DNA of 32,000 nucleotides from Geotalea daltonii FRC-32 (GTDB taxonomy: Bacteria; Desulfobacterota; Desulfuromonadia; Geobacterales; Geobacteraceae). A program made the position numbers and the translations under genes. This document shows positions 1 to 32,000 of this stretch, piece after piece (positions within the stretch are counted from its first letter, which is position 1; every line of letters starts with the position of its first letter). Location: NCBI RefSeq assembly GCF_000022265.1, contig NC_011979.1:2670001-2702000 (forward strand), in the 5' to 3' direction. The notes under the pieces were generated by a model, which searched no databases, was not told the origin of the DNA, and saw only the letters and a program-made list of their open reading frames with translations.

Positions 1-1113
1 ACTGTCGATTTCGATGTCCTGGGGAGGGAAGCCGCCCTCCAGGCCATGAGGGGGTCCAACATCGATCGGCCCGACATGGTCCAGAGCGCCTATGTGGGAA
101 ATGGCATGAACGACATGGTGACCGGGCAGACCGTCTTCAGGGGACTGGGGATGTGCGGTCCCAATCTGCCAATCATCAACGTGCAGAGCGCCTGCTCCGC
201 CGGGGCCATGGCCGTTTTCTGCGCCATCAAGGATGTGGCCACAGGGGTTACCGACCTCTCCATCGGCGTTGGTTGCGAAAACCACACCATGCACAGGCAG
301 AGCGGGGCAGCCTTCAGTGCGGCCCGGTCGGACATCGAGACCATGCACGGGGCGGTCATGACCGGCAAATACGCCATGCGGGCGACCCGGTACATGCATG
401 AGACCGGCGCCACCATCGAGGATCTGGCAATGATCACGGTGAAGAACCGCAAGCATGCCACCCACAACCCCCATGCCTGGTTCAAGGGGCCGATCACCAT
501 TGAAGAGGTGGTCAATTCCCGCATGGTTGCCTATCCCATGACCCTGCAGCAATGTTGCGGTATTGCCGACGGCGCTGCCGCGGTGGTGGTCGGTTCCAAG
601 GAGATGATGAAAAAACTGGGCATCGCCAAGCCGGTGCGGGTTGCCGGGGTGGTGGTGGAGTCGGGGCCGTACCATAACCGGCCGCGGGACATTACCGGCG
701 ATGACATCACCGAGACCACTTCCGAGAAACTCTATGAAGAGTCCGGAATCGGTCCTGATGAGGTGAATATCCTGGAGTTGCACGATGCCTTCACCATCTC
801 GGAACTGCTCTACTACGAGTGCATGGGGCTCTGCAAGAAGGGGGAAGGACTCAAGTTCCTGAGGGACGGCCAGTCCACCTACGGCGGCAAGTGCGTAGTC
901 AGCCCCCGCGGCGGAATGCTCTCCTACGGGCATCCCATCGGCGCCTCCGGTGCCGCTCAGGTTGCCCAGAACGTGAAACAGCTGCGCGGGGAGTGCGGGG
1001 GACACCAGGTCGGTCCGACCCCCAAGGTCGCCATGTCCCACGTCACCGGCGGAGGGCTTTCCGGCACCGAGCATGCGGCCTGCACAATGCACATGCTGGT
1101 CAAGGGCTGGTGA
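1..1113 (+). CDS. bbsB: Thiolase-fold protein, benzoylsuccinyl-CoA thiolase large subunit-like; 5' end cut by the window edge
   Basis: Frame 1 is open from nt 1 ([16 protein letters not shown]...), so track ORF 46..1113 starts at an internal Met. Thiolase hallmarks are present: NVQSACSAG (nucleophile Cys), [18 protein letters not shown]. It is followed by two SDR genes in bbsB-C-D order. Confidence 0.75.
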
Positions 1114-1153
1114 GACCGTAAGGACATCTTCAGGTATATCAAGGAGGCAGACC

Positions 1154-1900
1154 ATGAAGGATAGGATAGCAGTTATAGTTGGAGCAACTGACGACGTGGG
1201 GCGGGCGATCAGCACCCGGTTTGCCCGTAATGGGGCGCGCACGGTGCTGATCGACATCGACCGCCAACCATTGGCAGAGACTTTGCGCATGGTGGAGGAT
1301 GTGGGAGGCAGGGGTGAAATCATTGCCCTTGACCCCACCGATGCACAGGCCGTCAAGACGGCAGTGGCCAGTCTGGCCAATAGATACGAGGCCATCGATA
1401 TACTGGTCAACAATATCGACCGCAGAGATGCCTCATCGGTGGCCGCATGCACCATTGAGAACTGGGAGCGATCACTGAAGGACAATGTGGTGCCACTGGT
1501 TTCATTTTGTCTCAACATAATTCCGGTCATGAAAAAGAGAAACTACGGCCGTATCATCAACGTGGGCAGCCTTGATTACCTGGGCTTTGCCAACCAGTCC
1601 CCCTACAGCACATCCAAATCGGCCATCTTCGGGCTGACCCGCTCCTTCGCCTTGGAACTGGCCAAGGACGGCATTACCGTCAACCAGATCCTGAAGGGTG
1701 ATCTGAAAACAGCAGATAATCCGCTCTCTGCAGAGGCAGAGGAACAAAGCGCGAGCCGGTTGCCGGTGCAACGTCTGGGAAAACCGGAGGACATTGCCTA
1801 TGCCGCGGCATACTTCGCTTCCGGCCTGAGCAGCTATGTTACCGGACAGAACCTCATTGTCTGCGGCGGGAAGAGCATCTATTCGTCAATGTCCGCTTAG
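1154..1900 (+). CDS. bbsC: Short-chain dehydrogenase/reductase, BbsC-like subunit of 2-[hydroxy(phenyl)methyl]succinyl-CoA dehydrogenase
   Basis: ATG 1154 follows AAGGAGG at 1141-1147. The track start at 1073 is an upstream extension overlapping bbsB. SDR fold with YSTSK, but the dinucleotide-binding motif is degenerate (VGATDDVG instead of TGxxxGxG). Confidence 0.75.
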   Translation: MKDRIAVIVGATDDVGRAISTRFARNGARTVLIDIDRQPLAETLRMVEDVGGRGEIIALDPTDAQAVKTAVASLANRYEAIDILVNNIDRRDASSVAACTIENWERSLKDNVVPLVSFCLNIIPVMKKRNYGRIINVGSLDYLGFANQSPYSTSKSAIFGLTRSFALELAKDGITVNQILKGDLKTADNPLSAEAEEQSASRLPVQRLGKPEDIAYAAAYFASGLSSYVTGQNLIVCGGKSIYSSMSA

Positions 1901-1925
1901 GCGGTAGAGATAGGGGAGGAACATC

Positions 1926-2675
1926 ATGGCAGGTTTACAAGACAAAGTGGCATTGATAACCGGATCGGCAAGCGGCATGGGGAAGAAGACAGCCCAGCGG
2001 CTTGCGGAAAAAGGGGTGAAGATCGTTATCAACGATATTGTACCCGAAAAGGTTGAACAGACGGTTCAGGAGTTCAAGGCGCAGGGGTTCCAGGTGATGG
2101 GAAAGGTTGCCGACATCTGCAATGCCTCTGCCGTTAACGAGATGGTGAAGGATGCGGTGGAGCAATTTGGCTCGCTGGACATCCTGGTGAACAACGCTGG
2201 CATGGAGAAGGCCGGTGCGCTGCGAAACTTAAGCGAGAAGGACTGGGATCTGACGGTGAACGTCAACCTCAAGGGTGCCTTCCTCTGCAGCCAGGCGGTG
2301 CATGGCTACATGATCGAAAAAGGGGGGGGACGGATCGTCAATATCGCTTCCAGAGCATGGCTGGGAGGTGCCGGGCAGGCCCCTTACGCGTCTGCCAAGG
2401 CCGGTCTGGTTGGGCTTACCAGGACCCTGGCACTGGAACTCGGTAGAAAAGGGGTTACGGTGAACTGCATCGCCCCAGGGCTCATCCATACCCCCATGTG
2501 GGACGAGCTGCCGGAAAAAAACCGGGCCGGTTTTCTCGCCAAACAACCCATGGGGAAGATCGGCGCGGATGACGACATCGCCAATGCCATCCTTTTTTTC
2601 CTGGATGACGATGCCTCCTTCATTACCGGCCAGGTCTTCTATGTGTGTGGCGGCAGAAGTCTTTTCGCAGGCTAG
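1926..2675 (+). CDS. bbsD: Short-chain dehydrogenase/reductase, BbsD-like catalytic subunit
   Basis: Classical SDR motifs TGSASGMG, NNAG and S...YASAK. GGGGAGGA RBS lies upstream. It directly follows bbsC. Confidence 0.8.
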   Translation: MAGLQDKVALITGSASGMGKKTAQRLAEKGVKIVINDIVPEKVEQTVQEFKAQGFQVMGKVADICNASAVNEMVKDAVEQFGSLDILVNNAGMEKAGALRNLSEKDWDLTVNVNLKGAFLCSQAVHGYMIEKGGGRIVNIASRAWLGGAGQAPYASAKAGLVGLTRTLALELGRKGVTVNCIAPGLIHTPMWDELPEKNRAGFLAKQPMGKIGADDDIANAILFFLDDDASFITGQVFYVCGGRSLFAG

Positions 2676-2790
2676 TTTGTCCGGGTAACCCGGTGAAAAG
2701 CCTCTTGTAGCACCTTCGGCCGAGTCGCATCCTGAACTGTTGGCAACAGGGTTTCACAATCGCCTCAGGCGAGGAAAGGACTGGTCAGAC

Positions 2791-2940
2791 ATGAACACAG
2801 AAAAATTTAAGAGTGACAGGTTTGATTACACTTGCAACGACGAACTTTTCCCCACGGAAATAACCTTCTCCGGTGGCTTCAGGGTTCGTCTGGGATGTTC
2901 GGAAGACGGTCAGGCCTACCTGAAGGTGGAGCCTGAGTGA
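2791..2940 (+). CDS. Small hypothetical protein (49 aa)
   Basis: ATG 2791 (MNTEKFKSDRFDY...) with a purine-rich stretch GAGGAAAGGA about 10 nt upstream. The track version starts at a TTG at 2740. No recognisable motif. Confidence 0.3.
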   Translation: MNTEKFKSDRFDYTCNDELFPTEITFSGGFRVRLGCSEDGQAYLKVEPE

Positions 2941-3018
2941 GAGATGCTCCGCCGATGGCGGGGCAACCCGCGCGACAGTAAGGGAAGCAGAATGAACTGT
3001 TTCAAAGGAGGAACAGCC

Positions 3019-3444
3019 ATGATTTCACCAGGACTTTTACGGCCTTATCGTTTCTTCACCTCACTGACGGACGAACAAATCAACGACATCGCAGCGATTG
3101 GGGAAGAGAAATCCTTTTCCGCGGACAGCGTCTTATTCAGGGAAAGCACCCCTGCCGATAACCTGATGCTCCTCTTGGAAGGGGCAGTTGATCTGTTCTA
3201 CAGCAATGGAGGAGCAGGAGCCGCTGCTAATTCCACGGTCTGTTCCATCGCCCCCGGGGCAATCTTCGGCGTTTCGTCGTTGATAAAACCATACCAGTAC
3301 ACCGCTTCTGCACGGGCAACCAAGCCGGTCAGGGTCGTGGATATCAACGGTGCGCGGCTGCGGGCAATGTCGGAAAACAACCCAACGCTGGGGCACGTGC
3401 TGATAAGCAACGTCGCGGCAGCGGTACTCGCCCGCTTGCGCTGA
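3019..3444 (+). CDS. Stand-alone cyclic-nucleotide-binding domain protein (141 aa, no DNA-binding domain)
   Basis: ATG 3019 is preceded by AAAGGAGGAA. It shows a cNMP-binding beta-barrel pattern (FSADSVLFRESTPADNLMLLLEGAVDLF...IFGVSSL). The track start at 2944 has no RBS. Confidence 0.6.
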   Translation: MISPGLLRPYRFFTSLTDEQINDIAAIGEEKSFSADSVLFRESTPADNLMLLLEGAVDLFYSNGGAGAAANSTVCSIAPGAIFGVSSLIKPYQYTASARATKPVRVVDINGARLRAMSENNPTLGHVLISNVAAAVLARLR

Positions 3445-3475
3445 TCATGACGACCCGAACCCAAATGGAGATCAA

Positions 3476-3535
3476 AGGCAGGTGATATGCCGCAGATTGC
3501 CGACAAATTAGCAATCTGCGGTAATTCACCTGCCT
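3476..3535. repeat. Interrupted inverted repeat (10 bp + 11 bp arms, 4x4 internal loop, 10-nt apical loop) between convergent genes; possible bidirectional terminator
   Basis: aggcaggtga-tatg-ccgcagattgc-cgacaaatta-gcaatctgcgg-taat-tcacctgcct. Both arm pairs are perfect reverse complements. No clear U-tract. The right arm overlaps the stop codon of the minus-strand flavoprotein gene. Confidence 0.4.
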
Positions 3536-4956
3536 GCCGCATTCACCCCGGCAATCCTGCCAAAGGCCAGACATTCCGCAATATTGCCTCCACCCTGATA
3601 GATCAATCCCCAGAGGGAGCCCAGTTCACCGGCTCCATACAATCCAGGTATCGGTTGACCGAAAGGATCGACGATCTCTGCCCGTTCATTGCGCCGTGGC
3701 CCCCCCTGGGTGTTGATCAGGGAGGGATGAATTTCCACGGCATAATATGGTCCGGTATCTATCATGGCCAGACCGGTCTCTGTAGGCATCTGGCGACCGA
3801 AGAGCCCATCCTTCCCGGCTATGACCGATGAATTCCACTGCTCGATGGTGTCACTCAGATTCAGGCTGGGAATACCCAGTTTGTCGGCCAGCTCAACCAC
3901 GGTTTCGGCTCGCAAAATCCAGCCCTTGTCGATCTCTTTGCGATTGTCTTTGCTCCAGGCGTAGCGAGTGCCGGCATGACCGAGACCAGCCGAGCGGGAC
4001 AAAGGCTCCCGCCGGCGTGTTTTTTCGTCGAAGACAAGGTAAAAAGGGATCCGTGGATAGGCGAGGAGGTGGCTGTCGAAGTAATCCACCGCCAGTAATG
4101 CGGCGTGTCGTTCGACGGTGCTTTCGTTGATGAACCGTTTACCCCGCCTGTCGACGAAGATCTGGCCGGTGTTGCCGATGGACATCAATAGCGCCGGATC
4201 AAACTCGGGAACCTTAAGACCGAAGGCGCAGGAGACGCCATTCATGTGCCACAGGGCTGCGCCGACCTTTTGCGCCATGCGCACCCCGTCTCCCCGGTTG
4301 CCGGGATGCCCGAGGGAATAGACGGGACTTCCCTTGATGCTGTTTTTGAGGATGAGCGGATCGAACTCATATCCCCCGCTCGCAAGGATGACGCCACGTC
4401 TGGCTTCAATGGCGATCTCGCCGGTTCCGGACTGGGCAATGACACCGATGACCTCACCGTTACTGCCGGTTACCAGGCATTTCGCCGGAGTCCGGGTCAG
4501 GACCGGGATCTTCCTCCGGTGTTCGACGGCATGGGAGAGGAGTTGCCACAGGTTTTGGGCAAAGGCCGTTGTCCCTTTGTTTGTGCCCTTAACCACGTAT
4601 CTTTTAACGGCCTCGGCGCCGGGAAGCTGGGGATAGCCGGCGCCGCCATAGGCCTGGAACTGAACCTCCGGGTGCAGAGTTTTCAGCCAATCCCTGGTCT
4701 TTGCCGTTTCCTCGACGAAAACATCCAGCAGTCGGTCATCCCGCTCCGAATGGGAATAATCGAAAAGCGCCGTAAAATATTCCAGCGCTTTCTTCGGGTC
4801 GTCATGGCTGACGAACCCGCCAAAGGAGACCAGGGTATTCCCTCCCCCCCGTTCTGTGCTTTCGAGAACCAGTGTGGCGGCGCCGGCATCGTGGGCGGCA
4901 ATGGCAGCCGTTGCTCCGGCGCCGCCATAACCTATGACGATGACATCGGTTGTCAT
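3526..4956 (-). CDS. FAD-binding oxidoreductase, fumarate reductase/succinate dehydrogenase/KstD-type flavoprotein family (FAD_binding_2)
   Basis: N-terminus MTTDVIVIGYGGAGATAAIAAHDAGAATLVLESTERGGGNT. C-terminus PIPGLYGAGELG...GGGNIAECLAFGRIAG. I prefer ATG 4956 over the track start at 4980, which lies inside the upstream gene and lacks an RBS. It is the last gene of bss operon 1. Confidence 0.7.
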   Translation of the reverse strand: MTTDVIVIGYGGAGATAAIAAHDAGAATLVLESTERGGGNTLVSFGGFVSHDDPKKALEYFTALFDYSHSERDDRLLDVFVEETAKTRDWLKTLHPEVQFQAYGGAGYPQLPGAEAVKRYVVKGTNKGTTAFAQNLWQLLSHAVEHRRKIPVLTRTPAKCLVTGSNGEVIGVIAQSGTGEIAIEARRGVILASGGYEFDPLILKNSIKGSPVYSLGHPGNRGDGVRMAQKVGAALWHMNGVSCAFGLKVPEFDPALLMSIGNTGQIFVDRRGKRFINESTVERHAALLAVDYFDSHLLAYPRIPFYLVFDEKTRRREPLSRSAGLGHAGTRYAWSKDNRKEIDKGWILRAETVVELADKLGIPSLNLSDTIEQWNSSVIAGKDGLFGRQMPTETGLAMIDTGPYYAVEIHPSLINTQGGPRRNERAEIVDPFGQPIPGLYGAGELGSLWGLIYQGGGNIAECLAFGRIAGVNAAGR

Positions 4957-4969
4957 GTCCCAGGCAGCA

Positions 4970-5902
4970 TTAGAAGGCATAGGAGAACTTGAACTGGGTT
5001 TGTGGCCCGGTGGCTATGTTCCTGGCGCCGTACTCCCAGTACTGTTTGAAGGTCATGGTGAAGGGGCCCTGTTTCGGCCAGTATTTGATGCCCAGGCCGA
5101 TGCCCCCCAGCCGACTCAGGGAATCTTTCACCGTGGCGCCGCCCACCTCATCATCGGTGGTCTGCCAGTAGTTATAGCCCACGACTCCGCCGCTCAGTCC
5201 GTTCTTAAGGCCATAGCCAAGAGCCCAGTCAAAATGGAATTCCTGTCCGGGTCTGGTATCGGTATCGCTGTTCTTCGTGTTGAAATCGTACATGAATTTG
5301 GCGGAAACATCGAAACCCTCTTTCAGGTAGGACACGGCCAGAACCGGCTCAAAGGTCCAATGGTTTTTTGAGAGGATCTGCGTGGCAGGGTTCTTTGCAT
5401 CGTAGTTGCCGGTGGGTGCCCAGGTATCCAGGGCAAGGACGGCATGAAGCTCCGGACTGAAGTGCCAGCCAAAGACCAGCGGGCTGAAGATGATGTCGCC
5501 GACCCCCTTGTCGTTGACATCGAAATTAAGAGGAGGAATGGCCGTGGAGGAGGCGGTTACATCGGCGCTGTAAAAGGGGACGAATATCTGGGCAGCCCAG
5601 TTGGCTCCCAATACTTTCAGCGGGCTGACGTAAACCAGTCTCGGCACCTCGGCAAAGACGCTGGCGTTGAAGTCCGCTGGAAGGCCATTGCCGGAGTTGT
5701 CCCGCAGGGAATTCTTCTGGGCCAGGATCATGTAGTTCACCAGATAGGTCCCGGGAGGGGGGAGTGCCCCCACGGCAAAGTCTTCGACACCGTTGGGATA
5801 GTGCTGTGCGCCGCCGGCCCAGCTCTGGGCGGCTGTTAAGGTGAAAAATGCGGTGGCGATAAAAAGAGTGCGAACAAAAGCACTAGACAAAGTCTTTTTC
5901 AT
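4970..5902 (-). CDS. Outer-membrane beta-barrel protein, MetA-pathway-of-phenol-degradation-like transporter family
   Basis: Signal peptide MKKTLSSAFVRTLFIATAFFTLTAAQSWA. Family-typical HYPNGVEDFAVGALPPPGTYLVNY. Alternating beta-strand pattern with C-terminal ...FKFSYAF. AAGGAG RBS. Confidence 0.65.
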   Translation of the reverse strand: MKKTLSSAFVRTLFIATAFFTLTAAQSWAGGAQHYPNGVEDFAVGALPPPGTYLVNYMILAQKNSLRDNSGNGLPADFNASVFAEVPRLVYVSPLKVLGANWAAQIFVPFYSADVTASSTAIPPLNFDVNDKGVGDIIFSPLVFGWHFSPELHAVLALDTWAPTGNYDAKNPATQILSKNHWTFEPVLAVSYLKEGFDVSAKFMYDFNTKNSDTDTRPGQEFHFDWALGYGLKNGLSGGVVGYNYWQTTDDEVGGATVKDSLSRLGGIGLGIKYWPKQGPFTMTFKQYWEYGARNIATGPQTQFKFSYAF

Positions 5903-5934
5903 TAGGGCTCCTTTTGCTGTCTGCTGCTTAATGG

Positions 5935-7644
5935 CTAATGGTATTTTGTTGAGGAAAGAAGCTGTTTGAACACTGTCGGAAGCTGATCCACATCGTTGAC
6001 GAACTGGATCATCTCACCATGTTCTTCTGCCAGGGCGGTTTTGTTCATGGGGTCGCATTCGAGGCCAATGGTCAGCAGGCGTACGTTCCTGGCCTTGCAG
6101 TAGCGGATTGCGTCGGACACCCCGCAGCCCCAATTTGCGGCGCCATCGGTCAGATGAATGATGAAGGGCTTGCGGCTGCTTTGCTTGAGATTCAGAGCTG
6201 TGGCTATTATTGCTTCACCCGATGCGGTTCTTCCGTGGGGCATCACCGAATAGAACTGCCCGTTCTTGTAGATCTCGGTGATGCGGCAGGTATCGTTTCT
6301 TTCGTTGTAGGCGAATATTCTGGCGTTACGGTTGTAGGCATGGAGGGCCATAAAAAGCGTCTGGTAAATGACCTCAGTTTTTGTCCATTTGTTGGGTTCG
6401 GCCATGGAACCGGTGCAGTCCACCAGGAGAACGATGTCGTTATGCAGCTGGTAATTGGTCTTCTTGAAGTTGAATATGGCTCCGGATGTGGGCGCCCTGT
6501 ATAAGCGGGTACGATCGATCTTGCCTGAGGGAAGGCCTCTGTTGTAGGCGATGTTTCTCTGAGCAACCAGCTGGAGAACCGTTTTCAGCTTGTAAAAGAG
6601 GGCATTGTCGATGTTTTTGTTTGCCGGCATGACGATATCGTTCCCCTCCACACGAACCACGTCGCCGAAATTAGCCACGACCGATTTCACCTGTTCCGTA
6701 AAGTCCACATGCTTTCTTTCCAGCTTGCTTTCGATCTCTTCCGCATAGCTGAGCAGCGTTGCCTTGACTCCGTCTTTCTCCTCATCCTCTTTTTCCATAT
6801 CTTCATTGAAATCGGCCGAGAGCAGAAAGGGATCTTTCCGGTCGGTGGGCCAGAATTTGATCATCTCCAGCAATTGGTTGAAAATGGAGGCATAGAGATT
6901 CAAACGGTACTCGCAGCGTTCCGTCACGCTGGGAAGTGCGGGGCAGGTGGTCATCAGCTCCTCGACGATGCCGTTGAGGAGCTCCATGGGCTTTGCATAG
7001 AATTGACCGGCGGTGGTTTTGCCCACCATCCCCACTACCGAGCGGTCTTCGTATGGATGCCTGAATGCTTCCCCTGGAGCGGTGGCTACTCTCCACCATA
7101 TGTGCAGCAGTTCGGTGAAGGAGGGGGGATTGATGAAATGCCTGGCCGCCTTCGCGGTCTCCCATTCACGGGCCTTTTGCGTGTAGAGGCCGAATACATT
7201 CCTGTTGGCTATGAGATCCGCGTATACCTTCTCGGCGATTTGCAGGAAATGGGCGAACTTGTAGGCATAAATGGGGGCGAGGACGAATTTTGAGTTGGCC
7301 AGCTTATGCACATGGTCAGTCCATTCCCTCTTGAGGAAGGCTCCCCTGACGGCAAGCCCGATGGCAACGTCGGCCTGCGTGGCGGGGATCGGATAGCGCC
7401 CCATTATCGGCGACGGATCCAGCGCAATACTGTCGGTCTGACCGGCCATCCCTTCCCAGACGACGGTGCCGATGTTTCTGCCGATCATCACGACCATTTT
7501 TCTGATGCCACGCAGAAGTTTTGCCAGCTCAACGATCTCAACCGGCGATTTATCTCTGCGCCAGTATTCGGAATGACCCGCCTCCGCGGCAATCATGAAG
7601 CGCGACCGGGCCTTGTTTTCTCCGTGGGCAGGTTCCGGGATCAT
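5935..7644 (-). CDS. bssF: BssF-like protein with a C-terminal von Willebrand factor A (VWA) domain
   Basis: Positioned directly after bssE (stop TGA 7647-7649). ATG 7644 sits 5 nt after GAGAGG; an alternative GTG at 7650 overlaps the stop. C-terminal VLLVDCTGSM...GRTASGEA...HLTDGAAN resembles a MIDAS-type VWA fold. Confidence 0.7.
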   Translation of the reverse strand: MIPEPAHGENKARSRFMIAAEAGHSEYWRRDKSPVEIVELAKLLRGIRKMVVMIGRNIGTVVWEGMAGQTDSIALDPSPIMGRYPIPATQADVAIGLAVRGAFLKREWTDHVHKLANSKFVLAPIYAYKFAHFLQIAEKVYADLIANRNVFGLYTQKAREWETAKAARHFINPPSFTELLHIWWRVATAPGEAFRHPYEDRSVVGMVGKTTAGQFYAKPMELLNGIVEELMTTCPALPSVTERCEYRLNLYASIFNQLLEMIKFWPTDRKDPFLLSADFNEDMEKEDEEKDGVKATLLSYAEEIESKLERKHVDFTEQVKSVVANFGDVVRVEGNDIVMPANKNIDNALFYKLKTVLQLVAQRNIAYNRGLPSGKIDRTRLYRAPTSGAIFNFKKTNYQLHNDIVLLVDCTGSMAEPNKWTKTEVIYQTLFMALHAYNRNARIFAYNERNDTCRITEIYKNGQFYSVMPHGRTASGEAIIATALNLKQSSRKPFIIHLTDGAANWGCGVSDAIRYCKARNVRLLTIGLECDPMNKTALAEEHGEMIQFVNDVDQLPTVFKQLLSSTKYH

Positions 7645-7646
7645 GA

Positions 7647-8525
7647 TCACCTCTCTTTGTTTCGCTGCCAGCTGTGATCGAAGAGGATATATTCGTTACT
7701 GACCGTCTCGGTATGGCCCCTTCTCACGTGCAGACCGATCAGGGCCGACTCCAGGGCTTCCTGGCTCGTCTGTAGACTAACCGCCAAGGCCTGCCTGAAG
7801 CTTGCCCCCACAGCCATCATATCGCCGATCATCAGGGCCGTTCTTGTGGATACATCGACCCTCATCTCCGGGTTTCCCCGCATGAAATTGAGGGCGGCCA
7901 TGATGTCGTCGGCCTGGGGGGCGGTAATGCCGGTTTTCTTGATCAACACCTCTTTTTCCACCTCGTTGGGGAGATAATCCATGAGCAGAAAGTAGAATCG
8001 GTCCCGAAGTGCGGCATCCAGGAGCTCGGTGCCGACGAAGTCTTCACCCTCGTTGAGAGTGGCAAAGAAGACCACCCCGTCTGCCACTTTCAGATGCCCC
8101 AACTCTTCCAACCAGACATCGCGGCTGTCAGAGAGGAGAGAAAAGAGCATGTTGAGTGCCTTGGGATGCTCCGGCCTGTTGATCTCCTCCAGGTGAATGA
8201 CGCTGTTGGGGGTCTGGATCGCTTCGGGGAAGAGAAACTGCTTGTACTTGGTTTCTCCTGCCTCCAGGGCGTACTCGCCGAACAACTGGCTCGGCTCCGA
8301 AAGGATGCCGACCTGGAATGTGGACAGGGGCCGTTGGTAGATGGCGGCATATTGCCGGACCAGGGATGACTTCCCGCATCCTTGCCGTCCTGAAATGAGG
8401 ACGTTGACCGGTTTTTTCCGGGAGAGGAGGTGAATCTTCTCGAAGATGTCGGCCAGATCCCTGCTCACGTAAAAATAGGGATCAAGCTGGGGCACCGATA
8501 GGTTTTCGTGTTTGCTGGCTGACAT
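7647..8525 (-). CDS. bssE: MoxR/NorQ/CbbQ-class AAA+ ATPase (putative BSS chaperone)
   Basis: Walker A SGRQGCGKSS. MoxR-type Walker B region VIHLEEINRP. Located downstream of bssB as in described bss operons. Confidence 0.8.
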   Translation of the reverse strand: MSASKHENLSVPQLDPYFYVSRDLADIFEKIHLLSRKKPVNVLISGRQGCGKSSLVRQYAAIYQRPLSTFQVGILSEPSQLFGEYALEAGETKYKQFLFPEAIQTPNSVIHLEEINRPEHPKALNMLFSLLSDSRDVWLEELGHLKVADGVVFFATLNEGEDFVGTELLDAALRDRFYFLLMDYLPNEVEKEVLIKKTGITAPQADDIMAALNFMRGNPEMRVDVSTRTALMIGDMMAVGASFRQALAVSLQTSQEALESALIGLHVRRGHTETVSNEYILFDHSWQRNKER

Positions 8526-8634
8526 TGGTATTCCCCTATCACTGGGGGCAGAAAGGCAAGCCCGCTGTACAATGCGCAGCCCCCTCTCCGCCCCCTCATG
8601 GAAATTTAAAATCTGACTGCAGGCGGATCGTGTC

Positions 8635-8865
8635 TCACACGTGCTCTCTGAAGCTGAGTTTACCCTCCTCGTGCCGGGAGCAGGTCACGTTGTAGACGTC
8701 GCTGACCCATCTCTTCCACACCCCACCCATCTGGGTGCGGTTTACCGTGCATTGCCCGCGGAGCGGATTGGTAGGGTCGGCAATCTGCCACTTGCATTTG
8801 ATGCATGGTTTGCCGGTTCCTTTTTTCTCGTGCATCATGTTTTCATTTTGAGCTGTTGCTGTCAT
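8635..8865 (-). CDS. bssB: Benzylsuccinate synthase beta subunit (small FeS subunit), copy 1
   Basis: 76 aa: KPCIKCKWQIADPTNPLRGQCTVNR..GGVWKRW....CSRHEEGKLSFREHV, the four-Cys pattern characteristic of BssB/TutG. AGGAGA RBS. Confidence 0.9.
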   Translation of the reverse strand: MTATAQNENMMHEKKGTGKPCIKCKWQIADPTNPLRGQCTVNRTQMGGVWKRWVSDVYNVTCSRHEEGKLSFREHV

Positions 8866-8887
8866 GTGTCTCTCCTGTTCTGTTATT

Positions 8888-8922
8888 CTGGAGCCCCAGC
8901 GGAGTAACCGGTGGGGCTCCAG
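8888..8922 (-). other. Intercistronic stem-loop between bssA1 and bssB1
   Basis: ctggagcccca / tggggctccag form perfect 11-bp arms around a 13-nt loop that can extend the stem by CGG/CCG. It lies in the 75-nt bssA-bssB spacer. No U-tract. Confidence 0.5.
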
Positions 8923-8940
8923 AAATCTGGCTTTGGGCTA

Positions 8941-11529
8941 TTACAGCGGTGCGTTGATGTACTCGTAGTCATCGGCCCCGAAGTGCTGCTCGTTGCGGGC
9001 AATAATGGTGTTCTGTCCGTAGGTCGGGACATCCACGAAACGGGCACTGAAGCCGGAAACCCTGACGATAAGATCCTGATGCTTTTCCGGTTCTTTCTGG
9101 GCGGCTTTGAGTTCAGCGGTACTCACGCAGTTGAACTGCACGTGGGCAATGTTGAGTGACTCCCAGGTGTCCATGTACGACTTCCAGATATCGAAGCCAT
9201 GGATGCTGCGCATCATCGGCACGTTGAGCCGCTGATTGAGCAAGTTGGTCTTCTGGTTCTTCTGTACCTTGGAAACCGACTTGAGCACCGCCGTTGGCCC
9301 CTTTTTGTCCGTGCCGAAGTAGGGTGAGATGCCGCCGTCATCGGCTGCGTCACCGCCAAAGCGGCCGTCCGGGGTGGGGCCGGTGCGGGAGCCGACCTCC
9401 ATGTAGAGGCCGACAGCCTGGCCGACCGGCAGCACAGGACCTCCGGAAAAATTGGTCACTTTGGCCAATTCACCTCCGAGGATTTCCTCGTAGAACTTGC
9501 TGATGATACCGTCAGCGTAGGGGTCGTCGTTTCCCCACTTGGGCGCATTGAGGAAATCCTGGCGCATGGCTTCGTGGCCTTCCCAGTTGGCTTGGAGAGC
9601 GTCGAGGAGCTGCTTCATGGTGTACTTCTTCTCGTCGTAGATCAGCTTCTTGATGGCGACCAGGGAGTTGGCGGCAACGACGGTGGTGATCGGGTTGTGC
9701 CAACCGTTGGGCTGTTCGGAGAGCTCCACCGAGTCAATGCCGAGCTCCATGCAGCCGTCGTCGATGCTGGAAACAAAAGGCATCTGCATTACCTGGCACT
9801 CGAAATGCCGCATGACATCCTTGGCCCGGATGACCAGGCTGGTGACGTAGGCATACTGCTTGCGGAAAGCTTCCAAGAGGTCGTCAAAAGTCTTGAATCC
9901 CGTCGCCTCGCCAGTCTTGGGACCGAGCTGCATGCCGGAATAGGACCAGTCGTAGCCGTTGTTGAGGGCAATTTCCAGGAGTTTTGCCGGGAAAATCGCG
10001 CCGCCCCCTTCTGATCGGGTCTTCTGAGTTTTCCTCCTGCCGCAGACACCGGGCGACATACAGAGGACATTGGCCCATCGATGGGCCTCGTCGTCGGTGA
10101 CCCCGTTTTCATTCAGGCTAAACTGGCTGTAGAACTTCATCTGTTCGACGCCAATCCTGTTGTGCATGATGGAGGGATAGCCCAGGCCGTCCCTGACGCA
10201 CTCGAACACGAGCCGCTTCGTCTTGACCCGGCCAACCGGATCCCATCTGAAGACGATGGAGGGTTCGGTGGTGCGGATGTTGCGCGCCCCTTCCAGGATG
10301 GCATCGGTCATGTCGCTGCAGGCGTCTACAAAGCCTGGCTTGGTACCCCCCACCGTCAGGATGAACAGGTCATTGGAACCGGGGAATATTTCCCGATAGG
10401 CGCGGGATTTGCCGGCGCCGTGCTCGGAGATCTTCAGGCGCTCGCACTCCACCAGTTCCACCACATCCTTGTGGGTCATGGGCTGGAAGCTCCTGTCCTT
10501 GACGCTGATGTTATAGTACGGCTCCAGCAGTTCATCCTCCTTCTGGGCAAAGCCGCTGGCGTAGCGGTCAAGGGCATGGCAGATGAGGAAGACAAACCAT
10601 TTGGACTGGAAGGCGTCCCTGAGTCCTTTGCACGGTTCGGCGGGGACCCGGTGGCAAATCTCCGAGATCTCCAACAGCTCTTCCTTGCGGGCGGAATTGG
10701 TCTCGAAATTTTCCGCGACGATCTTGGCCAGCCTGGCGTGACGGCGGGCCCAGTTGATGACCGCCTCGTCGGCAATGATCATTGCCTTCCAGAGATCGAT
10801 CTTGGGGATCCAGGAGAGCTGCTTGGTGGCGTCCCAGGGGGTTTTTTCCATCTCGGCCTGGGCATTGGCCAGCTTTTCTTTGGCCAGTTCGATCCGCTTC
10901 AGGAGGCCGTCCTCCAGCACCGTCTCGTAAGGAGGGACAATGCTGTTGTAGCCGGAAGCGAACATGGGGCCTTCCATGGTGCTTACCTGATACATTCTGG
11001 TGAGGTCTGCCTGATCAAAATAGGGCTCGCACTTGGCCTGAATGCTGAACGGCTTCCAGTAGTTGAGGATCTCCTGGGCTTCATCCTTGGGCTGCGGCGC
11101 GTAGTCGGTCATCAGGTAGTCCTGGACCGCCATGTAGGCGAGCTCGGGATAGAGGGGGAACATCTCCGGATCTTCGGCATGGTAGCCGATGATCAGTTCG
11201 TCGTCCTGGAGCACCAGGGTGCAGTTATTGAGGAGATGGGCGAGTCCGAGGGCACGGCGGATGACTTCCGGCTTGCCGGCGGTTGCCTTGTGCGATTCGG
11301 TGATGAGCCGCATTCTTTCGATACCTGCCCGGACTTCCTTGTCGATGAATTCACCGGCAGAGGCATGCTTCCAGCGGCACCTTGCCTTGAGCCTCCTGGT
11401 CCGTTCGGTGGTCGGCTTGCAGAGGTTTTCGTGCAAAATCTCGTCAGGCACGTTCATTTCTTCCGGGTTTTCCAGCGGAAAATCGATTGTCCTGCCTTTG
11501 TAGTTGATGGACTGGGCTACCATTGCCAT
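8941..11529 (-). CDS. bssA: Benzylsuccinate synthase-type fumarate-adding glycyl radical enzyme, alpha subunit, copy 1 (862 aa)
   Basis: Glycyl radical motif DLIVRVSGFSARFVD (Gly826, codon 9052-9054). Thiyl Cys in VLCMSPGV (Cys490, codon 10060-10062). Fumarate-binding TRSEGGG. BssA-typical C-terminus PTYGQNTIIARNEQ. GGGAGA RBS. Confidence 0.95.
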   Translation of the reverse strand: MAMVAQSINYKGRTIDFPLENPEEMNVPDEILHENLCKPTTERTRRLKARCRWKHASAGEFIDKEVRAGIERMRLITESHKATAGKPEVIRRALGLAHLLNNCTLVLQDDELIIGYHAEDPEMFPLYPELAYMAVQDYLMTDYAPQPKDEAQEILNYWKPFSIQAKCEPYFDQADLTRMYQVSTMEGPMFASGYNSIVPPYETVLEDGLLKRIELAKEKLANAQAEMEKTPWDATKQLSWIPKIDLWKAMIIADEAVINWARRHARLAKIVAENFETNSARKEELLEISEICHRVPAEPCKGLRDAFQSKWFVFLICHALDRYASGFAQKEDELLEPYYNISVKDRSFQPMTHKDVVELVECERLKISEHGAGKSRAYREIFPGSNDLFILTVGGTKPGFVDACSDMTDAILEGARNIRTTEPSIVFRWDPVGRVKTKRLVFECVRDGLGYPSIMHNRIGVEQMKFYSQFSLNENGVTDDEAHRWANVLCMSPGVCGRRKTQKTRSEGGGAIFPAKLLEIALNNGYDWSYSGMQLGPKTGEATGFKTFDDLLEAFRKQYAYVTSLVIRAKDVMRHFECQVMQMPFVSSIDDGCMELGIDSVELSEQPNGWHNPITTVVAANSLVAIKKLIYDEKKYTMKQLLDALQANWEGHEAMRQDFLNAPKWGNDDPYADGIISKFYEEILGGELAKVTNFSGGPVLPVGQAVGLYMEVGSRTGPTPDGRFGGDAADDGGISPYFGTDKKGPTAVLKSVSKVQKNQKTNLLNQRLNVPMMRSIHGFDIWKSYMDTWESLNIAHVQFNCVSTAELKAAQKEPEKHQDLIVRVSGFSARFVDVPTYGQNTIIARNEQHFGADDYEYINAPL

Positions 11530-11551
11530 AAGTTATCTCCCTGTGAACTTT

Positions 11552-11728
11552 TTATTTGGACTTCTTGAAGGTCGGACATGAAGGGGTGGCATGCACCGTT
11601 GGCTTTGAAAGCCAGTATTTTCCTTTGGCATCTTCTTTCTGGGTCACGCAATCTCCCCGGCCCGGTTCATAGTCCCCTGCGTTTTCAGGAACGGCAAAAT
11701 AGAATGAGCAATCTTGGCATGTGGTCAT
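11552..11728 (-). CDS. bssC: Benzylsuccinate synthase gamma subunit, copy 1 (58 aa; below the ORF-track cutoff)
   Basis: Hand translation: MTTCQDCSFYFAVPENAGDYEPGRGDCVTQKEDAKGKYWLSKPTVHATPSCPTFKKSK. Four Cys, AAGGAG RBS, position between bssD and bssA, and a paralogue at 26045-26218. Confidence 0.85.
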   Translation of the reverse strand: MTTCQDCSFYFAVPENAGDYEPGRGDCVTQKEDAKGKYWLSKPTVHATPSCPTFKKSK

Positions 11729-11822
11729 CTTGAATCTCCTTTATCGAGGAATTTGAAAAACTACTGTCTCCTCATCATGTTTTTGTTGGGCATTAAGGTT
11801 GTAATGGTTCTCGCTGCATCTC

Positions 11823-12872
11823 TTATTGCCGGACCGGCACCACCCCCTTTGCCCGTGACGGATGTGGCCGTCGCGGCAGAATACTGCCATCAGCCCTTGA
11901 TGCCTCGTTGCCGACAGCGGTTCCTGTTGGTGATATGGTGCCGACCAAGCCGCCAATGGTAACCTCACGGATGCCTTTTATCCTGAGGGCATCTGCCAGG
12001 GGAAAAAGGTTACGGGCAGCAAGATCCGGGACCCCCAGGTAGTGGTAGCGCCGCCCCAATTGCGCATATTTGCCGGTTGCATAGGAGTGATAGGGAAGCA
12101 GATCCACACCGGTCAGGTAGTCGGCGAATTGTCCCAGGTACTCTGCATACATCTCGAAATCGCCGGCGGTGTCGTTGATGCCCGGAATAATCGGCAGATG
12201 GATGCGTGTCGCAGCTCCGGCCTTTATTAGCCGTTCGAGATTTGCCAGGATTTTGTGAAGGGAGCCGCCGATTACCTGCTCGTATTTTTCTGGCTCCAGC
12301 GATTTGATATCGACAATGAACAGGTCGACAAATTCCAACAGCGGGACGATATTTTCCCACTCTGCAAAGAGGCAGGTCTCCACTGCCACGTGGACATCCT
12401 CCCGGACCTTGAGAATACGAGTCAGTTCGCGGGTAAATGCCGGGTACATGAGAGGTTCTCCGCCACTGATCGTGACTCCGCCTCCGCTGTTGTTGTAAAA
12501 AATACGGTCCGATACCGCTTCTTCTACAATGGCGTTCATATCCAGAGGCTTGCCCACCGTTTCACGTGCACCGAACCGGCAGGCAGATACACATCCCAGG
12601 CACGACGTGCAGCGGCTTCTATCGACAATTTCCTCGACACCCTTTTGCGGCACGAAGGATGTGCATACGCCGGATGGGCAACTGCCGACGCACTGCCCGC
12701 ATCCCTTGCATTTGTTTGCGTGAAAATAGAATTCGGGTTTTAAGCTGATGTTTTCCGGATTGTGACACCAGGGGCACTGGAGAGGACACCCCTTGACGAA
12801 GATGGTGGTTCTTATACCAGGGCCGTCCTGCAGACAGAACCTCTGGATTTCAGTGATAAGTGGAGTGAGCAT
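11823..12872 (-). CDS. bssD: Glycyl radical enzyme activating enzyme (radical SAM), copy 1
   Basis: ATG 12872 (MLTPLITEIQRF...) follows AAGGAGG. Radical-SAM CPLQCPWC, plus two ferredoxin-like clusters CKGCGQCVGSCP and CTSCLGCVSACR. The track ORF (to 13115) adds 81 AT-rich codons that run through the promoter. Confidence 0.9.
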   Translation of the reverse strand: MLTPLITEIQRFCLQDGPGIRTTIFVKGCPLQCPWCHNPENISLKPEFYFHANKCKGCGQCVGSCPSGVCTSFVPQKGVEEIVDRSRCTSCLGCVSACRFGARETVGKPLDMNAIVEEAVSDRIFYNNSGGGVTISGGEPLMYPAFTRELTRILKVREDVHVAVETCLFAEWENIVPLLEFVDLFIVDIKSLEPEKYEQVIGGSLHKILANLERLIKAGAATRIHLPIIPGINDTAGDFEMYAEYLGQFADYLTGVDLLPYHSYATGKYAQLGRRYHYLGVPDLAARNLFPLADALRIKGIREVTIGGLVGTISPTGTAVGNEASRADGSILPRRPHPSRAKGVVPVRQ

Positions 12873-12916
12873 TGGGCACCTCCTTGGCGGCAGATTGCTT
12901 TCATAAGGATATTGAT

Positions 12917-12932
12917 AGCAGGAGCCATGCCA
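12917..12932 (-). promoter_or_regulatory. Sigma54 (-24/-12) promoter of bss operon 1
   Basis: The minus strand reads TGGCATGGCTCCTGCT, with GG and GC at the consensus spacing of TGGCAC-N5-TTGCW. It lies about 45 nt upstream of the bssD ATG. A divergent sigma54 activator is adjacent, and a near-identical element precedes copy 2. Confidence 0.75.
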
Positions 12933-13282
12933 AAACAATGTTTCATAAATGTTAGTATGGTAGTGGTGTGATAGGTCGCGTATGTAGTCTTGTTGTGGTA
13001 AAGTCTTGTAAATTAAGTATGTTAAGTAAAAAACAACATAGAATAATATTGTTTTGTAATGGTGGTTATTTTGAAGGGTAATGGTGTTCGATGAGGGAAA
13101 TTGATACTCTTTCAACTTTGCTCAATTTCTAAATACCGCCAGACCGGTTCTTCTTTTTCAGAAAATGATAAATTTTTTTTTTACCGGGCGCCTAAACTCG
13201 CATAGGTGAGTAGAAAGGAGGTTCAGGCGGGGGTGAGGCCTTTTCTGTTCTTCTGCTGGGCATCTGCGGTCAGGGTAAAAAT

Positions 13283-13322
13283 TTGCTTTTTTCCCTGAAT
13301 ATGGTTATATAAAACATTGTTC
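13283..13322 (+). promoter_or_regulatory. Candidate sigma70 promoter of regulator 1 (TTGCTT-17-TATATA) overlapped by palindrome AAACATTGTTC
   Basis: -35 at 13283-13288, 17-nt spacer, -10 at 13306-13311. The palindrome at 13312-13322 sits at the predicted start site. The same layout precedes regulator 2. Confidence 0.35.
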
Positions 13323-13353
13323 GATAAATCTAAAGATTTGCAGAAGGACTGAA

Positions 13354-15087
13354 ATGGAGAAAAAAAATAGGAAAGTAAAAGGTTTGCCCACATATGATTC
13401 CGTTAGTAGTAGCATGCGATCACAACTGCGTTTTTCCAGTGAAACTGGTCAGATATGGCTGCACGAACACCGGATGCTGCTGGTACATGCCGATGCCCAT
13501 GCCTTGATGCGCCGCGAGTTGATCGATGCGCTGGGAATGGGGCGTGCACGTGGATTGCTCATGCGCATGGGATATGTGTCGGGGATGAGCGACTTCGAGC
13601 TTACCCGTCTCAACCCCGAAATTACCAGCGACTTGCAATTGTACATGGCAGGACCACTGCTTCACACCCTGGAAGGGATTGTTAAGACCACCATCACCAA
13701 ACTGGAAATAGACCGTAAAACGGGCAAGTTCTATGTTGAGGCGAAATGGGAGAATTCATGGGAGGGGCAGGCTCACCTGCGTCACTATGGTGAGTCGTCC
13801 GAGGGTGTCTGCTGGAACCTGATCGGCTATGCCAGTGGCTATACGTCTGCCTTCATGGGCAAGCCTATTTTATGCAAAGAGATTGCCTGCCATGCAATGG
13901 GCATGAACCATTGTTCTCTCGTTGGTAAACCGGCTGAGGAGTGGGATGATGCAAGTGATTTCGAGCTGCTGACTAATCACGAATCCATCGCCGACCAGCT
14001 CATTGGTCTTCAAAACCAGGTTGTGCAGTTGCGCTCTGCCATGGGTAAGAAAACGAAGCTTCCGTCCGATATTGTCGGCAATTCGCCGGCTTTTCTTACT
14101 GCTTACGAACTGCTTACCCAAGCAGCCGACAGCCAGATCAATGTGCTGCTCCAGGGGGAGACGGGGGTCGGCAAGGAGGTTTTCGCTCGCACGCTGCATG
14201 AGAAGGGGGTCCGTTGCAAGGAGTCGTTCATCGCCATCAATTGCGCCGCCATACCCCATGATCTGGTGGAGTCGGAACTGTTCGGCGTGGAGAAAGGCGC
14301 CTTTACCGGTGCCCTTGCCTCCCGGCCCGGTCGTTTCGAGCGTGCCAATGGCGGCACCTTGTTTCTGGATGAGGTGGGTGACCTGCCCCTTTCGGCCCAG
14401 GCGAAGCTGCTCCGCGTGCTGCAGGAGGGTGAGGTGGAACGCCTGGGAGGCACAGAAACCTACAAGGTCGATGTGCGGCTGGTTGCGGCAACCAACATCG
14501 ACCTGAAACAGCTCGTGGGTAATGGTAAATTTCGTTCCGATTTGTACTACCGGTTGAATGCTCTGCAGATCAACATTCCTCCCCTCAGGGATCGTAAGCT
14601 TGACATTTTGATCCTGGCTAAGAGTTTTCTCAAGAAATTCAGTGATATTAACGGGAAAAAACTGCGCGGTTTCTCCGACAAGGCCAAGCTGGCTTTGCTC
14701 GCCTATCAATGGCCGGGCAATATCAGGGAACTGCAGAACGTTGTGGAGCGAGGAGTTATGCTTGCTCCCAGTGGTAATCATATTGCCATAAATCACATGT
14801 TTCCTTCCTATAACGAGCAGGTAACCGAATTGCGCCTTGATGGCAAAGGGGGGCTGACCGACAGCCAGAGAGAAAGCGGCAAGGATTTCTGCGAGGCGAT
14901 CCTGAGCGGCAAAATCACCCTTGAACAGGCCAATACCCTGTTGGCGGAAGCTGCCGTAGAGAAAGCAAAGGGCAATCTTTCCGCAGCGGCGAGAATGCTC
15001 GGTCTCTCACGTCCCCAGCTTGCCTATCGCCTGGAGCACCAGAGTGAGACCTCGATGAAAGCCGGCAAACAAAGCCGCCCCCTTTGA
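13354..15087 (+). CDS. Sigma54-dependent transcriptional activator, XylR/DmpR type (XylR_N + V4R sensor, AAA+ domain, Fis-type HTH), copy 1
   Basis: Sensor: SQLRFSSETGQIWLHEHRMLLVH...GRARGLLMRMGY and V4R-like GVCWNLIGYASGY...CKEIAC...HCSLVG. AAA+: GETGVGKE, GAFTGA loop, DEVGDL. HTH: AAARMLGLSRPQLAYRL. Divergent from bssD. Confidence 0.85.
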   Translation: MEKKNRKVKGLPTYDSVSSSMRSQLRFSSETGQIWLHEHRMLLVHADAHALMRRELIDALGMGRARGLLMRMGYVSGMSDFELTRLNPEITSDLQLYMAGPLLHTLEGIVKTTITKLEIDRKTGKFYVEAKWENSWEGQAHLRHYGESSEGVCWNLIGYASGYTSAFMGKPILCKEIACHAMGMNHCSLVGKPAEEWDDASDFELLTNHESIADQLIGLQNQVVQLRSAMGKKTKLPSDIVGNSPAFLTAYELLTQAADSQINVLLQGETGVGKEVFARTLHEKGVRCKESFIAINCAAIPHDLVESELFGVEKGAFTGALASRPGRFERANGGTLFLDEVGDLPLSAQAKLLRVLQEGEVERLGGTETYKVDVRLVAATNIDLKQLVGNGKFRSDLYYRLNALQINIPPLRDRKLDILILAKSFLKKFSDINGKKLRGFSDKAKLALLAYQWPGNIRELQNVVERGVMLAPSGNHIAINHMFPSYNEQVTELRLDGKGGLTDSQRESGKDFCEAILSGKITLEQANTLLAEAAVEKAKGNLSAAARMLGLSRPQLAYRLEHQSETSMKAGKQSRPL

Positions 15088-15096
15088 GTAATGCGT

Positions 15097-15119
15097 GGGG
15101 AAGGAGATGTTCCTTCCCC
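15097..15119. terminator. GC-rich hairpin between the convergent regulator-1 and RND genes
   Basis: ggggaagga-gatgt-tccttcccc forms a 9-bp perfect stem. It has no strong U-tract on either strand, so this is a weak terminator call. Confidence 0.35.
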
Positions 15120-15156
15120 CGTAAAAGGGTGACGGTCCACCCCCCTGCAAAACCTG

Positions 15157-17619
15157 CTAACCTGCGGTTTCAATATCTGCTGGAATTCCTTCTTCAACGT
15201 ATTCATCGACGTTTTCATGCATCCCGTTCAGCATGAAGTGCGACAGGGCGGGGATGAGGATGAGGGCGCCGAACATGTTCCAGAGGAACATGAAGGTGAG
15301 GAGGATCCCCATGTCGGCCTGGAACTTGATCGGCGACAGTGACCAGGTGATGACGCCGCCGGCCAGGGTGATCCCGACCAGACCTACGACCTTGCCCGTG
15401 AACTGGACCGCCTTCTGGTACGCCTCGCCGAGCGGCAGCCCCTCCCGCTGGTACTTGAGCTGCATGCTCAGGAGATACAGGGCGTAGTCGATGCCGATGC
15501 CGACCCCAAGCGCGATGACCGGCAGGGTGGCGACCTTGACGCCGATGCCGAGCGCGACCATCAGCGCCTCGCACAGGATAGAGGTGAGGATGAGCGGCAG
15601 GATCGCCACCAGGACGGCACGCCAGCTCCTGAAGGTGATGAAGCAGAGCACGATGACGGCGCCGTAGACGTAAAGCAGCATGGTGCGGTTGGCCGACTTG
15701 ACCACGATGTTGGTGGCGGCCTCGATGCCGGAGCTGCCGGCGGCCAAAAGGAACTGCCGATCCTTGGTGGTGTGTTTTTTGACGAATTCCTCGGCCACGG
15801 TGAGGACCCGGCTCAGGGTCTCGGCCTTATGGTCGGAGAGGTAGGCGATGACCGGGGTGACCGAGATGGTGCTGTTGATCAGGTCCGGATTGTCGAAACA
15901 GGACTGCTGGCCGCTGTAGTTGAGGACCTCCTGGCTGCGGTTCAAGGTGTACCATTTCGGATTGCCGTCATAGGTGCCGGCGGTGATCATCCGGATGGCG
16001 TCGGACATGGTGACGGTGGTCTGGACGCCGGGCACCTGCTGCATGGCCAAGGCGAGGCGGTCGGCCTCGATGAGCGGCTCATATTTGATGGCACCCTCGG
16101 TGGGGGTCTTGAGGATGACGGCGAACTGGTCGCTGGAGAGGGAATAGTTGCTGGTGATGTAGTTGTTGTCCTTGTTGTAGCGTGAATTGGGCCTCAGTTC
16201 CGGCGCGCCTGGATCCAGGTCGCCGATCTTCAGGTTGAGGCTGACGACGAATCCGGCCACGGCCAGGATTGCCGAGACGACCACGGCGCGGGTGGCCCAG
16301 CGGCGTTGGGTGAAGTGGTCCAGAAGGCTCCACAGGGCGCCGACTCCTTTGCCGGTATTTTCTTCGCTCTCCTCCTGGAGGCTTCTGCGGGCAGCCTTGG
16401 GGCTGACTCCGGTGTAGGAGAGGAAGACCGGCAAGAGCAAGAGGTTGGTGATGACCAGGCCGGCCACGCCGATGCTGGCGGTCAGCGCCAGGTCCTTGAT
16501 GACCGGGATGTCGATAAGCATCAGGACGGCAAAGCCGACCGCATCGGCCATGAGGGCGGTTAGGCCTGCCAGGAACAGCCGGCGGAAGGTGTAGCGAGCC
16601 GCCACCAGTTTGTGGGTGCCGCGTCCCACGTCCTGCATGATGCCGTTCATCTTCTGCACCCCGTGGGAGACGCCGATGGCAAAGACCAGGAACGGCACCA
16701 GGATGGAGTAGGGGTCCAGTTCGAAGCCCAGCGTGGCGACGATTCCCAGCTGCCAGATGACTGCCACCACCGAACAGATGATGACCAGCCCCGTGCTCCG
16801 GATGCAGCGGGTGTAGAAGAAGATGACGATGGCTGCGATCAGGGCGGCGATGCCGAAATAGGTCATCACCTGCATCAGGCCGTCGATCAGGTCACCCACC
16901 AGCTTGGCAAAGCCGACGATATGGATCTTGATCTCGCCCTTGCCCATTGCCTCGTACTTCTTCCGGATGTCGTTCTCGATCTGCTTGGAGAAGGCGTTGT
17001 AGTCGAGCCTTTTTCCCGTGCTGGGGTCCTTGTCCAAAAGCGGCACAAAGACCATTGCCGATTTGTAGTTGGTGGCCAGGAGGCTCCCCACGATGCCGGA
17101 ACGGGTGATGTTCTGCTTGAGCTTCGACACCTTCTCTTCCGAGCCGTCGAAGTTGTCCGGCATGACCGGCCCCCCCTGGAATCCCTCCTCGGTGACCTCG
17201 TTCCAACGGACCGCCGGTGTCCAGATAGACTTGACCCAGGCCCGGTCCACCCCGGGGGTGAGCACCAGATCGTCGTTCACCTGCCGTAAAATATCCAGGT
17301 ACTGGGGATCGAAGATGTCCCCCCTGGTGTTCTCCACCACCACCCGGATCGAATTGCCCAGGCCCGGCAGGTCCTGTTTGTTGGCCAGATAGTTCTTGAT
17401 GTAGGGGTGGCTCTGGGGGAGCATCTTCTCGAAGCTCGCGTTGAAGACAATTCTCGTTGTCTGGTAGGCAAGGGCCAGGGTGACAACCACGCAGGCGATC
17501 ATCACCGCCAGCCGGTTGTTGAAGATCAGCCGCTCAAGCATGTTGCCGGATTTCGGGTCGAAATCCTTCAGCTCCTTGACTACCGGCATTTCCTCTGATT
17601 TTTCCATTCCAACTGCCAT
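15157..17619 (-). CDS. RND-superfamily inner-membrane transporter (HAE3/HpnN/MMPL-like, 820 aa)
   Basis: Two blocks of multiple hydrophobic helices are separated by large soluble loops. GGGAGA RBS. It is the terminal gene of the DUF1302/DUF1329/BNR/RND set. Confidence 0.75.
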   Translation of the reverse strand: MAVGMEKSEEMPVVKELKDFDPKSGNMLERLIFNNRLAVMIACVVVTLALAYQTTRIVFNASFEKMLPQSHPYIKNYLANKQDLPGLGNSIRVVVENTRGDIFDPQYLDILRQVNDDLVLTPGVDRAWVKSIWTPAVRWNEVTEEGFQGGPVMPDNFDGSEEKVSKLKQNITRSGIVGSLLATNYKSAMVFVPLLDKDPSTGKRLDYNAFSKQIENDIRKKYEAMGKGEIKIHIVGFAKLVGDLIDGLMQVMTYFGIAALIAAIVIFFYTRCIRSTGLVIICSVVAVIWQLGIVATLGFELDPYSILVPFLVFAIGVSHGVQKMNGIMQDVGRGTHKLVAARYTFRRLFLAGLTALMADAVGFAVLMLIDIPVIKDLALTASIGVAGLVITNLLLLPVFLSYTGVSPKAARRSLQEESEENTGKGVGALWSLLDHFTQRRWATRAVVVSAILAVAGFVVSLNLKIGDLDPGAPELRPNSRYNKDNNYITSNYSLSSDQFAVILKTPTEGAIKYEPLIEADRLALAMQQVPGVQTTVTMSDAIRMITAGTYDGNPKWYTLNRSQEVLNYSGQQSCFDNPDLINSTISVTPVIAYLSDHKAETLSRVLTVAEEFVKKHTTKDRQFLLAAGSSGIEAATNIVVKSANRTMLLYVYGAVIVLCFITFRSWRAVLVAILPLILTSILCEALMVALGIGVKVATLPVIALGVGIGIDYALYLLSMQLKYQREGLPLGEAYQKAVQFTGKVVGLVGITLAGGVITWSLSPIKFQADMGILLTFMFLWNMFGALILIPALSHFMLNGMHENVDEYVEEGIPADIETAG

Positions 17620-17725
17620 GTCAGTTCTCCCTGTTTTAACTGGTTTTTAATTGCAATCTGCATGACGTGAATCGCAGGGGCAACCCCATGTGCCTGCCCA
17701 ACAGGAGCGGCCACACAGGCCGTTA

Positions 17726-18832
17726 CTACCTGATCTCTTGCACCTTCACGCCCCGCTTGCCGACCAGGGCCAGGGTGTTGCCGTCAATGGCGGCCACACC
17801 GGCGGCCGGGGTCGGCCGGTCTATCTTGAGCTGGTTGAAACTGGTGCCGTTATCGGCACTTACCAGCACATGTCCTCCCTGGCTTACCAGGACGATCTTG
17901 CCATCCTCGGTAACGGTGCCGGCCATCAGGCCGACCGGGATGCCGGTTTCAACCTTCTGCCAAGTGGAACCGCCGTCCTTGCTTTTGAAGGCATTGCCGC
18001 GCATGCCGTAGGCGATTACCGCCCCGTGCTTGCCGGTGATGCCGAAAAAGGTGCCGGTATAGGCGGTCTTCAGCGCCGTGAAACGTTTCTTTGCCTGGTC
18101 CAGCTTGAACAAAGTCCCCTGCTCGGAGCTGATGAACAGATCTTTGCCGACAGGGCGGATGGCATAGAGATGAAAGCGCTTCGGGTTGTCGATCCTGTCG
18201 TACCAGGGGGTCCAGCTCTTGCCGCCGTCCACCGTACGGAAGATCAGGTTGAAGGCGCCGACGATGAAGCCGGTGGTGTCGCTCTCGAACCACACGTCCA
18301 GAAACGGCTTGTCAGGCCCTTGATCGACGAATTTCTTTATTTCCGCCATCATTGCCGCGGTCTCCGGCCCGCCCGGCGCGCTTACCGGCGTATTTCCAGG
18401 GGCGTGGCAGGTGCCGCAGCTGTTGGTTCCCATGTAGTGGCCTATCAGGACCTGGGCCGCTGCCCGGCCGTCGAATTGCTTGACCCAGTTGGCCCCGCCG
18501 TCTTCTGAGTGCAGTACCACCCCGTCGTGCCCAACGGCCCATCCCTTCTGTGCCGACGGGAAATGCACCGCCAACAGATCGGAGCTCACTGGGACGCCGG
18601 CCTGGGTCCAGCTCTTCCCCTGGTCGTCGGAGTAGACGATGTGGCCGTGTTGGCCCACCCCCACCACCCGCTTCCCTGCCGTGGCGACGCTGATGAGAAG
18701 GGTCTTGCCCACATGCCGGCTCTTCAGCGCCGGCGTGTCGAGAACATCGTGGAAGGAAGCTGCGGCAAACGTGACGAATGAGAGCATGACCACGGCGGCT
18801 GCCGGCAATATAGTTAGTATTCTCGACTTCAT
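17726..18832 (-). CDS. Secreted BNR/Asp-box repeat beta-propeller protein (Ycf48-like)
   Basis: Signal peptide MKSRILTILPAAAVVMLSFVTFAAA. Repeated SxDxGxxW boxes: SDDQGKSW, SEDGGANW, TVDGGKSW, SKDGGSTW, SADNGTSF. Confidence 0.75.
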   Translation of the reverse strand: MKSRILTILPAAAVVMLSFVTFAAASFHDVLDTPALKSRHVGKTLLISVATAGKRVVGVGQHGHIVYSDDQGKSWTQAGVPVSSDLLAVHFPSAQKGWAVGHDGVVLHSEDGGANWVKQFDGRAAAQVLIGHYMGTNSCGTCHAPGNTPVSAPGGPETAAMMAEIKKFVDQGPDKPFLDVWFESDTTGFIVGAFNLIFRTVDGGKSWTPWYDRIDNPKRFHLYAIRPVGKDLFISSEQGTLFKLDQAKKRFTALKTAYTGTFFGITGKHGAVIAYGMRGNAFKSKDGGSTWQKVETGIPVGLMAGTVTEDGKIVLVSQGGHVLVSADNGTSFNQLKIDRPTPAAGVAAIDGNTLALVGKRGVKVQEIR

Positions 18833-18909
18833 AGTTTCTCCCTTTCAGTGTATCTGCGAAGGCACTCCCGACGCTTCTTTTCATCCAGTCGCCGGGAGTG
18901 CCCTCCAGC

Positions 18910-20265
18910 TTACCTTATGCCTTGGCCTGCCAGTGAATCGGAAGTCCATTCCCTGCGCGGGAAGGCTGTTTTGCCATGGATGATTCCCTGTTTGCCCGTT
19001 ACAGGTAACGCGTTTATGGCATAGGAATCCGTAAGCAGGTCATGGACGAGGAAGCTGTCGCCAAAAGCGCAGGGAGAATCGTAACTGGGGGTTATATAGG
19101 TGAAGCCGACCCGGTAGAGCTGTCCCCTGCCGTCGTACTGATCGGCAGCAGCGGCTCTCCAGCTGTCTTCATCCAGGTAGAATACCCGTTTGCTGTAAAG
19201 GTGGCGTTTCCCCGGTTTCAGGGTCGCCTCCACCACCCAGACACGGTGCAGTTCCCAACGCACCAGATCGGGATTCAGATGTTTCGCTTTCAGGACATCC
19301 TTCTCGTGGTTGGACTGGTACAGCATCTTGTAATCGTTGTACGGAATGTACATTTCTTTCTTGCCCACAAGCTTCCAGTTGTAACGTTCAGGCGAGCCGC
19401 TGAACAGGAAGAGATCGTCCCAGGTGGTTTGCCCGCCATATATGGAGCAGGGGGTGTCGAAGGAGAGGTCCGGTGCCAGTTTCACACGCCGCTGGCCGGG
19501 GAGATACTGCCATCCCTGTCTGGCGTTACGGGCATAATCGAGCGGGTCTATTATCAGGAACGACTCGCCGACTCGGCGACTTGGCCCGACGTAATTCACT
19601 TTGAGGGCGTAGAAGTCTTTGGCGTTGGGAGTTTTGGGATCGTAATAGAAGAACTCCTGCTTCACATTCCCATCGGTCTGCATGGTCGGCCGGCCGCCAG
19701 CGTCCACGGTATAGGAACGGTACCTTTCCTGATATGTCACATCCTCGTAATGGAGGATGTGATTCCATATGGCTTCGATGCCGCTCTTGGGTATGGGGAA
19801 GGGGTAGCCGGCGTGGGCGCCGGTAAAGGCCAGACCATTGTCGGTCAGCTTCGCCGTCAATGCGTGCCTTTTGGTGTTCTCCTGGACATATTTGGGGTGG
19901 GCGGCGGATCGATAGGTCTTGTACACGTCGATACGGAAGCTGGGATACTTCTTCAGCATCGCTTTGGCTCCCTCTGAGAGCTTGTTTGCATACTGGGCCA
20001 TGTTCTTGGCGGTGATGGAGAACAGGGGTTTTTCACCCGCATAGGGGTCGGGCCGCCAACCGTCATTTTTGTAGCCTGCCGGCGACTTGGTGTTGCCGCC
20101 GGTGTACTCCGGGATAGTGCCTTCCTTGTTGCCGGCCTTTTCGGCGCCGATCATTGTCAGGTTCTTGCCGAGCTGTGCGGCCTCCTCCTGGGATACCGCT
20201 GCCAGGGCCACCCCGGAAAAGGTAAGGACCAGCAGGGCTGCAAATGAATATTTTAGTTTCAACAT
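18910..20265 (-). CDS. DUF1329 family periplasmic protein (LolA/LolB-like clan as I recall)
   Basis: Signal peptide MLKLKYSFAALLVLTFSGVALA. Family-typical N-terminus GAEKAGNKEGTIPEYTGG. AAGGAG RBS. It lies 17 nt after the DUF1302 gene. Confidence 0.7.
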   Translation of the reverse strand: MLKLKYSFAALLVLTFSGVALAAVSQEEAAQLGKNLTMIGAEKAGNKEGTIPEYTGGNTKSPAGYKNDGWRPDPYAGEKPLFSITAKNMAQYANKLSEGAKAMLKKYPSFRIDVYKTYRSAAHPKYVQENTKRHALTAKLTDNGLAFTGAHAGYPFPIPKSGIEAIWNHILHYEDVTYQERYRSYTVDAGGRPTMQTDGNVKQEFFYYDPKTPNAKDFYALKVNYVGPSRRVGESFLIIDPLDYARNARQGWQYLPGQRRVKLAPDLSFDTPCSIYGGQTTWDDLFLFSGSPERYNWKLVGKKEMYIPYNDYKMLYQSNHEKDVLKAKHLNPDLVRWELHRVWVVEATLKPGKRHLYSKRVFYLDEDSWRAAAADQYDGRGQLYRVGFTYITPSYDSPCAFGDSFLVHDLLTDSYAINALPVTGKQGIIHGKTAFPRREWTSDSLAGQGIR

Positions 20266-20282
20266 TTTGTTATCTCCTTTTC

Positions 20283-21974
20283 TTAGAAACTGGTTTTAAA
20301 AGTCAGGGAAAGCAGGTCGCGGTCCTTGAGTACCCCGTAGATGTCACCGGCGCCGTCTCCTGCTACCGAAGCCAACCCGGGGAAGGGGATCTGGCCGTTG
20401 GCGTCGGGATGGAGGGTGCCGAAAAAGCTTGCATAGGTAAGATCGATTTTGTACTTGGCCAGGATGTCGAAGGAGAGACCGACACTGTAACTGCCGCTCT
20501 TTTTGGCGCCGCCGCCGGTGACAGCCGAGTTGCCTGAAATGCCGGTCGCGACGTTGATGGGCATGGCAAGGTCGACGCTGGGGAATACCTGTTTCCATTC
20601 CGGCACGAAATTCAGCGTGACAGTGGTATTGTCGCGGGTCGGCTTGTCGAGACCGCCGTATTCGGCGCGTCCGTTATAGAATTCCGGATTCTTGGTGACC
20701 CTGACCATGCGTCCGTAAGTGAATTCCAGGATCGCCGTACCCGTATGGAAAAGCGGCGTCTTGGGGAGGACGCTCAGGAAGTTCAACACGGCGTGCATGG
20801 TGTCTCCCCGTGCGCCCACCGGTGCCAGGGTCGTACTGGCGATGGGCATGTTGTGGCGGTAGGAGACCTCGGACCCTACGCTTATTCCGAAGAATTGCTT
20901 GGCGAAACTCAGGCCGTAGAGGTCGATGTTGGAGCCGTAGGCGAAGTGGTATCGCAGCGGGATCGGTGAGACCCCGTCGTAGTCCCCCACAACCTGGGGC
21001 AGTTTGTCCGAAAATCTGCGGTAGTAAGCCCCGATAGTACCTTTGAGTCCCTCAGGGCTGTAGCGGGCCGCGATTCCCCAGTCCCCCACCTGCCTCGGCT
21101 CACGGGGGCCGCCGTTACGGGGATTGATGAGCGGGTTCATGTTGAGGATGACCGATTCTCCACCCTCCAGAAAGGGGTCGTACATTCCCAGGTAGGTCCC
21201 CGACTCAGGGAACAGGGAGGGCTCCCACTGCAGGTAGTACTGTGCTGCAATGGATAAATCATTGGTTGGCTGCACCTGGACCGAGACCTGGTTGAGGGGC
21301 CGGAAGATCTCTTTCAGTTCCACACCGGGCATGCTGAGCGCCTTGGCCAGATCGATGGGAGATTGGCCGTAGGAAATGCCGTTCATTCCCGCATAGGGGA
21401 AAAAAGCCTCACCCCAATAGATCGTGTGGCGCCCGACCCTGGTGTTGACGGGAACCTCACCCAGGTCTACCTTGGCAAAGGCGAAGGCGTCCAGTAGTTC
21501 GGCATCGAGTCCGTAGCGGTCCCGGGCAAAGGGACTGATACCTAAAGCTTGCCGGTCGTTGACGATGTGGTTTTCGGTCGCTACAGAGTCATTGTCGAAC
21601 CCGCGCCTGTACATGGGGTCATACCAAGCCGCTGCGCTGAGCCGGATCCCGAAGTCATTCTTGTATACCGCATCCGCCTCGGTAAGGAGGTCCAGGCGGC
21701 TGGAGACGATCCCCCGGCCGAAATTGCGGTCGCCGTCATCGTTGTTGATGCTGTTGGTGATCGCCGGATTCCGCCCCTTCACCCGTGAAGCCAGGGTGTA
21801 TCTTAAGGTGTTGTCCCAATGGACTACCAGATCCTCGCTTCCGGTGGGAATCTCCAGCGCATCGGCACTGCCGCAGATGCTCGTCACTGCTATCAATGCC
21901 ACTGCCAGGCACTTCTGGCGGCTGATGAACCGCGGCGCAGCTTTATGCTTTAAAGTGTGTATTGCCTTCCCCAT
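20283..21974 (-). CDS. DUF1302 family protein, probable outer-membrane beta-barrel
   Basis: N-terminal signal-like segment. Family-typical WDNTLRYTLASR...NDDGDRNF...SSRLDLLTE. C-terminal ...SLTFKTSF (aromatic terminus). AGGAGG RBS. Confidence 0.7.
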   Translation of the reverse strand: MGKAIHTLKHKAAPRFISRQKCLAVALIAVTSICGSADALEIPTGSEDLVVHWDNTLRYTLASRVKGRNPAITNSINNDDGDRNFGRGIVSSRLDLLTEADAVYKNDFGIRLSAAAWYDPMYRRGFDNDSVATENHIVNDRQALGISPFARDRYGLDAELLDAFAFAKVDLGEVPVNTRVGRHTIYWGEAFFPYAGMNGISYGQSPIDLAKALSMPGVELKEIFRPLNQVSVQVQPTNDLSIAAQYYLQWEPSLFPESGTYLGMYDPFLEGGESVILNMNPLINPRNGGPREPRQVGDWGIAARYSPEGLKGTIGAYYRRFSDKLPQVVGDYDGVSPIPLRYHFAYGSNIDLYGLSFAKQFFGISVGSEVSYRHNMPIASTTLAPVGARGDTMHAVLNFLSVLPKTPLFHTGTAILEFTYGRMVRVTKNPEFYNGRAEYGGLDKPTRDNTTVTLNFVPEWKQVFPSVDLAMPINVATGISGNSAVTGGGAKKSGSYSVGLSFDILAKYKIDLTYASFFGTLHPDANGQIPFPGLASVAGDGAGDIYGVLKDRDLLSLTFKTSF

Positions 21975-22032
21975 CTACTCCTCCTATTTGATGTACTGCC
22001 CAGTGATGCCCCCGATTGCGGCGACTCCGCAA

Positions 22033-23094
22033 TCAAGCAAGGAAATGCATCTGGGACATGCATCTGTCCATGTGCTGCAGGATGTCCCGGCAAGCTTCCC
22101 CGTAGAGATCCCTTGCCGAACTGCCGTTGGAGCGCAGTGCCTGTGCAATGGCCTTCCCGCACCGGTAGCCGCTATCCATCGCAGCACTGATCCCTTCGCA
22201 GTTAAGGTAGATGAAACCGGCCGCTTCTCCGGTGACGAGCACCTTTTCCTGACCCAGGAAGATCGGCAGCAGTTCACAGGTGCATCCCTCGTCCCGCCAA
22301 TGTTCGCCGAAGCTGACGCCAAACCGGCCTGACAGCAACTCTTTGAACTTTTCCATGGATTGGCGAAGGTTGCGTCCGTCCATTCCCCCCACATGCATGA
22401 CCAGGTACTCGTCCTTCTGATGTACGCAGAGAATGTAATCTCCGATTTCCTGTCTCAGAAATACGGTCCATCCGTTTGGCTTCAACGAGCCCAGTGACTT
22501 TACCTTGTAATAACTCTGATAGGATGCGAGCTTGTGCCGCTGGGCGTACTCCGGATTCTGTGCGTGCAGCAAACGCCTCACGGTGGAATCGTTGCCGTCC
22601 GCACCCACGAAATATTCGCACTTGAAGACGGCAGATTCGTTTGTCCGCGACATATGGACATGAACGTCGACTGTGCTGCCACCGGCGTCGAAGGCCTTCA
22701 CTTTTGCACCGTCGCGGTACTCGGCCCCCGATTGGTCCAGCAGCCACTTGTCGAACTTGTCTCGCCAGATATTGTGATAGGTGCGAGAGAACTTCCTGCC
22801 GTCTTTGTCGATTTCCCAGGTGTACGGGATATAACCCTGCTCATCATCCCATTCGCGGATGTCGTCCGCTTCCACGAATTTATTGCCGCAATACACCTCG
22901 GCCGGGACGTGGGTCCCGAAATAGGCTCTGATCAGTTCCTGTGTCTGTCCGAACAACACTCCCGAACAGGTTTTGTGTCGGGGAAGAATTTCCTTTTCCA
23001 GGACCAGGACACTGAAACCTTCATCCTTGAGCGCCTTTGCACAGGTGGAGCCTGCCGGCCCGGAGCCGGCTATCACCACGTCGTACTGTTGCAT
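22033..23094 (-). CDS. FAD-dependent oxidoreductase, geranylgeranyl-reductase/FixC-like family
   Basis: YDVVIAGSGPAGSTCAKALKDEGFSVLVLEK (GxGxxG...E), FVGADGNDSTVRR (GADG motif), VLVTGEAAGFI...EGISAAMDSG (GDAAG-like). AGGAGG RBS directly after a hairpin. Confidence 0.7.
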   Translation of the reverse strand: MQQYDVVIAGSGPAGSTCAKALKDEGFSVLVLEKEILPRHKTCSGVLFGQTQELIRAYFGTHVPAEVYCGNKFVEADDIREWDDEQGYIPYTWEIDKDGRKFSRTYHNIWRDKFDKWLLDQSGAEYRDGAKVKAFDAGGSTVDVHVHMSRTNESAVFKCEYFVGADGNDSTVRRLLHAQNPEYAQRHKLASYQSYYKVKSLGSLKPNGWTVFLRQEIGDYILCVHQKDEYLVMHVGGMDGRNLRQSMEKFKELLSGRFGVSFGEHWRDEGCTCELLPIFLGQEKVLVTGEAAGFIYLNCEGISAAMDSGYRCGKAIAQALRSNGSSARDLYGEACRDILQHMDRCMSQMHFLA

Positions 23095-23107
23095 TCAATC
23101 CTCCTGG

Positions 23108-23137
23108 CTTCCCCCCTGACCCGGATCAGGGGGGAAG
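23108..23137 (-). other. Strong intercistronic stem-loop between bssB2 and the flavoprotein gene
   Basis: cttcccccctga-cccgga-tcaggggggaag forms a 12-bp perfect GC-rich stem. It has no U-tract. The RBS of the next gene starts 2 nt after the stem. Confidence 0.55.
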
Positions 23138-23170
23138 GTATTAGAGTCGGAAAGGGTACGTCCCGTTACT

Positions 23171-23398
23171 TCACACATGCTCCCTGAAACTGAGCTTTCC
23201 TTCTTCGTGTTTGGCGCAGGTCATGGTGTTCACGTCGGTTACCCACCGTTTCCAAACGCCCCCCATCTTGTTTCTGTTGACCGTGCATTGCCCCCGCAGC
23301 GGATTGGTGGGGTCTGCAATCTGCCATTTACAGCTTTGGCAAGGTTTTTTCGTGCCGGCCTCTTGGTGCATCATGTACTCGTCGACAGTTGTGCTCAC
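23171..23398 (-). CDS. bssB: Benzylsuccinate synthase beta subunit, copy 2
   Basis: KKPCQSCKWQIADPTNPLRGQCTVNRNKMGGVWKRWVTDVNTMTCAKHEEGKLSFREHV. I prefer GTG 23398, 5 nt after AGGAGG. The track's TTG at 23422 has no RBS. Confidence 0.85.
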   Translation of the reverse strand: MSTTVDEYMMHQEAGTKKPCQSCKWQIADPTNPLRGQCTVNRNKMGGVWKRWVTDVNTMTCAKHEEGKLSFREHV

Positions 23399-23432
23399 TA
23401 TTGCCTCCTGTGGTCCTGCCAAAGACCATTTG

Positions 23433-26021
23433 TCATATCTGCGTATTCAGGAACTCAAGATCATCGGCGCCAAAGGATTGCTCATTTCTGGCAATGATGG
23501 TGTTTTGGCCGTAAGTGGGGATATCCACGAACCTGGCGCTGAATCCTGAGACCCTGACGATGAGGTCCTGGTGTTTCTCGGGTTCTTTTTGAGCTGCCTT
23601 CATCTCCGCAGTGCTCACGCAGTTGAACTGGACGTGATCGATGCGAAGTTTCTCCCATGCATCCATATAGGATTTCCAGATGTCGAACCCATGCACGCTG
23701 CGCATGAGCGGTACCGATAACCGTTGATTCAACAGATTGGCCTTCTGATTTTTCTGTACCTTGGAGACCGATTTCAATACGGCCGTCGGACCTTTCTTGT
23801 CGGTGCCCATGTAAGGAGAGATCCCCCCGTCGTCGCCGGCCTCGCCCCCGAAACGGCCATCGGGCGTGGGGCCGGTCCGGGACCCGATTTCCATGTAAAG
23901 GCCGACCGCCTGACCTACGGGAAGTACGGGGCCACCCGAGTAATTGGTGATCTTCGCCATCTCGCCGCCGATGATGTCCTCGTAGAAATCCTTGATGATG
24001 GAATCGGCATAGTCGTCGTCATTGCCCCATTTGGGCGCGTTGAGGAAATCCCGGCGCATCTCTTCATAGCCGTGCCAGTTTGCCCGGAGGGCAGTGACGA
24101 GCTCTGCCATGGTGTACTTCTTGTCGTCATAGATCAGTTTCTTGATTGCCACCATGGAGTTGGCGGCAACGACCGTGGTGATGGGGTTGTGCCAACCGTT
24201 AGGCTGCTCTGAAAGCTCCATGGCATCGATGCCCAGTTCCATGCAGCCGTCGTCGATGCTGGATACAAAAGGCATCTGCAGGAATTTGGACTCGAAGTAG
24301 CGCATGATGTCCTTGGCGCGGATCACCTTGCTGGTAGCGTAGGCATACTGGGTTCTGAAGGCTTCCCACAACTGCTCGAAGGTCTTGAAGGTGGTAGGAT
24401 CGCCGGTGTGCGGGCCCAGCTGCATGCCCGAATACGACCAGTCGAACCCGTCGGCCAGGACAATTTCCATCATTTTGGCAGGGAAGATGGATCCACCCCC
24501 TTCGGACCTGGTCTTATGGGTCTTGCGCCTGCCGCACACGCCGGGAGACATGCACAGCACCAGGCCCCAGTAATGGGCCTCGGCATCGGTCGCGCCGTTG
24601 TTGTTCTTGCTGAATTTGCTGTAATACTTCAGCTGTTCCGTACCGATTACGTCATGTTTTATGGATGGGTAACCCAGACCGTCCCGAATGCATTCGAAGA
24701 CAAGGCGCTTCGTTTTTTCTCGACCGTTCGGATGCCACCTGAAGACGATGGACGGTTCCGTGGTCCGGATATTCCTTGCCCCTTCCAGAATCGCGTCGGT
24801 CATGTCGCTGCAGGCATCCACATAACCCGGTTTGGTTCCCCCTATGGTCAGAATGAAAAGGTCGTTGGAGCCGGGGAAGATCTCCCGGTAGGCCCTGGAC
24901 TTTCCTGCACCATGCTCGGAAATTTTCAGCCGCTCCATCTCCACCATTTCGACTACGTCAGTGTAGGTCATGGGCTGGAAGGATTTTTCCACAACGCTTA
25001 TGTTGTAGTAAGGCTCCAGCAGTTCGTCTTCCTTATGTGCATAGCCGCTTGCATAGCGATCGATGGCATGACAGAGAAGGAATGTGTACCATTTTGCCTG
25101 GAAGGCATCCTTCAAGCCCTTGCATGGCTCTGCCGGAACCCGGTGACTGATGTCGGCGATCTCAAGCAGTTCCTCTTTCCTTTCCTGGTTGGTCTCGAAA
25201 TGTTCGGCGACGATCCTGGCGAGCCTGGCATGGCGCCTTGCCCAGTTGATAACCGCTTCGTCCGCAATAATCATGGCCTTCCAGACGTCGATTTTGGCAA
25301 TCCAGTCAAGGCCGGTAGTTGCATTCCAGGGTACCTTTTGCATTTCCTTTTTGGCATGATCGATGTTTTCCTTTGCCAGTTCGACCCGTTTCAGCAGGCC
25401 GTCCTGAATGACCGTTTCATAGGGGGGGCAAATACTGTTGTAACCGGTAGCGAAGCCGGGGGCCTCCATGGTGCTGACCTGGTACATCTGCAGCAGTTCT
25501 TCCTGGGTGAAATATCGCTCCCCCTTAGCCTGCATGCTGTATTTCTTCCAGTATTCGTTGATTTCCGCAGCTTCCTCTTTGGGCTCGGGGGAATAGTTGC
25601 TGATGAGGTAGTCCTGGACCGCCATATAAGCGAGCTCAGGATAGAGGGGGAACATCTCGGGGTCTTCCGCGTGATAGCCGATGATGAATTCGTCCTGCTG
25701 CAGAACCAGCGTGCTTTTGTTCAATATATTCGCCAGCCCCAGAGCCCTTCTGATCACCTCCGGCTGCCCTGCGCTTGCCTTGTGGGCCTCGGTGATATAT
25801 CGCATCCTCTCGATGCCCGCTCGAACCTCCGCATCGACAAACTCGCCGGCCGAGGCATGCTTCCAGCGGCATCTTGCCTTGAGTCTTTTTGTCCTCTCCG
25901 TGGTTGGACGGGCAAGGTTCTCGTGCAGTACTTCGTCGGCAATGCCATTTTCATCCGGATTTGCCAGCGGAAAGTCTATAACCCTGCCGTCGTACTTGAT
26001 AGATGTAGCAACTGTTGCCAT
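23433..26021 (-). CDS. bssA: Benzylsuccinate synthase-type fumarate-adding glycyl radical enzyme, alpha subunit, copy 2 (862 aa)
   Basis: Collinear with copy 1 and the same length. It has the same RVSGFSARFVD, VLCMSPGV and TRSEGGG motifs. 77 of the first 100 residues are identical to copy 1 by hand count. GAGGAGG RBS. Confidence 0.95.
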   Translation of the reverse strand: MATVATSIKYDGRVIDFPLANPDENGIADEVLHENLARPTTERTKRLKARCRWKHASAGEFVDAEVRAGIERMRYITEAHKASAGQPEVIRRALGLANILNKSTLVLQQDEFIIGYHAEDPEMFPLYPELAYMAVQDYLISNYSPEPKEEAAEINEYWKKYSMQAKGERYFTQEELLQMYQVSTMEAPGFATGYNSICPPYETVIQDGLLKRVELAKENIDHAKKEMQKVPWNATTGLDWIAKIDVWKAMIIADEAVINWARRHARLARIVAEHFETNQERKEELLEIADISHRVPAEPCKGLKDAFQAKWYTFLLCHAIDRYASGYAHKEDELLEPYYNISVVEKSFQPMTYTDVVEMVEMERLKISEHGAGKSRAYREIFPGSNDLFILTIGGTKPGYVDACSDMTDAILEGARNIRTTEPSIVFRWHPNGREKTKRLVFECIRDGLGYPSIKHDVIGTEQLKYYSKFSKNNNGATDAEAHYWGLVLCMSPGVCGRRKTHKTRSEGGGSIFPAKMMEIVLADGFDWSYSGMQLGPHTGDPTTFKTFEQLWEAFRTQYAYATSKVIRAKDIMRYFESKFLQMPFVSSIDDGCMELGIDAMELSEQPNGWHNPITTVVAANSMVAIKKLIYDDKKYTMAELVTALRANWHGYEEMRRDFLNAPKWGNDDDYADSIIKDFYEDIIGGEMAKITNYSGGPVLPVGQAVGLYMEIGSRTGPTPDGRFGGEAGDDGGISPYMGTDKKGPTAVLKSVSKVQKNQKANLLNQRLSVPLMRSVHGFDIWKSYMDAWEKLRIDHVQFNCVSTAEMKAAQKEPEKHQDLIVRVSGFSARFVDIPTYGQNTIIARNEQSFGADDLEFLNTQI

Positions 26022-26044
26022 GAATGACCTCCTCTTTGGGCATC

Positions 26045-26218
26045 TTAAGCTTTTTTAAATGTTGGGCATGACGGTGAATCGGTCCTGGTCGGTTTCGAAA
26101 GCCAGTATTTACCCTTTGCGTCCTGCTTTTCCACAACGCAGTCCCCTTTGCCTGCCTCATAGTCCCCGGCATTTTCAGGAACCGGAAAATAAAATGAGCA
26201 ATTCTTACATGTGGTCAT
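26045..26218 (-). CDS. bssC: Benzylsuccinate synthase gamma subunit, copy 2 (57 aa; below the ORF-track cutoff)
   Basis: Hand translation: MTTCKNCSFYFPVPENAGDYEAGKGDCVVEKQDAKGKYWLSKPTRTDSPSCPTFKKA. AAGGAG RBS. Four Cys conserved with copy 1. Confidence 0.85.
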   Translation of the reverse strand: MTTCKNCSFYFPVPENAGDYEAGKGDCVVEKQDAKGKYWLSKPTRTDSPSCPTFKKA

Positions 26219-26275
26219 TTGGAATCTCCTTTATTTGCATATTGAAATTCTGCGGAATATGTAGATGCATACTCT

Positions 26276-27316
26276 TCAGTGTCGTGTTGTGACCACCCCC
26301 TTTTTTTGTGGCATGTTCATGGGTGGCAAATGCTCCCGTTTTGCTTCCAATGCCCTGTTGGCGACACCATTTCCTGCTGCAGCCGACGCCCCAACCAAAC
26401 CGCCGATAGTAATCTCTCGAATACCTTGCTGTTCGAGAGCTTGCACCAGGGGAGCAAGCTGCTGAACCGCCAGGTCTGGAACTTTCAGGTATTGATAGCT
26501 GCGCCCCAGCTGAATATATTTCCCAGCGGCGTACGAGTGGAAAGGAAGGATGTCGACTCCGGACAGGTTGCCGGCGAAAAGTCCCAGATATGCCGCGTAT
26601 GCTTCGAAATCTTCGCTGCTGTCATTGAAGTGGGGAATGATCGGGAGATGGATACGTACTGCTGTCTTGGCTTCCATAAGCCGTTCCAGGTTTGACAGGA
26701 TTTTCTGCAGAGAACCGCCGATTACCCGTTGATGCTTTTCGGGATCCATGGATTTGATGTCGACGATAAACAGATCGACCAATTTCAATAGCGGGACGAT
26801 GGTTTCCCACTCGGCAAAGAGGCAGGTCTCGATTGCCACATGGAGATTCTCTTTTACTTTGAGGTTACGGGCCAGCTCACAGGTGAATTCGGGATACAGC
26901 AAAGGTTCTCCACCACTGATTGTGACTCCACCCCCGCTAGGCTGGTAAAAGATCCGGTCCGACACAGCCTCCAGGAGAATGTTCTCCATAGGGATGGACT
27001 TGCCTACCGCTTCACGTGCCCCGAACCGGCAGGCGGGTACACACTGCAAGCAGGATGTGCATAGACTTCTGTCGGTTGTTCTCTCCATACAGTCGTGGTC
27101 CATATTGCCCGTGGCTGATGTACAGGCAGTCTGGCATTGCCGGCAGCCTGTACATCTGTTTGCATAAAAATAGAACTCTTGTTTAGAGCCGATGTTTTCA
27201 GGGTTGTGGCACCATGGGCAATGGAGTGGACACCCCTTGAGGAAAATGGTTGTTCTGATGCCGGGGCCATCCTGCAGGCAGAATCTCTGTATTTCGGTGA
27301 TGAGCGGAGTGGGCAT
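26276..27316 (-). CDS. bssD: Glycyl radical enzyme activating enzyme (radical SAM), copy 2
   Basis: ATG 27316 (MPTPLITEIQRF...) follows AAGGAGG. CPLHCPWC plus CTGCRQCQTAC and CTSCLQCVPACR. The track ORF start at 27388 overlaps the promoter. Confidence 0.9.
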   Translation of the reverse strand: MPTPLITEIQRFCLQDGPGIRTTIFLKGCPLHCPWCHNPENIGSKQEFYFYANRCTGCRQCQTACTSATGNMDHDCMERTTDRSLCTSCLQCVPACRFGAREAVGKSIPMENILLEAVSDRIFYQPSGGGVTISGGEPLLYPEFTCELARNLKVKENLHVAIETCLFAEWETIVPLLKLVDLFIVDIKSMDPEKHQRVIGGSLQKILSNLERLMEAKTAVRIHLPIIPHFNDSSEDFEAYAAYLGLFAGNLSGVDILPFHSYAAGKYIQLGRSYQYLKVPDLAVQQLAPLVQALEQQGIREITIGGLVGASAAAGNGVANRALEAKREHLPPMNMPQKKGVVTTRH

Positions 27317-27370
27317 GGGGCCTCCTTTAGTGCAAGAACGGGTCTGAACGACTGCATCTGATGGACTATT

Positions 27371-27386
27371 TAGCAGAAGACATGCC
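27371..27386 (-). promoter_or_regulatory. Sigma54 (-24/-12) promoter of bss operon 2
   Basis: The minus strand reads TGGCATGTCTTCTGCT with GG/GC at consensus spacing, about 55 nt upstream of the bssD2 ATG. The flanking 23 nt (atgccaaaacaatgtttcataaa) are identical to copy 1. Confidence 0.75.
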
Positions 27387-27844
27387 AAAACAATGTTTCA
27401 TAAAATATTGGTGGTATGTTTGTTTCTTCCGACACTATGTTTGAGAGGTGGATATAACGTCTTTTAAATCATGATGTTGTGAGGTGGAATGTTACATAAA
27501 ATATCGTTTGTGTTACGTGGCGATAGGGGGGGTGCGACACGTTTTTTTTATTTTGTGGGGCGTCTTGAGGTGCCTGCACCAAATGTGAGGAGGAAGGTCA
27601 TGGGGAAAAGTTTGATTATTTTCTAAATATTACCCTTCGTATTCGCGTATTTCATAAAATAATGAAGTATTTTCCGCATTGCCTCGAAAAAGTATTAAGA
27701 AATGGTGTGTCGATATGGGGGGGATGGTCGACTGGGAATCTTAGGGGTAAAGAAAGGTGTAATTGCATAACACATTGATAATCTATTGCTTTTGTAATGT
27801 TTGATGCCCGGTTCATAGCCAGTTCGGGCACAAAGTGTAAATAA

Positions 27845-27886
27845 TTGCAATTTTAGTTGATGTGATATATATGTAAAACATTGTTT
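27845..27886 (+). promoter_or_regulatory. Candidate sigma70 promoter of regulator 2 (TTGCAA-17-TATATG) followed by palindrome AAACATTGTTT
   Basis: -35 at 27845-27850, -10 around 27868-27873, palindrome at 27876-27886. The layout parallels copy 1. Confidence 0.3.
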
Positions 27887-27932
27887 CAATATTGTCAGGA
27901 TGTTTGCGAGGTAACTCTCGAGAAAGGGTAGT

Positions 27933-29675
27933 ATGGTGAAAAAAGGTAAGCTCGCAAAGGAAACCTCTGCAAATGAAACAGTCAGTAATAATCTTCGTTC
28001 GCAATTGCGGTTTTCAAGCGAAACTGGCGAGATATGGCTGCATGAGCATCGAATGCTTCTTGTTCATGCAGACTCCCATGCGAAATTGCGCCGCGAGTTG
28101 ATTGAATCCCTTGGAATTGGCCGTGCTCGGGGCATGATCATGCGCATAGGCTATGCTACCGGTATAAATGATTGTGAACTCACCCATATTAATCGGGATT
28201 GGACAAACGACTATGAAAGTTTCATGGCCGGGCCACTTCTGTTTACCTTGGAGGGAAATGCCAAGACTTCTATCCCTAAATTAGAAATTAACCGAAAAAT
28301 GGGTAAGTTTTATGTGGAAGCTCTCTTGGAAAATTCCTGGGAGAGCCAGGCGTACCTGCGCCATTATGGTGAGTCCGCGGAAGGGGTGTGTTGGTATTTA
28401 CATGGCTACTCGAGCGGTTATTGCTCAGCTTTTATGGGTAAGCCGATTCTTTGCAAGGAAGTAAAATGTTTCGCTGCAGGTGGGAAACACTGTTACCTTG
28501 TCGGTAAACCAGTCGAGGAATGGGATGATTCCAGTGATTATTCACTAATGCTGAACCAAGAATCCATTGTCGATCAGCTCATCGGTCTTCAAAATGAGGT
28601 TGTGCACTTACGTTCCGCCATAAGTGAAAAAAAAATGCCGTCTGATGTGGTGGGCAATTCGCCGGCCTTTCTCGCTGCTTACGACCTTCTCATGCAAGCG
28701 GTGGATAGCCAGATCACGGTGCTGCTGCTTGGTGAAACCGGGGTAGGCAAGGAGGTTTTCGCCCGCACGCTGCATGAGAAGGGGGCCCGCTGCAAGGAGT
28801 CGTTCATCGCCATCAATTGCGCCGCCATACCCCATGATCTGGTGGAGTCGGAACTGTTCGGCGTGGAGAAAGGCGCCTTTACCGGTGCCCTTGCCTCCCG
28901 GCCCGGTCGTTTCGAGCGTGCCAACGGCGGCACCTTGTTTCTGGATGAGGTGGGTGACCTGCCCCTTTCGGCCCAGGCGAAGCTGCTCCGCGTGCTGCAG
29001 GAGGGTGAGGTGGAACGCCTGGGAGGCACAAAAACCCACAAGGTCAATGTGCGGCTGGTTGCGGCAACCAACATCGACCTGAGACAGCTGGTCGAAAATG
29101 GCAAATTTCGTTCCGACCTGTACTACCGGTTGAATGCTCTGCAGATCCACATTCCTCCCCTCAAGGAACGTAAGCTTGATATTTTGATCCTGGCTAAGAC
29201 TTTTCTCAAGAAATTCAGTGATGTTAACGGGAAAAAGCTGCGCGGTTTCTCCGACAAGGCCAAGTTGGCTTTGCTCGCCTATCAATGGCCGGGCAATATC
29301 AGGGAACTGCAGAACGTTGTGGAGCGCGGAGTGATGCTTGCTCCCAACGGCACCCATATTTCCATCCAACATATGTTTCCTTCCTACAGCAGTGAATTTT
29401 CCGAGCTGGCGCTCAATGCCAAGGGGGGGTTGAGTGACAGCCAGAAGGAAAGCGGCAAGGATTTCTGCGAGGCGATTCTGAGCGGCCGGATAACCCTGGA
29501 ACAGGCCAATACTCTCCTGGCAGAAGCTGCCGTGGAGAAAGCAAGCGGCAACCTTTCTGCAGCGGCGAGAATGCTGGGCTTGACGCGGCCCCAGCTGGCC
29601 TACCGCCTGGAGCATCGCCCGGAAAACGCAGTCATGAAATTTTCCAGCCGTAAGCCGAAGACCAGGGCTTCATGA
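27933..29675 (+). CDS. Sigma54-dependent transcriptional activator, XylR/DmpR type, copy 2
   Basis: Same architecture as copy 1 (XylR_N/V4R sensor, GAFTGA AAA+ domain, Fis HTH). The sensor domain is clearly diverged from copy 1, while the central domain is almost identical at the nucleotide level. Confidence 0.85.
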   Translation: MVKKGKLAKETSANETVSNNLRSQLRFSSETGEIWLHEHRMLLVHADSHAKLRRELIESLGIGRARGMIMRIGYATGINDCELTHINRDWTNDYESFMAGPLLFTLEGNAKTSIPKLEINRKMGKFYVEALLENSWESQAYLRHYGESAEGVCWYLHGYSSGYCSAFMGKPILCKEVKCFAAGGKHCYLVGKPVEEWDDSSDYSLMLNQESIVDQLIGLQNEVVHLRSAISEKKMPSDVVGNSPAFLAAYDLLMQAVDSQITVLLLGETGVGKEVFARTLHEKGARCKESFIAINCAAIPHDLVESELFGVEKGAFTGALASRPGRFERANGGTLFLDEVGDLPLSAQAKLLRVLQEGEVERLGGTKTHKVNVRLVAATNIDLRQLVENGKFRSDLYYRLNALQIHIPPLKERKLDILILAKTFLKKFSDVNGKKLRGFSDKAKLALLAYQWPGNIRELQNVVERGVMLAPNGTHISIQHMFPSYSSEFSELALNAKGGLSDSQKESGKDFCEAILSGRITLEQANTLLAEAAVEKASGNLSAAARMLGLTRPQLAYRLEHRPENAVMKFSSRKPKTRAS

Positions 29676-29726
29676 ACCATCTACTGCAGGTTAACTCCAG
29701 GCATCATGGGCCTATCGTCTTAAAAA

Positions 29727-29763
29727 AGGGTTAGCTTGAATTGGCTAACCCTTTATATTTTTT
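29727..29763. terminator. Bidirectional rho-independent terminator
   Basis: agggttagc-ttgaattg-gctaaccct forms a 9-bp perfect stem. It is flanked by an A-run (taaaaaa) on the left and a T-rich run (ttatatttttt) on the right. Confidence 0.65.
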
Positions 29764-29764
29764 A

Positions 29765-29820
29765 TGGGCATACCGGGATCGAACCAGTGGCTTCTACCGT
29801 ATGAAGATAGCGCTCTCCCG
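29765..29820 (-). pseudogene. Truncated tRNA-Met(CAT)-like 3' fragment (D-stem 3' half through acceptor 3' strand); possible att-site remnant
   Basis: The minus strand reads GGGAGAGCG-CTATC-TTCATAC-GGTAG-AAGCC-ACTGG-TTCGATC-CCGGT-ATGCCCA, giving an anticodon arm with CAT and a canonical T-arm. No matching 5' acceptor strand or D-stem 5' half is found upstream. Confidence 0.6.
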
Positions 29821-29927
29821 CAGTAAAATCCTGGGGGAGCGGAGCATCCTTTTCTGGCCAGATCTGTACACAAAATTTCAGTAAAGATAAAAAAGCGGTT
29901 AAAACTGAAATGCCTGCAAAAATAAAC

Positions 29928-29981
29928 TTGACCTGCCCCTGTCTTTTTTGTATTATTTGTCTATCGATTTAATAGGGTAAA
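29928..29981 (+). promoter_or_regulatory. Sigma70 promoter of the Rrf2 gene (TTGACC-17-TATTAT) overlapped by a degenerate 10-7-10 inverted repeat
   Basis: -35 at 29928-29933, -10 at 29951-29956. atttgtctat-N7-atagggtaaa (29955-29981) matches the perfect repeat upstream of sbp at 8/10 in each arm, with identical spacing. Confidence 0.5.
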
Positions 29982-29983
29982 AA

Positions 29984-30445
29984 ATGATATCAAAAAAAAC
30001 CAAATATGCTTTGAAAGCTCTTATATACCTTTCCCGGACCAAAAAGGGAGAGCCTGTACTCATTGCCGATCTGGCAGAAGACGAGAAAATTCCCAAGAAA
30101 TTCCTGGAGTTGATTCTACTTACATTGAAAAACAACGGCATTCTCCACAGCCGCAAGGGAAAGGGGGGAGGGTACTCCTTGGGCAAACTGCCCAGGGAAA
30201 TAAGTATGGGCAGTGTCATCAGGATGTTGGAAGGGCCGTTGGCGCCTGTACCGTGTGTCAGTGAAACAGCCTATTCAAAATGTACCGAATGCGAGGATGA
30301 GACTACCTGTGGAATAAGGCTGGTTATGAAAGATGTGCGTGACGCAATTACCCAGATCCTCGATCACACAACTTTGCAGGATGTTTTAGAACGTACGGAA
30401 AGGGCAGCACTGCTGGAAAAAGGTGTTTTGAATTACGTGATATAA
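29984..30445 (+). CDS. Rrf2-family transcriptional regulator with a four-Cys cluster (probable FeS sensor)
   Basis: Rrf2 N-terminal wHTH: [13 protein letters not shown]...[31 protein letters not shown]. Cys pattern C-x8-C-x2-C-x5-C. Confidence 0.8.
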
Positions 30446-30451
30446 ATTTTT

Positions 30452-30485
30452 TTGCCAGTTTAGTCTATTTATTCTATAGACTAAA
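30452..30485 (+). promoter_or_regulatory. Candidate sbp promoter (TTGCCA-17-TATAGA) with an embedded perfect 10-7-10 inverted repeat (probable Rrf2 operator)
   Basis: tttagtctat-ttattct-atagactaaa at 30459-30485 spans the region from the -35/-10 spacer to just downstream of the -10. Confidence 0.45.
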
Positions 30486-30504
30486 ACAAAAAGGAGATGA
30501 AAAA

Positions 30505-31512
30505 ATGATCAGAATCAAGATGGCTGCAATTTTTGCGGGATTGGCCCTTGCTTTGCCTGGTGGTGCACTGGCGGAGGTAAACCTCTTGAACGTATCCTAT
30601 GATCCCACCAGGGAACTGTATCAAGAGTACAACGCTGCTTTTTCCAGATATTGGAAAGGCAAAACAGGCCAGGATGTGACATTCAAGCAATCCCATGGCG
30701 GCTCCGGCAAGCAGGCACGTGCTGTCATCGATGGTCTTGAGGCGGACGTGGTCACATTGGCTTTGGCTTACGACATCGATCAGATCCACGACAAGGCAAA
30801 GCTGATTCCTGAAAACTGGCAGAAGCGCCTGCCCAACAACAGTGCCCCGTATACATCCACCATCGTTTTCCTGGTGCGCAAGGGCAACCCGAAAAAGATC
30901 AAAGACTGGAATGATCTGGTCAAGCCTGGCGTCTCCATAATCACTCCCAATCCGAAAACTTCAGGCGGTGCCCGCTGGAATTATCTTGCTGCCTGGGCCT
31001 ATGCGCTTAAACAAAAGGGTGGCACTGATGTAAAGGCAAAGGAGTTTGTCGGTACACTCTTCAGGAATGTACCGGTTCTGGATTCGGGTGCCAGGGGATC
31101 AACAACCACTTTTGTGCAACGGGGTATCGGCGATGTTCTTCTGGCATGGGAAAATGAAGCTTTTCTTGCTGTCAATGAGCTGGGTAAGGACAAGTTTGAA
31201 ATAGTCGTTCCATCACTAAGCATTCTTGCCGAACCGTCGGTGAGCATTGTTGACAAGGTGGTTGATAAGAAGGGTACGCGCAAGGTTGCAGAAGAATATC
31301 TGAAATACCTGTACTCCAGGGAAGGCCAAGAGATCGCTGCCAATAACTATTACCGTCCACGGGATAAAAAAGTTGCAGCAAAATACGCCAAGGCTTTCCC
31401 CAAAGTGAAGCTTTTTACCATAGACGATGTCTTTGGTGGGTGGCGGAAAGCGCAATTGACACATTTTGCTGATGGTGGGGTCTTTGACCAGATTTACATA
31501 CCTACGAAATGA
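30505..31512 (+). CDS. sbp: Sulfate/thiosulfate ABC transporter periplasmic binding protein
   Basis: Signal peptide, then the Sbp/CysP-typical [16 protein letters not shown]...W...TG..V...[38 protein letters not shown]. Confidence 0.85.
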
Positions 31513-31560
31513 AATTGACGTCCAGGTGATCGATCGAGCGCGGTAGAGGAGGCAACCAAC

Positions 31561-31725
31561 ATGGGTGATGGTGGAGTCAACGGGACGCAGGAACAATGGA
31601 ACGTGGAGTTGGAGCGTAAAATTCGTAATGCGCTGCAGTCAATTAAATTCGGGACCGTGACTCTTGTGATTCAGGACGGCAAGGTAATTCAAATCGACAA
31701 GAACGAAAAAATCCGGCTGACCTGA
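31561..31725 (+). CDS. YezD/DUF2292-like mini-protein (54 aa; below the ORF-track cutoff)
   Basis: Hand translation: MGDGGVNGTQEQWNVELERKIRNALQSIKFGTVTLVIQDGKVIQIDKNEKIRLT. GAGGAGG RBS. The family commonly neighbours sulfur-assimilation genes. Confidence 0.6.
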   Translation: MGDGGVNGTQEQWNVELERKIRNALQSIKFGTVTLVIQDGKVIQIDKNEKIRLT

Positions 31726-31774
31726 AGCCGCCAGGGGATGGTATCGGCAATCAGCTGGCATCATGGAGGCTGCC

Positions 31775-32000
31775 ATGGCAGAACATATTATTGTTGTAGG
31801 CAAGGGGGGGGTAGGTAAATCCACCACTTCTGCTAATCTGGCTGCAGCTTTGGCGGAGGCCGGGCATCGGGTCGTCTTGATCGGTTATGATCCCCGTTGG
31901 AGCGCAACCGCCACCCTGCGTGGCACCTCGCCTCTGCTGCCGGTTCCTGAATGGCAGAACGGAGACGTGGTTCCCCATTATGCTGTCGGTTTCAAGGGAG
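31775..32000 (+). CDS. NifH/BchL-like P-loop ATPase, 5' portion only (runs off the window)
   Basis: MAEHIIVVGKGGVGKSTTSANLAAALAEAGHRVVLIGYDPRWSATATLRG... It has a NifH-type Walker A and a GxDP(K/R) segment, but the switch I residues are unusual (YDPRWSAT versus CDPKADST). GGAGG RBS 5 nt upstream. Confidence 0.55.
   Translation, partial: MAEHIIVVGKGGVGKSTTSANLAAALAEAGHRVVLIGYDPRWSATATLRGTSPLLPVPEWQNGDVVPHYAVGFKG

Follow-up and report, generated by a model that had tools for sequence, protein, structure and literature searches.

In the window analysed here (a stretch of 32,000 nucleotides from Geotalea daltonii FRC-32), two genes for σ54 enhancer-binding proteins, R1 and R2, appear to be old paralogues on which patches of gene conversion have been superimposed in the AAA+ region, the recent patch most probably having been copied from R2 into R1; we assign this reading a probability of roughly 0.8. 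Synonymous divergence, permutation tests and trees built from separate gene segments point to ectopic gene conversion in at least two nested events.

The window contains two benzylsuccinate-synthase-like clusters, cluster 1 (hbs) and cluster 2 (bss), each with its own divergently oriented regulator gene (Table 1); R1 and R2 themselves lie in direct orientation with 14.6 kb between them. In excerpts of a published account of G. daltonii FRC-32 (Appl Environ Microbiol 2024, PMC11497800), each operon is likewise assigned a divergent, σ54-dependent regulator of the Fis family. The Pfam domain order is the same in both proteins (XylR_N, V4R, Sigma54_activat, AAA_lid_14, HTH_8), with matches to XylR_N (PF06505; E = 1e-35 in R1 and 4e-34 in R2), V4R (PF02830; E = 4e-12 and 2.5e-10, respectively), the AAA+ σ54-interaction domain (PF00158; E ~1e-69 in each) and, above the cut-off in both, a Fis-type HTH (PF02954). 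The Walker A motif GETGVGKE and the GAFTGA loop are present in both translations. Judged by sequence, R1 and R2 are XylR-type σ54 activators, with putative effectors and putative promoter control; their HTH regions are 83% identical (residues 473–562). A palindrome, AAACANTGTTT, is also named in connection with the function of R1 and R2. To set a baseline for how old the paralogous clusters are, we used the divergence of the glycyl-radical enzyme genes hbsA and bssA, which share 74.6% nucleotide identity overall and 70.3% over the first 100 codons, and for which pS is ~0.70 throughout (0.43–0.91 across windows along the gene).

Table 1. Positions and strands of the features discussed, counted from the first nucleotide of the window
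Feature	Position	Strand	Basis or remark
BbsB	46-1113		Window opens within bbs genes
hbsA, glycyl-radical enzyme alpha subunit, cluster 1 (hbs)	8941..11529	-	PFL-like and Gly_radical domains
Activase ORF, cluster 1 (hbs)	11823-13115	-	
σ54 (-24/-12) promoter, hbs operon	12908..12932	-	Exact match to the sequence published in PMC11497800 (excerpts)
R1, XylR-type σ54 enhancer-binding protein, 577 aa	13354..15087	+	Pfam; divergent from hbs operon
Older homogenised block, R1 copy	14170..14770	+	AAA+ core; starts in the Walker A codons and takes in most of the lid domain
Recent tract, R1 copy	14215..14454 (at most 14211-14454)	+	daltonii-specific; 1/240 nt differ, dS = 0.016
bssA, glycyl-radical enzyme alpha subunit, cluster 2 (bss)	23433..26021	-	PFL-like and Gly_radical domains
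Activase ORF, cluster 2 (bss)	26276-27388	-	
σ54 (-24/-12) promoter, bss operon	27363..27387	-	Exact match to the sequence published in PMC11497800 (excerpts)
R2, XylR-type σ54 enhancer-binding protein, 580 aa	27933..29675	+	Pfam; divergent from canonical bss operon
Older homogenised block, R2 copy	28746..29346	+	Same basis as R1 copy
Recent tract, R2 copy	28791..29030	+	1/240 nt differ, dS = 0.016

The sole mismatch between the two copies of the recent tract (14349 in R1, 28925 in R2) is a synonymous AAT/AAC difference, and the two copies of the older block differ at 25 of 601 positions, aligned at a constant offset of 14576. The recent tract codes for the residues that follow Walker A to just beyond Walker B, GAFTGA included, and is limited by sites with the orthologue pattern at 14210 and 14455. 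On the left, the older tract begins within the Walker A codons; on the right it fades out gradually, not sharply. On both flanks of the block the sequence is diverged: the sensor halves of R1 and R2 share 69% nucleotide and 68% amino acid identity and are saturated at synonymous sites (NG86 pS 0.69–1.27), and the remainder of the clusters is 69–78% identical. No further conversion tract was found in the duplicated clusters, where exact matches outside the block reach no more than 29 nt. These values bear out much of a preliminary description of this DNA, which had counted a single difference in the 240-nt segment and scattered differences across the wider block, had noted sensor domains that stayed distinct while the block was homogenised, and had put the identity of the two bssA-like genes over their first 300 nt at about 70%; the G+C contents that it gave for positions 28141–28200, 28861–28920 and 13561–13620 were likewise recovered (41.7%, 68.3% and 56.7%).

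A codon-wise Nei–Gojobori scan of R1 against R2, a sliding-window check that the same description had proposed, gave a dS that is not uniform but near zero in the tract and saturated in the sensor. Over codons 1–210 dS is saturated; it is about 1.0–1.1 over codons 211–270, 0–0.16 over codons 271–360, 0.10–0.38 over codons 361–480 and 0.65–1.5 over codons 481–570. Upstream of the recent tract (linker and sensor) it is at least 1.2, and downstream it ranges from 0.16 to 1.0. When the comparison is restricted to codons for the same degenerate amino acid in R1 and R2, the synonymous codon is identical at 60 of 147 positions in the sensor versus 174 of 187 in 14170–14770 (Fisher p = 2.6e-26), the latter made up of 91/94 in 14170–14454 and 83/93 in 14455–14770. 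Up to 50 synonymous codons in succession are identical, whereas no run exceeded 36 in 100,000 permutations (p < 1e-5), and the best segment in a two-breakpoint maximum chi-squared analysis is 14170–14748. The two genes are significantly mosaic.

The comparison set comprised both regulators of the sister species G. toluenoxydans, obtained from a genome scan and protein look-ups (R1tol and R2tol, the G. daltonii genes being denoted R1dal and R2dal), together with R1-type genes from G. argillaceus, SKS3.bin71 and bin-1737_A, and R2-type genes from Geotalea sp. SG265, C. bremense and bin-1737_B. The syntenic region in G. toluenoxydans has ~90% nucleotide identity; two independent assemblies of this species carry the same substitutions and differ only by 2-nt indels, and the one Logan member of the R1 cluster comes from a G. 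toluenoxydans run. The G. argillaceus cluster is hbs-type and is 83.7% identical to hbsA, and those of SG265 and C. bremense are bss-type: the SG265 bss cluster aligns with cluster 2 from bssB to R2 (23171–29640) at 81%, and the C. bremense counterpart with its bssB–bssD part (23171–27400) at 80%. Because the orthologous clusters are either hbs-type or bss-type, R1/hbs and R2/bss represent two old lineages and not a recent duplication. By identity, the R1 sensor is nearest to the G. argillaceus and MAG R1-type genes, a grouping without bootstrap support, and the R2 sensor has 85% protein identity to a G. grbiciae protein (P0014). Among the closest family members listed (P0002–P0021), the converted core has 91–98% protein identity. 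The SG265 regulator is itself a mosaic in which an R2-type sensor is joined through an R1-like linker to a C. bremense-like C-terminus.

Neighbour-joining trees with bootstrap, one per segment, differ along the gene. In the sensor, R1dal groups with R1tol and R2dal with R2tol (100% each), and the R2 genes group with SG265, C. bremense and bin-1737_B (100%). In the core (14170–14454), R1dal groups with R2dal at 94% (99% for 14215–14454 only), and the five Geotalea genes are united at 94–99%. The middle segment (14455–14770) places the four daltonii and toluenoxydans genes together (100%) with the orthologue pairs within this group (99% and 84%), and in the C-terminal part the orthologue pairs have 100% and the four genes 78%. 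The segments are phylogenetically incongruent, with clustering by genome within the tract and by orthology elsewhere, in the bootstrapped trees and in the identity matrices alike; read as a whole, this succession of topologies is the classical signature of concerted evolution limited to one segment.

Dating by orthologous loci, as had been suggested beforehand, separates the two tracts in time. In 14455–14770, paralogue dS is 0.16–0.27 and orthologue dS 0.10–0.12, from which it follows that the older tract (~14170–14770) predates the daltonii/toluenoxydans split. In 14215–14454, paralogue dS is 0.41 in G. toluenoxydans (220 of 240 positions identical) versus 0.016 in G. daltonii, so the recent tract belongs to the daltonii lineage and is far younger than the split. 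In the linker and HTH parts dS is about 1.0–1.8 beside a saturated sensor, which hints at a still older exchange. Of the recent non-reciprocal recombination put forward in the preliminary description, the conversion patch in old paralogues stands; the single event does not, as the two tracts differ in age.

The direction of the recent conversion was assessed on ~27 synonymous differences in 240 nt and one sister genome. Tract dS is 0.158 for R2dal–R2tol, the same as the sensor value of this pair, and 0.178 for R1dal–R2tol; it is 0.357 for R1dal–R1tol, which is near the paralogue level, 0.332 for R2dal–R1tol and 0.411 for R1tol–R2tol. Because both daltonii copies resemble the R2 orthologues in the recent tract, R2 is the probable donor and R1 the probable recipient. 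Synonymous divergence in the tract is in excess of that in the rest of the gene for the R1 orthologues (binomial p = 0.013), with p = 0.48 for the R2 orthologues, and under a model with R1 as donor the probability of nine or fewer R2dal–R2tol differences is 0.0013. With SG265 as outgroup, the quartet-informative sites are distributed 5:0:2 for (dal, R2tol) against (R1tol, SG265), and neighbour-joining bootstrap is 66–75% for (R1dal, R2dal, R2tol) and 8–14% for a grouping with R1tol. Copying from R2, the bss regulator, into R1, the hbs regulator, is on this evidence quite probable.

The preliminary description had favoured the opposite direction, from copy 1 into copy 2, and had appealed to base composition. 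Block GC3 (74–77%) is indeed nearer to that of the R1 sensor (59–61%) than to that of the R2 sensor (46–47%), and there are five sites where both daltonii genes share the state of R1tol and SG265 and R2tol alone is different. That the conversion is real but ran from R1 to R2 is nonetheless unlikely: in the tract the R2 orthologues are at their usual divergence and the R1 orthologues at that of paralogues, the low count of R2dal–R2tol differences is hard to reconcile with an R1 donor, the bootstrap for a grouping with R1tol is low, and the number of sites joining (dal, R1tol) against (R2tol, SG265) is zero. Composition proved uninformative and was rejected as a pointer to direction, as the block GC3 fits neither sensor and the unconverted C-terminal part of R2 is also GC3-rich (69%); core GC3 in the Geotalea genes (68–77%) is above that of every other segment of these genes. 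The R1tol branch is somewhat long in the core, and five singleton states of R2tol are shared with distant outgroups, blurring polarisation. Polarising tract sites by the distant outgroups was also tried and set aside, their third positions being too saturated (75–83% identity). Patching of R1tol from a third G. toluenoxydans paralogue (tol_o) was considered as well, to account for its extra divergence; pS to tol_o is 0.73 for R1tol versus 0.67 for R2tol, so that R1tol is the no nearer of the two and this account is unlikely.

Near-identity could in principle arise without recombination, through strong purifying selection, codon bias or a function at the nucleotide level (an embedded RNA, for instance, or a gene on the antisense strand). 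Among the closest family members listed, no part of the protein is better conserved than the core, whose GC3 is also high, and long ORFs run antisense to both copies (13870–14796 and 28608–29615, minus strand). Equally conserved orthologues and paralogues, however, are not similarly alike in nucleotide sequence: in the AAA+ core, family pairs with 91–96% protein identity have pS of 0.58–0.79, the R1-type/R2-type pair of a single MAG (bin-1737) has pS of 0.58, and other R1-type/R2-type pairs have pS of 0.57–0.79 in the older-block segment, against 0.04 for the R1/R2 pair of G. daltonii and 0.32 for that of G. toluenoxydans. Because these cross-genome and same-MAG controls reach pS of 0.58–0.79 in the same codons, constraint on protein or codons is ruled out as the cause. 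The topology of the trees shifts between segments, which likewise speaks against an origin without recombination, and a nucleotide-level function of the block was rejected, as the window gave no match to any Rfam family and the antisense ORF none to Pfam. Such an origin is effectively refuted by the cross-genome synonymous controls, and we regard its chance as negligible.

An assembly artefact, in which two similar paralogues of the daltonii genome had been collapsed or joined as a chimera, is highly improbable. A single daltonii assembly was examined, and the short-read Logan assemblies of G. toluenoxydans yield short contigs here (1455 bp and 2238 bp), but the daltonii source is a single 4.30-Mb contig (4,304,501 bp), the tract is just 240 nt long with unique sequence on either side and has kept one mismatch, its edges match the orthologue-pattern sites (14210 and 14455), and the older block recurs in the two independent G. 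toluenoxydans assemblies. It is also very unlikely that one regulator was recently duplicated and its sensor then replaced, or that horizontal transfer independently brought the same foreign AAA+ patch into both genes. The family is recombinogenic, as the mosaic SG265 regulator illustrates, yet the block is internal, and the dS values of the HTH part (~1.0) and the linker (~1.2) imply that the 3′ halves are not recent duplicates; the neighbouring genes, moreover, are only 69–75% identical. Against a foreign patch stands the best identity to the tract outside the daltonii and toluenoxydans genes, which is at most 92%.

If the block instead arose by gene conversion between old paralogues, as we prefer, the following course of events may be envisaged. 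R1 and R2 belong to two distinct orthologous lineages, one pairing the hbs cluster with an R1-type sensor and the other the bss cluster with an R2-type sensor. Their central AAA+ region, the most conserved in the family, would have stayed similar enough in nucleotide sequence for homologous recombination between R1 and R2 to start there, presumably in a RecA-dependent manner, and resolution without crossover would have left the copied patches of a gene conversion. Crossing over between the direct repeats would remove the bss operon, which may explain the absence of a crossover product. The first patch, of ~600 bp (14170–14770), would have been copied before G. daltonii and G. toluenoxydans separated; the second, of ~240 bp (14211/14215–14454), would have been copied in the daltonii lineage only, most probably from R2 into R1, with one synonymous change afterwards. 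Every such event would increase the identity of R1 and R2 and thereby make the next event likelier.

The protein sequence encoded by the recent tract is identical in R1dal, R2dal and R2tol and is one residue off that of R1tol (N/D at 14347). The recent event accordingly altered at most one amino acid; it was almost silent in the protein, so that a selective explanation is unneeded. It has the appearance of a neutral side effect of sequence conservation and not of an adaptation, and by itself an almost silent conversion is no sign of selection. The earlier suggestion that two effector specificities feed one shared output is not required either, because so few residues changed and because the conserved AAA+ core, 91–98% identical in protein among the closest members listed, would merely supply the substrate for recombination. 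More speculatively, the AAA+ segment might be a recurrent recombination hotspot and common chassis, with repeated and perhaps GC-biased conversion keeping the oligomerisation and σ54-contact surfaces of the two activators interchangeable; we consider this distinctly unlikely. Were it true, R1 and R2 could form mixed hexamers and the sensing of benzene could cross-talk with that of toluene, and breakpoints between sensor and AAA+ region would permit sensor swaps between lineages, of which the SG265 mosaic is a possible example. Near-identical ATPase cores and similar HTH regions make cross-regulation of the hbs (proposed benzene) and bss (toluene) operons plausible, and are not evidence of cross-talk. 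The locus provides a clean, datable case of domain-restricted concerted evolution between regulators of different orthologous lineages, and it implies that trees and orthology calls based on the AAA+ domain can mislead for σ54 activators. It also shows that the hbs and bss clusters have been together in one genome since before the daltonii/toluenoxydans split.

The bss and hbs operons of G. daltonii FRC-32 treated in PMC11497800 are the same locus, the σ54 promoters given in its excerpts matching the window exactly. Those excerpts make no mention of a near-identical block, recombination or paralogues (the string 'paralog' occurs 0 times), and our literature searches returned nothing on gene conversion between σ54 activators; no report of R1/R2 conversion turned up in the excerpts or in the literature searched. 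Like activators of the XylR/DmpR type, R1 and R2 have an XylR_N and V4R sensor, an AAA+ domain with GAFTGA and a Fis-type HTH in that order, and they are encoded divergently beside σ54-dependent catabolic operons. Unlike those activators, their predicted targets are anaerobic glycyl-radical (bss/hbs) operons, not aerobic oxygenase operons.

Ectopic gene conversion between bacterial paralogues is well documented for tufA/tufB in Salmonella, for rRNA operons and for the nifH reiterations of Rhizobium. The R1/R2 case is a new instance of this well-known process, real but ordinary bacterial gene conversion: as in the known examples, a short internal patch of near-zero dS lies between paralogues of one genome, clustering is by genome in the patch and by orthology outside it, and the tracts are a few hundred bp long. 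It differs from them in that R1 and R2 are otherwise strongly diverged (sensor ~69% nucleotide identity), come from two separate orthologous lineages and not from recent duplication, and have been homogenised in one domain only, by two nested tracts of different age.

The bss regulator of Geotalea sp. SG265 (L003, 9998-11758, aligned to window 13414-15040) is a mosaic, the segments of which resemble, in turn, the orthologous lineages of R2 and R1 (the XylR-type sigma54 regulators adjoining the bss and hbs operons of G. daltonii, respectively), the Geotalea cluster and, at the C-terminus, C. bremense. Only one regulator of this kind was found in the SG265 genome. Recombination has evidently been recurrent in the bss/hbs regulator gene family.

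Segments of the SG265 bss regulator (window-equivalent positions) and other features of the G. daltonii window
Feature	Position	Strand	Observation
SG265 regulator, sensor	to ~14043		R2-type, 88% identity to R2 of G. daltonii
SG265 regulator, linker	14044-14178		R1-like, 84% vs 69%, bootstrap 95%
SG265 regulator, core			groups with the Geotalea cluster
SG265 regulator, C-terminus			C. bremense-like, 86%
Low-pS hbsA/bssA window	~9550-9730 and ~24040-24220	-	pS 0.43
Further copy of palindrome AAACANTGTTT	27876-27886		47 nt 5′ of R2 start codon
Imperfect palindrome copy AAACATTGTTC	13312-13322		31 nt 5′ of R1 start

In the Geotalea genes, GC3 is 68-77% in the repeatedly converted core of the AAA+ region (window 14170-14454 and 28746-29030, with orthologous segments; 95 codons only) and 47-69% in other segments of the same genes; for most non-Geotalea orthologues the 95-codon core has a GC3 of 54-64%. 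The high core values are compatible with GC-biased conversion, on a sample of just 95 codons.

In the older G. toluenoxydans draft assembly, JCM 15764 (L008/L081), both regulators lack the same 'GG' (window-equivalent 14588-14589), and R2 has a second gap, also of 2 nt; these gaps cause false frameshifts. The genes are intact (579 and 580 aa) in the newer assembly, GCA_054653375.1, and the regulator substitutions are identical in the two.

Between hbsA and bssA, which encode the glycyl-radical alpha subunits, pS is 0.60-0.91 except in one 60-codon window (codons ~601-660). The longest exact match, of 26 nt (9746/24238, ~codon 587-595), lies just outside this 60-codon window, the low pS of which probably reflects constraint or noise.

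The hbs-side and bss-side intergenic regions do not align to each other, apart from an identical 24-nt stretch, CATGCCAAAACAATGTTTCATAAA (12926-12949 and 27381-27404), composed of the sigma54 -24 element and a directly adjoining palindrome, AAACANTGTTT. The chance expectation is ~0.015 per window, and the same promoter/palindrome arrangement is present in G. toluenoxydans (L083, 9564-9589; L084, 2441-2466) and SG265 (L003, 9459-9484). The palindrome may be an operator common to both loci. The activase ORFs as mechanically listed, 11823-13115(-) and 26276-27388(-), overrun the published sigma54 promoters (12908-12932 and 27363-27387), so that bssD and hbsD must in truth start at points further downstream; the G. 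toluenoxydans gene calls give activases of 349 and 346 aa.

The hbs and bss clusters differ in their accessory genes, which were redistributed between them. Within the window, bssE/F-like AAA_5 and VWA genes occur only downstream of hbs (5935-8525(-)); the daltonii bss cluster is instead followed by genes for an FAD-binding protein, DUF1302, DUF1329, a BNR protein and an MMPL transporter (15157-23094(-)). In SG265 and C. bremense, the AAA_5/VWA homologues come after a bss-type bssA.

Follow-up and report, generated by a model that had tools for sequence, protein, structure and literature searches.

The window analyzed here is a 32-kb stretch of Geotalea daltonii FRC-32 DNA that corresponds to loci Geob_2442–2451. 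On its minus strand, nine genes spanning 15157–27316 follow one another in the order bssD, C, A, B, flavoprotein, DUF1302, DUF1329, BNR and RND (operon 2); the families of all nine products were assigned with Pfam. From bssD2 to RND, the intergenic gaps measure 57, 23, 34, 76, 58, 17, 77 and 106 nt, and all nine start codons are preceded by a ribosome-binding site of the GGAG/AGGAGG type. The genes, gaps and individual ribosome-binding sites given in the original prediction all proved exact on rechecking. Divergently, on the plus strand, lies bssR (27933–29675, Geob_2451), encoding a XylR/NtrC-type σ54 activator (Pfam XylR_N, V4R, Sigma54_activat, HTH_8) that is named in the supplement of PMC11497800.

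The first four genes encode a glycyl-radical activating enzyme (bssD2, 26276–27316, Geob_2450; Pfam Radical_SAM, Fer4_12, Fer4) and the gamma (bssC2, 26045–26218, Geob_2449; BssC_TutF, E = 1.4e-30), alpha (bssA2, 23433–26021, Geob_2448; PFL-like plus Gly_radical) and beta subunits of BSS (bssB2, 23171–23398, Geob_2447; BssB_TutG, E = 3.4e-41). The 75-aa bssB2 call, with AGGAGG ahead of its GTG start, is found in other assemblies too. For bssD2, the ATG at 27316 is the true start and yields 346 aa, in agreement with independent gene calls from two assemblies; the TTG at 27388, a mechanical ORF start, overlaps the promoter and was rejected.

This DNA is that of the published G. daltonii bss operon (Bullows et al. 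2024, PMC11497800): the tags Geob_2447–2451 map to the window, and the published bssA qPCR primers fall within bssA2, at 23531–23649. For this operon, σ54 dependence and induction of bssA on toluene have been reported (PMC11497800). In that work, bss consists of four genes (bssDCAB), and Geob_2446–2442, i.e., the flavoprotein and the four envelope genes, go unmentioned; what we add is the apparent extension to nine genes and its conservation. The original prediction regarded copy 2 as a second fumarate-adding enzyme whose substrate may differ from that of copy 1, but it corresponds to the toluene-induced bss, copy 1 being hbs (PMC11497800). The bssA2 product is 73% identical to TutD (PDB 4PKC) and 80% to that of bssA1, its C490 and G826 correspond in the alignment to C493 and G829 of TutD, and the bssD2 and bssD1 products share 66% identity. 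Since 16 checked catalytic or pocket residues of BSS are identical in both window copies and TutD, the sequence gives no sign of a different substrate; a seventeenth, I620, is Val in both copies.

Upstream of bssD2, the minus strand carries a σ54 −24/−12 promoter, TGGCATGTCTTCTGCT (27372–27387), a perfect match; the only other perfect match in the 32 kb lies upstream of bssD1. The original prediction had recognized this element, albeit one base off (27371–27386). It is not a new one, however, as its mapping by 5′RACE had been published, and the 25-mer TGGCATGTCTTCTGCTAAATAGTCC from that experiment (PMC11497800) matches 27363–27387 exactly. G. toluenoxydans has kept the same σ54 element ahead of its bssD, and there the identical nine-gene layout is intact and accompanied by a single σ54 site. 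Likewise, at two further loci (L040 and L006) a σ54 site occurs only upstream of bssD.

Judging from the common strand, the short gaps and the sole promoter, the nine genes look like one σ54-driven transcription unit, as had been proposed. Our scans found no further σ54 site in operon 2 and no promoter-like match in its internal gaps, and σ70-like matches on the minus strand occurred at chance level only. No U-tract terminator was detected in any minus-strand intergenic gap. The one minus-strand match of the terminator scan inside the unit is weak and lies within the RND coding region (15311–15297), and the total number of matches was not above the shuffled expectation. Between the convergent RND and regulator-1 genes are two tandem GC hairpins on the minus strand (15088–15156), which likely mark the end of the unit; this 69-nt stretch folds at −30.1 kcal/mol (z = −3.3). 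The second of them (15097–15119) is the hairpin of the original prediction, and the reported lack of a U-tract terminator ahead of it stands.

Folding also located two strong, GC-rich internal minus-strand hairpins, neither with a U-tract, that had not been described in the original prediction. A 13-bp GC hairpin directly follows bssB2 (23108–23137) and ends just upstream of the ribosome-binding site of the flavoprotein gene; a strong hairpin is found after bssB in most bss loci examined, irrespective of the next gene. A long hairpin directly follows the DUF1329 stop codon (18854–18908), in a 77-nt gap that folds at −37.6 kcal/mol (z = −6.4). Strong hairpins occupy this position in six Geobacteraceae-type modules (the window, L006, L027, L043, L044 and L046), with compensatory changes among the three that can be aligned (the window, L006 and L027).

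Operon 2, the other such operon in the window (operon 1) and the canonical bss operons of Thauera, Azoarcus and Aromatoleum (bssDCABE(FGH...)) agree in the order bssD-C-A-B, in having small subunits and an activase, and in the hairpin that follows bssB. However, operon 2 is without bssE and bssF, which in the window occur only in operon 1 (5935–8525), and has the flavoprotein and the envelope set instead. Its control also differs, being of the XylR/σ54 type, whereas the bss operons of these denitrifiers are under the two-component control of TdiSR/TutBC.

The flavoprotein (22033–23094, minus strand, Geob_2446; Pfam FAD_binding_3) is presumably cytoplasmic, as a search for a signal peptide predicted none. 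Its AF2 model (pLDDT 91.7) has geranylgeranyl reductases as best PDB matches (3OZ2, TMq 0.81), and the earlier label "GGR-like" thus holds at the level of the predicted fold (TM 0.81 to 3OZ2); against NCBIfam GG-red-SF the protein scores 101 bits, below the 158.8 cut-off. Invariant residues are G10, G12 and G15, as well as P38, R39, K41, C43 and S44. Orthologues (70–95%) come after bssB in Desulfuromonas sp. TF, G. toluenoxydans, L004 and L006, and the distribution of the gene suggests an accessory role for the flavoprotein, separable from the rest, in operons for the anaerobic degradation of aromatics.

The remaining four minus-strand genes encode the envelope module. The DUF1302 protein (20283–21974, Geob_2445; Pfam DUF1302, E = 3.6e-116), an AmeA-like outer-membrane β-barrel, has a predicted signal peptide and the C-terminal ...FKTSF, and its family has been modelled as an 18-strand barrel (PMC13499233). 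The AmeB-like DUF1329 protein (18910–20265, Geob_2444; Pfam DUF1329, E = 1.8e-138; LolA_like) is LolA-like and would be periplasmic, with a predicted signal peptide devoid of a lipobox and a length of 451 aa, the same as that of AmeB. The AmeC-like BNR/Ycf48-like protein (17726–18832, Geob_2443; Pfam PSII_BNR, BNR; matches to Ycf48 in the PDB) is a periplasmic β-propeller, again with a predicted signal peptide. Finally, the AmeD-like MMPL/HAE3-type RND inner-membrane transporter (15157–17619, Geob_2442; Pfam MMPL) is 100% identical to 'exporter, RND superfamily, putative [Geotalea daltonii FRC-32]'; its best NCBIfam family is HAE3 (TIGR00921), below the cut-off, and its hydrophobic segments fit the usual 12-TM RND topology with two periplasmic loops. 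Signal peptides, outer-membrane C-terminal signal and RND hydrophobic pattern all fit the proposed locations.

The same four families, in the same order, make up AmeABCD of Castellaniella defragrans 65Phen (Puentes-Cala and Harder 2018, PMC6394551), described as a tetrapartite HAE3-type RND system (DUF1302, LolA-like DUF1329, COG4447/Ycf48-like, COG1033 HAE3 RND). The likeness is one of families, order and sizes (605/451/316/787 aa for AmeABCD, 563/451/368/820 aa in the window). Both sets lie within an anaerobic hydrocarbon-degradation gene cluster, but ame is a separate cassette between monoterpene operons and, unlike the window module, is not behind genes for a hydrocarbon-activating enzyme; the substrates are monoterpenes for AmeABCD and presumably toluene here. 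Deletion of AmeABCD decreased monoterpene tolerance and increased Nile Red accumulation (PMC6394551), the four families are cofit in RB-TnSeq (Price et al., 10.1101/072470), and P. putida needs them for growth on Tween 20 or butyl stearate (10.1101/2020.07.04.188060). The earlier statement that the set has no experimentally defined role is therefore outdated. The families studied by Price et al. and represented by P. putida PP_0765/0766 and PP_2018/2019 (Thompson et al.) are the same four and act jointly in genetic terms. Those cofitness-cluster genes stand alone or beside fatty-acid genes, under LuxR/MalT-type regulators, and their mutants show pleiotropic effects or defects in growth on fatty esters, whereas the window set stands behind a glycyl-radical enzyme operon controlled by XylR/σ54. 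The four-gene order of the window module also occurs on many plasmids and chromosomes, and in the literature DUF1302/DUF1329 had already been connected with aromatic clusters (pipAB, phnK). In published co-fold predictions, DUF1329 associates either with DUF1302 or with BNR and RND together.

The concept of a toluene catabolic cluster with its own envelope transport device is shared with ttgDEF/tod and with TodX/FadL. Among solvent efflux pumps associated with aerobic toluene genes, ttgDEF adjoins tod in Pseudomonas putida DOT-T1E. Such pumps (Ttg, Srp) belong to the HAE1 type of RND system and include a membrane-fusion protein as well as a TolC-like channel; by Pfam, none of the nine operon 2 products was assigned to a membrane-fusion protein or TolC-like family. 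TodX/FadL, a single passive channel, replaces the module in the orthologous operons L002 and L003.

A bss operon is linked to the four-family set in 8 of 10 informative Desulfuromonadia genomes, in five arrangements. The set comes after the flavoprotein gene (the window and L058), after bssEF (L006), directly after bssB (L027) or after a FAD_binding_2 gene (L008 and L025), while in Desulfuromonas sp. TF and L005 the set is a paralogue with about 25% identity, ordered BNR-RND-DUF1302-DUF1329. By comparison, the set was found in none of 16 bss loci from other lineages. The coupling seen in the window is thus no one-off, since G. toluenoxydans, Desulfuromonas sp. TF and five MAGs also have it, and its recurrence in several arrangements argues for a functional link. 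This linkage appears not to have been described before. Contrary to the earlier suggestion, the module is not dedicated to this enzyme: a p-cresol-type cluster contains its nearest relatives (RND 91% identical), and many megaplasmids carry the set, which is common beside fatty-acid genes on plasmids.

The reading we favor, with roughly even confidence, is that of a toluene-induced nine-gene bss unit in which a downstream hydrocarbon efflux/tolerance module is read through conserved hairpins. Transcription would pass from bssDCAB through the gene for the GGR-fold flavoprotein into an AmeABCD-type four-part envelope system. Transcription probably passes the conserved, U-less hairpin behind bssB only in part, which would leave the downstream genes with a lower output. 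The hairpin behind DUF1329 would have a like effect, keeping the BNR-RND pair at a lower level than the DUF1302-DUF1329 pair. As for the mechanism proposed from the AmeABCD precedent and the published AlphaFold complex predictions, the proton-driven HAE3-type RND protein and the Ycf48-like propeller would take hydrophobic molecules such as toluene from the inner membrane or periplasm and pass them to the LolA-like DUF1329 carrier, from which the outer-membrane DUF1302 barrel would receive them. In this way, toluene in the membranes would stay below toxic levels during growth on toluene. Several points speak against this reading: the module is not specific to bss, the one study of this locus describes a bss of four genes, the phenotypes of the module elsewhere are pleiotropic or regard growth on esters, not solvent tolerance, and the bssB2 hairpin could stop transcription fully instead of partly.

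If so, bssDCAB would end at that hairpin, and the five downstream genes would form one or two units with their own, unrecognized promoters, lying here merely because catabolic-island genes cluster. We deem this improbable, although it would agree with the strong hairpins after bssB2 and DUF1329, with the GC3 of BNR and RND (0.80–0.87, against 0.47–0.70 in the bss genes), with the separate loci at which pseudomonads keep the DUF1302/DUF1329 and BNR/RND pairs, and with the description of bss as a four-gene operon (PMC11497800). However, hairpin and ribosome-binding site nearly fill the 76-nt gap between bssB2 and the flavoprotein gene, leaving no room for a promoter, and the minus strand offers no σ54 site there and only chance-level σ70-like matches. 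Moreover, the hairpin after bssB is equally present where bssE, a known operon member, comes next, and hence does not mark the operon end. In L006 and L040 the module is downstream of bssEF with short gaps, and the linkage recurs in five arrangements.

It is similarly doubtful that the module serves uptake, with the DUF1302 barrel and the DUF1329 carrier bringing toluene across the lipopolysaccharide barrier and the periplasm, much like the TodX/FadL channels of other toluene operons; such a function would be important when substrate is scarce. Among orthologous bss operons, the closest (Geotalea sp. SG265 and Citrifermentans bremense; BssA 93–94% identical) lack the four-family set and have, after bssEF, a gene for an outer-membrane protein of the Toluene_X/FadL family. 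Operon 1 of the window encodes a Phenol_MetA_deg outer-membrane protein, and some outer-membrane component is present in all bss operons of the group with enough downstream sequence, except L004. The TodX/FadL-type channel, an uptake device, that fills the position downstream of bssEF in L002 and L003, together with the operon 1 porin, fits uptake as well as efflux. To our knowledge, though, RND/MMPL proteins are exporters driven by the proton gradient, and toluene crosses membranes so readily that an energized import route seems unnecessary. Mutants of P. putida in these families do not grow on Tween 20 and butyl stearate, whereas the free fatty acids still support them, and the Foldy authors proposed a substrate-transport system; on the other hand, the sole phenotype involving a hydrocarbon comes from AmeABCD and consists of a loss of tolerance that a co-substrate relieves in part, with increased dye accumulation (PMC6394551).

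Least probable to us is an export of lipid or another envelope component to the outer membrane by the four envelope proteins, with toluene as inducer and not cargo; this would harden the envelope, and an isoprenoid lipid may be the substrate that the GGR-fold flavoprotein modifies. From pleiotropic cofitness, Price et al. (10.1101/072470) proposed that a cell-wall component is exported, the only other characterized HAE3 members cited in PMC6394551 are the hopanoid transporters HpnN, DUF1329 is LolA-like, the neighboring flavoprotein has a predicted geranylgeranyl-reductase fold, and the apc-bal acetophenone genes of Aromatoleum bremense are flanked by a flavoprotein homologue and a BNR gene. 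Nonetheless, flavoprotein and module are separable (L004 has the former without the latter, L027 the reverse, and in L054 the flavoprotein gene ends a bbs-like operon), the nine-gene unit contains no lipid-synthesis genes, and the repeated placement of the module in catabolic clusters for differing hydrophobic substrates suggests a substrate-related cargo.

The AT-rich intergenic region between promoter and bssR (27388–27932) is presumably regulatory and shares conserved blocks with the paralogous region 12873–13353. The bssR product itself is 78% identical to its paralogue encoded at 13354–15087, with 67% identity in the sensing domains and 88% in the AAA+ domains. At 27388–27398 and 27876–27886, the intergenic region contains the palindrome AAACA[AT]TGTTT, a putative regulatory motif that occurs three times in the window, against 0.03 expected, and is confined to the two paralogous regulatory regions.

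All nine consecutive minus-strand genes of the original prediction were borne out by the ORF list and Pfam: bssD2 (26276-27316; Radical_SAM and Fer4), bssC2 (26045-26218; BssC_TutF), bssA2 (23433-26021; PFL-like and Gly_radical), bssB2, which has a GTG start (23171-23398; BssB_TutG), a FAD_binding_3 flavoprotein (22033-23094), DUF1302 (20283-21974), DUF1329 (18910-20265), a BNR/Ycf48-like protein (17726-18832) and an MMPL/RND transporter (15157-17619). The gaps between them are exactly the 57, 23, 34, 76, 58, 17, 77 and 106 nt that had been predicted, and a GGAG-type ribosome-binding site precedes every start codon, again as proposed.

According to Pfam, this unit (operon 2) contains the small beta and gamma subunits and the radical-SAM activase, in the order D-C-A-B, but neither bssE (AAA+ ATPase) nor bssF, both of which are found in operon 1, the canonical paralogous bss operon at 3526-12872 (minus strand). 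The latter comprises bssDCAB, bssE (AAA_5; 7647-8525, minus strand), a bssF-like VWA protein (5935-7650, minus strand), a Phenol_MetA_deg outer-membrane protein and a FAD_binding_2 flavoprotein. BssE and BssF are accessory, rather than a defining catalytic feature of the BSS gene set. At the end of operon 1 (3526-5902, minus strand), the Phenol_MetA_deg gene overlaps the FAD_binding_2 gene by 11 nt, and the product of the latter is flavocytochrome c/ketosteroid-dehydrogenase-like. The window also carries the end of a bbs-like operon and two divergently encoded XylR-type sigma54 activators (13354-15087 and 27933-29675), while no Rfam families or tRNA were detected within it.

The locus has a published history. 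The RND protein matches a Geotalea daltonii FRC-32 database protein at 100% identity, and the two 25-nt promoter sequences derived by 5'RACE (PMC11497800) match the window exactly, "bss" at 27363-27387 and "hbs" at 12908-12932. The qPCR primers of the same study for bssA (Geob_2448) fall on bssA2, and those for hbsA (Geob_2438) on bssA1. Given these promoter and primer matches, copy 2 is the bss operon already published, with a bssA about two-fold induced on toluene (Bullows et al. 2024, PMC11497800); copy 1 has been annotated as 3-hydroxybenzylsuccinate synthase and reported to be benzene-induced (PMC11497800). In that study, bss is described as four genes, and we found no mention of Geob_2446-2442, the five genes that follow, in PMC11497800, in Butler et al. 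2007 or in the literature searched, nor any mention in that literature of the bss clusters of Desulfuromonas sp. TF or G. toluenoxydans.

The two alpha subunits are 80% identical to each other, and each shows 73% identity to TutD, the crystallised BSS alpha subunit (PDB 4PKC), with a gap-free alignment in the case of BssA2. G826, C490 and R505 of BssA2 align with the glycyl residue G829, the catalytic C493 and the fumarate-binding R508 of TutD. Altogether, 16 of the 17 catalytic and pocket residues checked (E189, Y197, S199, I384, F385, L391, L492, C493, R508, W613, N615, I617, Q707, V709, L711 and G829, in TutD numbering) are the same in BssA1, BssA2 and TutD, the exception being I620, which is Val in both copies. 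The list of residues draws in part on PMC12358834 and PMC13298812.

These comparisons mark operon 2 as a benzylsuccinate synthase gene set, with a predicted formation of benzylsuccinate from toluene and fumarate. The original prediction had allowed copy 2 a substrate different from that of copy 1; with 16 of 17 residues shared, the sequence gives no hint of this, and the published data identify copy 2 as the toluene-induced one; the proposal was dropped as unsupported. The regulators of the two operons have diverged more in their sensing domains (67% identical) than in their AAA+ domains (88%). The bss paralogues differ in regulators and accessory genes and not in known active-site residues. 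Their duplication is old, since orthologues with 92-94% identity to each of them are found in other genera.

A -24/-12 element of the GG-N10-GC type, TGGCATGTCTTCTGCT, lies at 27372-27387 and coincides with the published 5'RACE-derived sequence (PMC11497800). The pattern TGGCAY-N5-YTGCW has two perfect matches in the 32-kb window, namely this site, 5' of bssD2, and 12917-12932, 5' of bssD1. The claim of a single recognisable promoter was sustained insofar as the only sigma54 match of the unit is the one 5' of bssD2, but that promoter is not new, having already been published through 5'RACE. The activator encoded at 27933-29675 shows XylR_N, V4R, Sigma54_activat and HTH_8 domains in Pfam. The paralogous regulatory regions have common blocks and an AAACA[AT]TGTTT palindrome, of which the 32 kb contain three copies (27388-27398, 12933-12943 and 27876-27886), against 0.03 expected. 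Two of them directly adjoin the -24 boxes of the bss promoters, where the palindrome forms part of a 24-nt block identical between both, and the third is near the activator gene start. This palindrome may serve as an operator or activator-binding site.

A consensus scan returned no promoter-like site in any internal gap of the unit. An internal sigma54 promoter serving the envelope genes was rejected, as no match precedes the flavoprotein or DUF1302 gene in the window, in G. toluenoxydans, in Desulfuromonas sp. TF or in the metagenome-assembled genome (MAG) L006; each of the latter three has one perfect sigma54 site, located 5' of bssD, and none before the module. An internal sigma70 promoter fared no better, sigma70-like matches being at chance level and none lying within a gap. 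The predicted lack of a U-tract terminator was likewise confirmed for the minus-strand intergenic gaps, the sole minus-strand match in the unit being weak and inside the RND coding region.

Two hairpins lie within the unit. A 13-bp GC hairpin (23108-23137) occupies the gap after bssB2 and ends just 5' of the next ribosome-binding site. Most bss loci have a strong hairpin after bssB, including those where bssE, an accepted operon member, comes next; for this reason, the post-bssB hairpin is more plausibly an intercistronic stabiliser or attenuator than the operon end. GC hairpins directly 3' of bssB occur at 8526-8634 of the window and in most of the loci L002-L034, across phyla, their sequence not being conserved. 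The second, a long GC hairpin (18854-18908, minus strand), directly follows the DUF1329 stop codon, in a gap with z = -6.4. Its position is kept in the six Geobacteraceae-type modules examined (e.g., L006:15330-15383, L027:7170-7216 and L043:13052-13100), and three alignable sequences show compensatory changes (G-C to A-U and G-C to U-A). Co-transcription of all nine genes would be the most economical reading of this arrangement.

The post-DUF1329 hairpin lies between the outer-membrane and the inner-membrane pair of the module, and the two pairs also differ in GC3: 0.70-0.74 (DUF1329 0.70, DUF1302 0.74) versus 0.80-0.87 (BNR 0.80, RND 0.87). In pseudomonads, the two pairs occupy separate loci (10.1101/072470; 10.1101/2020.07.04.188060). 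Elsewhere along 15157-27316, GC3 is 0.69 in the flavoprotein gene, 0.70 in bssA2, 0.58 in bssD2 and 0.47 in bssC2. The RND protein, with matches of 85-92% identity in other Geobacteraceae and of 73% on the Azoarcus sp. KH32C chromosome, is much better conserved than DUF1302 (about 60-64%). A mosaic history or unequal evolutionary rates could lie behind these differences in GC3 and conservation along the unit.

Scanning with BssA2, with one genome per species, gave 36 loci, onto which all window proteins were mapped, with the divergent module of Desulfuromonas sp. TF added as extra queries. A bss operon was linked to the four-family set in 8 of the 10 informative Desulfuromonadia genomes. The nine-gene layout is intact in G. 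daltonii and recurs identically in G. toluenoxydans; MAG L006 reads bssDCAB-flavoprotein-bssEF-DUF1302-DUF1329-BNR and MAG L027 bssCAB-DUF1302-DUF1329-BNR-RND; in MAGs L008 and L025, bssDCABEF and FAD_binding_2 are followed, after about 2 kb, by DUF1302-DUF1329; and in Desulfuromonas sp. TF and MAG L005, BNR-RND-DUF1302-DUF1329 come after bss...bssEF. The envelope proteins of these last two (L040:13828-20337 and L005:8834-15493) are only about 25% identical to the window set, which looks like the independent recruitment of a paralogue to an orthologous bss operon; their RND and DUF1302 genes have a 25-nt overlap. Depending on the genome, the module is attached to an operon of the BssA2 type or of the BssA1 type. 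With five arrangements and two paralogous types of module, selection on the linkage is favoured over one inherited accident.

Outside this lineage, the four-family set was absent, within the fetched flanks, from 16 of 16 loci, among them those of Desulfosarcina, Herminiimonas, Bacillota and Desulfarculus; in 14 of the 16, the sequence extended 5 kb or more beyond bssB. The named matches in the homologue list did not include G. metallireducens. A metagenome scan with DUF1302 gave 6 loci, too few for a reverse enrichment test. The linkage to bss is conserved within one lineage, whereas the operon, the promoter and the toluene response are already published.

The gene order DUF1302, DUF1329, COG4447/Ycf48-like, COG1033 RND (21974 to 15157, minus strand) is that of AmeABCD, the tetrapartite HAE3-type RND system of Castellaniella defragrans, the likeness being one of families and gene order as compared with the published description (PMC6394551). 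AmeABCD sits in an anaerobic monoterpene island, is induced by alpha-phellandrene and, when deleted, leads to poorer growth on non-functionalised monoterpenes and more Nile Red accumulation (PMC6394551). In the window, an Ame-type module is again found in an anaerobic hydrocarbon cluster, here behind the activating-enzyme genes. The four families are cofit in several bacteria, and DUF1302/DUF1329 had already been noted in aromatic clusters, namely pipAB (p-cresol-induced, Thauera aromatica T1) and phnK (Delftia) (Price et al., 10.1101/072470). All four are required by P. putida for growth on Tween 20 or butyl stearate (10.1101/2020.07.04.188060), and the four-protein system is kept in nearly all Pseudomonas aeruginosa strains (PMC13499233). 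The original view that no experiment had defined a role for the set is thus outdated, in view of the AmeABCD deletion, the cofitness and the P. putida growth phenotypes. By analogy, the envelope set falls into a family in which one member's role in hydrocarbon tolerance has been tested genetically.

Simple sequence analysis identified signal peptides on DUF1302, DUF1329 and BNR, and a hydrophobic-segment pattern in the RND protein that fits the usual 12 transmembrane helices and two large loops. DUF1302 ends in FKTSF, an outer-membrane C-terminal signal, and has been described as an 18-strand barrel in an AlphaFold prediction (PMC13499233); AlphaFold studies also predict complexes of DUF1329 with either DUF1302 or BNR plus RND. 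No sequence relatives of DUF1302 or DUF1329 were found in the PDB. The predicted locations (an outer-membrane barrel, two periplasmic proteins and a 12-helix inner-membrane pump) fit the AmeABCD type. The best NCBIfam match of the RND protein is TIGR00921 (HAE3), at 147.7 bits, below the 351.9 cut-off, with weaker matches to HpnN and MMPL.

That the set is dedicated to this enzyme, as had been suggested, did not hold, even though its coupling to bss is real within the Desulfuromonadia. The RND protein has its closest relatives, at 91% identity, in a Geobacter-like cluster from a metagenome that also contains genes of the p-cresol methylhydroxylase and 4-hydroxybenzoyl-CoA-reductase types; in Azoarcus sp. 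KH32C, the four-family set adjoins another glycyl radical enzyme; and on 43 plasmids the set occurs in the window order, often next to fatty-acid genes and LuxR/MalT regulators. The Azoarcus chromosomal locus (L051:5723-19757) carries a MalT-type regulator gene and the DUF1302-DUF1329-BNR-RND set; genes for an MFS transporter, an SDR, the glycyl radical enzyme (837 aa) and its activase come next. The module and a glycyl radical enzyme here come together a second time, in an unrelated combination.

The flavoprotein is cytoplasmic by sequence analysis. Its AF2 model (pLDDT 91.7) matched best, among PDB folds, 3OZ2 (TMq 0.81) and then 3ATQ/4OPx, Sulfolobus GGR among them (0.77-0.80), ahead of halogenases and monooxygenases, at a sequence identity to the GGR structures of 16-18%. 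G10, G12 and G15 of the N-terminal GxGxxG FAD site are invariant, as is a P-R-x-K-x-C-S motif; the motif around its C43, a residue unchanged in 30 homologues, presumably resembles the catalytic Cys motif of GGR. However, TIGR02032 scored 101 bits, below the curated family threshold of 158.8; accordingly, the label "GGR-like" stands as regards the fold search, which puts geranylgeranyl reductases first, but not as regards family membership, and we refer to a modelled GGR-fold protein without filing it as a GGR. A halogenase or monooxygenase was rejected, the halogenase sequence matches being weak and the fold ranking favouring geranylgeranyl reductases; G. daltonii is, in addition, a strict anaerobe.

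Orthologues of the flavoprotein (70-95% identical) occur directly 3' of bssB in five other Desulfuromonadia loci, and more distant homologues sit in unrelated contexts. In Aromatoleum bremense (L038:7627-21080), a 53% homologue stands between the genes for a XylR-type regulator and for acetophenone carboxylase, after which come a benzoylacetate-CoA ligase (bal) gene and a BNR/Ycf48-like gene, at the start of which the available DNA ends; an accessory set like that of the window may flank the apc-bal operon there. A 55% homologue closes a bbs-like beta-oxidation operon with CoA-transferase, acyl-CoA dehydrogenase, enoyl-CoA hydratase and MaoC genes (L054:5791-11068), on a 1.49 Mb JGI metagenome contig from an uncultured organism that is abundant and very often sampled; this protein recurs in 78 blocks of the collection. 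An obligate partnership with the module was discarded, as L004 has the flavoprotein without the module, L027 the module without the flavoprotein, and L054 the flavoprotein separately. By its gene contexts, the flavoprotein is a putative accessory of anaerobic aromatic/hydrocarbon operons.

As to the role of the envelope genes, uptake by DUF1302/DUF1329 stays as a rival to a tolerance function, since outer-membrane devices accompany most bss operons of the Desulfuromonadia group (of the loci with sufficient downstream sequence, only L004 lacks one). Thus, a TodX/FadL-family channel follows bssEF in the nearest orthologous operons that have no set, those of Geotalea sp. SG265 and Citrifermentans bremense, and operon 1 of the window carries its Phenol_MetA_deg porin. 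In these two genomes, the Toluene_X/FadL channel (L002:12424-13785 and L003:15661-17031) precedes the same FAD_binding_2 flavoprotein as in operon 1.

We consider it improbable that the flavoprotein and the envelope set together provide a toluene-induced hardening of the envelope, in which an isoprenoid lipid is saturated and then moved to the outer membrane, the cargo being lipid and not toluene. The GGR-fold enzyme would saturate a hopanoid or polyprenyl precursor or the menaquinone tail, and an HpnN-related RND, a Ycf48-like propeller, a LolA-like carrier and the DUF1302 barrel would carry the lipid to the outer membrane. If so, DUF1302 and DUF1329 would form a new inner-to-outer-membrane lipid route comparable to Lol, Lpt and Mla. 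An HAE1 pump (TtgABC, SrpABC, AcrAB-TolC) can be dismissed: Pfam found no HlyD/MFP or OEP/TolC-like family among the nine products, and the RND protein matches HAE1 structures weakly (E about 1e-5, one TM bundle).

Irrespective of the cargo, the widespread four-family system appears to be controlled by a hydrocarbon-sensing activator in Geotalea and Desulfuromonas, behind bss, the anaerobic hydrocarbon-activating enzyme that is understood best. G. daltonii, into which an inducible expression construct has previously been introduced (PMC11497800), offers a defined inducer and candidate cargo (toluene), together with simple phenotypes separating efflux, uptake and envelope remodelling, i.e., a clean inducible system in a transformable bacterium for resolving the DUF1302/DUF1329/BNR/RND cargo. 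For bioremediation genomics, bss operons of iron reducers are to be read as longer units including envelope functions, and the two G. daltonii paralogues can be told apart by their regulators and accessory genes.

In two Desulfuromonadia loci, a DUF4125 gene was also observed after the bss cluster (L004:9466-10116 and L040:20632-21062).
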